DNA of 64,000 nucleotides. Origin: a virus. Positions 1 through 64,000 of the stretch are shown here, one piece after another. The notes beneath the pieces were generated by a model. That model worked only from the letters and a program-made list of their open reading frames with translations, was not told where the DNA came from and did no database searches. The stretch lies in IMG/VR virus record IMGVR_UViG_3300032180_000001, positions 64,001-128,000 of that record. The stretch is one strand, 5' to 3'. Every line of letters starts with the position of its first letter. Position 1 is the stretch's first letter. The position numbers and the translations under genes are program-made.

Positions 1-525
1 CTGGACAACGTATCGCCGGGATGGTCCTTCAACTGATTTTACTTTAGACAGCGATGTCGGGCCGAGGCACTTGTGATCTACGACACAGCGCTCAAGGGCA
101 TCGTAGAGGTCAGCATGTCCCGGATAATCTGGATGGGGAACAACCTTAGTCTCGGTAACCCATCGGAGGATGTGCTCTCGCGCGTTATCTCCTTCAAACG
201 CGTCAGCAAGCCAGGCGTGAATAGCGGTTCCGCAGATACTAGGCCAGGGGTCCGAGACGTGGTTGGTTCGCGGGATGCCAGCTAGCTTTCCGATCACCTG
301 CCTGTCGCATGCAGCTCCGATTTCGCTCGGCCCGAGATGTACTTGCAGCGAACGCGGTGCACGATTTGCCTGTCGAACAACAACACCTCGCAACTCCCTA
401 GCGTAACGACTTGCCCACTCTGAGTTTCCATCTACCCCTCGAGGCGCGGTGGCCATGTATTGCTGTGGAGAGATGTGCTGCGGAGAAGAAGCCATGAACT
501 CGTCAGGGCTGATACGGGGCGCCAT
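1..525 (-). CDS. Cas4/RecB-family PD-(D/E)xK exonuclease (partial, runs off left end)
   Basis: Manual translation of the minus strand from ATG 525 gives MAPRISPDEF...HLGPSEIGAACDRQ...WPSICGTAIHAWL...PGHADLYD...VVDHKCLG, open to position 1. Not in the ORF track. The GPSEIG-C-R, GTAIH, D-L-Y-D and D-H-K motifs are typical of phage Cas4-like nucleases. Confidence 0.8.
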   Translation of the reverse strand, partial: MAPRISPDEFMASSPQHISPQQYMATAPRGVDGNSEWASRYARELRGVVVRQANRAPRSLQVHLGPSEIGAACDRQVIGKLAGIPRTNHVSDPWPSICGTAIHAWLADAFEGDNAREHILRWVTETKVVPHPDYPGHADLYDALERCVVDHKCLGPTSLSKVKSVEGPSRRYVVQ

Positions 526-571
526 CTCAGTAGTGTAGGTCTCATTTTCGGCCTACGCTATACTAGCTTCC
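526..571. promoter_or_regulatory. Back-to-back leaderless-type promoters
   Basis: Minus-strand TACACT (537-532) lies 6 nt before ATG 525. Plus-strand TATACT (559-564) lies 7 nt before GTG 572. Confidence 0.5.
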
Positions 572-964
572 GTGGCCAACAATTTTCCATCCCAGCCATC
601 CGGCTTGGCGCTCGCCTCACTGAACTACGTCGTCAAGTTCGCCCCGCTGAGCGGACTTCCGCCGGTCAGCCCGTTCGCGTTCACAGGGGTGGCAACCGCC
701 CTGGTGACGCAGTTCGCGGCCGGGCAATGGGGGATAAACTTCGACTTCACGGTGCCGGGCCAGACGGGCTCGTTCGATCAGGATGCCGTTGAGGCGGGAA
801 TGAAAGTATGGCTGGAACTAGTCGCACAGGCACTGGCCGCCATTCTCGGCGTTACCCAGGCGCAGGCATCAGCCGGGATTACCGTGACGCGAATCTGGAC
901 GTGGCAGGACGACAGCGCGAGCAACGTCAGCAGCATGAGCGAGAGCTGGCCTTGGACGGCTTAA
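572..964 (+). CDS. hypothetical protein (solitary plus-strand gene)
   Basis: 130-aa ORF with natural composition. It fills the gap between two minus-strand genes and has its own -10 box. Confidence 0.65.
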   Translation: MANNFPSQPSGLALASLNYVVKFAPLSGLPPVSPFAFTGVATALVTQFAAGQWGINFDFTVPGQTGSFDQDAVEAGMKVWLELVAQALAAILGVTQAQASAGITVTRIWTWQDDSASNVSSMSESWPWTA

Positions 965-1644
965 CCCACGACCCTGCTCACGATGATCAGCACAGTAAGA
1001 AAGAAAGTAAAGACAAGAACACTCCACATGAGCTGCCGCTGGACCAGCGATACTTTGTCCGAACAAATGCTACTGGCGAGCGGCGGGTTATCTGGAGTGA
1101 CGAAACTGAGCATCCGCTCCCGATCAACGCTTGCCCCCGTTCTGGCAAAGTCATTTCGCGCATGCCGCCAGCCGTGGTAGCTTTCCTCGCCACCGTCCAC
1201 ATCACCCAGCGGGCCGAGGTAGAACGGAGACCGGTAGTCGCTATCGTCGTCGCTAATCGTTTCCCTAATGACGAAGGGCTCGTCGAGTCGCGTGATATCC
1301 TGTTCCTCAGCTGCCTCGACGGAATTTTCCGCAGGATCTACCCGAGCCCGGTGCACACCAGAAAGGATGCCGTTCTTATGACAGGCTCGGCACCATCGCT
1401 CCGTCCTGAGGGCTATCGGATCCGATACCTTCCCGCAAACCTCGCACTGCCACAGGTACTCACTCATCGCCGTCTCCTCCTGCGCTGAATGTACGCCTCC
1501 ATCAGGATCGGCCCTAACTCGGTGCATGCCCGTGACGATGCCGTCCTCATGGCAGTTCCGGCACCATCGCGTTGTTGCCTCAGCCTGCGTCCAGCATTTG
1601 ATTCCGCAAACCTCGCACTGCCACATCTTCCAGTCTCTGCTCAT
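961..1644 (-). CDS. protein with two tandem Zn-finger (WQCEVCG...WCRxCH) domains and a C-terminal TM helix
   Basis: Duplicated CxxC...CxxC units; ATGA overlap with the upstream gene; hydrophobic C-terminus. Confidence 0.75.
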   Translation of the reverse strand: MSRDWKMWQCEVCGIKCWTQAEATTRWCRNCHEDGIVTGMHRVRADPDGGVHSAQEETAMSEYLWQCEVCGKVSDPIALRTERWCRACHKNGILSGVHRARVDPAENSVEAAEEQDITRLDEPFVIRETISDDDSDYRSPFYLGPLGDVDGGEESYHGWRHARNDFARTGASVDRERMLSFVTPDNPPLASSICSDKVSLVQRQLMWSVLVFTFFLTVLIIVSRVVG

Positions 1645-1683
1645 CGTCTCCTCCTGCGCTGAATGTACGCCTCCATCAGGATC
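1433..1683. repeat. ~174-bp-period direct duplication with an exact 39-bp copy (1471-1509 and 1645-1683)
   Basis: cgtctcctcctgcgctgaatgtacgcctccatcaggatc occurs twice; ccgcaaacctcgcactgccaca also occurs twice. Confidence 0.9.
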
Positions 1684-1775
1684 AGCAGGACGAGGATCAG
1701 GCAGCTGACTCCGATGAGGATCCTCACGACCGGGCTGTACGGGAGGTCACCCAGCGGAAACGGCGGGCCGGTCAT
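1641..1775 (-). CDS. small membrane protein (44 aa)
   Basis: MTGPPFPLGD...ILIGVSCLILVLLILMEAYIQRRRRR; ATGA overlaps at both ends. Confidence 0.65.
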   Translation of the reverse strand: MTGPPFPLGDLPYSPVVRILIGVSCLILVLLILMEAYIQRRRRR

Positions 1776-1960
1776 GATGGCTGCCACGGCACGATGATCA
1801 ACTGGTAGCGGCCGATCGGGATGATCCGCTGCATGTAAGCGAAATGCGTGTAGTGGACGGACAGCTTCAGGCAGGGACAGAGAACGTTAAATGTTATGTC
1901 TGACGTCGTCGCCACGTCCCCGCACCGCGGGCACTGCCAGCGGATCACGATGGCTGCCAT
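1772..1960 (-). CDS. small zinc-ribbon protein, array member 5
   Basis: WQCPRCG...CPC...YQLIIVPWQPS; start may be GTG 1948 overlapping the upstream stop. Confidence 0.75.
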   Translation of the reverse strand: MAAIVIRWQCPRCGDVATTSDITFNVLCPCLKLSVHYTHFAYMQRIIPIGRYQLIIVPWQPS

Positions 1961-2136
1961 AGCACAATGACAATGCGGTAGGGAGCGAGCACTTCACGCA
2001 TGGTCGGGGTGGCCAGCAAATACGGGTCGCAGGCAAGACAGAAGTCAGGGATCGCAGGATAACTCGTCTTAATCCGGTGCCCGCAGACTGTGCACTCCCA
2101 GTCCCAGAGCTGGAAATCGCTCATGATGGCTGCCAC
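1945..2136 (-). CDS. small zinc-ribbon protein, array member 4
   Basis: WECTVCG...CLAC...YRIVIVLWQPS. Confidence 0.75.
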   Translation of the reverse strand: MAAIMSDFQLWDWECTVCGHRIKTSYPAIPDFCLACDPYLLATPTMREVLAPYRIVIVLWQPS

Positions 2137-2309
2137 ACTACGATGACAATGCGGTAGGGAGCAAGCACTTCACGCAGGGTCGGGGTGCGCAGCCAGTACG
2201 GGTCGCAGGCAAAGCAAAATCTATAAGCCATAGGTCCCGTCGTGAGCCGGTAGCCGCAGTCTGTGCACTCCCAGTTCCGGGCAAAGAAATCGCTCACGAT
2301 GGCCGCCAC
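2121..2309 (-). CDS. small zinc-ribbon protein, array member 3 (close paralog of member 4)
   Basis: WECTDCG...CFAC...YRIVIVVWQPS; start adjusted from the ORF-track 2363 by analogy with its paralogs. Confidence 0.75.
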   Translation of the reverse strand: MAAIVSDFFARNWECTDCGYRLTTGPMAYRFCFACDPYWLRTPTLREVLAPYRIVIVVWQPS

Positions 2310-2545
2310 GGTACGATTACCAAACGATACGGGTGCTCGGGTGTCAGCGGTGGCGTTCCCCACGGAATCTTCTTCATGAACGTAGTCTGCGTGAACGTTT
2401 CATAAGGATCAAACGTCTCCCAGGGCACGGGTATCTTCTGCAAGGAAGAGCAGCCGCAGACCGCTTGGCAGTAATAACCCGGAGTAACGAACTGACTTCC
2501 GCATCTCGGGCATTCCCACAGAATATCGCTCACGATGGCTGCCAC
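2294..2545 (-). CDS. small zinc-ribbon protein, array member 2
   Basis: WECPRCG...CGC...YRLVIVPWRPS. Confidence 0.75.
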   Translation of the reverse strand: MAAIVSDILWECPRCGSQFVTPGYYCQAVCGCSSLQKIPVPWETFDPYETFTQTTFMKKIPWGTPPLTPEHPYRLVIVPWRPS

Positions 2546-2694
2546 GGCACGACTACCAGGCGAACATTTACAAGACGCATGACTGTGAACGGAAATTCAG
2601 GGCCGAGGCAGCCGCAGACCCAGATGAGATTGAACTCAGAATTATCCGAGCCAGTTGCTTCACTCCCGCATTTCGGGCATTTCCAGATATTCAC
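2530..2694 (-). CDS. small zinc-ribbon protein, array member 1
   Basis: GTG 2694 preceded by GGGGAG; WKCPKCG...CGC...VRLVVVPWQPS. Confidence 0.75.
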   Translation of the reverse strand: MNIWKCPKCGSEATGSDNSEFNLIWVCGCLGPEFPFTVMRLVNVRLVVVPWQPS

Positions 2695-2698
2695 CGCG

Positions 2699-2959
2699 TT
2701 ACTCCCCGACCGGCCGTCCGCCTCGCCCGGAGCTATCACAGAGCCCCATGATCAGATCGTGCATGAAAATCAGCACCCGGCTGCCGTCATCGCGGACAAT
2801 GATCGCCGCCGCGTACGGGCCGTTGCCCTTGCGTCCCGGGTGCGGACCCTCCCAGATAAACCAGCGGTGGCGGCTGACTAGGTCGTAGTCTTCGTCGTCT
2901 ACTTTCGCAGTGCGAGTGTCGAGCGTACCGCGGGGGCCGTAAAGCGGGATTTCTTTCAC
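2699..2959 (-). pseudogene. truncated HNH-AP2 endonuclease (N-terminal part only)
   Basis: MKEIPLYG...VDDEDY...GPYA...MHDLIMG matches the N-termini of 2964-3488 and 4794-5375 but ends before the HNH motif. Confidence 0.7.
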
Positions 2960-2963
2960 TGTT

Positions 2964-3488
2964 TTAATTCCCTTCGCCGAGCGCTGATTGTTCGTTAGGG
3001 CCAGCGAAGTTCAGTCGGGCAAACTCTCCCCATGCCTTTCTCGCAGCAGTATCGTAAGCACAAGCAGCATCTTCTTCAACAGTAAAGCTTCCAATATAAT
3101 AAGTCTTGCCGTTTATTCTTATTGTTGCGATCCATCTGTATTTGCTTCGATAAACACCCTTAAATTTAGACGTTCCAGATCGAGAATATCCATTCGCCTT
3201 ATTCTGAGTATCTGTAGCGATACGAAGATTACTGCGCTGATTATTAAGGCCATTTCCATCACGGTGATCGATGTTTGTAGCACCTAGAATGAGGCAGTGC
3301 ATCCGAATTGTAGTTCCAGAGCCGTCCGCGCGCTTTATGGAAGAAACTGCATAAGGACCATGGAGGCGTCCAGGACGTTTTTCTTCAAGGATATGCCACT
3401 TGTATTGACTAACTAGCTGATAATCTTCATCATCGACGAGAGCAACGCGACCTGCTGCTTTTTTGCCGTTAAGTATTATTTCTTTCAT
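2964..3488 (-). CDS. HNH endonuclease with AP2 DNA-binding domain
   Basis: IDHRDGNGLNNQRSNLR HNH motif plus SKFKGV...WIATI...YIGSF...AACAYD...GEFARLNF AP2 motif; visibly AT-richer than its flanks. Confidence 0.9.
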   Translation of the reverse strand: MKEIILNGKKAAGRVALVDDEDYQLVSQYKWHILEEKRPGRLHGPYAVSSIKRADGSGTTIRMHCLILGATNIDHRDGNGLNNQRSNLRIATDTQNKANGYSRSGTSKFKGVYRSKYRWIATIRINGKTYYIGSFTVEEDAACAYDTAARKAWGEFARLNFAGPNEQSALGEGN

Positions 3489-3826
3489 TATATTTTCCTG
3501 ATCTCCCAGAATCCGATCTTCTTCTCGTAGCGTACATACATTTCCGGCTGCTCTTCCTTGAACCTCTTGCTGTCAAATCTGTACGGTGTCATCCAGGCCA
3601 GCTTCAGCTTCGGCAGACCCGGTGTCCCGGTGATGCTGGCGCGAGTCGTTCCCTCCGGGCATGCCGCAGTAGTCTCCGCCTTGATCGCATCCTTGATCGC
3701 CTCGAACCGGCTCGCTGCTTCTTCGGCGGCGGCCTTCGCGCTCTCATACGAGGCCAGTAGCTCCTCGAGACGGCTCCCCGGCTGCGCGGAAACCTGAAAC
3801 GGCGGCTCCTTCGGCTGCTCGGTCAC
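3488..3826 (-). CDS. hypothetical phage protein (coiled coil; C-terminus resembles YqaJ-type tails)
   Basis: Coiled-coil N-terminus and RFDSKRFKEEQPEMY motif; coupled to its neighbours. Confidence 0.6.
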   Translation of the reverse strand: MTEQPKEPPFQVSAQPGSRLEELLASYESAKAAAEEAASRFEAIKDAIKAETTAACPEGTTRASITGTPGLPKLKLAWMTPYRFDSKRFKEEQPEMYVRYEKKIGFWEIRKI

Positions 3827-4209
3827 TGCACCAGTCCTCTCGCGACGGCGCGCTCCCGTGCCTCCGGGGTCATGAACTGCACTGGCTTGCCGAGCTTCTC
3901 CGCGTGCGCGATCTCGCCGGCTGTGCTCGGTCCGAAGTAGCCGCTCTCGTCTGACACGACAAACACCCAGTCGGCCAGGGCGATCTTGTGCCGGTGCAGT
4001 TCGTCGAGCCGGATCTTGTCATCGTCGGTGATGTGCAGGTACGCGTCCGACTTGGTGTCGCAGCCGATCGACAGCACGATCTCGCCCGCCAGAGTCAGTC
4101 GGAAGTTCGCCTCCCTGAAAAGATCGTAGAAGCGAGTGCTTCCGCACAGGCATACGATGCGCGGCCGGGTGGGTGGCCACAGACCGTTATCCTCGAGCTG
4201 GTCGGTCAC
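3823..4209 (-). CDS. nucleoside 2-deoxyribosyltransferase-like / DUF4406-like protein
   Basis: IVCLCGSTRF...LHRHKIALADWVFVV...GYFGPSTAGEIAHA...GKPV pattern. Confidence 0.65.
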   Translation of the reverse strand: MTDQLEDNGLWPPTRPRIVCLCGSTRFYDLFREANFRLTLAGEIVLSIGCDTKSDAYLHITDDDKIRLDELHRHKIALADWVFVVSDESGYFGPSTAGEIAHAEKLGKPVQFMTPEARERAVARGLVQ

Positions 4210-4327
4210 AGCGGTGCTCCCTCGTGTCTGGCGGTACGATCGTTGTGAGTATAGAACCTATGTTGCGTCAGGGGGAAGCCTGACTTAGACTCTTAGAGAC
4301 TCAACGGAGCCTGTACTAAGGGGGCAC

Positions 4328-4708
4328 ATGTTCATCACAGGTGTTGATGATGACATAGTTTCATGCCGAGCCTACGGCCACCGCTGGCCCTCGAAGAACC
4401 TGCGATCCGGTCGGAAGCTGCCCAGGGGCTTCGTTCCGCGGGCGGTTCATAATGGCAGCGTGGAGATCACCGAGATATGCCCTGACTGCGGGAAGAAGCG
4501 GGTCACCGTGACGCTGCCTGGCGGAGCCTTCAACAAGGAGGTCATCCGGAACTACGTCGACCCGCCGAACTGGCCGGTGTTCAAGGGCGATGATCGCAAG
4601 ACGCCACGGGACTTCCAGGCAGAGATGTATCGTAGGGTGAACGAAGAGCTGATGGCCGAAGCGCGCAGGAACCCGCTACCCCACGACGGGGATGCTTCGG
4701 GTGACTGA
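4328..4708 (+). CDS. hypothetical protein with CRxxGHxW and CxxC motifs
   Basis: SD-like AAGGGGG upstream; first gene of the rightward cluster. Confidence 0.7.
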   Translation: MFITGVDDDIVSCRAYGHRWPSKNLRSGRKLPRGFVPRAVHNGSVEITEICPDCGKKRVTVTLPGGAFNKEVIRNYVDPPNWPVFKGDDRKTPRDFQAEMYRRVNEELMAEARRNPLPHDGDASGD

Positions 4709-4793
4709 CCTTCAAGGTAGCCTGAGGAGCAGAGAATGCCCTGGCACCGCGCCAACGGCCCAGGGCTGGCCACTGCCCCCGGAGAACAGCGAC

Positions 4794-5375
4794 ATGAAAA
4801 CTATACCGCTGTATGGTAAGAAGGCTGCTGGGCGTGTCGCACTAGTCGACGACGAAGACTACGAGCTAGCTATGAGGTACAGGTGGCACGTTTTTGAAAG
4901 AAAACAACCATCGGGTAACACAAATGGCCCTTATGCCTCCACCAACGTCAGAAAGCCTGACGGCTCCAAGCGTATTATCCGCATGCATCAACTGCTCATG
5001 GGGTTTCCCGCATGCGACATAGACCACAGTAATCACAATAGTCTAGACAACCAGCGCAGTACTAATCTGCGCTTGGCCACTCGCAGCCAAAACAACGCAA
5101 ATCAGATACCTCGATCAGGAAAAACTTCTGTATACAAGGGTGTTTCCTGGCATAAAGGCGCTAAAAAATGGACAGCTAATATCACTGTATACAGTAAACA
5201 GTGCTACCTCGGACTCTTCCTTAGCGAAGAAAATGCCGCCAGAGCGTACGATAAGGCTGCACTTGAGACATGGGGCGATCGAGCGCTGCTTAACTTTCGC
5301 CGGGTGAACGATGAGCTGATGGCCGAGGCGCGCAGGAACCCGCTGCCTAGCGACGAGCCTGAGGAGCCCGAATGA
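4794..5375 (+). CDS. HNH endonuclease with AP2 domain, C-terminally fused to a duplicated end of the upstream gene
   Basis: Start chosen by homology to 2964-3488 (MKTIPLYGKKAAGRVALVDDEDY) and GGAG SD; IDHSNHNSLDNQRSTNLR and AP2 motifs present. Confidence 0.9.
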   Translation: MKTIPLYGKKAAGRVALVDDEDYELAMRYRWHVFERKQPSGNTNGPYASTNVRKPDGSKRIIRMHQLLMGFPACDIDHSNHNSLDNQRSTNLRLATRSQNNANQIPRSGKTSVYKGVSWHKGAKKWTANITVYSKQCYLGLFLSEENAARAYDKAALETWGDRALLNFRRVNDELMAEARRNPLPSDEPEEPE

Positions 5376-5611
5376 CAACCGAGACGGAGCCGGCTGCTTC
5401 CTCCCTGCACGATCGCATCATCGGTCTGCTGTCGGCCGGCGGACCGGAGCAGATCCGGGCGGCCCTCGTCACGGTGCTGGAACGCCACGCCCCCCTACGC
5501 GATGACTGGGGCAGCATCTCGTGTGCATGCTGGTCGAAGCTCGGGCACCCAGCCTGGCCCTGCTCGGAACTGAAGCAGATCATCATGGCGCTATCGGAGG
5601 AGACGGAATGA
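5372..5611 (+). CDS. hypothetical protein
   Basis: ATGA coupling on both sides. Confidence 0.6.
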   Translation: MTTETEPAASSLHDRIIGLLSAGGPEQIRAALVTVLERHAPLRDDWGSISCACWSKLGHPAWPCSELKQIIMALSEETE

Positions 5612-5949
5612 CGACCACGGCAGAAAACCTGCGGAAGGCCGCGAGCCTGCTCCGCGAGCGCGGGCACTGCAAGAACGCCCTGGAAGACGATGACGGCCGG
5701 CTGTGCATGATCGGCGCCTGGAATCTGGCCGTTCTGGGCCACAGCAAGAGCACCCCCAGTCGTCACGGCTGCGCGGACGTAATCATGGACATTGTCGGCG
5801 AGCAGTTCCCCGACCGAGTTCCGAATTACATACTGTGGTCCTGGGCGACATTCAACAACCATGACGACACCACCGCTGATGACGTGATCATGGTGCTGGA
5901 GAAGGCTGCTGCCCGGCTGGAGGAGAACGATGAAAATCCTCGGGCGTAA
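5608..5949 (+). CDS. DUF6197-like actinophage protein
   Basis: LRKAASLLRERGHCK...GRLCMIGA...FNNHDDTTADDVIMVLEKAA pattern; GGAGG SD. Confidence 0.6.
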   Translation: MTTTAENLRKAASLLRERGHCKNALEDDDGRLCMIGAWNLAVLGHSKSTPSRHGCADVIMDIVGEQFPDRVPNYILWSWATFNNHDDTTADDVIMVLEKAAARLEENDENPRA

Positions 5950-6154
5950 TGCTGTGCAATCAGCGCAGGCTATTATCCTCGCCGTGAAATCATGGGATGA
6001 GCTGACGCAAACCATTATGAATGCTCAGGATGAGGCAGCCCGCAAACGAGATGATCCTTTCTTCAAGGGGGCATCGGCTGCCTACGCTAGCGTGCTCGAC
6101 TGGATGCAGGAGCTAGAAAAAAGAAATGGCCCGCTCGGAGGAAGAATCCGATGA
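5930..6154 (+). CDS. hypothetical protein
   Basis: SD-led ORF within the coupled cluster. Confidence 0.55.
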   Translation: MKILGRNAVQSAQAIILAVKSWDELTQTIMNAQDEAARKRDDPFFKGASAAYASVLDWMQELEKRNGPLGGRIR

Positions 6155-6372
6155 GTGAGTTCATCCTGACCACCTGCGGATGCAATGAGCCCCAGGTAAC
6201 CCCTCCCCCGCGATGCACAAACTGCGGCCGGTACAGCCACCGCGTAGATGACGGCTACAAGATTCCTCCCCGGGAAGGCCTGCTAACCGAGTGGTTTTTC
6301 CGGCGCTGGGCACGGCATAGGAACCAGCAGCCGCCGAAGCTGTCGGGTCGGATAACGACGGACTCATCATGA
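6151..6372 (+). CDS. hypothetical Cys-containing protein
   Basis: ATGA overlaps; CxC and CxxC motifs. Confidence 0.55.
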   Translation: MSEFILTTCGCNEPQVTPPPRCTNCGRYSHRVDDGYKIPPREGLLTEWFFRRWARHRNQQPPKLSGRITTDSS

Positions 6373-6773
6373 CCACTATTTACCTGGCTGTCAGCGGTGA
6401 GTATAGCGACTCCCGGGTCTGCCACGCGTTCAGCCGCCGGGAAGACGCCGAGAGCTACAAATTGGGCGTTGACGTGAGGGAGCTGGAGCTGCATGACGGC
6501 CCCGTCGAAGTGCGAGAATGGCACATGCTCTGGTGGCGGACAGATCTTCCCGACAGGGAGACGATACCGGGTTTCGCGAACGCCAATCCATACGAGTCAT
6601 TTTTGCTCCAGGACTTTAACGGCGACGAGCGGTACTGCCGTCATGACTGGAAAGGTGCGCCTGCCACATCTGCGGGTGTTCTTACCGTCCAGGGCTGGAA
6701 TCTCGATCAGGTTCGCAAGGTCTACTCAGAGCAGCGGGCACAGTACCTCGCAGGGAAAGAAGGCATCGCGTGA
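6369..6773 (+). CDS. hypothetical phage protein
   Basis: IYLAVSGEYSD...FSRREDAE N-terminal motif common in phage small proteins; coupled. Confidence 0.6.
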   Translation: MTTIYLAVSGEYSDSRVCHAFSRREDAESYKLGVDVRELELHDGPVEVREWHMLWWRTDLPDRETIPGFANANPYESFLLQDFNGDERYCRHDWKGAPATSAGVLTVQGWNLDQVRKVYSEQRAQYLAGKEGIA

Positions 6774-7366
6774 CCGAGCCGAAAATGCCTGAGCACATCC
6801 ATGACGATGACGGAACCGTCGAGGGCTGCCCCGGCTGCTTCGCGGAACCTCCTCTCGGAACGCGGCTATTCTATGAAGCGATGAAACGCGATGAGGCGAT
6901 CGAAGCAGAAAGACGGGAATCGGCCATCGTCCAGAGCCCGGACATGATCACCGAACTGCGGCCAGGCCAGATCATCGTAGTGGGAACGAACATCCGCGGG
7001 CTGCACGCCAGTGGCGCGGCCTGGTACGCGCACCAGCATTTCGGGCTCCGCTGGGGTGTCGGCCAGGGGCTGTCCGGACAGACGTACGCGCTGCCCACCA
7101 TGGAAGGCTGGAACGAGCTGCGCCTTGCTGCCGCCCTGTTCTGCAGCTACGCCGCGCTGTCCCACGACCTGACCTTCCTGCTGACCAAGGTGGGCTGCGG
7201 CATCGCCGGCTACGAGGAAGAGAAGGTCAGCGCGCTGTTCGCGAAAGCCCCGGTCAACGTGCTGCGCCCGACTGGGTGGCCGCCGTTCAAAGGTAAGCCC
7301 ATTGTTCATCCGGAACCTTACCAAGGCACTCTCCTGAAGCCGAAGCAGGCAAAGAAACATGACTGA
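6770..7366 (+). CDS. macro-domain-like protein (A1S_2505-type)
   Basis: IIVVGTNIRGLHASGAA...FG...G.G.GLSGQTYALPT...FLLTKVGCGIAGY motifs. Confidence 0.7.
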   Translation: MTEPKMPEHIHDDDGTVEGCPGCFAEPPLGTRLFYEAMKRDEAIEAERRESAIVQSPDMITELRPGQIIVVGTNIRGLHASGAAWYAHQHFGLRWGVGQGLSGQTYALPTMEGWNELRLAAALFCSYAALSHDLTFLLTKVGCGIAGYEEEKVSALFAKAPVNVLRPTGWPPFKGKPIVHPEPYQGTLLKPKQAKKHD

Positions 7367-7568
7367 CAGCGAAGACGACGAGCCTGTCGACTGGACTGGT
7401 GTGACTGGGCGCCTGCTGCTGAATTTCGTTCCCGAGGATAAACGCGAAGAGGCTGCGGGCTTTCTCGAAGTTTACCGGCAGGATGTCCGTGCCGCCACCG
7501 TTCATGATGTCGAAGTATGGCTGCGGGCAATCATTGAGCAAGCTAAAAAGGAGAACAACAATGGATAA
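7359..7568 (+). CDS. hypothetical protein
   Basis: ORF in the coupled cluster. Confidence 0.55.
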   Translation: MTDSEDDEPVDWTGVTGRLLLNFVPEDKREEAAGFLEVYRQDVRAATVHDVEVWLRAIIEQAKKENNNG

Positions 7569-7911
7569 CCCACAACTTGGCCGCAAGATCCTCGACATCG
7601 CCGACTTCGAGACAGAGCGGTTCGACATGCTCGTCTGGGGGATGACGACAAGCTGCGGAACTGCTGCCTGCCTAGCCGGGCATACTCTGCTGCAATCTGG
7701 CTACAAGCTTGACGGCGGCGAGAACTTCCTTCGCCCCGATGGCACCCCCATTCCAAACAACCCAGGGGAAGAAGCGCGGCAGCTGCTCGGGATGACCAGG
7801 GGAGAAGTAACCTTTTCCGACATGGAGCTGCCCCTGTGGGTGGATTTCAATCACGGGCTGGAGCGGTTCCGGGCAATCGTCGAGCGAGCCGAGAAGGAGG
7901 GGAGCGAATGA
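7561..7911 (+). CDS. hypothetical phage protein (CGTAACLAGH motif)
   Basis: AAGGAG SD before ATG 7561; conserved-looking FDMxxW...CGTxACxAG motif. Confidence 0.65.
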   Translation: MDNPQLGRKILDIADFETERFDMLVWGMTTSCGTAACLAGHTLLQSGYKLDGGENFLRPDGTPIPNNPGEEARQLLGMTRGEVTFSDMELPLWVDFNHGLERFRAIVERAEKEGSE

Positions 7912-8129
7912 CTGACCCTAGCCAGCGCGAAATCCGACACCCAGACGTGACCGTGCACCTCTCGACGGGATGCGACGGCAACATCGGCGCGGTCATGGCC
8001 AGGATCACCGAGGGGCTGCGCCGGGGCGGGTACGCCAACGAGCAGGACGCCTTCCGGAAAGAGATCTTCAACGCAGAGAGCTACGATCACGCCCTGCGGA
8101 TCTGCATGCGATGGGTACACGTGACATGA
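7908..8129 (+). CDS. hypothetical phage protein (DGNxxxxM...SYD motif)
   Basis: AAGGAGG SD; ATGA overlaps. Confidence 0.65.
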   Translation: MTDPSQREIRHPDVTVHLSTGCDGNIGAVMARITEGLRRGGYANEQDAFRKEIFNAESYDHALRICMRWVHVT

Positions 8130-8380
8130 CAGACAGGCCATCGATCTTCGGGTTGCCGCTGGACGTGAAAGACACTGACCGGATCATCACCTGTACGCCA
8201 CTAGCCGGGTTCGTTGTCCTCAAGGCTCTCGACAAAGAAGGCGAGATCGTGTACCTGGGCGGCGCCACCGATGGCCTGAAATCCATTGAATGCCTGGGCA
8301 TGGCCCGGTATGCGGTGCTGAGGCTGGAGCACGGACTTCTGCAAGAACTAGAGGAAGAAGACGAGGAAAACGATGAATGA
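8126..8380 (+). CDS. hypothetical protein
   Basis: ATGA overlap at start; acidic C-terminus. Confidence 0.6.
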   Translation: MTDRPSIFGLPLDVKDTDRIITCTPLAGFVVLKALDKEGEIVYLGGATDGLKSIECLGMARYAVLRLEHGLLQELEEEDEENDE

Positions 8381-8831
8381 CGAGGAGCGCATGATGGGCA
8401 CGGCAGAGCCTTTTTCCTTCTCCTGGACTATCACCTCTGTTGTCGACCGGAACGCGACGACAACCGCGATCGAGGCAGATTTCAACGGGGAGCAGTACGT
8501 TGTCACCGGATCGGCCAAGCGGGAAAAAGGCGACGTCTGGGATCCGGCCATCGGGCTCACCCTCTCCTTGTCTCGCGCCCTGAGCGAGCTGTCAGCAGAA
8601 CTGAAAACGGACGGCCAAGCTCTCGTTCAGGCTGCCGAGCAAGCGAAGCAGGAGCGCATCAGCAGGCACATCAAGCGCGTGGAACGGAAGGTACTGAACG
8701 AGCCGGGGCAGCGCCAAACCCTTTCCATCACTGCCATCCGGGAGAAGTACGGCAATGAGGCCGCCAAGCGGGCAAGCGAGAGGCGTACCCGTACCCGATG
8801 GACCCCGATCGGACGAGACACTTTCGCCTGA
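8373..8831 (+). CDS. DUF1876-like (dsRBD-fold) protein
   Basis: TGSAKREKGDVWDPAIGLTLSLSRAL matches the actinobacterial DUF1876 pattern. Confidence 0.6.
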   Translation: MNDEERMMGTAEPFSFSWTITSVVDRNATTTAIEADFNGEQYVVTGSAKREKGDVWDPAIGLTLSLSRALSELSAELKTDGQALVQAAEQAKQERISRHIKRVERKVLNEPGQRQTLSITAIREKYGNEAAKRASERRTRTRWTPIGRDTFA

Positions 8832-9016
8832 TGTCCATGCCCGACGAAACCCGCGAGATAGCCCCCAACCTGAACGGACGGCAGAGGCTCCTAGCCGACG
8901 CGATCCTGCTAGAACGAACGGCTGTGGTGCTGCTGCGGCGGGGTGGAGCTGCGGCCACCGTCACCTATCTTAAGTCAACTGCACGTTACTGGCGAGACTT
9001 GGCGGAGGAAGAATGA
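8831..9016 (+). CDS. hypothetical protein
   Basis: TGATG overlap at start. Confidence 0.5.
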   Translation: MSMPDETREIAPNLNGRQRLLADAILLERTAVVLLRRGGAAATVTYLKSTARYWRDLAEEE

Positions 9017-9438
9017 ATCGGGCGATGCGAATCAGATGGCAGGCGGCACCAGACGACTTGATCGGCGGCTGGTGTGTGCAGATGGAAGGCGAGCTGACAC
9101 CATCAGAAGGCGGAATTCAGATTGCGAACTTCGTCAGCCAGGAGGTCGCCGAGCACACCACTCTACTGCATAACCAGTGGCTGGAAGCGCAGGCCGAAGG
9201 CACCGCGGGGAGTATCAGGCCGGGGCAAGTGTGGGCGGATCTCACACCTGACCTGAGAGGCCGGACTGTAGAAATCCTGAGCATCGAAAAAGGCAGAGCT
9301 GTCTGCAAGGTTCTGACCAATAGCAAATGGTCTGCTAAATCGGCCGGACGTACGGTAAAGATCAGCCTGTCCAGGTTCCGGGAAACTAATCATGGATTTC
9401 GGCTCGTCGAGCAATCTGGGGGAAAGAATTATGCGTGA
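9013..9438 (+). CDS. hypothetical protein (C-terminal SH3-like: GQVWAD...GRTVEIL)
   Basis: GGAGG SD; ATGA overlap. Confidence 0.6.
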   Translation: MNRAMRIRWQAAPDDLIGGWCVQMEGELTPSEGGIQIANFVSQEVAEHTTLLHNQWLEAQAEGTAGSIRPGQVWADLTPDLRGRTVEILSIEKGRAVCKVLTNSKWSAKSAGRTVKISLSRFRETNHGFRLVEQSGGKNYA

Positions 9439-9826
9439 GATAGTTACCCAGATCCGGATTTATGACGACCTGGATCATGCCCGGGACAAGAGCAAGAACG
9501 AGGCTGCGCACACGGTCACCGTCGGGCTGAACGGCGTCTGGCGCGAGCTGGACCTGTCGGAGGATCACCACAAGGAGCTGATAGCGCTGCTGCAGCCGTA
9601 CCAGGACGCCGGGCACGTGCCGGCCGAGGCACCAAAGCCGAATGATCCGCTGCGCGGGAAGCGGTCGAGCCCGGAGTTCGCGTACATGCAAGGAATGCGG
9701 GAATTCGCGAAGGCGAACAACCTCCGGTATGTCACCTCGACGGGTAAGTTCTATTATAGTACCAGCCTGAGGAAGGCATATGCCGAACACCTGGCGAAGG
9801 AAGCGAGAGGGGAGACAACGCTATGA
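9431..9826 (+). CDS. lsr2: Lsr2-like nucleoid-associated protein
   Basis: IYDDLD...TVTVGLNGVWRELDLSEDHHKEL..LLQPYQDAG aligns with the Lsr2 dimerisation domain; MREFAKANNL...AY resembles the DNA-binding domain. Confidence 0.75.
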   Translation: MREIVTQIRIYDDLDHARDKSKNEAAHTVTVGLNGVWRELDLSEDHHKELIALLQPYQDAGHVPAEAPKPNDPLRGKRSSPEFAYMQGMREFAKANNLRYVTSTGKFYYSTSLRKAYAEHLAKEARGETTL

Positions 9827-9990
9827 TGGGGACTATGATACTCATGAGACACGGAGTGAAGGCCGGGGACATAGGTCGTACTGTGAAAAAGCGCGAACTA
9901 GAACCCCTGAGCGTGCCCGCCGAAGAGCCGCTGACAGCTCCTGCCGAGGAACCGGCACCTGTTCTCGTGCCCGAACCGCAGCCTGCTTAA
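9823..9990 (+). CDS. small Pro/Glu-rich peptide
   Basis: ...DIGRTVKKRELEPLSVPAEEP...VPEPQPA; fills the gap between two genes. Confidence 0.5.
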   Translation: MMGTMILMRHGVKAGDIGRTVKKRELEPLSVPAEEPLTAPAEEPAPVLVPEPQPA

Positions 9991-9993
9991 ACG

Positions 9994-11195
9994 ATGCAGC
10001 TTACCTTGCTGGCACTGCTCGTCCCCTGGGTTGTCGCGATCACAGCAGTCACCATCGCTTGGCGGGGGAATCAGGCCTGGAAAAAGAAACAGGCAGCCGA
10101 AAAAGAGAGAAGAAGGGTTATCCCGAGAGTGAGCACCAGCGCCTGCCCAGGAGCGTACAACCTCAGTTGCACCTGCACCGGTAACTGCGGTTTCAGTCAG
10201 CCACAGCCGTTCATGTTTTACGGGAAACCCGCCTGCGATTGCCTATCCTGCATAATTGCCATGTCCGGCGGATTTTCGGCGGGCAGCGGGGGCGGTGGCA
10301 GTGCGGGCAGCAGCTTCGCATCGGGAGGCAACGGAGTATATATGGGTAACGTCAGCGGAGGAGGAGGAGCGGGCGGTGGCAGTGCGGGCAGCAGCTTCGC
10401 ATCGGGAGGCAACGGAGTATATATATGGGTAACGTCAGCGGAGGAGGAGGAGGAGCGGGCGGCAGCACGGGAATCAGCAGTACCGGATTTAGCGTCGGCA
10501 GCAACGGAAAAAGCATAGTCGGAAACGGAGTTCTTGGCAGCATGAGCGGGCAGGGTCGAGCCGGACGCGCAGGTATGGCGGGCTTTGGCGAGCAGGATTA
10601 CGCGTTCGCCGTCGGAAGCGTCCGCGGGTTTCGTATCTGGCGGATGACATCACCGCCACTGCACCAGAACCCGCATGAGGCCTCCTGGGTGCCTACCTTG
10701 CTCCGAGGCCAGGCAAGCATGGAGTGGCGTCCCGGTGTGCAGGAAGCCTTGTGCAAGTACGTTCCCTCTCACAAGCCTCCTGTTGAATATGATACAAACG
10801 AGAAAGCCGAATGTGGCTGCGGCTATTGGGCGTATTGGAGCATGAGTGAACTCGGCTCGATGGTTACCGCCGACAGCAGTTCTCTCCCGATCGCCGGGAT
10901 CATCGAAGGTACCGGACGAGTCATCATCGGCGAGAAAGGCTTCCGCAGCCAGCGCGCAGCCATCCTCGCGCTCGCGCCCGCGTTCAGCATCCAGATCCAG
11001 GGCGGAGCTTCCGGGCAATCCGAAGAAACCGACCGATCTGACGAAGACCGCGAGCTGAGAGAAGCGCAGGAAAACGGCGATAGCTGGAGCGGCATCATTC
11101 AGGTCAAGCTGATGGAAATGTACCCAGACGCGCAGGTCTTCAGTACCGTCGACGGAATGCTAGCAACCATTAAAACCGGTGAAATGAGCGAGTAA
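9994..11195 (+). CDS. membrane-anchored Cys/Gly-rich actinobacterial protein, split by a 2-nt (TA) expansion at 10418-10426
   Basis: ORFs 9994-10518 and 10425-11195 join in frame if 2 nt are removed. The C-terminal GFRIWR...CGCGYWAY...GIIEGTGRVIIGEKGFRSQRA pattern is a conserved-looking actinobacterial domain. Confidence 0.6.
10291..10457 (+). repeat. 81-bp tandem duplication with variable (TA)n and (GGA)n tracts
   Basis: Unit 1 (10291-10371) has TATATAT and GGAx4; unit 2 (from 10372) has TATATATAT and GGAx5. Confidence 0.9.
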
Positions 11196-11197
11196 CT

Positions 11198-11575
11198 GTG
11201 GGGGATCATCACTACTTCGTCACCTCTCCGGCCTGGGGGTACAACGACGAAACTGAAATCCGGGATTTTGAACGCGTGCTTCGGGACCACTTCCGCGACG
11301 TCCTGCTGTTTTTCGGCGCGTACGCCATGCACGATAAGGATTTGGATAATTGCGGGGTAGAATTTGATATGCCGGATAGGGTCGATGCGCTCAGCGGCAT
11401 CCTGAAAGAGAATATAGCGATCGTGGCCGCCTGGGATCATCCGTGGCAGCTAGAGGAGTACGCAAAACGTGAGCGGCTGTGGATCGTACCTGGCTGGAAG
11501 ACGATGGGGCTGGACAAATCGCAGCGTCCGAAGCCGAAACTAACCATTACCCCCTGGGAGCCAAAGAAACCATGA
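11198..11575 (+). CDS. hypothetical protein
   Basis: ORF in the cluster with an ATGA overlap downstream. Confidence 0.55.
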   Translation: MGDHHYFVTSPAWGYNDETEIRDFERVLRDHFRDVLLFFGAYAMHDKDLDNCGVEFDMPDRVDALSGILKENIAIVAAWDHPWQLEEYAKRERLWIVPGWKTMGLDKSQRPKPKLTITPWEPKKP

Positions 11576-11844
11576 CGGAACAGCTGGACGACGAGCCGGG
11601 TCGCGCCTACTGCCGAGTGCCCGACTGTAGATGGGTTAGCAGGGAGTTCCAGTTCCGGGACATGGCAGGCTGCGCTGCTTCGTGGCACATATATGAAAAG
11701 CACCCGGAAACCTGGCGAGACCTTTTCGGTGATCGCCCGCCGAATGACCCTGACCCGCGTACCGATGCTGGGCTTGCTGAGATCTTCCTGCGGAACGTAC
11801 TGGTATTATGGAGACCGACCGGAGATGCTGGTGGTGCGGGATAG
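11572..11844 (+). CDS. hypothetical C2H2-like Zn protein
   Basis: CRVPDC...HIYEKH. Confidence 0.55.
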   Translation: MTEQLDDEPGRAYCRVPDCRWVSREFQFRDMAGCAASWHIYEKHPETWRDLFGDRPPNDPDPRTDAGLAEIFLRNVLVLWRPTGDAGGAG

Positions 11845-11989
11845 CCGTAACCGTGGACATAGATCTACCGGAGAGCAACGGCCTGATCCGTGATGACAGT
11901 ACCCTCGACGGAAGTGAATCGTGGATCTGCGCCGATCATGAAGCATGCCTGCGCCGGGCACGGGAGATCAAGTGGGGAATGGGGTAACG

Positions 11990-12328
11990 ATGGCTCGGTA
12001 CGGACGACGGCTGACGTCCGCCGAGGCACGCGAGCTGCGGATCATCCGGGTAACCACCCGCGCGAAAGTGGCTGATCTCGCCAAGCTGTATAACGTATCG
12101 CAAACCACAGTGCTGTCTGTCATCCGCGGGCTGAGCTACCTCGACGCGGGCGGCCCGGCCGATGACGTTATCCTGCACAAGGACGTCCGACGGGAACACG
12201 GTACCGCTGCGTGCTACGCGACCGGATGTCGACTGCCGGCGTGCGTGCAGGCCAACAAGGACCGGAGCCGCGAGTACCGGCAGCGGAAAAAGAAGGAACG
12301 GCAGCAAGAGGGGACAGACCGGTCGTGA
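11990..12328 (+). CDS. HTH DNA-binding protein with C-terminal HGT..Y..GCRxxxC motif
   Basis: VADLAKLYNVSQTTVLSVIRG HTH; HGTAACYATGCRLPAC. Confidence 0.7.
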   Translation: MARYGRRLTSAEARELRIIRVTTRAKVADLAKLYNVSQTTVLSVIRGLSYLDAGGPADDVILHKDVRREHGTAACYATGCRLPACVQANKDRSREYRQRKKKERQQEGTDRS

Positions 12329-12525
12329 GTGAGGGTGCCGTAACGTATCCGAAAGAACCCTATGAAGCCGCGCGCCCGTGCCCATACTGCCAGGGTGCCG
12401 GGAAAGAACTGGTCATCGTGCAGGTGAAGGTAATCGTGTTCAGTCCGACGGTGATTGGCTACGCGGGAAGATGCGGCCACATCTGGGATCTCGCCGCTTA
12501 CCGAATTCAAAAGCAGACAGCATGA
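12325..12525 (+). CDS. small Zn-ribbon protein
   Basis: CPYC...RCGHIW; GTGA overlap. Confidence 0.55.
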   Translation: MSEGAVTYPKEPYEAARPCPYCQGAGKELVIVQVKVIVFSPTVIGYAGRCGHIWDLAAYRIQKQTA

Positions 12526-12556
12526 ACCAGGACGAGCACCTACCTGAAAGATCAAA

Positions 12557-12730
12557 ATGCCTAAGCTAAACGAGCTAACCCTCAAGCAGGTCAGTGAAGC
12601 AGCCTCTGACGTCCGGCGGAACGTTCGCGGGGCAGTTGACGCGGCCAAATCCGGAAACCGGACGGAAGCATACGCGGCAGCTGAGCGCGCCCAGCACGCA
12701 GCCTTTGAACTGAAGCAGTTGTTTGCATGA
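12557..12730 (+). CDS. small helical protein flanked by 21-bp direct repeats
   Basis: MPKLNELTLKQVSEAASDVRRNVRGAV...ELKQLFA; manual translation. Confidence 0.55.
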   Translation: MPKLNELTLKQVSEAASDVRRNVRGAVDAAKSGNRTEAYAAAERAQHAAFELKQLFA

Positions 12731-12936
12731 ACCAGGACGAGCACCCGCCTGGCTCGATGGCTGTCTGCCGGCACTGCGGAAAGCTGATCACCCGGCTGGT
12801 TGCTGGCTGGACCGACCTCGACGGCTTCTTCGCCTGCGTCAAGTCACCGACCTACTCCGTTCGCGACGCGGTGCTGCACGTTCCCATGCCGGACGGGCTC
12901 ATCGGCGCAGCCTTCGCATCGATCGTGCCAGACTGA
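12727..12936 (+). CDS. small Zn-binding protein
   Basis: CRHCG...W...C...H pattern; ATGA overlap. Confidence 0.55.
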   Translation: MNQDEHPPGSMAVCRHCGKLITRLVAGWTDLDGFFACVKSPTYSVRDAVLHVPMPDGLIGAAFASIVPD

Positions 12937-12961
12937 ACGGCATCTAGTATGGTAGGGAATC

Positions 12962-13312
12962 ATGACTAATGACCCTGTGACCCAGATGGCCAGGCGCCCG
13001 GGAGCCGGAGTAGCCATTGACCGGGACAAGCTGCTTCGCATGCGCCAGACCATGCTGCTGTCTCGTTCCCAGCTGGCCGCGAAGATGAGCGATGACGGGG
13101 AAACCCCGGAGTTTACGATCACCGCAGACGCGATCGCCAAGATAGAGAACGGCTGGCGAAAGCCGAAAACCGCTACCTTTGGCCGGCTCTGTGATGCTCT
13201 CGACTGTAAGCCGGAAGATCTCCTGCCCGATATAGGCTCCACCCGGCCGAAACCATGTCCGCATTGCCAGGGGATCTTCGGCCATGAAAGCGGCTGCCCT
13301 GATGCAACCTGA
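12962..13312 (+). CDS. XRE-family HTH transcriptional regulator
   Basis: LLRMRQ..LLSRSQLAAK...IAKIENGWRKPKTATFGRLCDALDCKPEDL; C-terminal CPHC...HxxxC. Confidence 0.85.
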   Translation: MTNDPVTQMARRPGAGVAIDRDKLLRMRQTMLLSRSQLAAKMSDDGETPEFTITADAIAKIENGWRKPKTATFGRLCDALDCKPEDLLPDIGSTRPKPCPHCQGIFGHESGCPDAT

Positions 13313-13589
13313 CGCCACGCTTCTTCCCTATGATGACGAGTACGATAACGAGTACAACGACGAATCTGAGTACATACGCCAGCTTGCCCAGTACTATCCG
13401 CGCCTGGATAAATACCGAACAGAGGTAACCGAGCTTTCCGACGATCGGGGGTTTTACTGGCATCTCTATTCCCGCGATAACGGACGGCGCGTCAACGGAG
13501 GCCTCGCCGGAACCTGGTCGGGTGCCCTGCATGCCGCCCGCCTAGCAGCAGCATACGGACACGGGAGCGGTGCTCATGAACGCTACTAG
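13302..13589 (+). CDS. hypothetical protein
   Basis: ORF in the cluster. Confidence 0.55.
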   Translation: MQPDATLLPYDDEYDNEYNDESEYIRQLAQYYPRLDKYRTEVTELSDDRGFYWHLYSRDNGRRVNGGLAGTWSGALHAARLAAAYGHGSGAHERY

Positions 13590-14100
13590 ATATCACGTCA
13601 CTATATTTAACACTATGAAACCAGTCAAAGTTCTACGGATGCCAAGTGGTGAGATAGCGCTGATAGATCCGGAAAACTGGGCTAAGGTTCAGGAACGTGG
13701 ATCTTGGCACATTAATAAAACTCCAAGTGGAAAAACATATGTGCGCAGTAGCTCCAATAAAGGACGCCCTAAAGTACTGCTGCATGTATTCCTTACTGGT
13801 TTTCAGGAGACAGATCATATAAATGGTAATGCGCTGGATAACCGAATTGACAATCTAAGATCCGCAACCCGTAAGCAAAACATGGCTAACCAAAGAATGA
13901 AACGTACAAATAGATCAGGCTATAAAGGTGTAAGCTGGAATAGTGATACGGGTAAATGGCGAGCAGATATATCAAGAGGACCCGCTCACTACCTGGGACA
14001 GTTCACTGATCCTGTAGAAGCTGCCAAGGCTTATGACATAGCAGCGCTTAACCTCTACGGAGAGTTTGCTCTAACTAACGAAAGGATGGGCTTGCTATGA
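13570..14100 (+). CDS. HNH endonuclease with AP2 domain (probable start ATG 13615)
   Basis: ETDHINGNALDNRIDNLR plus SGYKGVSW...YLGQF...AAKAYD...GEFA; AT-rich. Confidence 0.9.
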   Translation: MLMNATRYHVTIFNTMKPVKVLRMPSGEIALIDPENWAKVQERGSWHINKTPSGKTYVRSSSNKGRPKVLLHVFLTGFQETDHINGNALDNRIDNLRSATRKQNMANQRMKRTNRSGYKGVSWNSDTGKWRADISRGPAHYLGQFTDPVEAAKAYDIAALNLYGEFALTNERMGLL

Positions 14101-14346
14101 GGTACCACGTTACCCCATGGGGTTTTTTACTGGCTTGTCATCCTGATAGCTATTGTCGGACCGGAGGTTTACTGGGTTTTCGTCAATGGTGCCAACACTA
14201 TTTCAGATAACACCTGGGCGGTCGAGCGCCTGGACTCGCATCCGTTCGACATGTCCGACTGGACCTGGCTGCACTGGACTATCGCGCTCCTGCTCTGGTC
14301 TCTCTTCGGATGGCTCTCGCTGCACCTCCCCTTCCATATCCTTTAG
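14097..14346 (+). pseudogene. small membrane protein frameshifted at T6 (14123-14128)
   Basis: Removing one T gives MRYHVTPWGFYWLVILIAIVGPEVYW...NTISDNTW...HWTIALLLWSLFGWLSLHLPFHIL; ATGA overlap with the HNH stop. Confidence 0.65.
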
Positions 14347-14416
14347 CACAAAATAATTATCCCGCGGCTGGTTTCTGTCCGGAACTGGAGCCGGGTCTTT
14401 CTTAGAAAGGCACGGC

Positions 14417-15118
14417 ATGCGGAAGATAAAGAAATTCTCACTCACGATCCTCGTCTTTTCTGGTCTGCTCACTCTACTGGCTTTTACAGGTAACCAGGCT
14501 CCTGCTGTATCAGCGCTCCCCGCCCCACCGCACGGCTACCATCTGACCTATAGCCATGACTTTGCAACCCAGGGCTGGGGCGACTGGTCAATTACCTCGC
14601 AGAACGGCGCAACAGAAGCTGTTACCAGTCAGGGACTCGGTTCAACCCTGACAGCCACGATGCAGAATGTTGGCGCAAGTTCAGCCTTTGCGTTCAAGCC
14701 AGGCTCGTTTATCCAGGGATACGTGTATCTGGACCCGATTAACGGGGTAATTGCTAACTGGCCCGCGTTCTGGTCAGTCGGCCCGAACTGGCCGTATGGC
14801 GGGGAGATCGATTTCGTGGAAGGGCTGGGCGGATCCGCCTGCTGGCACACGCATTACCCAAACGACCCTAACCCGGGTGGTTGCGCCCCGGCCGGGCAGT
14901 TCACCGGCTGGCACGTCTTCTCCGCGCTCTGGACGCACGGGAAGGTTACCTTCTGGTACGACAGCCAGCAAGTAGGGACCGAACCGCTGACGACAGATAA
15001 AAATCTTCAGCTTGAGTTCGGTTCCACGTCAAACGATTTCGGCTGCTCGATCTGTCTCGGACCTCCGAAGTACCCGTCAACGGTTTATCTTCAGTGGGTG
15101 AAGGTCTGGCATAAGTAG
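14417..15118 (+). CDS. secreted glycoside hydrolase family 16
   Basis: Signal peptide; WPAFW...GEIDFVEG catalytic ExDxxE motif; WHVFSALW...VTFWYD. Confidence 0.85.
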
Positions 15119-15490
15119 TCAGGGGGCAGGCGTTTTCGCGGGCAGTTTCGCCAGTGGCGTGAGGTTCTGCCGGAGCAGCAAGCCGAGAACGATGCTAACG
15201 GCCGCCGTAGTCGATCCGATCGCTGATGGAGAGAAATGCAAGTGGAAGGCGCCGAGCGCGATCAGCACGGACGTGAGACCGCCCTTGATCACCGGAAGGG
15301 ACACTTCGCGAACGAGCACGGCGGTGAGAATCGAGAGCACAGCAGTAGTAATAACGGTGATCGCTCCGGTCTGGTCGGCGGTGAGATGCCAGCCCCAGGA
15401 CACGGCTAGCGCTACCGCAGTGTTAACGCCGAACAGGATGACGGCCGGCTCCGTCCGGATGAGGTTCAGCAGCTGCTTGAGGTAATTCAC
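15119..15490 (-). CDS. holin-like multi-TM protein
   Basis: About 4 hydrophobic segments; RTEPAV...LTADQTGAI pattern of actinophage holins; last gene of the late operon. Confidence 0.65.
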   Translation of the reverse strand: MNYLKQLLNLIRTEPAVILFGVNTAVALAVSWGWHLTADQTGAITVITTAVLSILTAVLVREVSLPVIKGGLTSVLIALGAFHLHFSPSAIGSTTAAVSIVLGLLLRQNLTPLAKLPAKTPAP

Positions 15491-15492
15491 GG

Positions 15493-16386
15493 TCAGGCCT
15501 TTCGGTTACGGGTCAGCAGGGTTACCAGGGCGAGAAGGCACCCGGATGGAGAAGGCGCCGAAGACGGCGGAGTAGAAGACGAACTCGGTGCGAGCGGCGG
15601 TGACGATGCGGGGGCGGGAAAGGGATTCTGCCCGGTAATCGCATTAAATTCGGAGCCGAGCGTCACCAGATCGACACCATCCGGATCCTTCCCGCTCGTT
15701 TTGTTTACCCAGTTAAGGCTGACCGGCGCCCAGGCTTCGCTGCTGAAGGTGGACCAGAAATTCCAGTCCATGTGCCAGAGTTTCCCCCAGGTGAGCAGCA
15801 GGAAACCAGCCGCGTCGTACCCGCAAATCAAAACGCAGTGCCCGCCGGCCAGCGAAGTGTCAGTGGTAACGATCCACGGCTGACCGTTATCGAATTGCGT
15901 GATGGCACTGTTCGGCAGGTTCAGCGCGACGGACAGGCAGCCGAACTCCCAGATCGCGGTCTTCATCTTCTCGATGGCGGTAATGTCCACCTCGCCGTAA
16001 GCCGCGATCATCACGCCCGCCATGCCGGGGTTTTTCAGGTAGCTGAGGCCGTCCGGGATCTGCGCTCCGTTATCGGTCGGGTTGCGGCCTGGCGGCCCTG
16101 CGTTCGGGTCGAAGCCGCCAACCACCTCGTACGCTGTCAGCACCGCATCGTCGGGGACGGTAACCTCGGAGCCCTGACCGAACCAGGTCTGCTGCTGTAT
16201 GATATTCGCATCACTCGCGAGTACACAGCACCCGTACGTATCATTCAGGTGCATTCCTATCACAGGGATACCTGAGCCCCAGTTAACGCTCGGCGGGGCC
16301 ACGTTCTCACGTAGGGAGGCGGTCAGCCGGACTCGGGGGCGTTCCGATGGTGTCGGGACTAGTCCGCCCCGGAATACGGTTGTCAT
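15493..16386 (-). CDS. papain-like cysteine peptidase (possible lysin)
   Basis: GCCVLAS nucleophile region, GHCVLICGYD His motif and LTWG; Pro/Ser linker with a hydrophobic-basic tail. Confidence 0.7.
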   Translation of the reverse strand: MTTVFRGGLVPTPSERPRVRLTASLRENVAPPSVNWGSGIPVIGMHLNDTYGCCVLASDANIIQQQTWFGQGSEVTVPDDAVLTAYEVVGGFDPNAGPPGRNPTDNGAQIPDGLSYLKNPGMAGVMIAAYGEVDITAIEKMKTAIWEFGCLSVALNLPNSAITQFDNGQPWIVTTDTSLAGGHCVLICGYDAAGFLLLTWGKLWHMDWNFWSTFSSEAWAPVSLNWVNKTSGKDPDGVDLVTLGSEFNAITGQNPFPAPASSPPLAPSSSSTPPSSAPSPSGCLLALVTLLTRNRKA

Positions 16387-16395
16387 AGGGCCATC

Positions 16396-16554
16396 CTATC
16401 GTGCTTCCGGTTTCTTCTCTTCCGGCCGGTACTCCCAGGTTCGCCAGCCAGTCCGTCGGAAGCCCTCGCGCTTCAGCCGCCGAACCTGCCACGGCCAGGA
16501 GATCGCAATCCAGATCCGCAGGAAGAAACGGCTGCGCCGGGGAACACCCTCCAT
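16396..16554 (-). CDS. small basic hypothetical protein
   Basis: MEGVPRRSRFFLRIWIAISWPWQVRRLKREG...; C-terminal part of the long ORF-track call. Confidence 0.4.
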   Translation of the reverse strand: MEGVPRRSRFFLRIWIAISWPWQVRRLKREGFRRTGWRTWEYRPEEKKPEAR

Positions 16555-16722
16555 GCCTAACGGACCTTTCCGGGTAATCTGGGAGCCACCGCACGATACG
16601 GTCTGGCTGGCCACGCTGCTCCCCCAAGTGCTGGAGATGGCGATAGTCTGCGGACTCGTTGTGTCGAAGTTTACCCCGGTAGCTTGGTTGTCGAACAAAG
16701 TATTACATGTTATGCTAAAACC

Positions 16723-17433
16723 ATGAGCGGACCAGCAGGCGTTACCTACCCGCCCGGCTATCGTTTCGGCCGGGGCACCGTCATTGAAGAAGTCAGGTTT
16801 CCCACAACAGACCCCCGGTACCGGAGCGGCGTTCGCGGCATAAGACTGAGGTGTGACTGCGGAAACGTTTACGAAGTTCGGCTCGCAGCGCTGACTAAAA
16901 AGTATAAGCCAACCCAATCGTGCGGATGCCTGATGCGGGAAGTAGCACAAACAGCCTCCATAACGCATGGTCTTACTTATCACCCTCTTTACGAAGAATG
17001 GAGTAACATCAAACAGCGATGTTATAACCCGGATAATACCTCGTTCAGGTGGTATGGAGGGAGAATCACCCTGTGCAAGCGCTGGCACGATCCTGAGCTT
17101 TTCATAAAGGATATATTGGCCGAAATCGGTCCGAGACCTAAGGGGCGCACCCTGTCGGGAAAGATGCCAGCTTGGTGGATCGACCGTATCGATAATGATG
17201 GTGACTATAAACAAGGTAACGTCCGCTGGGTCACGCCAACTAAATCGACTCATAATCAACGTAGACACTGGGATACTAAACTTGATCCCGAGAAGATAAT
17301 TGATATTAAGCGACGGCTCATTGCAGGTGAGAGCGGGATTTCGATAGCCAGATCTTACGGTGTATCGAAAGGGCATATTAGCCGAATTAAAACCGGTAAA
17401 GCATGGTCTCATATCAAGGACCTTTCCGGGTGA
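16723..17433 (+). CDS. HNH endonuclease with C-terminal HTH (antisense insertion)
   Basis: HPLY..W..IKQRCYNP...YGGRI...IDRIDNDGDY..GNVRWVT; HTH IARSYGVSKGHISRIKTG; TGnTATGCT 6 nt before ATG 16723. Confidence 0.85.
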   Translation: MSGPAGVTYPPGYRFGRGTVIEEVRFPTTDPRYRSGVRGIRLRCDCGNVYEVRLAALTKKYKPTQSCGCLMREVAQTASITHGLTYHPLYEEWSNIKQRCYNPDNTSFRWYGGRITLCKRWHDPELFIKDILAEIGPRPKGRTLSGKMPAWWIDRIDNDGDYKQGNVRWVTPTKSTHNQRRHWDTKLDPEKIIDIKRRLIAGESGISIARSYGVSKGHISRIKTGKAWSHIKDLSG

Positions 17434-19669
17434 GCTGACTGCCACCGCACGATACGGTCTGGCTGGCAACGCTGCTCCCCCAGACGCTAGAAATGGCGAT
17501 AGTCTGCGCGCTAGTCGTATCGAATGCTACGGACGTACTTTGTGAGCTTAGGTATGCGTTGTTATTATTTGATCCCGATGAGCGATTGGCGTTGATTCCG
17601 ATCCCGCCATCGATAAAAAGGCTTACCTTACCCGAAGATCCGGCAGTAGTTATCATTGCTTTCAACGTGATATGCCCGGAAAATGCCTGACCAGCACTGA
17701 AGAATCCTCCGCCGATTGTGTCGCCTCCGCTAGTCGTCTCAACGGTGCCCGACAGGTTCGGCTTAAACCCGAGCGTAGCTGTTTCGAAGGTACCATTAAA
17801 CTCCGCTTCCACCTCATAAATGGTACCGACTACCGCGTCATTCGCCGGAATGGCCCAGGCGACTGTCATCAACTGCGTGCCATTATTGGCGTTAGTCTTG
17901 GCAGTCGTGTCCGTCTGCACGATCGGGAAGGTTCCGGAAAATGCAGCGTTAGTCAGTCCAGACGGCCTGCCAGAGAGCGTTACCGTTCCTCCGATAGCCT
18001 GAATCTCAACACCTTCCGTACCTGCCTGGATCAGGAAACCGGTCGTCGGGTTCCACCATTGAAGTGCCCCTATGGCAGACCACGGGCTGACGCTCCCGGT
18101 CATCGCACTGGCCTTGTACCAGTTGATCGCACCGCCTTGCTGGAGCTGCATCGCAATGTAACCAGATCCAGTAATCGTGTCAGGCCCGTAGGTTACCAGC
18201 CCGGGGAGCAGCCAGTTACCGTACTGATCCTGAGCTTCCGACGGCGCGACGTTGCTTGCCAGCAGGGTATTCGCACCTCCGACGGACAAGTACTGGCCGC
18301 TCACGGTACCGTCCGCCCCGTTACCGCCCTTTGGCGGGGCCGCAGCGGTGTGCCCGTACACGGTAAGAACCGGCGCCTGGGTACCGCCGCCGGCTCCGGC
18401 GAAAGAACAGCGATAGCTCGTATCCAGAGCAGGAGCGAGGCCGAAGGTTAGCGCGGTGGCGGTCCCGGCCTTCAAGGCGGTAAGAAAGCCGGTGGCCGCG
18501 GTGAGATCGATCACCGTGGTAACGCCCGCAAAGGCAGTGAAACTCTGGATTTGCGTGATGGCCGGAGACAGGCCGGTCCAGGATGGTCCGATGCCCGGCC
18601 CAAAGGTCGCGTACCCAAGCTTGACGGTCGCCCAGGCGCTGTACGTGGTCAGGCAGGTCAAGGTTAGCGTTACCCGGTCGATGGTCACGGTTGCCAGGTC
18701 GCTGGCTATCGACGACGGCAGGATCATGCCAGATTTCTGGGTGCCGTACAAGTTCCCCGGGCTGCCGGAAACGCCACCCTGATGCAGGGTGCCATCCGAG
18801 GGCGTAGAATTAGCCAGCTGATTGGCGCCACCTCCGATCGCGTCACTGCCATTCCAGGTTCCAGACAACGTTGGGTTGTAGACATGCGTGACCTGACCCG
18901 CTGCCGAGGCCGCCCCCGCACCGCCGCCGCCCGCACCAGGCGACGCACCGTTGCTGCCGCTAACGCCCGCATTACCGCCGGCACCGCCCGCGCCGCCGCC
19001 AATCGAGCCTGCTAGGCCACCCAGGGCTCCACCGCTCCCGCCAGACGTAGCACCATCGCCGCCATCGTCGGCGTTTCCCGCGCTCCCGCCGCCACCGCAG
19101 CCGCCCGTTGACTGAGTGCCGTCACCGCCGCCGATGCCGCCGTCCTGCCCGTTACTGCTGAGACCGGATGGAGCGCTGCCGCCCGTTCCGCCAGATCCCC
19201 CGATGAGGTTACTTCCGGCGTTACCTCCATTAGCTGATATTCCCCCGAGGGCGCTGCCGAGATCAAAGGAGGAAGCCGTGCCAGGCTGACCAGGATTTCC
19301 GGTTGTACCGCCGCTGCCGCCCGCGCCAACGGTATATGAATATATTTGACCTGGGGTTACTGGATAAGCTGGGCAGGAAAAGTACTCGCCTCCGCCGCCG
19401 CCTTCCCCGCCTTTCGCCGATGTTCCGCCGCCACCGCCCGCTCCCGCACCCCAGCACTGCATCAGAAGCGACGTTACACCGGCCGGGCAGGTCCAGGTAT
19501 ACGTTCCCGCAGCGGTGGCTGGCATTCCGGCGGGACTGTTAGCCGTAATTTCCCAGACAATGCTTCCGTTCGGCGGCGGCTGCGCGACAAGCGCGTTGAA
19601 CCGCTGTTCCAGTCCCTGCAGCTTCGCGAGGCCCTTGGGCAGAAGCTGTGCTCTCGAAGGGGTGGGCAT
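17414..19669 (-). CDS. glycine-rich minor tail / tail fibre protein
   Basis: WTCPAGVTSLLMQCWGAGAGGGGG glycine-rich domain; position after tail genes; start adjusted to MPTPSRAQ. Confidence 0.75.
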   Translation of the reverse strand: MPTPSRAQLLPKGLAKLQGLEQRFNALVAQPPPNGSIVWEITANSPAGMPATAAGTYTWTCPAGVTSLLMQCWGAGAGGGGGTSAKGGEGGGGGEYFSCPAYPVTPGQIYSYTVGAGGSGGTTGNPGQPGTASSFDLGSALGGISANGGNAGSNLIGGSGGTGGSAPSGLSSNGQDGGIGGGDGTQSTGGCGGGGSAGNADDGGDGATSGGSGGALGGLAGSIGGGAGGAGGNAGVSGSNGASPGAGGGGAGAASAAGQVTHVYNPTLSGTWNGSDAIGGGANQLANSTPSDGTLHQGGVSGSPGNLYGTQKSGMILPSSIASDLATVTIDRVTLTLTCLTTYSAWATVKLGYATFGPGIGPSWTGLSPAITQIQSFTAFAGVTTVIDLTAATGFLTALKAGTATALTFGLAPALDTSYRCSFAGAGGGTQAPVLTVYGHTAAAPPKGGNGADGTVSGQYLSVGGANTLLASNVAPSEAQDQYGNWLLPGLVTYGPDTITGSGYIAMQLQQGGAINWYKASAMTGSVSPWSAIGALQWWNPTTGFLIQAGTEGVEIQAIGGTVTLSGRPSGLTNAAFSGTFPIVQTDTTAKTNANNGTQLMTVAWAIPANDAVVGTIYEVEAEFNGTFETATLGFKPNLSGTVETTSGGDTIGGGFFSAGQAFSGHITLKAMITTAGSSGKVSLFIDGGIGINANRSSGSNNNNAYLSSQSTSVAFDTTSAQTIAISSVWGSSVASQTVSCGGSQLTRKGP

Positions 19670-19691
19670 CGTTTGTCGGTCCGTCCTCTGA

Positions 19692-21179
19692 TTAGAATTT
19701 TTCAGGATACATACTGGAAACCAGTGAAGCCATGTCCATCCGAACTCCAGCGAACGGCGTAATTGTTGCCGTATCCGTATCATTATCGAATTCATAAGAG
19801 CCAACGAGGAAAGTGATGGGGCCGGGGGTTACCTCGCCGCCAAGGCTCGCGTCGGTGCAGATCAGCTGGGCTACTTCCCCCGCGTGCTCGCAGCCGAGAT
19901 CAACCGGAACGCCACCCGGATTCAGGTACTGTCCCGGCCCGACGGTGAACGGCCCCGCCCAGTTGGCCCTTATATAACGAGACAGTATATTATTCCCGAT
20001 CGCCTGCGCCTGCGTGGCTGTAAGCGTGCCAGCCGAGGTAATGTCCTGGTAATATTCCAGCACCCCGTGTTTCTGCGCTGATGCTGTATTCTGCACGGTA
20101 GTCGTCGTAAATGTCGCGAGAACTTCTGCTACGAGCACCGCTCCGCTAGGCCCGGTTACTGCGGGGATATCCGGGGTCTCCTGATAACGCAGCACCAGGG
20201 TATTAATGTCCAGCGCGATGGTGCGCGCGACGGGCGTGGTGGCAACCAGCATGCGGGTGGGCTTCCCGTTCGGATTGCCTGCCGCGTCGGTGGGATACGG
20301 GAAGACCCGCAACTGCCACGGACCGCTCGGCAATGTTGACCCCTGGCCTTCTTGCACATCCCAGAGCAAACTACCGCCCGTGCAAATCAAAGTGAGATAA
20401 TCCGTAATGGTCTGGCTACCGGAATCCTGCTCTTGAAGAAGATAAACACCAGCCGGAGTGCCAATGCCGTGATTTACCCAGCGGAGTCCTCGGGTGATCG
20501 CTTCGTTGACATGGTCGTCGGGGTTACCCCACGTGGTGTACATGCTGGCGAAGTTCGTGCCAAGGGTGCCAGCTCCGTGTGCTGTGCAAGTCCAGCCGGC
20601 CGACGTGGGCTGCGGCTCGTCGAGGATGCCCTCCCATACGCATCCGGCACCGCGGAAGATCTGTATCACCCGTCCGGGATCAAGGGCATCGGTACGGGTT
20701 TCCGGTGGGATCTGCAATGTCCAGCTGGCCGCGTCCGGGCCACCAGGGCAGGTGAAAGAGTACTTGAGGCCACCGACGTGACCGATCGCGCCCAGCCAGC
20801 GGGGGTTTTTTGGCCGGGGCAGGATGTTTATCTCATCGGTCGCCACGGGCGTGACCGCAGGCAGCGGCGTGAACGATATTGTGTAGTTCGCTCCCGCACC
20901 TGGTGTTACCGTGCTGACCCGGAACACTGTCGGCTCTTTCAGCGATCCGCCTCCCGTTTGAAGCTGAAAAGCATCACCGGGCTGCGGAACATACCCGAAA
21001 AGCGTTCCCGTTACAAACGGCTGAACAACCACATAGGGAAGATAAAGACCTCCTGACTGTGAAGTCCCGGCCGACGTGATGGCGATAACGGTGCTCAGGC
21101 TCGGGCTTGTCGGCGAATAAGCCGGCCAAGCGGGTGCAAGGGAACATATCTGCGAACGACTTCGTGACTCCAATGGCAT
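19692..21179 (-). CDS. minor tail protein (Tal/hub-like)
   Basis: Position and ...GPDAASW...GRVIQIFRGAGCVWEGILDEP pattern. Confidence 0.65.
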   Translation of the reverse strand: MPLESRSRSQICSLAPAWPAYSPTSPSLSTVIAITSAGTSQSGGLYLPYVVVQPFVTGTLFGYVPQPGDAFQLQTGGGSLKEPTVFRVSTVTPGAGANYTISFTPLPAVTPVATDEINILPRPKNPRWLGAIGHVGGLKYSFTCPGGPDAASWTLQIPPETRTDALDPGRVIQIFRGAGCVWEGILDEPQPTSAGWTCTAHGAGTLGTNFASMYTTWGNPDDHVNEAITRGLRWVNHGIGTPAGVYLLQEQDSGSQTITDYLTLICTGGSLLWDVQEGQGSTLPSGPWQLRVFPYPTDAAGNPNGKPTRMLVATTPVARTIALDINTLVLRYQETPDIPAVTGPSGAVLVAEVLATFTTTTVQNTASAQKHGVLEYYQDITSAGTLTATQAQAIGNNILSRYIRANWAGPFTVGPGQYLNPGGVPVDLGCEHAGEVAQLICTDASLGGEVTPGPITFLVGSYEFDNDTDTATITPFAGVRMDMASLVSSMYPEKF

Positions 21180-21520
21180 TAGCTAATCACCCATCTTCCG
21201 TTTATTAGCTGACCATGATCACCGCAATGACAGAGCAGCGATGGTGAAAGTGTCAGTGGTTCCCAGGACAGTACCTGCCAGAACGGGCCTCCTAGAAGCT
21301 GTCGTTGCACCGGGCCGTCAAAGGTAATCGATCCTTCGCAGAATCCGTTCTTCTGGCAGAACTCGTTACCGTCATCCGGACGCAAATCATGTCCGACTAT
21401 TGCCCCCCATTTTTCTACATCCGGAAATTTCGCGTACTGCGGGTTCAGCTTCCGGTCCGGTCCCCATGAGGTAAAATGGAGCCAGTGGGCGCTGCCGAGA
21501 TCAAGCCGTGGGCTAGTCAT
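21179..21520 (-). CDS. small Zn-binding protein (DUF6527-like)
   Basis: WQVLSWEPLTLSPSLLCHCGDHGQLINGRW. Confidence 0.55.
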   Translation of the reverse strand: MTSPRLDLGSAHWLHFTSWGPDRKLNPQYAKFPDVEKWGAIVGHDLRPDDGNEFCQKNGFCEGSITFDGPVQRQLLGGPFWQVLSWEPLTLSPSLLCHCGDHGQLINGRWVIS

Positions 21521-24500
21521 AAGACGAGACGCTCCAAGAACCAACGATTCACAAAAGTTACACCGAGCGAGGGTGCCCCGGAGGGACTGTACGCGAACAA
21601 CAGGTTGTCGGTTTTGTTCTGTCCGCCATCCAGGTAGAAGGGACCACCACTGGGGATTGCCGAATCGAGTACGCTGACGGCCTGGCTCCTGTCCAGGTCG
21701 CTGCCCAGGATCCGGCCGAGGTCTCTGTCAGTTGACGGCTCGTCGATGTAGAAGTTGGTGTACACTCCGCCAGACGGGATATTAACGATAACGGTCTGTC
21801 CCTGAGTGTCGATAAACAGCACGTCAAGGAACTGATCTTCCAAATCAGTATCGGTGATGGACACCGTAAAGTATCCCGACGTGTTACTGAAATCGATATC
21901 CTTGACGGGCAGTGTCATCTCACCCATCATCACGATTCCATTCACGATATCAGTGGCTGGCGTAAAGGTACGATTAATCGTAGTCTGAAAAGGTGCCTTC
22001 GACTTCCCAAGGTACTCATACTGGTTGACAGTAATGGTCATTCGCCGTGATGCGGTGGGGTTGTCCCAGTTGTACGCTACGGCTATTACACTGTACGTAC
22101 CGTCGAATAGAGCATTCTGACCTGCTATGAGGGTCGGAACTTTATATTCAATGCCCGTGGGGAGGTCTGCAGTGTTCAAGATTGGCACACAGGGGTTAAG
22201 TGACGGCGGAGCATTATGCCCGGGTCGGTGTACGATGAGGGTGCCGAATGGTGCGAGTGGCGGAGTATGCGTCAGGGTGATAGAACCTTGCCCGCCGAGA
22301 CCGCCCGCGACGGCATTACCGGAAGAGTAATCCGCACCGCCTCCGCCACCGCCGGGTGCTGAACCAGATAGGCCCACTGTATTCGCGACGGTTGCGCCAT
22401 TCCCGCCCTTGCCACCACCTTTTACTGCGGGTGCGCCGGTTCCGCCTGACGCTCCGGCCGTCCCCGCAGTGCCTGTCGCTGCAGATCCGCCAGAGCCGCC
22501 GCCGCCACCACCATTCGTGCCGCCGAGGCCGCCCGCGCCGCCATCGTGATGTGTGGTGGCCGAGCTTCCGGTACCACCAAGACCACCCGTCGTGCTGTTC
22601 AGCAAAGTTGCCTTGCCGCCGTGCGCGGTCACCGTGACGCCAGCCGTGCCGGAGGCCCCAGTCCAGCCCGGATAGGTCCCGAAGGTAGTACTTCCGCCGT
22701 CTACCGGGCTCCCGGATGCCACCGTATAGGTGAGCACGATCTGCCCGGTACTACCATTCGCACCAGGGTTGTTCACGCCAGTGTTAGGATTGGTGTAACC
22801 GCCGCCCCCGCCTCCGCCAGGCGCCCCGCCAGCTGTCGGCCAGCCGGGCGAACTCGCGCCATTGCCGCCCGCACCGCCGCCAGTCACCGCAGTAGCGCCC
22901 GTGCCACCAGTCATGCCCGACGCGTTGTTACCGGTGTTCCCGCCGGCCGCGCTCCCGCCAGACCCGCCGCCGCCGCCGGCGCCGTAAGAGGGAGATGTTC
23001 CGCCGGCACCGCCGTCGTGATGCGTTGTGTTTGCGCTGCCTGTACCGCCCACGCCACCGAGAGTGCCGCCGGGCTTCTCGGTCAGTCCGCCGTTCGCGGT
23101 CACGGTCTGATGCGCGGTGGCGGGCGTATCGCCAGCGAACGTAGTGGTGCCGCCAACAGCGCCCTGGAAGCCAGCGAGACCCCAGTTACCACCCAGCCCG
23201 CCCACGCCAACGGTAAACGGATAAGAGGTTCCCGGTGTAACGGCTACGGCTGGTTCCGCCGCGTATTCTCCGCCTCCGCCGCCACCGCCGCCCGCCGCTC
23301 CGCCCGACCCGCCGCCCCAGCATTCAGCTTTAACCGCGGTCACCCCGGCGGGGCAGGTCCACGACCCGTTACCTGCCTGATTGAAGGTCACTACAACCGG
23401 GGCTGCACCGGACTGGCCGCCCGTCCCGCATGCGTAAGGCACCGGGGTACCCGCTGCGACGGTCAGCACCTGTGAGGCGTACTCGCCGCCGCCTCCACCG
23501 CCACCGAGACCTGCTGTTGACCTGGCACCGCCGGATCCGCCAGCGCCCACGCATTCAGCCGTTACCGATGTTACTCCGTTAGGCGGCCACCACAGGCCGG
23601 TGCTGCCGGTTAGCGTCTGGGTAATGACTGCCTGACTGGGCAGCTGGAACTGAGCCGAGAACGGGGTTCGGGCAGTACCGGGTACGCCCATAATATTGTA
23701 GTTAACACCGCGCACCGAGGCCGGAGTCGAGATCGACGGCGGATTGGCCACGATATTATCGAGCCAGGCGTTCATCAGTCGCCACTCGGACCAGCCGCCG
23801 CTAACCCGATGGTTGGAGATCACGAGTTTGTAGGCTGTTATCCCGTTATAATTGAATCCGGCAGTTCCCTGCGGAATAGCCGCAGTCAGCCGAGTCCATT
23901 TAGGAGCTTCTGAACTGACAGACCAGGGCGTTTTCTTTCCGGTGACGTGAAAGGACAGTGTATGGCCACTGTTGTCAGTGAGCGTCCAGTTTAGTGTTAC
24001 GTCAGAAGCGAACGGCACCCACGGCTTCCCGTGCGGCGCATCAAAACTCTGCCCGAACCAGACGGACAGCGCGGTCAGGCCAGCGATGCTCAGCGACAAC
24101 CCGGTTCTGGTATATACGGCGGTTACGTTCGCGTTCGCAGACGGCTGGGTGTACCGCGCTGAATGCGGTCCGACGACGAACTGCGTTGCCGACTGCGTCC
24201 AATTGGTACCGGAGACCGATGAGAAATTGTCGAGCGTGACGGCAGGCGGCGGAGCGGACTGGCCGGTCAGCGGGGAAGCAAAGTTAACGGTAGTCTGTCC
24301 TGCTGGATCGGTCCGCCCGTAGGGCAGCGCCTGGAAGCTCAGCGTGATCCCGGCGATGGGCGTAACTGCTTCCGGCGCGAATCCGTAACTGTTAACCGTC
24401 GGCAGCGCCCGGAAACAATCAAAAACCTGCGTGAGCCCGGTGCTCGCCGGAGTCCAGGATAGCGTCCAGGTTTGCGCGTCTACCGTCGCCATCAATAGTT

Positions 24501-24819
24501 CTTTTGCCGCAGCAAGAGTTACGTAATCAGGCGCACGGATAATAATCGGCAGCGTGATCGTCCGGTTGCTGGCCCGGTAACCGAAAGGACGCTCGCCATC
24601 CAGCAGCAGGCTCTGGACTAGGTCAGTAGTCGGCTGTGGTGTCCCCAGGTCATAGTTAGCAGGAGCGCCTACCGTTGTGCCCCCGCCGGCCGGATTGTAC
24701 AGCCGGAAGGTAGCACCAACACCATTGGCATTCATTAGCTCTGGTATGTCACTTTGAACAGGTGTATTCCCGCCAAGCAACTCAAACAAATCAGCAATTA
24801 CAAGCGAGTCACTTGACAT
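21517..24819 (-). CDS. distal-tail-like protein with glycine-rich insertions (1100 aa)
   Basis: Follows the tape measure gene; N-terminal NRTITLPIIIRA Dit-like region plus repeated Gly-rich units. Confidence 0.7.
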   Translation of the reverse strand: MSSDSLVIADLFELLGGNTPVQSDIPELMNANGVGATFRLYNPAGGGTTVGAPANYDLGTPQPTTDLVQSLLLDGERPFGYRASNRTITLPIIIRAPDYVTLAAAKELLMATVDAQTWTLSWTPASTGLTQVFDCFRALPTVNSYGFAPEAVTPIAGITLSFQALPYGRTDPAGQTTVNFASPLTGQSAPPPAVTLDNFSSVSGTNWTQSATQFVVGPHSARYTQPSANANVTAVYTRTGLSLSIAGLTALSVWFGQSFDAPHGKPWVPFASDVTLNWTLTDNSGHTLSFHVTGKKTPWSVSSEAPKWTRLTAAIPQGTAGFNYNGITAYKLVISNHRVSGGWSEWRLMNAWLDNIVANPPSISTPASVRGVNYNIMGVPGTARTPFSAQFQLPSQAVITQTLTGSTGLWWPPNGVTSVTAECVGAGGSGGARSTAGLGGGGGGGEYASQVLTVAAGTPVPYACGTGGQSGAAPVVVTFNQAGNGSWTCPAGVTAVKAECWGGGSGGAAGGGGGGGGEYAAEPAVAVTPGTSYPFTVGVGGLGGNWGLAGFQGAVGGTTTFAGDTPATAHQTVTANGGLTEKPGGTLGGVGGTGSANTTHHDGGAGGTSPSYGAGGGGGSGGSAAGGNTGNNASGMTGGTGATAVTGGGAGGNGASSPGWPTAGGAPGGGGGGGYTNPNTGVNNPGANGSTGQIVLTYTVASGSPVDGGSTTFGTYPGWTGASGTAGVTVTAHGGKATLLNSTTGGLGGTGSSATTHHDGGAGGLGGTNGGGGGGSGGSAATGTAGTAGASGGTGAPAVKGGGKGGNGATVANTVGLSGSAPGGGGGGADYSSGNAVAGGLGGQGSITLTHTPPLAPFGTLIVHRPGHNAPPSLNPCVPILNTADLPTGIEYKVPTLIAGQNALFDGTYSVIAVAYNWDNPTASRRMTITVNQYEYLGKSKAPFQTTINRTFTPATDIVNGIVMMGEMTLPVKDIDFSNTSGYFTVSITDTDLEDQFLDVLFIDTQGQTVIVNIPSGGVYTNFYIDEPSTDRDLGRILGSDLDRSQAVSVLDSAIPSGGPFYLDGGQNKTDNLLFAYSPSGAPSLGVTFVNRWFLERLVL

Positions 24820-24847
24820 CGCAACCAGCTCCTAGCATCATGGAATC

Positions 24848-25594
24848 ATGAGTGAATCGAAGGAGCGCTGGCTCCCTGTTCCAAGGTACGAAGGCCTGTA
24901 TGAGGTATCCGATCTCGGCCAAGTTCGCAGTCTTGATCGTTACATACGAGGAAAGTACGGATCTCGTTTCCTTCGCGGACGAGTTCTTCACCCAGGTTCC
25001 CCTCGAAATGCGCGTCGAACTGTATCGCTGTGCCGCGATGGTGAACGTGAGACTCGTCTCGTAGGTAATCTGGTCCTGGAGGCATTCGTCAGCCCGCGCC
25101 CCGTAGGACAGGTAATACGCCATGGCCGGGCTGGAGGCGGTGCGCTTAATGACAGCCTGGATAATCTTGAATGGGGTACCCCAGAAGAGAACATGGGAGC
25201 GGACTGCCTTCGTGACGGCACAGATCGCAGGGGTGAAAAATGTGGAATGGCAAAGCTGACTGCAGCTATCGTCACGGAGATGCGCATCAGGTACCTGGCT
25301 GGAGAAACAGTAACTTCTCTCGCAGCAGAATTCGGAGTTAGCGAATCGACGGCAAGTAATGCGATAACCGGAAAGAGATGGAGCTGGCTGCCCGGTGCTG
25401 TGCCGATTGACAATAAACGTCGTGGAAAACAAGGAGAAAATCATCACGCTGCAAAGCTTACGGCCGAGATAGTCCGGGAATGCAGAATTCGTTACGCAGC
25501 AGGCGAAACTACATACGCACTTGCCGAAGAGTTCGGAGTAAAACAGCCAACCATGCAAAAGGCCATCTCGGGTAAAACCTGGAAGAACATTTAG
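24848..25594 (+). CDS. NUMOD4-HNH endonuclease with two C-terminal HTH repeats (antisense insertion)
   Basis: ERWLPVPRYEGLYEVSDLGQVRS NUMOD4; IRH...NDSLDNLEWGTPEEN; two AKLTA..V.E.R.RY.AGET...LA.EFGV repeats. Confidence 0.9.
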   Translation: MSESKERWLPVPRYEGLYEVSDLGQVRSLDRYIRGKYGSRFLRGRVLHPGSPRNARRTVSLCRDGERETRLVGNLVLEAFVSPRPVGQVIRHGRAGGGALNDSLDNLEWGTPEENMGADCLRDGTDRRGEKCGMAKLTAAIVTEMRIRYLAGETVTSLAAEFGVSESTASNAITGKRWSWLPGAVPIDNKRRGKQGENHHAAKLTAEIVRECRIRYAAGETTYALAEEFGVKQPTMQKAISGKTWKNI

Positions 25595-25628
25595 CCCCGC
25601 GATCACCAAACTGTCCGCAGTCATTTAA

Positions 25629-28600
25629 TTACCACCCGCCATAATTTCCGCGGCTTGCCGCCCGATGTGCCGATCCGGTGAGCGCTTGGCTGAAGGCCGG
25701 TCCCTGCCGGTTGACCGCCGCCGTGTTCGCGTCCATCGACGCCCGCAGGGCACGCATCTCGTTGAGACTTTCCCGCTCGTAGGCAGTCATTCCGTCAGGA
25801 GAAACCGGCCGCGACGATCTGCTGTCACCGTGCCCTCGTGGCGAGATCCAGCCGCTGCGGCTCGGGGTGAGCATTTCCGGAGCGCCGGTCTGGTTGTTGA
25901 TCAGGTTCAGGCCTGGCTGGACGAGACCGCCCTGGTCGAAACGACGGCCGTGCTCGTCTATCCCGTGAATGCCGGTTGCCTTGCCTGCCAGCTTCAGCGC
26001 CTTCGTCTGTCCCTTGTCCATGAGGAACTGCTGCACGGCAAGCTGAGCGGCATCGTAGTTAGCTTGCATGCCCGCGTACAGCCCGCCATTCTGAGTCGCG
26101 GACTTGCCCACCCAGGAGGCGGGGTTGAAGACGTTCGCCACCATCAGGTCGCCGAGTTCCGGCTGCATCGCCCAGCCGAGCGGCGTAACCGAGCCCGGTC
26201 CGGAGATCAGGTATTTTAGCATCGGGTTGGTGGTCAGCGCCCGGACGAGCTGCAGCACGGGCGTGTTCGCCGTCGGCAGCTGCAACCCAGCACCGCCGGG
26301 CAGGGCACCGAGCTTCTGCTCCAGCCCCCGCAGGACCCCTTGGTCACCGGTCACCCTGTTTCCGGCATTGAGGTAGGCCCGGAGCGCCCGCTGGTAATGC
26401 CAGTTGTCGGTTTTCCACTTTTTCGAACCCTTTCTGTCATGCCCCAGGATCCGCTGGTCTGTTTCTGCCACACCGTAAGCGATGTTCGCTGCCTTCTCCG
26501 CGGCGGCGATCTTCTTCTCTTCTGAGGAGATCTGCCGGACCAGAGCGGCCCGCTCCTGCTCGGGAATGGCGGCGAGAACCGCCTCACGGTGCTTAATCGC
26601 CAGCTGGTCTTTCCCGATCGCGAATTCGGCACCCTTGTAAAGCTTGCTGTCCCGGAAGTACCCGGCGTCGTCGTGGTGCTTGCTGTCGTTGGCCATCCCG
26701 GCGGCGGCTTTCGCTGCGGCTGCCTGATCGCGAGTCAGTTTCGCCAGCAGTCCCCGCAGGTACCTGTCGTTGCCCGGGTTCTGCTGGTACTGCGCCACCT
26801 GTTTCGCCGCAGCATTGTAAGCAGCCTGGTCGCCCTTCTCAACCTGCCCGGCATGGAACAGCGCGGCCTGCGCCTTCTGGTAATTTTTCAGCTCGAGACG
26901 GTAAGCCGGGCTGGTCTTGCTGCCCTTGAACCGAGATAGGGTGCCGCCGAGCGACTCCACATTAGCCAGCGCCGCCGCAACGGCGTCTTTTGCATGCGTC
27001 AGGGCCAGGTCGTCGCGCTGGACGGTCTGCTGCGCCTTCTGCAACGGAGTTAGCGCCATCCACGCCTTGTATGCCTTGATGTTCGCCTGCTCGGTCGCGG
27101 CGGCAAACAGCGCGTTCTGCGCCTTGACGCTGTCAGCGGAGTACGCGCCGGTCAGCCCGTGCGCCAAGTCGTAATTCATCTTATTGCCGTAGCGAGTCTC
27201 GGCGCGCTGGTCAGCTGCCAGCGCGGCTTCCATCCCGGCTAGGGTCTGCTTCGGGGTTTTCGGCTTCGGTTTCTGGCCTGGTTTTCTGTTCCGCTGATGC
27301 CCCCCGTGGCCGCCGCTCATGCCGGGGATGCCCAGCCGCTCGCCAACCGTGAGAAGGTTCGGGTTCCCGCCAATCACCGAGCGGTTGGCGTCCCAGATCT
27401 CCGCCCAGTCACCCGCGTTACCGAGGAACCGCGCCGCGATGCCAGAGAGCGTGTCACCCGCCTTCACGTTATAGACTAGGCCACCCTTACTCTTCATGAA
27501 ACTAGCCGCGAGTGATAGTCCGGTAGAGTGCACGTCATTAATGCCATACCGTTCGACACCCTTACCCCAAAGATTAGCTGCCTCTAGTACTGACGTTGTT
27601 GATTTCATCTGACTGATAACTCCCTGATCGCCAGATGAATTGACGAATTCTATAATGGCGGGAAGCTGCGTTTTCATTCCGCCCTTAAAGGCAGCATCAG
27701 AGATAGTACCCGCCGGCGTCCAGCCAATGAGCCCTCGTCCGCCAGTGCCAGCAGCAAACGGGTTCCAGTTCGACTCTCCCCAAATTGATGCCGTAGCGCC
27801 AGCAGCAGCGAACTTTTGTCCGCCGAACAAATTTGTCAGCAGATAGTTATACAGCTCCCTGCCGTTAGCCATTTCCGAGCCAGTAGCACCGCCCGCCGGG
27901 CCGGTCCCAACTCCGCCTGCCAGCGCCGACGCTCCGGCCTTCGCGATGTGCGCAACCGCCTCTTGCGCTAGCTTGGGCGGCATGCCGCTCAGAATCCCGG
28001 CCAGGTTGCGCGTGCCGGTACCTTTCGCCGGATTACCGGTACCTTTCAGCAGGTCAACGACGGCCTTCGCGTTTCCGGCACTCGTTTGCAGCAGCAGATC
28101 GGTACCGACAGCGGAGAGCTTGCCCAGCGCGGAGGGATCCGGCCCGGTCGGAACGGTACTCACGCCGCCGCTGGCCGCGACGGACCCGCCCATGTTCGTT
28201 GGAGTCTGCTTCGTGCCCAGGCTCTTTAGAAATGACCAGAACTCTGCGCCCCCTGCGGTCAGTCCGCCGCCCTGGGTCAGCGGATGGGTGCCGGAAGGAT
28301 CAGCAAAGCCAGTTTCTATCGAGCTGCCATTCATCACGCCGATAACCTGACCGGCAGTGAGGCTTCCGCCTACTTTGAGACCGGGTACCAGCGGAACACC
28401 TTCAGCAAGATAAACAACACTGCCAGCCTTAGGACCGTCATTCAGACGGTAGGTGAAGAAGGTGCCCGGACTTGGTCCAGCGGGCGGACCCCAGCCGCCT
28501 TCTGATGTGCGGAGAATAGTTCCGTTACCAATAGCGAGCACCGGACCTGCACCGGTGAAGTCGACTCCTTGGTCAATCCTTGAACTTCCGGCACTTGAGG

Positions 28601-31600
28601 GAATCGGGTTAACATAGCCACCACCGACCACACCGCCCTTGGCGAACCCCGGAACGCCCATCGCCTTCAGCGCGCTTGCGTGCTTCCGGACGGTCATCTT
28701 GTCAACGACGGCTTCGCCGGGCTCGAGAAGCGCGGGTACGGAGTCGCCGCCGCCGAAGCCGTCGAGTCGGCCACCGCGGGCCATCGTAGCAATCTTCGGG
28801 ATGCTGCCCGAGACGCTTGCCCACGAGCCAATCGAGTTGATGCCAGTCACCAGGTTGTTCAGCCCGCCGATCGACGTGTTAACGGGAGGCTTGATGACAC
28901 TGGTCAGGCGCCCCCAGGCCCCGCCGACGTTGCTGACTCCGGTGGCGAATGCCTGCGGCACCTGGCTCGTGTAGATGGTGGTCATGGTGCTCAGGAACGG
29001 GCTCTTCTGCCAGGCGAGGTGACCGGTCATGATGCCGCGCACCGGCGTGTCGTACTGCGTCGAAGACGTTTTCGCTGATGCGTTGTAGACGCCCGGTATC
29101 GCCTGGGTGTACAGGTTGCTGATACCGGTGCCGAAGGTGCCCTGCTGCCAGTTCAGGTGCTGAGCCATCGTTGTGCGGACCGGCTTGTCATACCTGGACG
29201 AGGCAGCCTGCGCGCTGTTGTCGTAGACCGCTGGCAGCGCCTTGGTGTAGAGCTTGTCCATAGCGGTGCCGAACGTATTCTGCTGCCAGCCGAGATGACC
29301 GGTCAGCGTCTTCTGCACTGGCTTGGCAAACTTATCGCGAGTGCTTGCGGCTGACTTGTCGAGGCTGGCGGGGAGATCCTTGGTGAACACCCTGCTCAGT
29401 CCGTTACTGAACTGTCCCCTGACAAAACCTAGCGCGTCATTCAGGTTCTTTTTCACGGACTTGCCGAGCTTGCCCGTGCCCCCGTCACCGAGTTCGGCAT
29501 GCTTAGCGCTACCACCACCGGTGCTTGTCAGCGTAATTGCATGCGCGGGATGACCCGCTCCGCCGCCACCAACCGATCCGCCGGTCGCATACTTGTTGAG
29601 CCCGTCCAGGAATCCCGGTCCGTACATCTTCTTCAGGTGCGCGGCAGCGGTCTTGGTGAGCACGAACTCGCCGGGGGTGAGCATGGCCGGAACGGTATCA
29701 CCGTGTCCGGTGCCGCCGATGTGACCGCCCTTAGCGTGACCCGGCAGGCCGTACATCAACGCATTGAGTCCCGCCGCGCCAAGCTTTCCGAGGTGCATGG
29801 TATCCGGAACGAGGGTGATCGGGATCCTGAGGGGAGGTGGCTGCTGCACCGTTGGCTTGATGGGCGGCGGCTGCTGCACCTGCGGCTTGATCAGCGTTGA
29901 GTTGATAATGGCGATTTGGTTACTGTTCAACCCGAGATGATGTAGTAGGGCATCAACTTGTCCGGGATCACTGCCAGGCTTGATCTTCAGCTTATTAACG
30001 TCCGCTATCTGCGTGGAATTCAGCCCGATAAGTCCCAGCATTTTGTTCACGTCACGCGGATCACTGCCGGGGTGAATCTTCAGCGCGTTTACTTCGTTGA
30101 TCTTATGCTGGTTCAACTTGAGCCCTTGCAGAAGACCGGTAAGTCCCGCCCGCGCAATAGCCGAGCTGAGCTTGACAGATGGCGGAACCGCATGAATCTT
30201 TCCGGTAAGATCCTTTACACTGGCTGTGGCTTGATTAATCGGGACGTGCGCGTCTGTCAGGATTTTGATGAGCTTTCGCTGATTAGTGCCAATCGCGGTC
30301 TTGTTGTTACTAGCAACAGCCTGCGTCAGGTTATCAATGACAGCTTTCGCCTTTGGCGTCGTGGCGACCATGTCCTTGGTGTACTCAACCGCCTGTGCTT
30401 GAGAATGCTGCTGGTCCTGGATGACACCTGTGTACTTAGAAACCGACGCGGTCGCCTGCGCCTGAGTAGAAAGCCCGTCCTTCACGAGTGAATTGGCCAG
30501 CGCTGTCCGGTCAGCAACTAGCTTCTGTGCGGAAGCGTTGTTGTTCAGGTCCCGCGTGTAGGTGACAAGCGCCCTGCCGATGTCCGGTGGCGTGCCCGTC
30601 GTGCCCGGCTTGGTGATGTCGGCGTACCCCGCAGCAAGATTGACCGGACTCCTGCCCCCGCCCGGTGGCGTGCTGTACATGTCCCCCTTCGGACCTCGTG
30701 CGGGGACATAACCCGCCGGTGATGTGAATCCAGGATGAGGAGGCTGATCAACCGCAGGACGGCCCCGGCTGTCAGTCGGCGGAACATAACCGCCTCGGGT
30801 CACGTGCCCCGGCTGATTAGGCTTCGGTGGCGCTGGCTTGGGCGTCGTCGCAGTAGTGATTGTTGCTGCAGCCGTTGTCGCCGCTCCCGTCGTTATCCCC
30901 GCCGCAGTTGTCGCCGCCCCCGTTGTCGTGCCCGCTGCAGTCGTTGCTGCTCCCGTAAGTGCCGCTCCTGCCTTATTCGCCGCCGTATTTACCGCAGATA
31001 CTCCGGCATTGTTCAGCCTGTTCTGAGCATTTTGGGCAGCAGCCTGAGCGTTCGCGGCAGCAAGAAGCTGCGCCTGGGTAGCCTTGTGCTGGCCGTACAC
31101 CTTGTTCAGGTTCGTCATCTGAGCGACAGCCCCGGCCTGAGCATTATTCAGGGTCTTGTGTGCGGCGGCGAGCTGCGCGGAGGTAGCCGTACCGCTGGCC
31201 AGAAGTTTGTTCAGGTTCAGCTGGGCCGCAGCCGCCGACGCGTTGGCTCCCGTCAGGCCGCTCTGTGCTGCTTTTTTCTGCGCTGTTGTTGCCGGTCCCT
31301 GTGCCATCAAAGCGGTCAGCTTGTTCGTCGCCGCAGTTAGCTTGTTCTGCGCGTAAATCCCCGCGAGGATGGAGGCCCCGGTGACCAGTGGAGTGCCGCT
31401 CGCGCCCGTAGCCGCAGGAGAGACTGCCTTCGCCGCCTTCGCAGGAGAGACGCCCGCTTTTTTCTGCGCTGCCGCGATTGAAGCAGGTGTAGCACTGTAC
31501 GTCCCCGCCGGAACTGTAACTCCCGGCGCACCGAACTGATCGAAAACCGAACCGCCAGCTGCGAACTTATTCATTTTATGCAGGACGTCCGGCCCAAATT

Positions 31601-34600
31601 TATTCTCTAGCTTCTTCCGGGCATTCTTGTTGATCACGAACTCGCCGGGAGTCAGCAGCGCTGGCACTGTATCGCCACTGCCGCTACCGGGAACATGACC
31701 GCCCTTAGCGTAAGTAAATTCGAAGCTCAGGCCGAACGGAAGCGAAACGTGGACATGATGGCCGGTAAGCGCATTGTTAATAACATTGAAGAGAGTATTG
31801 CCGAGACCCGCGAGCCCGCTGATAGCCTCATCCCAGAGGTGCGCGGCCTCATGGCGCATCCCGTCGAAGATGACCGCGCCTTCCTGAAGGGCGGTGCTCA
31901 CCAGCCCGCTGAGCCCGCTGATCGCCTCGTCCCAGAGATGGGCACCTTCATGACGCATCCCGTCGAAGATGACCGCGCCTTCCTGGATAGCGTTGTTCAC
32001 CAGCCCGCTGAGCCCGCTGATCGCCTCGTCCCAGAGATGGGCACCTTCATGACGCATCCCGTCGAAGATGACCGCGCCTTCCTGGATAGCCCTGTTCACG
32101 AGGCCGTTGAGCCCGCTGATCGCGTCGTCCCAGAGATGTGCGCCCTCGTGCCGCGCTCCGTCGAAGACCACGGCCATCTCGTGCGGGAAAGAGTCACCGA
32201 TCGCGTGCACGAACCGGTTATGGAACCCCTGGGCGATGATGCTCCAGAAACCGTCGAACAGCTTCAGCGTGTTGGACAGGAATCCCTTCAGGTCGCTGCC
32301 CTTGCTCCCGACGAAGAAATCGTAGATCTTGTCGGCGACGTCGTGCTGGAATCCAGTGAAGACCCCAGCCCACGCCGTATGGAACACTCCGCCGATCGTT
32401 TTGCTTGAACTGCCCAGGGCTCCGACGACCGAGTTCGGGTCACGCGGACCGCCCTGCCCGGAATCTGACGTCCGGTGACCGGTAAAGAACCCTGTCACGG
32501 CATTGGCACCGCCAACAGAGATATTCGCCGCGCCCTGCCTAGTGAACAGCAGGTTGGCGATCGGCTGGAACCAGCCGGGGACCGTTTTGTTGTACGTTGC
32601 CAAGTTAGACGCCTGCGTTGGCTTGCCCACCACAGCATTGCTGACGCGACCGAGCACCTGACCGATGATCGCGGCGATAAGTGCAGTCCCGCCCGCGCCC
32701 CGCAGCAGCCCTTCCCCGCCCGCTCCTTCAGCTCCCCCGCCTGCCTTGCCGAACAAGCCCTTGAACCAGGTGCCAAACCGGGAGAAGAAGCCACCGGCCG
32801 CCAGCTCGCCGCCCTGCACGACATCGGATGTGCCGCGGGCACCGGGGATGCCAGTGGGCGGGCCGAACTTGCCCCCAGTCGCTGCTCCGGCTGTTTCTTC
32901 AGTCGCAACAGTCGCTCCGCCCGAAACCAGCGCTTCCCTGATCATAGCTGCGGCACTAGTGCCTCCTTCCTCGAACGCCGTTCTCATCAGGGCAGCTGCG
33001 TTTGAACCATCAACTTTCCCGCCGAGAAGACCACCGGTAAGCCTACCCAGAAGACTGCTACCGCTGAGAGCTTTGAAAAGGCTAGTAACACCAGTGAATT
33101 TCAGCAGTGCAATACCAGCAAGCGTGACCGCGATGCTCTCCAGAAATAGTTTGCCAGCCGTGTTCTTACTGATGTCCTTGACCCAGCCAGCGAAAAGGTT
33201 CAGCCCGTGCATAAGCGGAATGCCAACAACATCGATGATCTGCTTCAGGTTAAGCCGCAGGCTCTGGATCGTATCCGAAAAGCTGCTGGTGCCTGGTTTG
33301 GCGGCAGTCGTTGCCTTTCCCAGGTTCAGCGTGTAATTTGCCAGGTCATTAACGTACTTCGCGGCGTCCGGCCCGTAGATGCCTACTGATTTCAGGTCGG
33401 CGAGAAGCTGTACGCGATCCTTGCTGGCTGCGGCCTTATTGCCTTTTCCAAGGTCCGTAGTAAACTTAGCAAGAGCTGTCTGCACCTTACCGGTACTGCC
33501 AACGAGGGCCTGCTGCGCCGGAGTCAGGTCGGATTGCAAGGTATGCGCGAGCGCGGCGGCCTTGCCCGTCAGGTTGCTGTTGCCGATGGTGACCGCGTTC
33601 TGATTCCCCTGAAGTTTAGTCAGGCTGCCACCCATCTGGCTGATCCAGTTCGTCGCCTGCTGGAAGGTAGTTACGTACGGAGCGGCCCGTTGCACCCAGG
33701 AAACTACCTCAGCTTGCCAGGTCTTGTTGTTTCCGGCGGCCGTAACCATCGCCGCACCCGTATCAGCGATAGAACTCGTCAACTGTGGACCGGAGGCTCC
33801 TGCCTTCATGTTGGCGTCGACGAGAGAGTTAGCGTTGGTCAACAGCGACTGAAAATCAGTGTTCACTGTGTCGTAGGTGCTCGTGCCAGACGCAATGTCC
33901 GTGTTGAAAGTCTTCATGCTCTGGCCGAAGGTAGCCATCGACGTCTGGGTGCCAGTAACGATGCCGTACCAAGTGTCCCAGGCGCTCGTCAAGTTGTTAA
34001 TCGCTGTCACCTGGTCGTTGGCAGTTACCGACAGCACGTTCATGTCGCTGCCGACCATGCCCATCGTCTGGCCCATGTTCAGGTAACCGGTTACCAGGGA
34101 CGCGATCATTTGCATGGAGGTAGCCCACGCTTTGTTGTCCGCATTGGTGAAATCAGATACCTTGACTCCGGCTGTCTGTGCCAACTGCATTGCTGCGGGC
34201 AGACTGATTCCGTAGAGCTTCGAAATCTGAACAAGGCGCTCGGATTCAAGGGTGAAGTCCCCGAGGAGTTGCTGACGCGACTGGCCGAGCGTTCTCGCAT
34301 CAGCGCTGCCCGACGCTACTGCCTGCCGCCATGCGGCGGTAACATTCTTCAGCGAATTTTCTGTCGTGCTGAGCATAGTAATGGGTGTCGAATTAGCAAC
34401 GGCTGCAATTTGCGCGGATGCGTACTTCTGCATGGCATCCTGTGCCTTGACAGCCCAGACAACTACGGCAGCCAGTGCTGCTGCGATAAAGATGGCACCG
34501 CTTACCGCAGCCGGACCGAGTCCTTTCAGGACTTCACCAAATCTGGCGATCCGGCCACCCAGTGCTTCAAACATCGGTCCAACGACAGCCCAGCCTTTAG

Positions 34601-37600
34601 CCGCTGCGAGCCCGATGCCAAGACGTTCAACCAAATTCAAAAGGGCAGTAGCAGCAAGTCCGCTCCAGGCGTAGAGGGCATGCAGCCCGATTGCCCAGGC
34701 TGCCAGGGCGCCGCCAAACGGCGTATGGATAAAGTCAGCGACTACTCGAAACAGCTTGGTGACAGCGACGCCGATTCCTAGCATAATCTCAGCAATATGC
34801 GTTCGCTGGGTGATCCCGGCCAGAGCCCCCAGGAGCGCTCCAAGGTTAGCAAACGCTGTTGCCAGACCGGCGATGTCGCGCTGTCCCATCTTGATAAAGT
34901 TTGACAGGCCGGTACCAGAGCTGGCTTTATTCATGTCCACGGCAATGCGGGCGGCTGTCCTGTCTAGTGCCGTTCCGGTGTCCGTGATCAGCTTTTGCAT
35001 CACACCGCCACTCTTGCTGGCCATTGCGGTGAGCGCACTTCCGTATAGTTCGAATACCTGCGGGCGAACTTGATCCTGCAGCGCACTGAAAGAATTACCT
35101 AGTGAACTTACCTTTGTCGTAACGCCACCTGCTTGAGCGCCTAGCTTCTGAAGACTACCGCCTGCCGACACCACCATGAAATTCATCTGCGTGCCCATAG
35201 CCGTCGTCACAGTACCCAGATTTTTCACATATGTGGTAACCTGCGTAACCGCATCTTTGGCAGCAAGAGCAAATCCGCCGAGACCGAGCGCCAGCGTAGC
35301 CAGCGCCGGAATCCAGACGGCAAAAATTTCAACAGCCAGTTCCATGGCGATATGCCAGAGCTTGACGCTTTTCGCCGCACCATTAAATGCCTGAACCTGC
35401 TGCTGCATCCAGCCGAACCAGCCACCCGCACCCTTTGTGAGGAACGGGGTAATACCACCTCCGCCGGCTGCACCTGCCGCACCTGCTGCAGCGGCTGCAA
35501 GAACTCCACCCCCTCCACCGCCCTTGCCCCCGCCTGCACTCCCAGCCATAGTAGTGGCCATGACGGAACGCAATCTCCCGTACGCAGAGGCGAGATCTTT
35601 CACCCGGGCGATGTCTCCGGCGGTAGCCTTACTGAGGTCTATACTAGCTATATCTTTCAGTTCATCCTGAAGTCTTATCGCTTCGACAGCAATATCAGCT
35701 AGTACCCTCTTGGCGGAATCGCTGTCAACATGAGTTGCAAGGCTTATCAGGGTTTCCTTTATCTTCTTCGACTCAGCATCAAGCATAAATAGCTTATTCA
35801 TCGCCTCCGTAATGTCAATATTAGCGGCTGCGGTCTGCGGTGCAAGAAACTTCTGATATTCTTTAAGTGCAGCTTCCTGAAGTTTGCCGAGATCATTCCA
35901 GTCTTTCGTCATTTTCCGGGCTAGGTCATCCCAGGCTTTCCGCTGGTCCGCGTCAAACTTAAGATTATCCTTATTAGCGGACGCTTGCAGCTTACTGAGA
36001 TCATTCCAGTCTTTTGTCATTTTCCGGGCTAGGTCATCCCAGGTCTTCTGCTGATCCGCACCACCAGCAGCGCCACTCGCCGTATGCGCGGCTTTGACCC
36101 GCTTCAGTTCCTTTTCTGCCTGACTTAGCAGGGTTACCATCCGGATAACAGTGTCCGCCGCTGCCGCCTGGCTCATGAGGTCGACAGTCGACTGCTTCAT
36201 CTCATTCGATAGCTTGCTCTGCTCAATCCGGAGAATCATGGCCTGAGCAGCAGAATAACCGGCCTTCTCACCGAGATCAGACGTTGCAGCGTCAAGTTCC
36301 TTTAGTTTTGCTATCATATCAGCAGGAATAATAGTATTAAGCGGTTCGAATGCCTTTGCTGACTTTGCTGCCTGCGCTGCTGTTGCCGCCATAGTCGCGC
36401 CCAGTCCGCCGGTACTATCGGCTGCGGCATCTGCTGCCTTTTCCTGTACTTTTTCCGCAGCAGCAGCCAGGTACTCAGCCGCAGCCATCCCGCCTATCGC
36501 AGCGGTGGTGACAGTATATCCCTTATCAGCATAACCCCTAACGCCACCCTGACTTGACTCCCCGTATCCCTTGGCGTAAATAGCCCGGACGCGCTCAACC
36601 TCAGCAGCAGTCGTTTCAACTGTGTTCTTGAGCTTACCCCACTTACTAATTTGCAAGGTGATCGAAGTGTCCGCTGCTGCCGTTACCCGCTGATACTCCT
36701 GAAGGAAGCCTTTGCCCGTACCTACTTTCTCCGTCCAAGTGACTAGCTCCGCTGTTGCTTTCTCCATCGCCGGTGCCAGATTAACTTCCGGGGTGATCTT
36801 TGGCTTTTCCGTTGCGATTTTTTCGTCGAGCGCTGCTGCTTCCGCTAGTGCCGGTTTTTCATCAAGCTTCGGAGTAACAACCGGCGTATCAGCTTGATTG
36901 AAAGCAGCTTTCGCAGCCGTAGCAGCCTCTTTACTGCCATTCTCTATCGCCGTCCTGAACTCCCGGGTCGCGGCTTCCTTATTTACAGTTAGCGGCACCG
37001 CGACGGGCTTCATGACCTCCCCTACCCGGGCCTTAGCCGCCGTCATCATCATGTCCTGATACAGCTTATCGCGTGCTGCTTCCGACATCTTCGGCTCAAC
37101 AGGCACCTCGACTGGCTTACTGATCTTCGCGTCAAGCGCTGCCACCTCCGCCGTCGCCGGTCCCAGATCAACCTTCGGCTGAATGAATTCTTGCGACGAT
37201 ACTCGGTGCTTGTATTCCCCGCCGACAAACATGGCCTGCTGCCGCTGAAGATCTGTCAATGTCTGCTGGTTATGCTGCGGGACAAGGTTAACTTTCTGAT
37301 CCCGGTAAAGCTGGACTAGTGCTGCATCTAGATTCTTAACACCACTGAGCGCCGCCCGCAGATCCGTCAGGTTGATGTATCCTCCGGGCCTGTCCCCGCC
37401 TGCGGTTGCCATACTGCGGATCGTGGTCATAATCAGCTTGTCGAGCGCCATAACTTCCGTCATGGCCGGAGCCGTGTCCGCAGTAATCGACACCTCGGGC
37501 TTCTCTGCTTCTATAGCTTTGTCAAGCGCTGTGCATTCTGCCATGGCAGGAGCTGTGTTCAGTTCGGGGGTAACGACGGGCTTAGCTGCGGTAAGAGCAG

Positions 37601-40600
37601 CCTGAAATTTTTCCTGAACCTTGCGCATAAGAGCGGATGACTCGAAAGCTGCAAGGAACTCATTTATATCCGGAACAGCTTCGACAGGAACGGTTAGCTT
37701 AGTACTACTCCATTGTGCGCCAAGTGCCTGTGCGGCGGCAAGATTAGCATCCTCAACTTCTGTTCTATAGGTATCAAAAAATTTCTTCTGTGCCTTCGTC
37801 AGCGGAACCGTGATCGCCTCAGCAGTTGCGTCACCCGCACCCTTCATCGTTGTCCGGACCTTGTCGGCAAACCCGGTTAGCGCTGTCTCCGACTCTTCTA
37901 TGCTCGGCCCGAGATCAACCGGTATCTCAACAGGATTGGCCTTCACCTCCGCAACAGCCGCGGTAACAGCCGTTGCGACCTCCGGCATGACCTTCGACGT
38001 GTCCGCAGTGAACGGAACGCTTGCCGCCGCCGCCGCTGCCGCCTCTTGCGCGGCCTTCTTCAGCCTGGCTTTCATCACCATGTCGGCCTGCTTCTCCGAC
38101 AGCCCGGCCGCGATCAGCTCCGGTATCCCTCCCGCGACGGGCTTGTACTCTTCCCGCCCGACCGACATCTGCACGCTCTTCATAAAGTCGGCCATATTGG
38201 CTTTAACCGGGATTGTCCGGCTCTGAGTTATCCGCGCCATCTCCGCCTGGATCTCGGCTTCGCTGAACTTAGCCTTCATTTCGACTGGATGAGCTGCAAT
38301 CTCGGCATCCGCCACCGCGACTACCTTAGCTACCTCCGGGGTAATCACCGTTGTGTCTGTCTTGATTTGTTCCACAATCGGATTAGCCGCTGCCCAGGCG
38401 CTTGCTGCTTTTTTCGCTTTATCTAGATCATCATCCAGGTCTTCCAGGTAGTCAGCCGCAGGCCGAACAGATACCGTAGCAATAATCTTATAACCGGTTT
38501 TTGATGCATAGCTACCAGAACTTGGGTAGGCTGACGCATGAGGGGCATTATCTGCCGGATTTACGGGGGCGACCTGGTACGTATATCGACCAAGCAGGTT
38601 AGCCGCATTTGGTTTCTCATTAGCCCACGCCAGTCCGCTCCTACCGGGGTTAATGATATCTCCGACATCTAGCTTCGCATTAGTTGCGTGAAACAGGTCC
38701 TTTACCTCAGTGACGGCAGCAGTGGCCTCTGAGATAATTTTTTCTGTGTCAAGTTCTACCGGAATTTTAGTGTTCCTGTACTTAGCCTTTATGGCGGCTA
38801 GCTGCGCCTCAATCGGATCTTTATTTATATCTGGCGTGAACTCCATCTTCATCGACTTCATAATCTCGGCGACCGACTTGTCCGGCACCGGTACTGCGTT
38901 CTCCGGCTTATACAGGACCTGAGTAGCGCCCTTAAATACATCCTTCGAAGGGACGTCGAACGACCGGACAACGAAACCAAGCTCTTTCAGCTTAGGCAGC
39001 CATTCATCAAACCAGGTGTTCAACTGCTTCATGTCCTCGAATGCGCTGCGAGCACCTTCGCTGAAAAGCTTTATTGCCTTGTCTTCACTGACGATGTTTC
39101 CAAGAAGCGAGTCTTCCCAGACAGGAGGGTGCTCCCAATCTCGGGCGTTGTGCGTTGATGGTGCCGTCTCGGACACGCCAGGACTGCCCGCGTACGGCCC
39201 CCTGCCGGTCTCTGCATGCTCAACGCGGAAGATGCGAGTCATCTCCTGCTTTACTGCGGCTTCAGCAGCTTTGTCCATAACAGGCTCAACCGTAACCGGC
39301 AGGGCTTCAAGGTGAATATTCCGAACGCCCTCAATAATTTGATCTTTAAGTACCTTAAACGGCTGATTTCTCGGGAAGGTAAATTCATGTGCGTCGTCCG
39401 GGAGATCCCCCAGGGCTATACTCTGCCTATTCAGGGCCTTGACTCCCGGTCCTGCAGTAATTTTCATCAAGGTGGTGCCGAATGTTTTTGCTACATCCTC
39501 CGACACTGCGGCGCTAGTGTAGCCCTTATCCTGGATTATCTGACCGGTCTTACTCCCAACACTACCGAGAATCTCATCAGGCTTATTAACACCCCGAAAC
39601 AAAGTAACCTGCTGAGTAAAATCTGATACTTTATTAATCAGGGAGTCAATATCTGAGACAATACTAGCAACACCATTATCCTGAGTACTTCCAGCACCCC
39701 CGACTGATAGACCCCTTAGTTGATCCTGTATTGTCTTGAAAGACCACTCGTAATACCTTTTCATAGCAAACAGGTCGTCTTCAGTCGTGCTGCTAGGAGT
39801 CCCTTCGCTGGACTTAGCTAGTTTCATTCCTGACAAAGCCTGCTTCATCTCCCGGGAGGCATCCCTGAACTCCCCAGCAGACATCTGCACGCTTCGCATA
39901 AAGTCGGCCATTGACGATCCAGCGCTCGCGGTCGGGCCAGGCCCTGCAACCCCCGCTCCCGCAACCCCCGCTCCCTCAAGCCCAGAAGAATCAACCCGGA
40001 TCTTGACCGTCCGGTCCCGGGTGACGATCTTCAGCATCTCTTCGGCCACATCGATCGAACGGTCATCCAGGTCGGCCCGTATCCTCACCATGCGCTCGGC
40101 GGTCAGCGCGTCCAGTGCCGCCTGCGCCGCAGCCGAGTCCAGGACGACGTCGATCTCAAGGTCCTGTCCCGGCGGGAGTACGAGCTTTCCAACGTCAAAC
40201 GTCACCGGAATCTGGGTAGTAAGGCTGCGAAGCTCCGCCAGCTTCCGGTCCAGATCAGCCGTGTTGATATCGATGCTCAGGTAGTCGGACAGACCGGTTT
40301 GCGCGATCAGCTTCTTGATCAGCATGAGCTGGCTGCGGATCTTCGACTGAGGCACGTTAACATCAGCGAAGTCCGCCAGGCCAGACTGGGCTGCCAAAGT
40401 CTTCAGCTTCGCGAACGCCGCAGGAGCGCCCTCAACATTGACGCCGACATCAACCGTCCGGTCCGCCGTCAGGGCATTCAGCTCCGTTTTCGCCGCCGTC
40501 ACAGAACCAGGCTTCAGGTAAAACTCGACCGGAATATCCGCCACGACATCCTGAGTAACGGCGGCAACCTTAACCTGCAAGCCAATTGCGGTACCCAGAT

Positions 40601-41159
40601 TGAACTCAGCCGGAATATCCGCCTTAACGCCTTCGGTAACCGCATCAACCTGAGCCTGCAGTCCGCCCGAGCCACCGCGGACACCAAGATCGACAGGAAC
40701 GAGTGCGCTGGCGCCTTCCGCCATGGCATCAATCTTTACCTGAAACTCGGCCCGAGATGGCATGTTAAGGTCAACCGGTATCTTGGCTCCGATACCCGCA
40801 GTCAGCGTCTCAACCTGAGCCTTCATTCCTGTTTTAGTTCCAGTCAGGTCAACAGGTACCTTCGCCTTGATTCCTGCAGTCAGCGTCTCAACCTGAGTCT
40901 TTACGGCTGCCTTTGAAGGAAGCTTAAATTCGACTGGTATCTTTGCCTGAATCCCCGCGGTCAGCGTCTTAACCTGGCCTTGCAATTTAGTCTTAGTCCC
41001 AGTCAGCTCAATTGGAACCTTTACCTGCAAGTCATGATCAGTAAGAGCCAGCTTGTTAACTTCCCCCACCGCAGTTTTTACCTGCTTGGTAAGATCAGCA
41101 AAAAAACCGTCATCATTTGGTTTAATGTTAACGTAGGCCTCTCCCAAAAGACGGGCCAC
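25629..41159 (-). CDS. giant tape measure protein with ART-like, M23-like, tail-lysozyme and LysM domains
   Basis: 5176-aa ORF after chaperone genes; MARLLGEAYVNIKP start; Ala-rich helical core; 33-aa W/F repeats; three GGxxxGxGxGDxVPAxLxPGExV units. Confidence 0.9.
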   Translation of the reverse strand: MARLLGEAYVNIKPNDDGFFADLTKQVKTAVGEVNKLALTDHDLQVKVPIELTGTKTKLQGQVKTLTAGIQAKIPVEFKLPSKAAVKTQVETLTAGIKAKVPVDLTGTKTGMKAQVETLTAGIGAKIPVDLNMPSRAEFQVKIDAMAEGASALVPVDLGVRGGSGGLQAQVDAVTEGVKADIPAEFNLGTAIGLQVKVAAVTQDVVADIPVEFYLKPGSVTAAKTELNALTADRTVDVGVNVEGAPAAFAKLKTLAAQSGLADFADVNVPQSKIRSQLMLIKKLIAQTGLSDYLSIDINTADLDRKLAELRSLTTQIPVTFDVGKLVLPPGQDLEIDVVLDSAAAQAALDALTAERMVRIRADLDDRSIDVAEEMLKIVTRDRTVKIRVDSSGLEGAGVAGAGVAGPGPTASAGSSMADFMRSVQMSAGEFRDASREMKQALSGMKLAKSSEGTPSSTTEDDLFAMKRYYEWSFKTIQDQLRGLSVGGAGSTQDNGVASIVSDIDSLINKVSDFTQQVTLFRGVNKPDEILGSVGSKTGQIIQDKGYTSAAVSEDVAKTFGTTLMKITAGPGVKALNRQSIALGDLPDDAHEFTFPRNQPFKVLKDQIIEGVRNIHLEALPVTVEPVMDKAAEAAVKQEMTRIFRVEHAETGRGPYAGSPGVSETAPSTHNARDWEHPPVWEDSLLGNIVSEDKAIKLFSEGARSAFEDMKQLNTWFDEWLPKLKELGFVVRSFDVPSKDVFKGATQVLYKPENAVPVPDKSVAEIMKSMKMEFTPDINKDPIEAQLAAIKAKYRNTKIPVELDTEKIISEATAAVTEVKDLFHATNAKLDVGDIINPGRSGLAWANEKPNAANLLGRYTYQVAPVNPADNAPHASAYPSSGSYASKTGYKIIATVSVRPAADYLEDLDDDLDKAKKAASAWAAANPIVEQIKTDTTVITPEVAKVVAVADAEIAAHPVEMKAKFSEAEIQAEMARITQSRTIPVKANMADFMKSVQMSVGREEYKPVAGGIPELIAAGLSEKQADMVMKARLKKAAQEAAAAAAASVPFTADTSKVMPEVATAVTAAVAEVKANPVEIPVDLGPSIEESETALTGFADKVRTTMKGAGDATAEAITVPLTKAQKKFFDTYRTEVEDANLAAAQALGAQWSSTKLTVPVEAVPDINEFLAAFESSALMRKVQEKFQAALTAAKPVVTPELNTAPAMAECTALDKAIEAEKPEVSITADTAPAMTEVMALDKLIMTTIRSMATAGGDRPGGYINLTDLRAALSGVKNLDAALVQLYRDQKVNLVPQHNQQTLTDLQRQQAMFVGGEYKHRVSSQEFIQPKVDLGPATAEVAALDAKISKPVEVPVEPKMSEAARDKLYQDMMMTAAKARVGEVMKPVAVPLTVNKEAATREFRTAIENGSKEAATAAKAAFNQADTPVVTPKLDEKPALAEAAALDEKIATEKPKITPEVNLAPAMEKATAELVTWTEKVGTGKGFLQEYQRVTAAADTSITLQISKWGKLKNTVETTAAEVERVRAIYAKGYGESSQGGVRGYADKGYTVTTAAIGGMAAAEYLAAAAEKVQEKAADAAADSTGGLGATMAATAAQAAKSAKAFEPLNTIIPADMIAKLKELDAATSDLGEKAGYSAAQAMILRIEQSKLSNEMKQSTVDLMSQAAAADTVIRMVTLLSQAEKELKRVKAAHTASGAAGGADQQKTWDDLARKMTKDWNDLSKLQASANKDNLKFDADQRKAWDDLARKMTKDWNDLGKLQEAALKEYQKFLAPQTAAANIDITEAMNKLFMLDAESKKIKETLISLATHVDSDSAKRVLADIAVEAIRLQDELKDIASIDLSKATAGDIARVKDLASAYGRLRSVMATTMAGSAGGGKGGGGGGVLAAAAAGAAGAAGGGGITPFLTKGAGGWFGWMQQQVQAFNGAAKSVKLWHIAMELAVEIFAVWIPALATLALGLGGFALAAKDAVTQVTTYVKNLGTVTTAMGTQMNFMVVSAGGSLQKLGAQAGGVTTKVSSLGNSFSALQDQVRPQVFELYGSALTAMASKSGGVMQKLITDTGTALDRTAARIAVDMNKASSGTGLSNFIKMGQRDIAGLATAFANLGALLGALAGITQRTHIAEIMLGIGVAVTKLFRVVADFIHTPFGGALAAWAIGLHALYAWSGLAATALLNLVERLGIGLAAAKGWAVVGPMFEALGGRIARFGEVLKGLGPAAVSGAIFIAAALAAVVVWAVKAQDAMQKYASAQIAAVANSTPITMLSTTENSLKNVTAAWRQAVASGSADARTLGQSRQQLLGDFTLESERLVQISKLYGISLPAAMQLAQTAGVKVSDFTNADNKAWATSMQMIASLVTGYLNMGQTMGMVGSDMNVLSVTANDQVTAINNLTSAWDTWYGIVTGTQTSMATFGQSMKTFNTDIASGTSTYDTVNTDFQSLLTNANSLVDANMKAGASGPQLTSSIADTGAAMVTAAGNNKTWQAEVVSWVQRAAPYVTTFQQATNWISQMGGSLTKLQGNQNAVTIGNSNLTGKAAALAHTLQSDLTPAQQALVGSTGKVQTALAKFTTDLGKGNKAAASKDRVQLLADLKSVGIYGPDAAKYVNDLANYTLNLGKATTAAKPGTSSFSDTIQSLRLNLKQIIDVVGIPLMHGLNLFAGWVKDISKNTAGKLFLESIAVTLAGIALLKFTGVTSLFKALSGSSLLGRLTGGLLGGKVDGSNAAALMRTAFEEGGTSAAAMIREALVSGGATVATEETAGAATGGKFGPPTGIPGARGTSDVVQGGELAAGGFFSRFGTWFKGLFGKAGGGAEGAGGEGLLRGAGGTALIAAIIGQVLGRVSNAVVGKPTQASNLATYNKTVPGWFQPIANLLFTRQGAANISVGGANAVTGFFTGHRTSDSGQGGPRDPNSVVGALGSSSKTIGGVFHTAWAGVFTGFQHDVADKIYDFFVGSKGSDLKGFLSNTLKLFDGFWSIIAQGFHNRFVHAIGDSFPHEMAVVFDGARHEGAHLWDDAISGLNGLVNRAIQEGAVIFDGMRHEGAHLWDEAISGLSGLVNNAIQEGAVIFDGMRHEGAHLWDEAISGLSGLVSTALQEGAVIFDGMRHEAAHLWDEAISGLAGLGNTLFNVINNALTGHHVHVSLPFGLSFEFTYAKGGHVPGSGSGDTVPALLTPGEFVINKNARKKLENKFGPDVLHKMNKFAAGGSVFDQFGAPGVTVPAGTYSATPASIAAAQKKAGVSPAKAAKAVSPAATGASGTPLVTGASILAGIYAQNKLTAATNKLTALMAQGPATTAQKKAAQSGLTGANASAAAAQLNLNKLLASGTATSAQLAAAHKTLNNAQAGAVAQMTNLNKVYGQHKATQAQLLAAANAQAAAQNAQNRLNNAGVSAVNTAANKAGAALTGAATTAAGTTTGAATTAAGITTGAATTAAATITTATTPKPAPPKPNQPGHVTRGGYVPPTDSRGRPAVDQPPHPGFTSPAGYVPARGPKGDMYSTPPGGGRSPVNLAAGYADITKPGTTGTPPDIGRALVTYTRDLNNNASAQKLVADRTALANSLVKDGLSTQAQATASVSKYTGVIQDQQHSQAQAVEYTKDMVATTPKAKAVIDNLTQAVASNNKTAIGTNQRKLIKILTDAHVPINQATASVKDLTGKIHAVPPSVKLSSAIARAGLTGLLQGLKLNQHKINEVNALKIHPGSDPRDVNKMLGLIGLNSTQIADVNKLKIKPGSDPGQVDALLHHLGLNSNQIAIINSTLIKPQVQQPPPIKPTVQQPPPLRIPITLVPDTMHLGKLGAAGLNALMYGLPGHAKGGHIGGTGHGDTVPAMLTPGEFVLTKTAAAHLKKMYGPGFLDGLNKYATGGSVGGGGAGHPAHAITLTSTGGGSAKHAELGDGGTGKLGKSVKKNLNDALGFVRGQFSNGLSRVFTKDLPASLDKSAASTRDKFAKPVQKTLTGHLGWQQNTFGTAMDKLYTKALPAVYDNSAQAASSRYDKPVRTTMAQHLNWQQGTFGTGISNLYTQAIPGVYNASAKTSSTQYDTPVRGIMTGHLAWQKSPFLSTMTTIYTSQVPQAFATGVSNVGGAWGRLTSVIKPPVNTSIGGLNNLVTGINSIGSWASVSGSIPKIATMARGGRLDGFGGGDSVPALLEPGEAVVDKMTVRKHASALKAMGVPGFAKGGVVGGGYVNPIPSSAGSSRIDQGVDFTGAGPVLAIGNGTILRTSEGGWGPPAGPSPGTFFTYRLNDGPKAGSVVYLAEGVPLVPGLKVGGSLTAGQVIGVMNGSSIETGFADPSGTHPLTQGGGLTAGGAEFWSFLKSLGTKQTPTNMGGSVAASGGVSTVPTGPDPSALGKLSAVGTDLLLQTSAGNAKAVVDLLKGTGNPAKGTGTRNLAGILSGMPPKLAQEAVAHIAKAGASALAGGVGTGPAGGATGSEMANGRELYNYLLTNLFGGQKFAAAGATASIWGESNWNPFAAGTGGRGLIGWTPAGTISDAAFKGGMKTQLPAIIEFVNSSGDQGVISQMKSTTSVLEAANLWGKGVERYGINDVHSTGLSLAASFMKSKGGLVYNVKAGDTLSGIAARFLGNAGDWAEIWDANRSVIGGNPNLLTVGERLGIPGMSGGHGGHQRNRKPGQKPKPKTPKQTLAGMEAALAADQRAETRYGNKMNYDLAHGLTGAYSADSVKAQNALFAAATEQANIKAYKAWMALTPLQKAQQTVQRDDLALTHAKDAVAAALANVESLGGTLSRFKGSKTSPAYRLELKNYQKAQAALFHAGQVEKGDQAAYNAAAKQVAQYQQNPGNDRYLRGLLAKLTRDQAAAAKAAAGMANDSKHHDDAGYFRDSKLYKGAEFAIGKDQLAIKHREAVLAAIPEQERAALVRQISSEEKKIAAAEKAANIAYGVAETDQRILGHDRKGSKKWKTDNWHYQRALRAYLNAGNRVTGDQGVLRGLEQKLGALPGGAGLQLPTANTPVLQLVRALTTNPMLKYLISGPGSVTPLGWAMQPELGDLMVANVFNPASWVGKSATQNGGLYAGMQANYDAAQLAVQQFLMDKGQTKALKLAGKATGIHGIDEHGRRFDQGGLVQPGLNLINNQTGAPEMLTPSRSGWISPRGHGDSRSSRPVSPDGMTAYERESLNEMRALRASMDANTAAVNRQGPAFSQALTGSAHRAASRGNYGGW
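31800..32170 (-). repeat. 99-bp (33-aa) tandem repeat, about 4 copies, inside the tape measure gene
   Basis: EGAVIFDGMRHEGAHLWDEAISGLSGLVNNAIQ-type units. Confidence 0.85.
35880..36060 (-). repeat. 108-bp (36-aa) duplication inside the tape measure gene
   Basis: WDDLARKMTKDWNDL occurs twice. Confidence 0.85.
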
Positions 41160-41160
41160 A

Positions 41161-41556
41161 TCACACCGTCCCTTCTAGATCGAACAAGCCGGTGGTAAGG
41201 AACGGATAAGAGTTAGCCTCGGAACCTGGGCCGCCCGGCCCGTGCATCTGGATAGCAGGATGTTCCAGGAACACGGTGGGATTCGTCGGTGCTGCCGCGC
41301 TGCCGTAAATATGGCCGGTGTCATCCCAGCCGACGTACGGGTGCGTGAGTTCCTTGGTAAATCCCGGAGGCCTAGCGTTACTGCCCCGTCCAGTCCGGGC
41401 CGAAGCAGGCGTCCCTGGGCGAACATGCACCACAGCGATCGCGACTGCCGCAGCCCGGTCCGCGAGATCGAGCATCAAAGGTGCGACGAGACCCGTAGGA
41501 GAATTCAACATCTCAAATACCGCCTCTTCTGAGATATGAACGTCATCCACGTCCAA
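41161..41556 (-). CDS. putative neck/tail-completion protein (HK97 gp10-like)
   Basis: Size, LNSPTGLV...VFLEHP...YPFLT pattern and position. Confidence 0.5.
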   Translation of the reverse strand: MDVDDVHISEEAVFEMLNSPTGLVAPLMLDLADRAAAVAIAVVHVRPGTPASARTGRGSNARPPGFTKELTHPYVGWDDTGHIYGSAAAPTNPTVFLEHPAIQMHGPGGPGSEANSYPFLTTGLFDLEGTV

Positions 41557-41565
41557 GCGCCTCCT

Positions 41566-42608
41566 TTACATCCCCATAAAAGACCCGGGGATCTCCTCGT
41601 CCTTGCCTTCTGCTTCCCAGGGCACAAGATTGCCGTCGGCTCCCTTGCGGAACCCACTGACAGGGGCGTCCGGGTTCTCGACCACCATTCCCGCTGCCTC
41701 CTGGAAGGCTTTCAGTGCCTTCAGCGCCTCCTTCTCCGGATCGACGCGCTGGCCGATCGTTTCCTCGAACGCTTCCAGCTGGTCGGCGTCCATGCCGTCC
41801 GTGCAGATCGCGTACACCATGTTGAGCAGCTGGCGCGGGGTTAGCGCCTCGATGCCTTTTTCCGTGTGCCGGAGCCGTTCCCCGTCGAGACGCGCTGAGT
41901 GGTGGGCGGCGTAACTGAGGAGCCATCGCGCGGCTTGGTAGGGCGCCCGGAGACGATCTCCATCACCTGCGAGATCACCGGCAGAAGCTCTTCCGCGTCA
42001 GCCTTGGTCTCGATGGCATGATTCTCGAAGGCCTGCCAGTCGCCCGTGTCGAACGACTTGCACATGGCCTCCCGGCCGGCCTTGCAGTGCTCGCAGTTGC
42101 CGCATGCCTTCGAGCCCGCATAAATGCAGTCTCGCAACATCATGTAGACCGCTCCCAGGGCGCGCGGGTCGTCGGATGACATATCCGCCGCGGACGCGTA
42201 CTTGAGCAGGGGCATCAGGCCGATCTTCTCCGCGATGCGGAACTTCTTCCCGAGCAGCTCGATCGTGTCGTGGTTCTCGATGACCGCACCCTCGGTGATC
42301 ATCGGCGCCCCCTCGGCCTTCGCGGCCCTGGCGTGCACGACGGCGAGATCCCGGTCGTCCTCGTTCGAGATGCCGTTCGCGGCTGCCGTAGCGGCTGCCT
42401 GAGGGGGCGTCACCGGTGCGGGCACAGAGGCGGGTGCGGAAGACTCCTCTTCCTCATCATCATCATCGTCGTAGTCGTCGACCGGAGTCGGCGTAGGGGT
42501 AGCGCGTGCGGCTGGGCTCCGGTACGCAGGAGGCGGTGTCGGGGTAGGCACATTGTCGGCTTCATTCCAGTCGATCTCGATATCGTAATCGGCTTCCTGA
42601 GCAGGCAT
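41566..42608 (-). CDS. tail assembly chaperone pair (short form 41841-42608; predicted -1 frameshift extension to 41566)
   Basis: The short ORF ends ...SGRPTKP...; the -1 frame is open from 41943 as PYQAARWLL...LTPRQLLNMVYA and continues into ORF 41566-41820. Confidence 0.7.
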
Positions 42609-42785
42609 TTTAACTTCTCTCTATTGTCTGATAGTGTCTGAAAGCGGTCCGGTCCACTTAGGGAACGTGAGCCATAGATGCAACGGCCGGATCGCATTTT
42701 CTTTGAGGAACTCCCCCGGCCAGGACCCTTTCGCAGCCGGGGGAGCTTCTTTCTTGTTTTGTTACGGATGGTGCTAGCGATACGG

Positions 42786-43534
42786 TTACGTACCGGAGAT
42801 GCCCGTGGTGGGATAGCGCATTATCGCGCTTGCTGCGCTGAACGTGCTCTTCATGGAGACCGCTGCCGCAACGCCGCCGGCGACGGCGTAGTCGGGAAGG
42901 ATCTTGCCGAAGAAGTACTGGCCTGGCCCGGCTCCCTGCACGCCGACCGTGGACGGGTAGAGGTAAAAGTTCCGGGGCTGGCCGTCGGTCGCCGCGACGT
43001 AGGTCTGCGCAGTGGCAGTGTCGTAGAAGCCGGTAAAGTCACCGGATGCGTCCGGCAGGCCGGCCACCCAGATCAAGTTAGAGTCTCCCATGGTGGTGAC
43101 GTCTACCTTGGCGACGGTGAAGTTGAGGCTCCAGTCTGACAGAAACGCCATCGGGCTTGCTGAGTCGGTCGGGTTTACGCCAATGTAAGCGATCGTTCTG
43201 TTACCTCTCGTCCTTTTTACAGGGCGAGCGGGCTGGTCATTTCTGCCAGCCTCTGCATGTCTCCATGCAGTCCGGACTATACCTTCACCCACAAGGGGTG
43301 CCACGTACCTAGTCTCTGAACCATCCCGTCGAGACCTTTCAGTTCAGGCGGGCTCGGCTGCTGATTACCCCTGCTAATCTCTTTTTGAACCATCGCGCTC
43401 GCGTTTTCACGCCACGCTGTGGTGCGATCAGGTGACTCGGGCGTCCCAGCAATTCTCGCAGTTTGCACTGAGTGATTGCTCTCTCAGGCGGCCAGTCGAC
43501 CGTTGCGTCCATGAATTCTCGAGATGGTACTCAT
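42786..43534 (-). CDS. major tail tube protein, two exons (43534-43499 and 43193-42786)
   Basis: Spliced product MSTISRIHGRNG|IAYIGVNP...WSLNF...VDVTTMGD...GLPDASGDFTGFYD (147 aa) resembles actinophage tail tube proteins; AAGGAG upstream. Confidence 0.8.
43194..43498 (-). ncRNA. group I self-splicing intron (305 nt, no ORF)
   Basis: P AATTGCTGGG (43454-43445), Q AATCAGCAG (43366-43358), R TCAGAGACTA (43319-43310), S AAGGTATAGTC (43285-43275). P1 has U-G at the splice site, the intron ends in G, P9 has a GAGA tetraloop, and removal restores the reading frame. Confidence 0.92.
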
Positions 43535-43825
43535 CTCCTTCTGTATCGGCGCCTTGACGCCATACGGGAGAGACCGGCTCCAAGCGCATCGTGCCCGTGG
43601 CCGCGATCTAGTGCTGCTCCTGCCATAGTAACTGTCTCGGAGGCGGATTGAAAGCTGCGCCGGATGCACTTACCAATCTGGCGGGAGATTACTTCTCGGA
43701 GGACTTCCAATCTCCTTTACAGAAGGGACCGAGTGGATGGCTAGATGACACTCTCCCTGTTGTGATAGGATTTTCTTATCTACAATCGCGCCAAAAGCTA
43801 GTCAACCCCAAAGAGGTGCCTGATT

Positions 43826-44941
43826 ATGAAAGAGAAAATCTGCATCGATTGTGGCAGAACTTACACACACGGCGGACGGGGGCTGTGCCCGAACGACTAC
43901 GCAAAAAGGAAGCGCTACGGAACACTTCCGCCCCTGAAAACAAGAGGCCCCGACGCTCAGTGCAAAGCTCCCGAAGGATGCACGAACATGGTAGGGCGCT
44001 CCGGCGCCAGAGGGCTGTGCCCTAAGCACTACCAGCGACTTGTCAAGTCAGCTGGAGGGCTGGAGCAACCGGTGCGAACGGCTCCACTAGCGGCGAGGTT
44101 TCGCGCGAAAATAAGTACCGAGCCATGCCCGTGCGGTTGCGATTGCGAACTGTGGACGGGAGGGATTCAGCCTAAAACCGGGTACGGTAATTTCTCGATC
44201 AAGAACAAGACTTATCTAGCACATCGCGTCGCGTGGGAGCTGGAGAAAGGCGAGATACCGGACGATTTCGATATCGATCACGTCCAGGAGCGCGGCTGCC
44301 GTCATAGGCATTGTGTTAAGATTACGCACCTGGAACCTGTTCCGACGGTGCTGAACAATCGGCGTATACCAATGACGGAGCAGCGAAGAGACGGACTTTC
44401 GGAAGCAGGAAAGAGGGGATCTGCCATCCGCTGGGCAAGAGTCCGGGCCGGTGAGGCTGAAGTCGATCAGGCAATCTGCTCCCGGGTTCTCGCTTTCGTT
44501 CTTGCCCATCCCGATGGTAGTCGTGCGCGGCAGATAGCAGAGGCGCTGGATATGTCTATCCACAACGCAAGGCAAGGTCTTACCCGTCTCGCTAAACGCA
44601 AGATGATTCTCGGTAATGGTTCCGGGCTTTACCAGCCGCTACCTGCTGAAGAATGCTGGCGTCCTGTGCGAGGCTATGCCGCGTTTTATGAAATCTCTGA
44701 CCGGGGGAACGTCTCTGCCCTGGCCCGGCCGCGAACGCACGGCGGACTGCTGATTCCCCAGCTCAACTCCGCAGGCTTCCGGGTTGTTCGGCTGTCTAAG
44801 TACGGTCAAGTGACAACATGGACTGTAGGACGACTCGTGCTCGAAACGTTCTGCTGGCCACCTCCGCATCCGAAGGCGAGAGCGAAGCATGGCCTAAACG
44901 GTAAGCTAGATGACGCACTGTCAAATCTTCACTGGAGTTAA
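43826..44941 (+). CDS. chimeric HNH endonuclease (Zn fingers, HNH, HTH, NUMOD4, truncated second HNH)
   Basis: CELWTG...GYG...LAHRVAWE...DIDH...CRHRHCV...HLEPV, followed by WRPVRGYAAFYEISDRGNV. Confidence 0.8.
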   Translation: MKEKICIDCGRTYTHGGRGLCPNDYAKRKRYGTLPPLKTRGPDAQCKAPEGCTNMVGRSGARGLCPKHYQRLVKSAGGLEQPVRTAPLAARFRAKISTEPCPCGCDCELWTGGIQPKTGYGNFSIKNKTYLAHRVAWELEKGEIPDDFDIDHVQERGCRHRHCVKITHLEPVPTVLNNRRIPMTEQRRDGLSEAGKRGSAIRWARVRAGEAEVDQAICSRVLAFVLAHPDGSRARQIAEALDMSIHNARQGLTRLAKRKMILGNGSGLYQPLPAEECWRPVRGYAAFYEISDRGNVSALARPRTHGGLLIPQLNSAGFRVVRLSKYGQVTTWTVGRLVLETFCWPPPHPKARAKHGLNGKLDDALSNLHWS

Positions 44942-44949
44942 ATAAAACC

Positions 44950-45186
44950 ATGACTGACTACAGGGATGCTCACCGCGACGCGATGGCCGCCGTGCAATGC
45001 GAGGTCAACGACGACACCGAGGGCGTAATGGCGGTGCTGAACAACGCGAGCAACCTGGCTGCCACGGCACAGATCCTCGCCATCTGGCAGGCAGGCTTCC
45101 TCCGGTACATAGCCTCAGAAAGCGGTGCCCCCGTGCAGGAAGTGCTCGCCGCCTGGCGAAGGAACGAGGAGACGAGGAGCACCTGA
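44950..45186 (+). CDS. hypothetical protein
   Basis: Helical 78-aa ORF after the HNH gene. Confidence 0.55.
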   Translation: MTDYRDAHRDAMAAVQCEVNDDTEGVMAVLNNASNLAATAQILAIWQAGFLRYIASESGAPVQEVLAAWRRNEETRST

Positions 45187-45517
45187 TCCTGGCCGGAAAG
45201 CGATGGCGCAACGAACCGGTGCCTGGTAAATTTCTTGCGTCGAGCCCCCGCACCTCCGGTTCCCGAAGCCTCGCTAGGCAGTGGAACGGGAGGAATCATG
45301 GTTCAGGCGGTACCAGAAGGTCGTGAAAGCGGGTACGGATCGCACGTCAGAGAAGCCGCGGAGACAAGGGCAGGGCGGCCCTGCCGGCTAGGGATGAGGC
45401 CGGCACCTTCCTGATCGGGATCCCTGGTTGCGTGCCCTCCTACTCTGTTATACTCTAAGCGTAGATAGAAACGAAGGAAGCAGAGTCACGGCCGACCGCT
45501 ACACGGGGAGTAACCAG

Positions 45518-46162
45518 ATGAGCGCAAATGTCGACGGAGGTGGTAAAAAATTTACCTGCTCGCGCTGCCATCGAGACGATCTAACGGAAGACGACTTCCC
45601 GATCGACTTGCGTCGAACATCAGGTCGATACCCCTGGTGCAAGCCTTGCAAGGCTGCATACATGCGAGAGAAATATCCTGAACGATACTCTGATGAGCAT
45701 CCAGGCCCACCTCTGTCTCCTGTCTGCACAGGATGCGGTGGACCACGGGGGGCTAAGCGTGCCCGTTGCAATGAATGTGAAGCAAAATACCAACGAGAAT
45801 ACCGCCATGGTGTAGTAATTAAGGAGTCGCCACTGACACTTGAACAACGAACTGAAAGACGTAAACAGAGTCAACGAGAGTCAAAAAGGCGCACAGAACT
45901 TCGACGCTACGGAACAACCCCAGAAGAATGGGATCGAGTACTTGTAGCTCAAGGAAATTGTTGCGCTATCTGTCGTACGAATACGCCTACAGGCGCTGGA
46001 GCTAAATACGGGCACTGGCATACAGATCACGACCACGCAACAGGAAAACTGCGCGGACTACTATGTTCATCATGCAATCTTCTCCTTGGACATGCTGAAG
46101 ATAATCCCGCACGACTGCGAGCAGCAGCAAATTACCTAGAAAAATACCTAGAAAAGGATTAA
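45518..46162 (+). CDS. endonuclease VII-domain protein
   Basis: LRRYGTT.EEW...AQGNCCAIC...TDHDHATGKLRGLLCSSCNLLLG...LRAAANYL; N-terminal Zn fingers; TGTTATACT upstream. Confidence 0.85.
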   Translation: MSANVDGGGKKFTCSRCHRDDLTEDDFPIDLRRTSGRYPWCKPCKAAYMREKYPERYSDEHPGPPLSPVCTGCGGPRGAKRARCNECEAKYQREYRHGVVIKESPLTLEQRTERRKQSQRESKRRTELRRYGTTPEEWDRVLVAQGNCCAICRTNTPTGAGAKYGHWHTDHDHATGKLRGLLCSSCNLLLGHAEDNPARLRAAANYLEKYLEKD

Positions 46163-46165
46163 ATT

Positions 46166-47236
46166 ATGCCTGCTGGTGAAATTCAAGAAATGTTCAGTGT
46201 CCGAGAGACGCCGTGGCACCGTCAGGGTCATGTTCTCGACGACTACCCGCAGACCTTCGAGGAGGCCCGCAAGCTTGCCGGGCTCGACTGGGATCCGATT
46301 GCTGTCCCCGTCTACCAGGGGCTGGACAAGGACAGGCTTCGTGAACGGATCGTTGAGGCCCTTAGAGAGGAGAGGCCGCTTGAGCAAGTCGATGCCCTTC
46401 TCGCAGCCTGCGATCAGTCACTCATCACCGACAAGGAGTTCCGACGCATCGCCCGCAGCGACGACGTGCCCAAGTCGCTCTCCTATCAGCGCGACAGTTA
46501 CAACATCATCCCGAACAGCGTCTTCGGCGAGATCATCGACTCGATCACCGGCGCCGCGCCAGGCAAGATCCGGCTGGAAACAGGTGGCTGCCTGTCCGGG
46601 GGCCGCCAGGTCTGGATACTCGCCCGCCTCGACGAGCCCATCGAGTTCAAGGGCGACAAGTCGCTGACCTTCCCGCACCTGGGTATCACCAGTCGTAACG
46701 ACGGCAAGGCATCCTGCGCCGCCCGACTCACTACCGTCAGAATCGTCTGCTGGAACACCTTCAGCGCTGCGGAAGCCGAGGGTGAGCGCACCGGCGCGGT
46801 GTACAGCTTCAGCCATCGCGGTAACTGGCGTGACCGGATCGGCGAGGCTCGCGAGGCACTGATGTTCGCCCGGCGTGAAGCTGCCGAATACGTCGAGACG
46901 ATGACCGAACTGCTCGGCATCAAGGTCACCTCGGTCCAGGAGCAGCTGTTCCTGCAGGCGTTCATCCCGTCACCGCCCGAAGGCGTCATCTCCGACCGGG
47001 TAGCAAAGAACATCGACGAGGCACGGGCAGCCGTTGCGGGCTTCCTGAACAGCCCGACGGTGGAAGGTGCCGGCGTCCGCGGTACTGCCTACGGTCTGGT
47101 GCAGGCGGCAGGTGAGTACCTCGATCACGCACGCCGGGCGAACAGTTGGGAAACGAAGATGGGGAGGTCGATTTTGCGGCAAGAACCCTTGAAAGCAAAG
47201 GCTGCTCAGCTGGCCCGGCAGGCGGCGCTGGCGTGA
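46166..47236 (+). CDS. DUF932 / TIGR03299-type phage-plasmid protein
   Basis: RETPWHRQG...AGLDW...ETGGCLSGGRQVWILA...TTVRIVCWNT...H.GN...GTAYGLVQAAGEYLDH. Confidence 0.85.
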   Translation: MPAGEIQEMFSVRETPWHRQGHVLDDYPQTFEEARKLAGLDWDPIAVPVYQGLDKDRLRERIVEALREERPLEQVDALLAACDQSLITDKEFRRIARSDDVPKSLSYQRDSYNIIPNSVFGEIIDSITGAAPGKIRLETGGCLSGGRQVWILARLDEPIEFKGDKSLTFPHLGITSRNDGKASCAARLTTVRIVCWNTFSAAEAEGERTGAVYSFSHRGNWRDRIGEAREALMFARREAAEYVETMTELLGIKVTSVQEQLFLQAFIPSPPEGVISDRVAKNIDEARAAVAGFLNSPTVEGAGVRGTAYGLVQAAGEYLDHARRANSWETKMGRSILRQEPLKAKAAQLARQAALA

Positions 47237-47430
47237 CGAACACACCCGGTCCGATCCTGCTCGAAACCTCTTCCGCTGACGTTAGCCTCAGTCCGGTCAC
47301 CCCAGAATCGTGCGATCGCTGCGGCCCAGCCGTCCGGGCGCTCTGGCAGGTCTCGGCCGGAACAGGAGTGCTGACCTTCTGCGGGTCGTGCTACCGGAGG
47401 TTCCGGAAGATAGCAGCGAGCCGGGAATGA
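47233..47430 (+). CDS. small Zn-ribbon protein
   Basis: CDRCG...LTFCGSC; GTGA overlap. Confidence 0.6.
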   Translation: MTNTPGPILLETSSADVSLSPVTPESCDRCGPAVRALWQVSAGTGVLTFCGSCYRRFRKIAASRE

Positions 47431-47521
47431 TCTGTTTCGTCCCTCGGTTACACCACCTCGTACCTCAGCACACCCCAGGCGAGACTCATCAGGAGTCGCC
47501 GAGAGAGCCGAGGAGAACAAG

Positions 47522-47995
47522 GTGCTATCAGCACTCGCAGCAATTTTCATCACAGTCCAGCCCGGAGACACGCTGTCCGGCATCGCCGTCAGTCACGGTG
47601 TGTCACTTGCCGCGGTGGAGGCGGCCAACCCCCAGATCGAGAACTTCAACCTGATCTACGCGGGCAACCGGGTCGCCATTCCGAAAGGGGGCAGCTACCA
47701 GGCGCAGCCTCAGCCGACCTACCGCCAGCCATCGCAGGCCCCGTCAAACAGTTACGGCGTTGCGGGCACAGGCGGCGGTTCCCTGTCGGATGTCCCGGGC
47801 GTCCCGTCGTCGTTCGCAGCATGCGTGGCCCTGCGAGAGTCGGGTGACGGGTCGGGCAGCTCGAACATCTACGGGATCATCCCTGGGAGCGGATACAGCG
47901 TCGCAGGTGACTCGCTAGCGCAGCAGAAGGCGGTGTTCGCCCAGATCTATCAGAGGTATGGAGTGACAGCCTGGCAGCCCTGGGACGGATGTTAG
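47522..47995 (+). CDS. LysM plus Rpf/transglycosylase-like protein
   Basis: VQPGDTLSGIA...ANPQIENFNLIYAG LysM; C-terminal CVALRESG...IYG...QQKAVF..IY...G..AW; AGGAG SD. Confidence 0.75.
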   Translation: MLSALAAIFITVQPGDTLSGIAVSHGVSLAAVEAANPQIENFNLIYAGNRVAIPKGGSYQAQPQPTYRQPSQAPSNSYGVAGTGGGSLSDVPGVPSSFAACVALRESGDGSGSSNIYGIIPGSGYSVAGDSLAQQKAVFAQIYQRYGVTAWQPWDGC

Positions 47996-48060
47996 AGTGG
48001 CCGAAAAGGCACTCCATCCGTTAACCTGTACCTGATGGGTCGTGGCTGACCCTGGGCAGA

Positions 48061-48099
48061 AGAACCACCGCTCCCCGTGTCAGGAGCGGTGGTTCTTTC
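48061..48099 (+). terminator. intrinsic terminator hairpin
   Basis: AGAACCACCGCTCC-8 nt loop-GGAGCGGTGGTTCT perfect 14-bp stem followed by TT. Confidence 0.8.
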
Positions 48100-48183
48100 A
48101 CGCTCGGCCCTCCGGATGGGGTATTATATGTGTAGCGGGTTTAGAGTGAACAACTAGTAAAGAGAAGGGGACGGGAAAGTAGC

Positions 48184-48432
48184 GTGCTGATAAAGCAGAA
48201 ATCTCATCCGATGCCCGATGAGGTCCTGCTGGTCGCCCGGATGGAAGCGGAAGACCGTCGCAAGACCCGGGAAGAGTACTATCACTGGCAGGAGCGGGAT
48301 CTCAGGATCCGGCTGGCGATCTACACCGACATCGTGACCGGAAAGCGCTTTCCTGCCGAAGGTCGCACCTACTACAAGGTCCGCATCGCGATGATCCGCA
48401 ACGAGCTGAAGGCGCGGAAGGCGGGGCCATGA
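48184..48432 (+). CDS. hypothetical protein
   Basis: 82-aa ORF convergent with the minus-strand cassette. Confidence 0.55.
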   Translation: MLIKQKSHPMPDEVLLVARMEAEDRRKTREEYYHWQERDLRIRLAIYTDIVTGKRFPAEGRTYYKVRIAMIRNELKARKAGP

Positions 48433-48819
48433 CTAGTGCGGATACAGAGCCTTGCAGTCCCGCGGAGCGTCCTTGGCGTTCACGATCGCGCGCAGCTCGG
48501 TTACCTCCGCTATTATCTTCGGCGTCAGCTTTGCTCCCTTCGGCGTCGCATCAGAGAAAAATGCGCCCCAGAGAAGTTTATCTTGCGCTCGTGCACTATT
48601 ATTTTCCACGCACTGACTGTACTGAACGACCGCTTCACCGCTGTTCCCGTGAATCTGCCCGATCGTCAGGAAAACAACGATGATCGACAGTGCTACATCC
48701 AGGCAGATGGAAACAGCCAGCATCAGCGCGGTCTTCTTGCTGGCTTTGCCTCGCTGCAACTGCCCGATCAGCCTCATCGCCGTGCTGATCAGGGCCTCAT
48801 CATCCTCTTCCGGCTTCAT
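48433..48819 (-). CDS. single-TM membrane protein, paralog B
   Basis: DDEALISTAMRLIGQLQRGKASKKTALMLAVSICLDVALSII. Confidence 0.7.
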   Translation of the reverse strand: MKPEEDDEALISTAMRLIGQLQRGKASKKTALMLAVSICLDVALSIIVVFLTIGQIHGNSGEAVVQYSQCVENNSARAQDKLLWGAFFSDATPKGAKLTPKIIAEVTELRAIVNAKDAPRDCKALYPH

Positions 48820-49214
48820 CTCGTCCCCTGTCCGTATACTTGCTGGCAGTCCACAGGAATATAAAGAGCTTCAACTACTTTCAGGAAAGATTTACCGAGC
48901 GCGTTACTATGAAAATCCTCAGTATTCAGTATCCACAGACTAACAAACTCCTGCTGAGTAGCATTGCTCTCATTGCAAATGGTCAGCTCCTGTGAGCGAA
49001 GTCGGTTTTCCTGATCAACAAGTCCGGAATTACTGTGCGACAACCCGACCCCGAGAAGTATCACCACAATGGAAAGCGTGACATCCAGAAAAATAGAAAT
49101 AGCGAGCAACAGCACAGTTTTCTTGCTGGCCTTCGTCCGCTGAAGTTTCTTTATCAACTCCATCGCAGTGCCGATCAGAACATCATCGGCGGGTTCCTCA
49201 GTTCTGTCCGGCAT
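48816..49214 (-). CDS. single-TM membrane protein, paralog A
   Basis: DDVLIGTAMELIKKLQRTKASKKTVLLLAISIFLDVTLSIV; start adjusted to MPDRTEEP. Confidence 0.7.
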   Translation of the reverse strand: MPDRTEEPADDVLIGTAMELIKKLQRTKASKKTVLLLAISIFLDVTLSIVVILLGVGLSHSNSGLVDQENRLRSQELTICNESNATQQEFVSLWILNTEDFHSNALGKSFLKVVEALYIPVDCQQVYGQGTR

Positions 49215-49446
49215 CCGATCGCTCCTGCTCGATAACGCGCAGCATAATAGCCGCTGCCATCTTATCCCGATTCGGTTTCTTCGCATCCTCGCGAATCGAG
49301 ACCAGCAAGCTAATAAGCCGCAGCATATCTCCGTTCGTCAGTCGTCCTTCCTGATACCCTTCGAGCAGGCGATCAAGATCAGCCTTATCCGAATTAAGCT
49401 CGTCCACGATCACCGCCATTATTTCCGCCCCAGCCGCAGGTACCAC
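49198..49446 (-). CDS. small helical protein (LDxLL...AAAIMLR family)
   Basis: Paralogous to 50556-50771 and to the C-terminus of 51721-52446. Confidence 0.7.
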   Translation of the reverse strand: MVPAAGAEIMAVIVDELNSDKADLDRLLEGYQEGRLTNGDMLRLISLLVSIREDAKKPNRDKMAAAIMLRVIEQERSDAGQN

Positions 49447-50264
49447 ATCCGTGCGGACATCTCCCTCTCCGGAGCGAGAAAGGCTAGCGCCCAGGTGCCG
49501 AACCAGATAAACCAGCCCGCATCCCCAACGGACGGCTGACTCCAGCTCCAGTGCAGGATGGCATACGCGAACAGCGAATCAGAGGCCAGTAGCCCCAGTG
49601 CGCCGATGCTAATCAGCCAGAAGGAATTCGACACCCTCGTTCCGTGACGAAAATGCCGCATGGCCAGAACGATGGTGACCAGCGCGCAGATCTGCAGCAG
49701 CAGTAGAATGTCCGCCGTCGGATAGGCGATGGATACTACCTTGGCGATGGTCGAGGCGCCACTGGCATGCGCGTTAGGACTGATGAGGAGAGGCCAGGAG
49801 AACAGCCCGAAAGTAAGACCTGTTACCGCCACTGCCACCGCTGCGGCACGCCGGTTCACGTGGATGTTGCCGCCGCTGGCCAGCATCACCAGTCCGGCCA
49901 CGAAAAATACGTAGCTGCTCAGTTCCAGCGCGTCGGACAGCCCTGGATAAGGCACGCTGTCCGTGATCTTCGTGTAAGCGAGAGCCGTTCCAGCGCCCAG
50001 CAAGTTCAACGCCATCCCGACGAGCAGTAGCAGCCAGGCGAACTTCCGCCGACTGGGATTAAGCACGACGCCGAGGATCATCCCCGCTACGGCCAGTCCC
50101 AGAACCGGCATGAACCCCACCGTGATCCAGCCAGGCACTTTCGGCTGAATGTAGTAGGCGACGATGACCGCGATGTAGCCGAGAAGGAACAGCGCCTGCG
50201 CCTGGCTCAGGAAACCGGGCCAGGGCGCAGCTGGCTTTCCGGTGTCCGATGCTGAAATAGCCAT
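49419..50264 (-). CDS. stand-alone multi-TM sensor domain of the type N-terminal to actinobacterial GGDEF proteins
   Basis: About 8 TMs; AWLLLLVG...YPGLSDALELSSY...AYPTADILLL...LLASDSLFAY...DAGW pattern; no cytoplasmic output domain. Confidence 0.7.
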   Translation of the reverse strand: MAISASDTGKPAAPWPGFLSQAQALFLLGYIAVIVAYYIQPKVPGWITVGFMPVLGLAVAGMILGVVLNPSRRKFAWLLLLVGMALNLLGAGTALAYTKITDSVPYPGLSDALELSSYVFFVAGLVMLASGGNIHVNRRAAAVAVAVTGLTFGLFSWPLLISPNAHASGASTIAKVVSIAYPTADILLLLQICALVTIVLAMRHFRHGTRVSNSFWLISIGALGLLASDSLFAYAILHWSWSQPSVGDAGWFIWFGTWALAFLAPEREMSARMWYLRLGRK

Positions 50265-50530
50265 TACGATTCTCCATTCGCTTCCGGAACTACTCTTCTG
50301 GTGATCTGAACAACACGGCAGGGTGCCCCGCGGCAGGCTCTGGCGAGCTGTTTCGCCTCATCAAGCGTCAGCGGCCCCGTCAGTGAGAACCCGAGAAACG
50401 ATCTCACCTCGAACCCGGCTCCTCGCCACGCACCGAGAAGAAACCACTCGACATCATATTCTTCAGCCCAGCCAGCATCCGGCTCGATCTCGCGATCATC
50501 TGAACTGTCGTCTTCTCTCCATGCCTCCAT
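50264..50530 (-). CDS. hypothetical protein
   Basis: TAATG overlap with the downstream gene; acidic N-terminus. Confidence 0.5.
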   Translation of the reverse strand: MEAWREDDSSDDREIEPDAGWAEEYDVEWFLLGAWRGAGFEVRSFLGFSLTGPLTLDEAKQLARACRGAPCRVVQITRRVVPEANGES

Positions 50531-50555
50531 TGCGCACCTCCCCGCAGTTCTCTGC

Positions 50556-50771
50556 CTAGCTCAGCCATTTTTCCGTCTTCGCCTGCTCGATGAAACGTAG
50601 CATGATCGCCGCCGCAACCCTGTCCCCAGCGATAAAATCTTCTGCCACGCCGTTCATGATCCGCAGGAGCAGTCCTTTCAGCTCTTCCGTCTCCACAGGT
50701 ATCAGCTCGTCCCGGCCGAATTTCTCTAGCAAAGTATCCAGGCGCAGACGACTCGACGGGATAGCTGTCAC
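50556..50771 (-). CDS. small helical protein (LDxLL...AAAIMLR family)
   Basis: LDTLLEKF...DRVAAAIMLRFIEQ. Confidence 0.7.
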   Translation of the reverse strand: MTAIPSSRLRLDTLLEKFGRDELIPVETEELKGLLLRIMNGVAEDFIAGDRVAAAIMLRFIEQAKTEKWLS

Positions 50772-51268
50772 GACGAACCTGACTCGTCCTGGAAAAACTC
50801 TCTGCGCCTGACGGCAGCAATAACATACAACCCTCGCTCTGTCGGAATAGGGGCCAGTGTTATATCGACAGGAAGTTCCTGACCGCTCTTCGTCAGTAGC
50901 GAAAGAGCGAGGCCCGTGCCCATCGGGCGAATTACCGGGTTAGTCAGGTAAGCTTTCCGATGCGCCGCGTGCCCAGACCTCAGAACACTAGGTACCAGCA
51001 TATCTATCGACTCTCCGCGCAGTTGTGATCGGTAATAACCAGTCAGCAGCTCCATCTGACGGTTAACCAGGAAAATTTTTCCGGTCTCTCCCTCGACAAT
51101 GGTAATAGCATCCGGAAAATCATCGAATATCTTGATAGTCAGATCAGCGACGAAAACTATGTCAGTGCGAGGAATCTCCGGACGCAGCAGGAGATGCAGT
51201 ACAGGCACAACATACGTTTCAACCGAATTATCCGCCAATTCACTGCCTCCCTGTTCACTATTTGTCAT
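50768..51268 (-). CDS. stand-alone PAS domain protein
   Basis: FDDFPDAITIV...IFLVNRQMELLTGY.RSQLRGESIDMLVP...H...Y...RPMG...TKSGQELPVDITLAP. Confidence 0.85.
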   Translation of the reverse strand: MTNSEQGGSELADNSVETYVVPVLHLLLRPEIPRTDIVFVADLTIKIFDDFPDAITIVEGETGKIFLVNRQMELLTGYYRSQLRGESIDMLVPSVLRSGHAAHRKAYLTNPVIRPMGTGLALSLLTKSGQELPVDITLAPIPTERGLYVIAAVRRREFFQDESGSS

Positions 51269-51720
51269 GGCGAACCTGGCTTACCTGACGGACCATTTCG
51301 AGGCTCCCTGCGCCGAAGCGTAGCGATGACGAACAGGCCGTGCATTGTTGAAACGGGAGCGAGCATGATGTCCACCGGAACCTCCCGCCCGCTCTTCGTC
51401 TGAATCGAAAGATTGAGGTTGGCGCCCATCTGCCGGACCTTAGGATCAACCATGTACCCGGTTCGGTGCTCGAGATGCCGCGGACGGCGCTCTTGCGGCA
51501 CGAGCATGTCCACCGTCTGGTTGCGCAACTCGCTACGGTGATAGCCGGTCAGGAACTCAGCCTGGTCATTGACGAGCCGGATCCGGCCGGTTTCCCCGTG
51601 CACGATGATGATCGCATCCGGTGACTGCTGGAAAATCTGAACAGCCAGGTCGGCGGTGAAGCGGATATCTTCGGCGATCTGACCGATTCCGCGCTCGTCC
51701 TGGTAACTCTCTGTGCTCAC
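51265..51720 (-). CDS. stand-alone PAS domain protein
   Basis: FQQSPDAIIIV...IRLVNDQAEFLTGYHRSELRNQTVDMLVP...H...Y...RQMG...TKSGREVPVDIMLAP. Confidence 0.85.
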   Translation of the reverse strand: MSTESYQDERGIGQIAEDIRFTADLAVQIFQQSPDAIIIVHGETGRIRLVNDQAEFLTGYHRSELRNQTVDMLVPQERRPRHLEHRTGYMVDPKVRQMGANLNLSIQTKSGREVPVDIMLAPVSTMHGLFVIATLRRREPRNGPSGKPGSP

Positions 51721-52446
51721 TTAAGTCTCGCCTTCTAGTACCCGGAGAATAATAACTGCTGCGATCCGGTTCCCCGTCGGTGCCTCCCGACTGTCCAGAA
51801 TCTCCCGGAGCATATCGGCTAGCGCCGCTTTCTCATTCGACGTAATGATCTGCGCCTGGTACCTTTCTAGCAAATTGTCCAGCTCCGGCGTATGCGGGCT
51901 GTGCAGAATGCGCGCGGCGTCATAGGCGACGTTCTTCCAGAACACGTCGATCTTGGTTTCCAGCACGCCAGTCCGGTCAGCAACCGTGCTCAGCCGGTCA
52001 GTAACTGACTGAAGCGAGGGCACGACCCGCCGGTTGATCTCGTCGACCTTGCCTTCCAGCGCTCCGGTTCGGTCAGAAACGAGATTGAGCTTGTCTGTTG
52101 CCGCAAGGAGTGCCGGAGCGACCCGGCTATTAATGTCGGCGATGTCCCGCTCGTTCTTCTCGATTTTGCTGATAAAGCCCTCTACCGAACTAGCCACTAC
52201 ATCCTTTGCGATGCCCTGTATCTGGGCAACACGATCCTTAGAGCTATCCCTTCTCCGAGAGTACAGAAAAGAGATAACAGCGACAAGAACAGCAGCTATC
52301 GCAGAAAGTATCGTGAGGATCTCGTAAAAAGCTACACCGCCGGACGAAGAAGATGCTGCCGCATCAGCCACCGTCAGTATCAGACCGCCTGCCACGCCCA
52401 GATTCCCTTCGCTCGCAAGGGACCGGCTCCAGCAGGCCGCGGTCAT
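51721..52446 (-). CDS. TM / coiled-coil protein with a 31-aa duplication and a C-terminal LDxLL...AAxIxLR domain
   Basis: TM segment ILTILSAIAAVLVAVISFLY; repeats INSRVAP...LEGK and INRRVVP...LETK. Confidence 0.7.
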   Translation of the reverse strand: MTAACWSRSLASEGNLGVAGGLILTVADAAASSSSGGVAFYEILTILSAIAAVLVAVISFLYSRRRDSSKDRVAQIQGIAKDVVASSVEGFISKIEKNERDIADINSRVAPALLAATDKLNLVSDRTGALEGKVDEINRRVVPSLQSVTDRLSTVADRTGVLETKIDVFWKNVAYDAARILHSPHTPELDNLLERYQAQIITSNEKAALADMLREILDSREAPTGNRIAAVIILRVLEGET

Positions 52447-52483
52447 ATACGCTTAGCGTAGCGTACCTGTCTAGTACAGTCTA
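52447..52483 (-). promoter_or_regulatory. sigma70-type promoter for the PAS cassette
   Basis: TAGACT (52483-52478), 17-nt spacer, TACGCT (52460-52455), then 8 nt to ATG 52446. Confidence 0.5.
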
Positions 52484-52621
52484 AGCCTCGCTCGCGGGGG
52501 ATGATCCTTCCGGCGGAACGGTGAAATCGCGGTCACGTACCCAGCCCTGCCGTTCGAGGAGGACGGCCATCTCCTCGCTTACCACCGGCTTCGCGTGCAC
52601 CGGCCCGTCCCGGAAGTCCAT
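52481..52621 (-). CDS. small hypothetical protein (46 aa)
   Basis: MDFRDGPVHAKPVVSEEMAVLLERQGWVRD...; fills the gap after the glycosyltransferase gene. Confidence 0.4.
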   Translation of the reverse strand: MDFRDGPVHAKPVVSEEMAVLLERQGWVRDRDFTVPPEGSSPASEA

Positions 52622-52631
52622 GCCTGGCAGT

Positions 52632-53712
52632 TTACAGGTCGTCTAGCGCCCGCAGCAGCTTCCTGGCGTTCGCTTCGAAAGTTCTGTCGGCAACAGCTTC
52701 CCGCGCCTGCTCCGCTATCTTGCCCCGTTCTGCCTCGTGCGTGATATACCAGTGCAGGATTTCGCTGGCATCTTCCGGGTCGGTGAACCGCGGCAGCATG
52801 TGCAGCACTTCGTCTCCTTCCGGGCGCGCGTCCCGAAGGAAGGGCAATCCGATGGCCGCCATCTCTACCTCGCGCGGCCCCATGGCCCAGCCCTGGCCAG
52901 CGTAGGCGTCTTCGGACTCACGCCGGTACAGATTGATCCCCATCTTTGCGTGCCGGTACAGCTCCGCCGTTTCCGTGTTGTCCACACAGGTATCGCGACC
53001 GTGCCCGATATACTTCCGCAGCCTGCTGTCCGGTGCCAGCTCCTCGTCCCAGTAATTGCCGCCAAGCAGCACGTCGAGGTTCCCCAGATCGAGGCGCTCG
53101 AAAAACTCGGCACGGCTCTTGAAGCAGGTTCCGATGAAGGTCAGATCGGCAGCCAGCTCCGGGTTCACCGGCCCGCGCCGAGGGTAGTGCACGTCCGGGC
53201 GGTACGCGTGCGGCATGTACAGCGCCGGGCCAAGTTCCCGGTACGCAGCGATATTAACTGGATCGTTGAGGAGGTTCAGGTCAGCATGCTGAGCCCGGTC
53301 CAGTTGCTCTCCGTCCTGATAAGTAAGGCGATTCTGTATGAAGGATCACTTGCTTCATTTTCCGTAGCTTGAAAAGCTGGAACATGCCCCCGGTAATAAA
53401 GAACCCGGACACGTACAGAATAACGTCAGGCCAGAAAGTCATCGCCGCGTGGGTCAGCCCCTGCATCGACATGACGATGGCGTCCTTTTGACTCTTCACG
53501 GCCTGCTCGACGACAGGAAGCCCCTGTTCGTCCGTCACAATGTTGCCATGCTCATCTGTTTTCGGAAGAAGAGCCTTGGAATAAAACACGAGCCGATCGT
53601 TCAGGTTATACATAAGGACCTCATTGCCCAGCTCGCGCAATGCATCAGCCCATCCGTAGTAAACATCAGCAACCGAGAAGTCCGGGCCGGGGTGACATAT
53701 CAGAATACGCAC
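52632..53712 (-). pseudogene. CgeB-family glycosyltransferase frameshifted by a 4-bp duplication (53320-53327)
   Basis: GGAGG then GTG 53712. Removing one TAAG gives ...HTESPYQDGEQLDRAQHADLNLLND...MPHAYRP...DLTFIGT...Y..AKMGINLYRR...GPREVEMAAIG. Confidence 0.8.
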
Positions 53713-53821
53713 AAAACCACCTCCTCCCGATGACACACTCGAAATTTTATGGTACGATTTATTCGGCTCGGTAGCACCGGTCAGGGGTACTTCCGAGCCT
53801 GATCGCATCGGAGGTGCGACT

Positions 53822-54355
53822 ATGCCTGATCATACACAGGCGGAGCGCTGGCTGCCAGTGCCGGGGTACGAAGGATTCTACGAGATCAGTAATCGCGGTC
53901 AGGTCCGCAGCATCCGCCACATGACGCAGGCCGGATGGCGCGGTGGCAAGCTGCTCTCACCGTTCCTCGATGCCGATGGGTACTTGCGTGTCAACCTCAG
54001 TCGTTATGGTGCTACTCGAAGTGTTACCATCCACACTCTCGTGCTGACAGCATTCGACCGTCCCCCTGCAAGCGGGGAGCAAGGCAGGCACGGACTCGGC
54101 GGGAAAACTGACAACCATCTAGAGAACCTGGAATGGGGAACGCCACAGGAAAACAGTGACGATAAATACAGAGACGGCACGATGGCCTGTGGCGAGAAGC
54201 AGGGAAATTCAAAACTTACCGCTACTGATATAAAATCAATCAGAACTCGTCGTGCTGCCGGGGAGGAAGCAAGTTCACTAGCTCTTAACTTTAAAATAAG
54301 TGAGACACATGTAAACCGAATCGTAAAGCGTGAATCGTGGCGTCACATACCGTAG
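53822..54355 (+). CDS. NUMOD4-HNH endonuclease with C-terminal HTH (antisense insertion)
   Basis: ERWLPVPGYEGFYEISNRGQVRS; GRHGLGGKTDNHLENLEWGTPQEN; paralog of 24848-25594. Confidence 0.9.
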   Translation: MPDHTQAERWLPVPGYEGFYEISNRGQVRSIRHMTQAGWRGGKLLSPFLDADGYLRVNLSRYGATRSVTIHTLVLTAFDRPPASGEQGRHGLGGKTDNHLENLEWGTPQENSDDKYRDGTMACGEKQGNSKLTATDIKSIRTRRAAGEEASSLALNFKISETHVNRIVKRESWRHIP

Positions 54356-54365
54356 CTCAGTACAT

Positions 54366-54788
54366 TTAAATCACGCCGCACTGCACACCAATCCTGGCTC
54401 CAAAGAAAGTCACTCCATTAAAAAGCAATCGCCCGTAGCTCTCAATTGCGATAGGCTCAGCGAAATGACAGGCTCCGCCCAAGGTTGGATCAACCATAAT
54501 GGCTTCTGGAATACTACTCGATGTTATATTTTCTCCTATACCGAGAAAACTATCCAGGGCGCGTTGGACAGCCTCGCTAGGCGCTGCATCACTGATCGCA
54601 ATAAGCACCCTTAGATTACAGGTGAACGCCCCGTCCATCGTAGCACCATAGGTAACGTATGGTTGGCCTGGCAAAATCACCGCGACAGGAGGCTGGATCG
54701 AGTCTTTCGCCTCGGCCATAACCCGCAGACCCGTCTTCGCGGCGATCTGATTCGCCAGGGCTGCCCGAACCGCACCAAGATCAGCCAC
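54366..54788 (-). CDS. tail terminator-like protein
   Basis: VRAALANQI...PPVAVILP...IMVDPTLGG pattern; TAGTG overlap at start. Confidence 0.7.
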   Translation of the reverse strand: MADLGAVRAALANQIAAKTGLRVMAEAKDSIQPPVAVILPGQPYVTYGATMDGAFTCNLRVLIAISDAAPSEAVQRALDSFLGIGENITSSSIPEAIMVDPTLGGACHFAEPIAIESYGRLLFNGVTFFGARIGVQCGVI

Positions 54789-55246
54789 TAGTTCTCTCCT
54801 CCGCTTGCTTGCTCTCCCGAATGGTGCCGCAGGCGCTCCTCGACGTGCGCGAGATGCCGGGCATGAACGTCCGCAACAAACGCGGCCGTTATCGATCGGG
54901 TACCGGGGTGATCTGGATGATGACGGCGGCACAGGTTATAGGTCATTCCGGTAATGGGATCAGTCAGGGCATGATGTCCTAGCCGCCAGCACCAGCGCTG
55001 ATGACAATTGTGTTTCTTATAGATGGCAATTAGACCACCGATAATTGTCACTTCCGCCAGATCGCTGCCGAAACCCGAGAAAAACCCATAGTAGGGACCT
55101 GGCTCGTTAATGGTACCGGTATGAAACTGAAGCCAGTAGCCCAGGCCGAAATGAGTCACGTTCCACTGCCAGATTCCGTACGCTAGTACGCCTAGCAAGG
55201 CAACCGGAACAAGATACCAGAAAGTTTTCACACAAGTATGTCCCAT
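54788..55246 (-). CDS. membrane protein with His/Cys-rich C-terminus
   Basis: GPYYGFFSGFGSDL...HNCHQRWCWRLGHH...LCRRHHP. Confidence 0.65.
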   Translation of the reverse strand: MGHTCVKTFWYLVPVALLGVLAYGIWQWNVTHFGLGYWLQFHTGTINEPGPYYGFFSGFGSDLAEVTIIGGLIAIYKKHNCHQRWCWRLGHHALTDPITGMTYNLCRRHHPDHPGTRSITAAFVADVHARHLAHVEERLRHHSGEQASGGEN

Positions 55247-55851
55247 TCCAGCGCCCAGGCTTCTTCCCGCTGGCCTGTGAACGGCATTAGCCTGCCCCAG
55301 GACACCATCCCCGCCGGATGTGTCAGGACCGCATGCCCGTCGTGCGGCAGGGAAATACCCATAACCAGGCCGGGTACCGGAGCATCCTCCGCAACCCGGA
55401 AGAAATCTCGCAGTCGCACCCGGCAGCCGCCACTCCTTGCCGCTTCCAGCGCGGCCTCGATCGACGTACCGCTGTCTACGGTCCCGCCGGCTAGGCGGTG
55501 CAAGGCCAGGATCTCATCGTCGGCTAGGACAATGCCGGTCACGGTCGCGAGATGGTAGGCGATCGCCAGGGCAGAGCAGGTTGGATAGACGTCGTTGAAG
55601 CCAGGCACTTTCGACATCACATCGGATGCCATGGCAGCTCGCTTAGCCGCCGTGTTCGCGGTAACCAGCGGGGAGACACTCGCCTTGTACAACGCCGCCT
55701 GGTGCTTCTGCTGCGCGGTCTGCTTCGCCTGTAGTGCGGCAAACTGCTTCTGTCCCGTCGGCAGCAGCGTGCGGGTTACCCACGACCGGGATCTCCGCGG
55801 GGTGTAGACCCGCTGCCACGGCCCGCCGCCCCACCCTTTTCCCCGGGCCAT
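55228..55851 (-). CDS. hypothetical protein; C-terminal half resembles a papain-fold peptidase
   Basis: TCSALAIA...GHAVL...MVSWG. Confidence 0.5.
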   Translation of the reverse strand: MARGKGWGGGPWQRVYTPRRSRSWVTRTLLPTGQKQFAALQAKQTAQQKHQAALYKASVSPLVTANTAAKRAAMASDVMSKVPGFNDVYPTCSALAIAYHLATVTGIVLADDEILALHRLAGGTVDSGTSIEAALEAARSGGCRVRLRDFFRVAEDAPVPGLVMGISLPHDGHAVLTHPAGMVSWGRLMPFTGQREEAWALEWDILV

Positions 55852-56041
55852 AACCGGCCCTTACCGCTGGTGCGAGGACCCGCTACCCGGAGCATGACCA
55901 CTGTGCCCGACGGAGTGAGGATCTGCGGGACAATACCCCAGCAGTTGGTCGTCGTCAGCACAGGTCTCGTCCTGTCCACACCAGAGCCTCCTGTTCGAAG
56001 TCCCGGCTCCGGCTGTGACAAGCTGGCCGCAGGCTACAGTA

Positions 56042-56854
56042 TCAGTGTAGACGTTCGAGCAGCTCGTCGCGGTAGTTCGTCACCACAAAGTCAAGCAGAG
56101 CCCCTCGGTAGTTCGCCACCACAAAGCTCAGCAGATCATCGACGCGCTGCCCCTTCCAGGACACCCATAGTTCTAGATTGTCAGGCCGATTATCAGTCTT
56201 GATGCCATTCTTGTGATGAACCTCCTCTTCTCGAAGTAGCGGACGCCCTAGCTGTTCCTCCATGACTAGACGGTGTTCGAATCGATCCCTGCCATTAACC
56301 TTAATTTTTCGATAACCATTTTCTGTAACCCAGCCGCGATCATCGTGATAGTAGGCCGGGCCATCCATCGGGCTGCCTGCCTTGCGTCGTCGCTCATGCC
56401 GAGGGCAGAGACCGCTTGCCGAACTTATCTTGGGCTGGTCGCATCCTTCCCAGACGCACTCCGGAACGGGTTCGTCTTTCCGGCGATGCGGTCGGATTGG
56501 CGCGTTCATATCTGAATGCAGAATGTACTTTCGATGATAATGCACCGAGCAGTATCCACGTGAGCTATGCGGACGATCACAGCCAGGGTGACTACACAGC
56601 TTCTTTTCAGCAAACGGTACGTCCATGTTCCGGCCATTACGAACCCGCTGATAGTGTGCCGAACAGTATCCGCCCGCATGATGTGGCCGATCACAACCAG
56701 GATGATTGCAGTTTCGTTGACTGCCCCTGAACGGTATGTTCATGTCCCGACCCGTGAGCTGACGCTGGTAGTGCGCGTTGCACAGACCTGTTTTCTTATA
56801 AGAACGAGGCCGGTCGCAGCCAGGCCACGTGCAGGTAGACTGATCTTGTGTCAT
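56042..56854 (-). CDS. HNH endonuclease with four N-terminal CxxxGC...C..HY Zn-finger repeats
   Basis: EHRLVME..LGRPL...EEVHHKNGIKTDNRPDNLELW; TAAAAT 6 nt before ATG. Confidence 0.9.
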   Translation of the reverse strand: MTQDQSTCTWPGCDRPRSYKKTGLCNAHYQRQLTGRDMNIPFRGSQRNCNHPGCDRPHHAGGYCSAHYQRVRNGRNMDVPFAEKKLCSHPGCDRPHSSRGYCSVHYHRKYILHSDMNAPIRPHRRKDEPVPECVWEGCDQPKISSASGLCPRHERRRKAGSPMDGPAYYHDDRGWVTENGYRKIKVNGRDRFEHRLVMEEQLGRPLLREEEVHHKNGIKTDNRPDNLELWVSWKGQRVDDLLSFVVANYRGALLDFVVTNYRDELLERLH

Positions 56855-56903
56855 ACCCTTATTTTAACACACCGACCAGAATTTCAAAAACCAACAAATT
56901 CGA

Positions 56904-57845
56904 TCACACGCCGACTTTCAGGCGCTGATCGGTATACGGGCGAAGCATTTCGATGATCCACGGATTGGCCTGAATTCTCACGACACCAAGGTCTCCTGCC
57001 CCAGCAATGCCAAAAGGCGCATCCTTGCGCTTAAACCATTCGGTGGCCAGCTCCAGGCAGGCCTGCGATACTGTCGGCGGAACAGATGGCCATCCCCAGG
57101 TGCCGGTAATCTGCACTCGGTCCATGTGCGCGAACGGGTAAATATACGGGAACCACTTACCGTTCTGCAGTACCTGTACCTTCTTGAACGGGCGCTGGAC
57201 TCCGAGAGCGTTCAGGTTGTAGCGATCTTTGCCAAACTTGAGCTGGTAGTCCACGTTCTGCGTCCACGCCTCAGCGAACACGCCATTCCCGGTCTGATCG
57301 ACGTTAAGAGAGGTGATGCTGACCAGAGGGTCAATCGTCAGTTCCCGGATGTCGTAGGGTACGAACGTCCGCGTCTCGGTAATCCGGTAAAAATGGGTGG
57401 CGCAATGCTCATTGATCCACGTACTCGCCGCCTGGATGGCCTGCTGCATGGCGAAATCGTCGGAACCGTCTTCAACGCTGATCCGGTCTCGCAGCTCCTC
57501 CAGTCCGCAGTACCAGTTGCCGAGTTGGGGCGGGAACACGCGCCAGGTGCCTGGTTGAACGTCGGAAACAGCTCCGGTACCGATCCAGATGTAGCTCCAC
57601 AGCCCGTCGATTCCGGTGATGGCCGGGGAACAGGGCACGATAAGCTCATAATGCCCAACCAGTGGCTTGGTGATGTCTGCGGGAGAGGCACCGTTGTACG
57701 TATGAACAACCTGATTTCCTGATGGATCAGTGACAACACAGGAAACAGTTGTCGGATCGGTGTCGACGAGTGGGTCGCCCGCCTGAAACTCGTTGCTGAG
57801 CAGGGCTATCTCGTTCTGGTTGTCATAGTAGATAGTGCTGGTCAT
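56904..57845 (-). CDS. head-to-tail adaptor (gp6/gp15-like) with N-terminal extension
   Basis: YCGLEELRDRI...AIQAASTWINEHC...F...TWGWPSVPPTVSQACLELA...FKRKDAPFGIAG. Confidence 0.8.
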   Translation of the reverse strand: MTSTIYYDNQNEIALLSNEFQAGDPLVDTDPTTVSCVVTDPSGNQVVHTYNGASPADITKPLVGHYELIVPCSPAITGIDGLWSYIWIGTGAVSDVQPGTWRVFPPQLGNWYCGLEELRDRISVEDGSDDFAMQQAIQAASTWINEHCATHFYRITETRTFVPYDIRELTIDPLVSITSLNVDQTGNGVFAEAWTQNVDYQLKFGKDRYNLNALGVQRPFKKVQVLQNGKWFPYIYPFAHMDRVQITGTWGWPSVPPTVSQACLELATEWFKRKDAPFGIAGAGDLGVVRIQANPWIIEMLRPYTDQRLKVGV

Positions 57846-57900
57846 CAGGGCCTCCTGCGCGAGAACCCTGGCTCCATGACGGCCGCAGCGGTACGTACCC

Positions 57901-60351
57901 TCATGATACTCCGCTTAGGCTTCGTGCCGGGGAGGTGACAGTACTCGCGCCTGGCGCACCACCCGACACCGCCCCGTTCCGGCTCGACGCGGACTGGTTA
58001 ACCGCACTCTGCGCAGGTACCAGAGCCAGTATGCTGTCCTGGCTTACCATCGGCTGTCCGATCGACGTCGCCGTGCTGTGCCCCTTAATGGTGCTGATCT
58101 CTAGGGTTCCCGGACGCAGTACGACAGACAGTGCCTCGGCAGCCTGCGCATGTGCCGCCAGCAGTAGCGAAGCAGCGGTTATCCCTGTTCCTGTCGCTAC
58201 GCCGGCAGTTAGGGCAACCTCGGTTGAAGGTGACAGCACCGATCCGGTCCCGCTGGCAAGAGAAGGAGTCACCGCAGGAGCCGCAGGCAAGACGGTTCCG
58301 GTTCCAGTTGCAAGACCAGCAACGGTAACGAAGTCGGCCGAAGCGTCCGGAGCAGTACTCACCCCGTTGGCCACTCCGGCAGTGATAGCTGTCGCGATCC
58401 CCGCATCCAGAGCGAGTCCAGACCCGAGAGCCCCCGGATCACCGCAGAATCCCGCTTCAGATGCCAATGCAACCCCGATGCCGACAGCGAGTACGGCGTC
58501 AGTAGCGATCGCGGCAGCTACAGGCAATACGGTTCCGGTTCCTACAGCGACCCCGAGCGTGGTCTGACTATCAATCGCAGAAGCCGGGGTGGCACCTGTC
58601 CCGCTGGCAAGTCCCGCACCCGCCTGATTATCAGCATCCGACGCTAGGCTAGTTCCGCTTCCGGTTGCGGTATCAGCTACAAGCGCGAAAGAAACAACAG
58701 AAGCCTGACCCGTACCGGTAACAAGTCCAGCGGCAGTAAGCGCAGCAGTTACAGACGATACAGTCCCGATTCCGGTAGCGGTCCCCGCTGTAATCGCAAT
58801 CACGGCTGGAGTCGTAACAATACTTGTTCCTGGCGCAAAACCAGCATTCCCAACGTTATCGGCATCAGGTGCCTGGCTCGCACCCGTTCCAGTCGCGAAT
58901 CCAGGGGCTAGGCCAATTCCGGTAATACCAAGGCCGTAGAAACCTTCGCCGTAAGAACCTCCACCGTAAATGATCTCCGTCAGGGCGCTCGCAAGATCGG
59001 CAAAACCTTGACTGCCCGCACTAGCTGACGGGACACCCCCGGTTCCGCTGGCAGATCCCGCTGCAAGGCCGATTCCTGGTGCTTGCACAGTGACGAGGCC
59101 GTCAGCAAGCCCCGTGCCTGCAGCTACCGCGGATCCGGATGGCTGCGCAATGGCGAGACCGGTCGCAGATCCTGCCGCTAGGCTGATTCCCGGTGCTAGT
59201 GCTAGGCCCGTGCCCGATGCGAGTCCTACGAAGCCCTGATTATCGGCATCCGGTGCCTGCGCAGCTCCGGTTCCAATGGCAAGCCCCGCAGCTACGAATA
59301 CCGGAATCTGAGCTGTTGGTGCCTGTGCCGTACCGGTGGCGGATGCGAAGCCGGGGGTCAGTTCTGCTCCAGGGGCTCCTGCCGTGCCCGTGCCTGAAAC
59401 GAGTCCTGCGCCCCCCTGGTTGTCGGCATCAGAGGTCTGCGCTATTCCGGTTCCGGTGGCGAGACCTGGTGTCAGTCCGACCGCAAGCCCGTCAACAACG
59501 GGAGCCCCCGTACCGATCCAGGTTTGATCTGAAGCAGCAAGGTTATCCATCCAAAACGTGTTCGTGCTGTTCGATACGCTGGAGCCGATAAGGGCGAAGT
59601 TAAGTGCGGAAACGTTGTTGTTAGCTGCGTTGTTGACTGAATCCTGCAGAGTACCAGAAGCGTCGTAAAGTCGAGCGAAAGTCTGCGCATTTCCTGCCCC
59701 GGAAACAAACATGCCTTCAATTCGGTACCAGGTGTTCAGTGACATGGCGGTACCGGTACCGTTAACATTGCCGCCAGGTCCTATGGCAGAAATATGCCCG
59801 GTGCCTGTGATACCCAGCCCTAGTGCACCGGCTCCTGCACGGAATACGTACCCGATTGAATAGTTTGTCAGGTAGATATAAGCCCGCAGATAGAGGATAG
59901 CCGAGTTATACGGAAGCGGGTTCCAGCCGGTATAGCTGAGGCTCGCGGACGTGACAAACTTATAAGCCAGGGAGCCAGCGAAAACCTGAGAGTTGTCAAA
60001 GGTAATTGTTCCCACGCCACCTTGGGTAAGCGCATCACCTGACACTCCGCCGGAGTTCCCCGCTGTTACGGCCGTAGTGTTCGAGCCGCCTTCAGCTGTG
60101 TTTTTCAGCGCTAGAAAGCGAGCGCAGGCTACTCCGGTGCCTGTGGCGAGTCCGGCAGCCAGTCCTATTCCGGAAGACTGTACAGCACCGGTTCCGTGGG
60201 CGAGTCCTGCAGTGACGAATAGAGATGCCTCGCTATACAAAACAGGTGAGGCAACCGTCGTGCAGGCCGGCCATGGGAACTGCGGGACGACAATCTTACT
60301 AGTGCCGGGAACAAGTGCGACACCGCCGTCGAGCTGGATGACTACTGCCAT
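57901..60351 (-). CDS. large Ala/Gly/Thr-repeat virion protein with a lectin-like domain
   Basis: Many AGLATGTG-type repeats; internal NTAEGG...WYRIE...FWMDNLAAS domain. Confidence 0.6.
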   Translation of the reverse strand: MAVVIQLDGGVALVPGTSKIVVPQFPWPACTTVASPVLYSEASLFVTAGLAHGTGAVQSSGIGLAAGLATGTGVACARFLALKNTAEGGSNTTAVTAGNSGGVSGDALTQGGVGTITFDNSQVFAGSLAYKFVTSASLSYTGWNPLPYNSAILYLRAYIYLTNYSIGYVFRAGAGALGLGITGTGHISAIGPGGNVNGTGTAMSLNTWYRIEGMFVSGAGNAQTFARLYDASGTLQDSVNNAANNNVSALNFALIGSSVSNSTNTFWMDNLAASDQTWIGTGAPVVDGLAVGLTPGLATGTGIAQTSDADNQGGAGLVSGTGTAGAPGAELTPGFASATGTAQAPTAQIPVFVAAGLAIGTGAAQAPDADNQGFVGLASGTGLALAPGISLAAGSATGLAIAQPSGSAVAAGTGLADGLVTVQAPGIGLAAGSASGTGGVPSASAGSQGFADLASALTEIIYGGGSYGEGFYGLGITGIGLAPGFATGTGASQAPDADNVGNAGFAPGTSIVTTPAVIAITAGTATGIGTVSSVTAALTAAGLVTGTGQASVVSFALVADTATGSGTSLASDADNQAGAGLASGTGATPASAIDSQTTLGVAVGTGTVLPVAAAIATDAVLAVGIGVALASEAGFCGDPGALGSGLALDAGIATAITAGVANGVSTAPDASADFVTVAGLATGTGTVLPAAPAVTPSLASGTGSVLSPSTEVALTAGVATGTGITAASLLLAAHAQAAEALSVVLRPGTLEISTIKGHSTATSIGQPMVSQDSILALVPAQSAVNQSASSRNGAVSGGAPGASTVTSPARSLSGVS

Positions 60352-60391
60352 AACACTACCAGCATGTGATCACGCACTTATAATCACAACC

Positions 60392-60859
60392 CTACTTTCT
60401 AGGTGTACCGTTATAAACTCTCCCCTTATGCAAACCACATGTGCAGCCTGGAAGACAAGGTTGCTTCCTTGGAGCATTATGCTTTCCACAATCACAGCCA
60501 GGAAGACAAGGAGGGGACCCAGGAAGACCATGTTTTGCGCATTCGCAGCCCGGAAAACATGGTGGAGATGGTCTAAGATTTCCAACTGTTCCATCATAAA
60601 CTCCGTGACAGCTATAGCACAACGGCCTGTAGTGCCAAACATCTGAACCATCTAGTCCGTGAATTTGAGACCATTGCTTAGCAAAGTCGTTACAAAACGT
60701 GCATCCATAACCAGTAGCTTTGCCTCTTACTTTCTTAACAAGAGAATGGAGGTTAAAGTAGTCTAGTTCACCATCGTATGCCCTACCTTTGTGTCTACCG
60801 CACTCGCACCCTGGAAGGCATTTTTTACCGGGGTGATTACTTCGATTTCCTTTAGTCAT
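60392..60859 (-). CDS. HNH-like endonuclease with four CxPGCxCxxH repeats
   Basis: CTFC..FAKQWSQIHG.D...YRPLCYSCHGVYD; TATAAT 6 nt before ATG 60859; in frame with the upstream gene. Confidence 0.7.
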   Translation of the reverse strand: MTKGNRSNHPGKKCLPGCECGRHKGRAYDGELDYFNLHSLVKKVRGKATGYGCTFCNDFAKQWSQIHGLDGSDVWHYRPLCYSCHGVYDGTVGNLRPSPPCFPGCECAKHGLPGSPPCLPGCDCGKHNAPRKQPCLPGCTCGLHKGRVYNGTPRK

Positions 60860-61879
60860 AGTAGTATTATACAACATTCCTTGAATAAATTCAACCATTG
60901 AAATTCCTAACCAGCATGTTATACAGACGAGTCCATTACCACCGTTCCCGCCTGCACCGCCTGTAACTCCACCGCCTCCGCCTCCGCCGCCACAGCCGAT
61001 AGCACCATCGCCACCACGGCCACCGATACCAGCGCTAGCCGATCCGCCACCCGTTCCCCCGAAGAATACCCAGGTTAGATTGGTATAACTAGCTCCGGAC
61101 ACTCCGGCACCTCCCCCGCCTGCGACCCCGGTACCCCCAGGAAAATTAGCCGGAAAAAAATTAGGCCCTACACCTGAATATGTATTCGAATACGGTGTTA
61201 TACTACCGCCATTTGTATCGCCATTTGCAGCTGATGCGCCCCCTCCGCCGCTGCCTCCGGTTGTCATTATTCCGCCTGCAGCAAGAGTCACACCTGTAGC
61301 ATTTCCTGTTCCATTCCCGCCAGCGGAGGCGGAGGCGATAATGGAACTAGCTGATACCATCCCGACCATACCATAACCAGCATAAGACTGACTTCCATTT
61401 TCACTAGCCCCAGCTGCACCGCCCACACTAGCTGTCCCGGCTGATCCGAAAGCTGCCGACTGGTTTGAATTAGTTACAGCAAGAGCAGGGGCCTGACCGC
61501 CTATATTACTGCCGCGCATGATGTCACCAAATAGTCCTACGGCAGTAACATCGCCCGAAGAGCCGTTTGAACCAGCCGCACCGCCCGCACCGCCAGTCCC
61601 TGCATAAACATATAGAGAGGCAGGCAAGAGAAATGCCGGGACCAGGTACCGTACAGATGCCCCGGCGCCGCCACCGCCTCCGCCGCCACGTAGTGTAGAA
61701 GTGGCTCCAGAATAGCCTCCTCCGCCACCAGCCCCGGGTCCGATCAGCATCATCCAGACCATGGTAATCCCTTTTGGTTTTGTCCATATCTGACAGGAGT
61801 TTAGACCGATATTGTAAAACACCTGCTGCCGGTCACCTGTATCTGGCCAGCCAAAAAAATCAGGCATGTCAGTAATCAC
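60860..61879 (-). CDS. glycine-rich virion protein (expected stop after ITCW absent; reads into the HNH gene)
   Basis: WTKPKGITMVWMMLIGPGAGGGGG...GGNGGNGLVCITCW. Confidence 0.7.
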
Positions 61880-62309
61880 CGCCGACGACTGATACCCGCA
61901 CTCCGGCTGCTACAGCAGTTCCTAGCGTACAGTTAATGACATATCCAGCGGGGATGGCAAAATTAAAGGCGATCTCGCTTGTCTGAAGAGCTGCTGCCGC
62001 ATTCGCGGTAGATGCAGGAATAGTCAGCTCTGAGATCAAGACGTTGTTCGCTTGCGTCGCGTTAGTAGACCCATTATTAAGAAAAACACGGAGAACAGTA
62101 GTAACATTCGTACCGACCGGACGGCAGACTAGCTTCTGAATGTACGAGCCATTCGCCCCGGCGGTGAAGACCGAAGTTACATAACCTGTACCATCCATCG
62201 CTGTGTTAGCAGACAGTATCGGTCCTGCGGTTGCCGCCGCATTGTCGTCGACTGAACCCCAGCTGATATGCGGCGTGAGGGTAAACAGGGGGGCGGTGTT
62301 AGCAGGCAT
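61869..62309 (-). CDS. putative virion structural protein
   Basis: MPANTAPLF...VLRVFLNNG...LISELTIP...VSVVGGDY. Confidence 0.65.
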   Translation of the reverse strand: MPANTAPLFTLTPHISWGSVDDNAAATAGPILSANTAMDGTGYVTSVFTAGANGSYIQKLVCRPVGTNVTTVLRVFLNNGSTNATQANNVLISELTIPASTANAAAALQTSEIAFNFAIPAGYVINCTLGTAVAAGVRVSVVGGDY

Positions 62310-62317
62310 CTCGGCTC

Positions 62318-62530
62318 CTACTCGTGATCCCGGTCGTCACCCTGGGCGGTAACGCCTGGCTGGCTGCTCGCTGGGTAGACGCGGGTTAGCTCGGAGCCGT
62401 CCGGGTAGACGCGAGCCGAGTCGGGGTTGCCGTCAGCGGCGAAGTACGAGCCGGTGACCGTCAGGTCGGTGAGGTTCAGGGCGGCAGCAACCGCAGACGC
62501 GAGTCCCGAGGGGAGACTGAGGTTTGCCAT
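62318..62530 (-). CDS. hypothetical protein
   Basis: AGGAG SD before MANLSLPSG. Confidence 0.5.
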   Translation of the reverse strand: MANLSLPSGLASAVAAALNLTDLTVTGSYFAADGNPDSARVYPDGSELTRVYPASSQPGVTAQGDDRDHE

Positions 62531-62660
62531 GTCGTCTCCTGCAGGTCGAGGGAACCTGGCTCCAGGATGGCGCTGGCCGCAGATGGCACTTCTCGTCCAT
62601 CGTACCGTCAACCGGCCCGATCGTACCTCCGCGCTCCCGAAGACTTGCCGAGCTGCACCG

Positions 62661-63128
62661 CTATGCCGCCATCTGAATCGTAAGAATCCCGAGCACATTC
62701 CATGAAATGGCGAATGTTCCGGCTACCGTCGAATACCCGGTGCCGCCGAAATAAATGCCGCAGATTTTAGCCTTCGGACTAAGACCATTAGCATATATAT
62801 AGCAGCCATAGGCAGGGGCGGTTGTAGTGGTGCTCCCGACGCTAACATTATTCATTGACCACATAAGTGTTTTACTTGGTGATTGCGTCAGGGTCGGGGC
62901 ATAGGAACCAGTGCTCAGGTTGATGCCGCCCGTCGGCCAATTCGAACCCGCAGTCACCTCATTCCCATTAGTCCAGGTAGACGGATCAGTAGCTGAAATA
63001 TAGTCAGGTGTCTCCGAGTTTGTAGATAGCGACAAATTATTGTTTGTATCGAGAAGACTCATCGCGATGACTTGCTTAAGGGTATCTCTAAAAGTGGCGT
63101 AAAAGATACCACTCTCCGTCCAGGCCAT
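62661..63128 (-). CDS. putative virion structural protein
   Basis: GGAGG SD; MAWTESG...NEVTAGSNWPTGG...GTFAISWNVLGILTI. Confidence 0.7.
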   Translation of the reverse strand: MAWTESGIFYATFRDTLKQVIAMSLLDTNNNLSLSTNSETPDYISATDPSTWTNGNEVTAGSNWPTGGINLSTGSYAPTLTQSPSKTLMWSMNNVSVGSTTTTAPAYGCYIYANGLSPKAKICGIYFGGTGYSTVAGTFAISWNVLGILTIQMAA

Positions 63129-63129
63129 A

Positions 63130-63384
63130 TCACCCTCCGTTACTCGGTAGCACGCCCGCTGCCACGCCCTGCGCGGCCCGGACCGGTGCCAGCTCGTCAG
63201 CGAGAGCCTGCGCAGCGGTGTGATCTCCGTCTGCCATCGCCTCCGCGTACAGAGCGACCAGCTCATTCAGCGGACGGGATGCGCCCAGGTGCCCGACTGC
63301 GGCCTTGCGCAGCACGGCAGGGTCAGCGTCTGGCTGATGCTCGCGCAGCGCCTTATCAAAAATCGCCTGGCTCTGCCAGCTCAT
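63130..63384 (-). CDS. hypothetical protein
   Basis: ATGA overlap. Confidence 0.6.
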   Translation of the reverse strand: MSWQSQAIFDKALREHQPDADPAVLRKAAVGHLGASRPLNELVALYAEAMADGDHTAAQALADELAPVRAAQGVAAGVLPSNGG

Positions 63385-63626
63385 ATCAGCCCCGTCTTCG
63401 TCTCGATAGTCTGGGGATGGATGTTCACATCTTGCCGACAGGAAACTCCTGAGCCGGGATTACTATGTTCGGTTACCATGTTTCCAAGCGTGTCAGTAGT
63501 TTCCTTGAAAGGCAGGTGCGACTCGGGGTGCTCACGGCCTGATTTTTCTGTTACCCGTGTTCGTCCATGGGACAGATGACCGATTGACTTCATCCGGTCC
63601 AGCTGCTTACGCCACTCATCCGTCAT
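63381..63626 (-). CDS. hypothetical protein
   Basis: GGAGAGG SD before MTDEWRKQ. Confidence 0.55.
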   Translation of the reverse strand: MTDEWRKQLDRMKSIGHLSHGRTRVTEKSGREHPESHLPFKETTDTLGNMVTEHSNPGSGVSCRQDVNIHPQTIETKTGLI

Positions 63627-63649
63627 CGCGATGTCCTCTCCAACTGCTC

Positions 63650-64000
63650 TCAGGGTACCGTCCACACAGCGTTAGAATTATCCGGTACGCCAATTACGCC
63701 AGGTGCGTTCGTCCAGGCTCCCTCCCCCGCAGTCACCGGCAGGTCTTCAGCCGTGGCCCAGCTGAGCGATGTCACGTCGGTGATGACTGGGAACGCCGGC
63801 ACGACGGCAAGAGTAGCCGGGTGCACGGTGGCGTTCGCATCGGCCACGACCGCCGGTACCGGGATCACCGCAGAGACGCTCAGCGCACTCGCGAAGATAT
63901 GCGCGGCCTCGAACCCGGCAGTAGCGGCCGGTAGCGCTGAGGCAACGGCAAGCGTACTCGGAGCGACCGACGCGTTCACGATCCCGCTAGCCGATGGTGC
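63650..64000 (-). CDS. C-terminal part of an Ala/Val-rich structural protein (partial)
   Basis: The reading frame stays open to the right end of the window. Confidence 0.5.
   Translation of the reverse strand, partial: APSASGIVNASVAPSTLAVASALPAATAGFEAAHIFASALSVSAVIPVPAVVADANATVHPATLAVVPAFPVITDVTSLSWATAEDLPVTAGEGAWTNAPGVIGVPDNSNAVWTVP

Follow-up and report, generated by a model that had tools for sequence, protein, structure and literature searches.

A nine-gene cassette carried by an uncultured soil phage of actinomycetes (185 kb; 184,980 bp) unites a membrane coiled-coil protein of family A, two stand-alone haem-type PAS proteins, two proteins of family X, an acidic orphan, an eight-helix membrane protein (TM8) and two paralogous proteins of family E. 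A, X, PAS, TM8 and E recur together across ~26 uncultured phage contigs, and the partner families A, X and E were seen in phage contigs only. As the cassette parts are found together only in uncultured phages, this phage probably reads the oxygen or redox state of its host. The reading favoured here, tentatively, is that of an autonomous sensor complex in the membrane, phage-specific and devoid of enzymatic output, which would gate a late membrane event, most likely lysis, by the respiratory state of the host.

Organisation of the cassette

The window analysed is a 64,000-nucleotide stretch of the phage genome, in which nine minus-strand open reading frames (ORFs) occupy 48433-52446 (Table 1); calling genes independently on an identical contig of 222 kb gave the same nine. 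Successive genes are separated by 0, -4, -4, +25, -1, -1, -17 and -4 nt, the stop of g5 overlapping the start of g6 by 1 nt, and are therefore tightly coupled, as a sequence-only reading of this DNA had proposed. The last gene, g9, abuts a convergent plus-strand gene (48184-48432). The variable island around the cassette also contains homing endonucleases, DUF932 and LysM genes; the cassette is bordered by the tail terminator gene and lies on the same strand as the head-tail genes. The phage also encodes WhiB and SsgA homologues.

Paralogy runs through the cassette, with g2 and g3 being 56% identical, g8 and g9 39%, and g4, g7 and the g1 C-terminus 33-38% (BLASTP). One TM segment is present in each of g1, g8 and g9, in keeping with the earlier description of two paralogous TM proteins at the cassette end. 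Seven of the nine proteins (g1 and g4-g9) have no Pfam domain above cut-off, and Pfam found no kinase, GGDEF, EAL or DNA-binding domain in any of the nine, as had been claimed. A profile search extended this to the whole 184,980-bp phage for HATPase_c, Response_reg, GGDEF and EAL: the genome has neither a histidine kinase (HisKA + HATPase_c) nor a receiver, and has only the input domain in common with c-di-GMP enzymes.

The same reading had placed the cassette behind a promoter, a claim that survives only in part. Letters resembling -35 and -10 elements are present upstream of g1, and this post-hoc pattern has a single match in the window; a consensus promoter scan did not detect it, and returned two sites in total against 2.2 in shuffles. 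The proposed promoter is no better than chance. Its -10 element overlaps the ATG at 52446, the start of a 241-aa ORF for g1. The real start is probably a downstream GTG, which gives 224 aa: alignments with homologues begin only at residue 38 of the longer ORF, and an RBS-like GAAGGGA lies upstream of the GTG.

Table 1. Genes and neighbouring features of the cassette (window coordinates).
Feature	Position	Strand	Assignment	Remarks
46-codon ORF	52481-52621			Between upstream glycosyltransferase gene and promoter-like site
TAGACA-18-TATATG	52445..52473	-	Putative promoter-like site	Plausible; upstream of g1
g1	51721..52395	-	Family A	Likely start GTG 52395; long ORF reaches 52446
g2	51265..51720	-	Stand-alone haem-type PAS, 151 aa	Pfam, PDB, NCBIfam matches
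g3	50768..51268	-	Second stand-alone haem-type PAS, 166 aa	g2 paralogue; Pfam, NCBIfam matches
g4	50556..50771	-	Family X, 71 aa	BLASTP, X HMM
g5	50264..50530	-	Acidic orphan, 88 aa, pI 4.4	No family matches
g6	49419..50264	-	Family TM8, 281 aa	Relatives, AF2 model
g7	49198..49419	-	Family X, 73 aa	BLASTP, X HMM; directly upstream of E genes; start probably 49419 (independent gene call)
g8	48816..49214	-	Family E, 132 aa	E paralogue, resembles L009 13397-13780; start probably 49214 (independent gene call)
g9	48433..48819	-	Family E, 128 aa	Last gene; g8 paralogue

The PAS proteins

Both g2 and g3 are recognised as PAS folds by Pfam, with PAS, PAS_4 and PAS_9 above cut-offs (g2, PAS PF00989, 1.8e-10; g3, PAS_9 PF13426, 1.1e-7), and by TIGR00229 (6.5e-15 and 7.6e-12, respectively). 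All 14 matches of g2 among PDB sequences are haem PAS domains, including FG214 (10JX; 2.9e-15), DosP (1e-8) and FixL (3.5e-5), and in NCBIfam DosP and FixL rank directly after the generic PAS model; they are the best full-length models for g2 and are also matched by g3. In alignments, g2 H82 coincides with the proximal F-alpha histidine of DosP (His77) and FG214 (His156), H85 with FG214 His159, and M98 with FG214 Met172, making these three the candidate haem residues of g2. Among 14 phage PAS proteins H82 is invariant and M98 at least 90% conserved, and g3 retains the His, the second His and the Met. On the distal side, the ligand or gas-contact residues are Met95 in DosP, Met172 and His175 in FG214 and Arg220 in FixL; the position of FG214 His175 is filled by Asn in g2, Gly in g3 and His in some relatives. 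The PAS histidine had been likened to the haem-ligating region of FixL-type PAS domains, and the PDB matches, the NCBIfam ranking and the invariance of the aligned H82 all bear this out. Both proteins are thus of the haem type, and from their residues would be expected to bind haem.

The membrane input domain

The AF2 model of g6 is confident (pTM 0.85) and comprises eight helices. Its 1579 relatives are mostly the N-termini of GGDEF, GGDEF-EAL and kinase proteins, and Pfam annotation of the long ones reveals GGDEF, GGDEF-EAL, kinase and hybrid-kinase outputs; a named example is a Nocardioides GGDEF-EAL protein. Judged by these relatives, TM8 is a homologue of the input domain found at the N-terminus of bacterial GGDEF/EAL, kinase and hybrid-kinase proteins, which upholds the resemblance to diguanylate-cyclase input domains noted earlier for an approximately eight-TM protein. 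Five residues are invariant (W77, D111, P182, D185 and D229). The phage proteins are only 27-37% identical to bacterial ones and constitute one deep, long-branched clade in the tree (SH-aLRT 100); they are therefore an old lineage of their own and not recent, decaying fragments of a host gene, a possibility that the sequence-only reading had raised.

Searches with g6 gave no Pfam match at E up to 1 except sub-threshold DUF2427, no NCBIfam match, and no profile match to the curated membrane sensor families (MASE, 7TMR-DISM, 5TMR-LYT). Of the eight helices, seven can be loosely superposed on the bundles of 7TM receptors (Z 9-11.6, rmsd 4-5 Å), values within the range expected of any helical bundle. 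The preceding gene, g5, has no Pfam, PHROG, NCBIfam or PADLOC match, and a counterpart is absent from contigs L009, L011, L013 and L014.

The phage-only partner families

From a short N-terminus the g1 protein runs through one TM helix (residues 26-44) into an extended cytoplasmic coiled coil and ends in the three-helix X domain; in its AF2 model (pLDDT 83) a single helix spans 22-164 and is followed by three short helices. Family A carries the invariant motif ...LETKIDVFWxNVAxDAAxILHSPH. Foldseek returned no PDB fold match for the complete model (224 residues, for the most part a single long helix), and PHROG matches of A to spanin and holin families were not significant. A itself has a Pfam domain in 0/21 relatives, one of which is a fusion of A to PAS. 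The C-terminal helical domain of A also exists as free copies, g4 (X HMM 4.4e-29) and g7 (1.3e-29). BLASTP matches of g4 are the g1 C-terminus, g7 and X proteins of L009, L013 and L014, and g7 is 60% identical to L009 13192-13413, which likewise lies upstream of E genes. No common PAS/E motif that might dock onto X was found.

In family E, g8 starts with a cytoplasmic helix, crosses the membrane by a single TM helix and exposes an outer domain of ~75 aa; across the family the outer domain contains two invariant Cys and one invariant Asn. The closeness to L009 extends to both members, g8 being 68% identical to 13397-13780 and g9 57% identical to 13794. The atlas neighbours of g9 are viral hypothetical clusters (scores 0.83-0.88), which serve as a lead only.

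Occurrence in other phages

Counts were based on 26 non-redundant contigs in which an A gene had sufficient sequence on its flanks. PAS is adjacent to A, one gene off, or fused to it in 18 of the 26; E adjoins A or comes after an X gene in ten, and only two have neither arrangement. Natural A-PAS fusions, followed by X and E, occur in P0168 and L043/L044. Gene orders include X-TM8-A-X-PAS-E (L014) and PAS-E-TM8 (L026, which lacks A), and most carriers have PAS-A or A-E alone, without TM8. In L027, a related TM8 gene adjoins an SsgA gene. The families described as a unit in the sequence-only reading are therefore co-conserved.

A sister contig, L009/L005, has at least ten genes in common with this phage and encodes A-PAS-TM8, then PAS-PAS, HisKA-HATPase_c and a CheY-like receiver, and then X-X-E-E; in L009 the kinase is split across two ORFs. 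Since the sister joins A-PAS-TM8 to PAS-PAS, kinase and receiver, the cassette can be read as signal input. Kinase-less versions account for 25 of the 26 A-bearing contigs, and L026 is also of this kind. No tblastn match to A, PAS, TM8 or E was obtained in 50,697 GenBank phages, and A had none in 185,579 species genomes, where no prophage or cellular copy was found. Several carrier contigs are complete phage genomes of 52-73 kb with terminal repeats.

The location of the cassette on the head-tail strand, next to the tail terminator gene, is in line with late expression, and two contigs point towards lysis. L028 carries a PAS gene (44% identity to g2) flanked on one side by genes for small membrane proteins and on the other by a glucosaminidase endolysin gene (PF01832, 5.3e-18). 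The genes after PAS-A in L029 encode a coiled-coil protein with a TM segment and then, judged from its sequence, a spanin-like lipoprotein that has a TM helix at its C-terminus. Against a link to lysis, no endolysin was found beside PAS-A in the 63-73 kb phages. In this phage no endolysin or recognised holin adjoins the cassette, Amidase_2 and GH25 were not found in the genome, and the sole nearby wall-related gene encodes a LysM protein on the opposite strand.

Proposed mechanism and alternatives

In the sensor complex favoured here, A would be a membrane-anchored coiled-coil scaffold whose cytoplasmic end bears the small helical X domain. The g2/g3 pair would bind haem through the invariant proximal His, with the nearby Met as the likely sixth ligand, and report O2, redox state or a gas ligand inside the infected cell, while TM8 may contribute a second signal at membrane level. 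The free X proteins g4 and g7 could act as adaptors, and the single-pass E proteins, last in the gene string, as membrane effectors. Signals would be relayed by protein contacts and not by phosphorylation or c-di-GMP, such that a late membrane event, most likely host lysis, is timed to the respiratory state of the actinomycete host. A more specific version, in which interchangeable sensors (haem PAS, TM8) are plugged into a kinase-free membrane complex of phage-only scaffold A/X and effector E, and the respiratory state of the infected cell directly sets when lysis or some other late step at the membrane takes place, is somewhat doubtful.

Two functions had been suggested from the DNA alone. 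An O2 or redox sensor coupled by protein contacts to lysis fits the data better, given the A-PAS fusions, the PAS gene beside an endolysin and the phage-only distribution of A, X and E; a dominant-negative decoy has been weakened. In its broader form, the latter has TM8 and PAS pairing with host diguanylate cyclases, phosphodiesterases or sensor kinases that share those domains, the decoys or foreign inputs shifting c-di-GMP or kinase output, and hence development. The homology of TM8 to bacterial input domains, including that of the Nocardioides enzyme, and the lack of any output domain in the phage agree with such hijacking, for which PIT4 of phage LSL4, a phage protein acting on host two-component systems, provides a precedent (PMC10714779). 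The WhiB and SsgA homologues also make it plausible that the phage meddles with actinomycete development, and the SsgA neighbour of TM8 in L027 favours the same idea. Yet TM8, with its low identity to bacterial proteins and its deep phage-only clade, would make a poor mimic for use as a decoy; PAS and TM8 are accompanied by three phage-only families; the sister phage supplies its own kinase and receiver; and TM8 is missing from most carriers. Hijacking is accordingly considered unlikely.

A role in superinfection exclusion or another form of membrane defence, with the cassette being a moron expressed from its own promoter, is quite improbable. The variable island, the several small membrane proteins and the promoter-like site would suit this, as would a PADLOC match of the g1 N-terminal part to LeoB (6.9e-6, 23 bits); however, that match covers a low-complexity TM/coiled-coil stretch, PADLOC matched none of the other eight proteins and recognised no defence system. 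The late, structural-gene orientation, the complete genomes among the carriers and the absence of A from the species genomes searched argue against it as well. The kinase and receiver between the TM8 and X genes of L009/L005, and the split kinase of L009, raise the prospect of a two-component system that has lost both and no longer works. This is very improbable, as none of the nine ORFs is broken and the genes are translationally coupled, carriers without a kinase are the norm, PAS has been duplicated rather than lost, and key residues are conserved in PAS, E and TM8.

Comparison with known systems

No described phage system like this one was found in the literature searched, in agreement with the sequence-only reading, and if the version with interchangeable sensors is true the cassette represents a previously undescribed kind of virus-encoded sensory machine in soil phages. 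The best solved relative of g2, FG214 (PDB 10JX/10JY), is a one-component transcription factor of the HTH-PAS type from the bacterium Fimbriimonas ginsengisoli (bioRxiv 10.64898/2026.03.15.711900). Unlike FG214, g2 and g3 have no DNA-binding domain and travel with membrane partners, and g2 has Asn in place of the distal histidine. The haem-PAS O2 sensors DosP (EcDOS) and FixL are of the same PAS subtype by sequence, and a conformational signal that depends on O2 or redox state would be common to them and the cassette, yet their PAS domains are fused to EAL or kinase outputs, whereas those of the cassette stand alone in a phage with no such output anywhere. Input domains of the MASE and 7TMR-DISM type occupy the same N-terminal place that TM8 takes in GGDEF, EAL and kinase proteins; the phage TM8 differs in being a separate protein and in matching no Pfam or NCBIfam model.

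The analogy with the T4 holin T and its antiholins RI and RIII (PMC11413866, PMC8385771) is confined to logic. In topology E matches a class III holin, combining a cytoplasmic N-terminus with a single TM helix and an outer domain that contains a Cys pair, and by this analogy A and X might play the part of RIII as cytoplasmic regulators, with the sensor setting lysis time. The T4 system has no sequence or fold similarity to the cassette, which has no adjacent endolysin and whose sensed signal would be haem-based rather than superinfection. Another parallel is VqmA-Phi of vibriophage VP882, described in a citing paper as a PAS-HTH transcription factor that binds an autoinducer and so links a host-state signal to the lysis decision (Silpe and Bassler 2019, cited in PMC10468136). 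On that description, the cassette PAS proteins differ in being haem-type, in lacking the HTH and in having membrane partners, and resemble VqmA-Phi as phage-encoded PAS-domain sensors of host state.

Organisation and genomic context of the cassette

The window spans bases 64001–128000 of a phage record 184,980 bp in length and 99% complete by CheckV, and has nine minus-strand ORFs packed into its positions 48433–52446, with distances of 0, −4, −4, +25, −1, −1, −17 and −4 nt between successive genes from g1 to g9. Genes called separately on a 222-kb contig of identical sequence are the same nine. Eight of them fall into five families: A (g1), PAS (g2 and g3), X (g4 and g7), TM8 (g6) and E (g8 and g9). 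As g4 and g7 are paralogous to the last 55 residues of g1, the X domain is used threefold in the cassette. The cassette shares its strand with the head-tail genes. Upstream of it are genes for a head-tail adaptor (phrog_442, 6e-25) and a tail terminator (phrog_17840, 1.8e-15), and a glycosyltransferase gene that is split. Its end abuts a convergent gene in an island that contains a LysM protein, DUF932 and homing endonucleases.

Features of the cassette and its surroundings
Feature	Position	Strand	Size	Remarks
g1 (A)	51721-52395	-		One TM helix, long coiled coil, small C-terminal helical domain
g2, g3 (PAS)		-		PAS proteins; mutual identity 56%
g4 (X)		-	71 aa	Helical
g5		-	88 aa	Orphan; pI 4.4
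g6 (TM8)		-	281 aa	Eight membrane helices
g7 (X)		-	73 aa	Helical
g8, g9 (E)		-		One TM helix apiece; mutual identity 39%
Glycosyltransferase, two ORFs	53281-53808, 52632-53216	-		Pfam Glyco_trans_1_2 in second only
HNH/NUMOD4 homing-endonuclease genes	43826-44941, 53822-54355, 56042-56854			Scattered within structural block
LysM protein	47522-47995	+	157 aa	About 440 bp past cassette end, opposite strand
Long ORF	25629-41159	-	5,176 codons	Probably tape measure protein
WhiB homologue	G000:C1:37858-38055			2.2e-12; outside window
SsgA homologue	G000:C1:39366-39674			1.8e-17; outside window

The ORF of g1 extends to 241 aa; however, homologues align only from residue 38 and the GTG at 52395 is preceded by GAAGGGA, making a protein of 224 aa, started at this codon, the likelier form. 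In most homologues the coiled coil lacks an extra repeat of ~30 residues present at about residues 95–130 (RVAPALLAATDKLNLVSDRTGALEGKVDEIN / RRVVPSLQSVTDRLSTVADRTGVLETKIDVF), which would give g1 a longer scaffold arm. The sequence-only reading had placed the cassette behind a promoter. A TAGACA-18-TATATG sequence does occur at 52473–52445, its −10 element overlapping the ATG of the longer g1 ORF, but it was missed by a consensus promoter scan, which found no surplus of promoter-like sites, and its role as the g1 promoter is plausible only. The best promoter-like site of the region (TTCACT-16-TATAAT, 10/12) lies past the downstream end of the cassette, at 48123–48150 on the minus strand, and is directed in antisense at the LysM gene.

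WhiB and SsgA are limited to Actinomycetota, with SsgA-like proteins confined to actinomycetes that are filamentous or sporulate, so the presence of both homologues in the phage makes a host of this kind very probable. As regulators of actinomycete development, they point to manipulation of host development as well as to the host itself.

Absence of output domains and a sister phage with a kinase

None of the nine proteins showed a kinase, cyclase, phosphodiesterase or DNA-binding domain when searched with Pfam, PHROGs, NCBIfam and PADLOC, in agreement with the initial description of the cassette as output-less, and HATPase_c, Response_reg, GGDEF and EAL are absent across the whole phage genome. 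A DHp-like reading of the family A motif LHSPHTPEL, modelled on the H-x3-T-P of HisKA, was rejected, since neither its Thr nor its Pro is conserved and a Pro stands two residues after the His.

A related arrangement with an output was found in a sister phage, represented by contig L009 and the overlapping L004, L005 and L010, which has at least 10 genes in common with this phage, some from far-apart parts of the genome. Its genes run A, PAS, TM8, PAS-PAS, HisKA-HATPase_c, receiver, X, X, E, E, the receiver being a CheY-like protein of 142 aa with an intact acidic pocket. The kinase is a single 334-aa ORF in the JGI contig (L005:2716-3720), but the contig from the NCBI metagenome (L009:11654-12525) splits it into one ORF of 155 aa and another of 123 aa, a difference due to a frameshift, to misassembly or to variation within the population. 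In place of the sister phage's kinase and receiver, the cassette carries a further PAS, one X protein and the orphan g5. The combination of A, PAS and TM8 with a kinase and receiver marks the module as a signal input connectable to phosphotransfer. As the kinase is missing from 25 of the 26 contigs carrying an A gene, and also from the PAS-E-TM8 contig L026, lack of a kinase is the norm and not a product of decay.

Distribution and linkage of the families

Related contigs were gathered via exact protein look-up and scans of IMG/VR and metagenomes, to which our own HMMs of the five families were applied, yielding by our count 26 non-redundant contigs that carry A with sufficient flanking DNA. 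A PAS gene adjoins A, lies one gene apart or is fused to it in 18 of these; in 10, E adjoins A or follows an X gene; and only two show neither linkage. This bears out the expectation that the cassette genes would be co-conserved. The strings PAS-A, A-E, A-X-E and (A-PAS fusion)-X-E recur, E mostly being the final gene, and more elaborate versions include X-TM8-A-X-PAS-E (contig L014) and PAS-E-TM8 (L026). The carriers range from 49 to 73% G+C, and several are complete genomes of 52–73 kb with terminal repeats; those with PAS-A at 50–55% G+C code for a spanin-like protein as well as lipoproteins, and thus may infect other phyla. Of the forms of this module that recur in uncultured soil phages, the cassette is the richest.

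These families stay together and do so in phages only. Tblastn gave no match to A, PAS, TM8 or E among 50,697 GenBank phage records, and GenBank phages show no DNA similarity to this phage. A was likewise without a match in 185,579 prokaryote species, each represented by one genome, in a pattern-based scan that distant copies could escape. Among its 21 relatives, only one, the A-PAS fusion P0168, contains a Pfam domain, and no fused form longer than 392 aa was found, which is weak evidence. Foldseek returned no match to A at E <= 0.001, the query being the whole 224-residue model, dominated by its long helix. Atlas feature searches with E and A gave scores of 0.80–0.88, all to viral hypothetical clusters, with DUF2746 at 0.80, and serve as leads only.

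X-domain genes habitually come immediately before PAS, TM8 or E genes, and this, together with the natural A-PAS fusion, suggests that X may dock PAS, TM8 and E partners. A docking motif common to E and PAS, or to E and A, was not found by hhalign (probability about 1% or less).

The PAS proteins

All 14 of the solved structures matched by the g2 sequence are haem-binding PAS domains, with E-values of 2.9e-15 for 10JX, 1e-8 for DosP/EcDOS and 3.5e-5 for FixL, and for both g2 and g3 the NCBIfam models of DosP and FixL rank right behind the generic PAS model. The structure 10JX shows the PAS domain of FG214, where haem is bound proximally by His156 and, in the ferric form, distally by His175, with Met172 as an alternative distal ligand (bioRxiv 10.64898/2026.03.15.711900). 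Counted along the alignment, with the numbering offset from that study, FG214 His156, His159, Met172 and His175 correspond to g2 H82, H85, M98 and N101, and DosP His77 also aligns with H82. Among 14 aligned phage and related PAS proteins, H82 never varies, M98 is kept in at least 90% and position 101 is His in some members. By these matches g2 and g3 are haem-type PAS domains with a FixL-like His, as had been proposed from motif recognition, and we infer that they bind haem. Single-protein queries of IMG/VR with g2 found no close relatives; alignment-based queries did retrieve relatives.

TM8, a widespread membrane input domain

An exhaustive HMMER search identified 1579 relatives of TM8, most of which form the first 250 residues of proteins of 400–1500 aa; sampled C-termini consist of PAS-GGDEF, PAS-GGDEF-EAL, PAS-HisKA-HATPase_c or a hybrid kinase, and a Nocardioides GGDEF-EAL enzyme is among them. 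By homology, then, TM8 is a bacterial input domain, and the resemblance to diguanylate cyclase input domains first noted has held up. The domain has no curated model in Pfam or NCBIfam. AF2 models it confidently with eight helices (pTM 0.85), and residues W77, D111, P182, D185 and D229 are invariant. Foldseek gave no match at E <= 0.001, and a VIA-wide fold search found only GPCR-like bundles with Z up to 11.6, the range of any helical bundle, leaving no solved relative except generic 7TM-like bundles. If the sensor role proposed below for the cassette is right, TM8 would offer for study a membrane input domain that is widespread in bacteria yet uncharacterised.

In a quick tree of 126 domains, 12 rows, all stand-alone, are split from the other 114, mostly fused bacterial proteins, with an SH-aLRT of 100 and a branch of 0.9. 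This group holds every context-checked phage copy (this phage, L009, L014, L026 and L027), and by this long, well-supported branch the phage genes are an old lineage and not recently acquired, decaying fragments of host genes. As with g2, single-protein queries with g6 found no close relatives in IMG/VR; alignment-based queries did retrieve relatives. In contig L027 (1242-2790) a related stand-alone TM8 gene adjoins DUF932, SsgA and NUMOD4 genes, echoing the island beside the cassette.

Possible function

Two functional ideas had been raised, namely a decoy of host signalling and an O2/redox sensor coupled to lysis, and it is the latter direction that we favour, in the form of a cassette that would serve a late membrane event such as lysis. 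This rests on its late-operon position, the signs of X docking, the topology of E, which resembles that of a class III holin, and the contexts of two related contigs. In L028, a PAS gene 44% identical to g2 is flanked by small membrane proteins on one side and a glucosaminidase endolysin on the other; in L029 PAS-A is followed by a TM coiled-coil protein and then a lipoprotein with a C-terminal TM helix. A decoy or hijack of host signalling is less likely: the identity of phage TM8 to bacterial proteins is low, the partner families are phage-only and the sister phage has its own kinase and receiver.

Other observations count against such a role, among them the missing docking motif noted above. 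No endolysin adjoins the cassette in this phage, or PAS-A in the 63–73 kb phages, whose immediate PAS-A neighbours were given no function by Pfam or PHROG. Six complete PAS-A phages lack Amidase_2, Glucosaminidase and Phage_lysozyme, their sole SLT match falling within a 2349-aa open frame distant from the module. The LysM protein, whose C-terminal half matched nothing in Pfam or among PDB sequences, could contribute to lysis as a cell-wall hydrolase.

Comparison with known systems

Phages time lysis, or choose lysogeny, in response to peptide or autoinducer signals and to superinfection. The cassette joins two types of sensor with a reusable, putative docking domain, and the sister phage connects these parts to a full two-component system. 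If right, the reading of the cassette as a haem-based sensor that times a late membrane event would provide a testable route by which the phage life cycle is matched to the respiration of aerobic filamentous soil hosts, and would make a new haem-PAS scaffold available for study. The literature searched contained no phage haem-PAS or kinase-free sensor cassette, consistent with the sequence-only reading, and no description of a virus-encoded haem protein sensing oxygen or redox directly. The closest parallels are VqmA-Phi, a PAS-HTH receptor from phage VP882, the lysis inhibition of T4, and the action of the phage protein PIT4 on host two-component systems.
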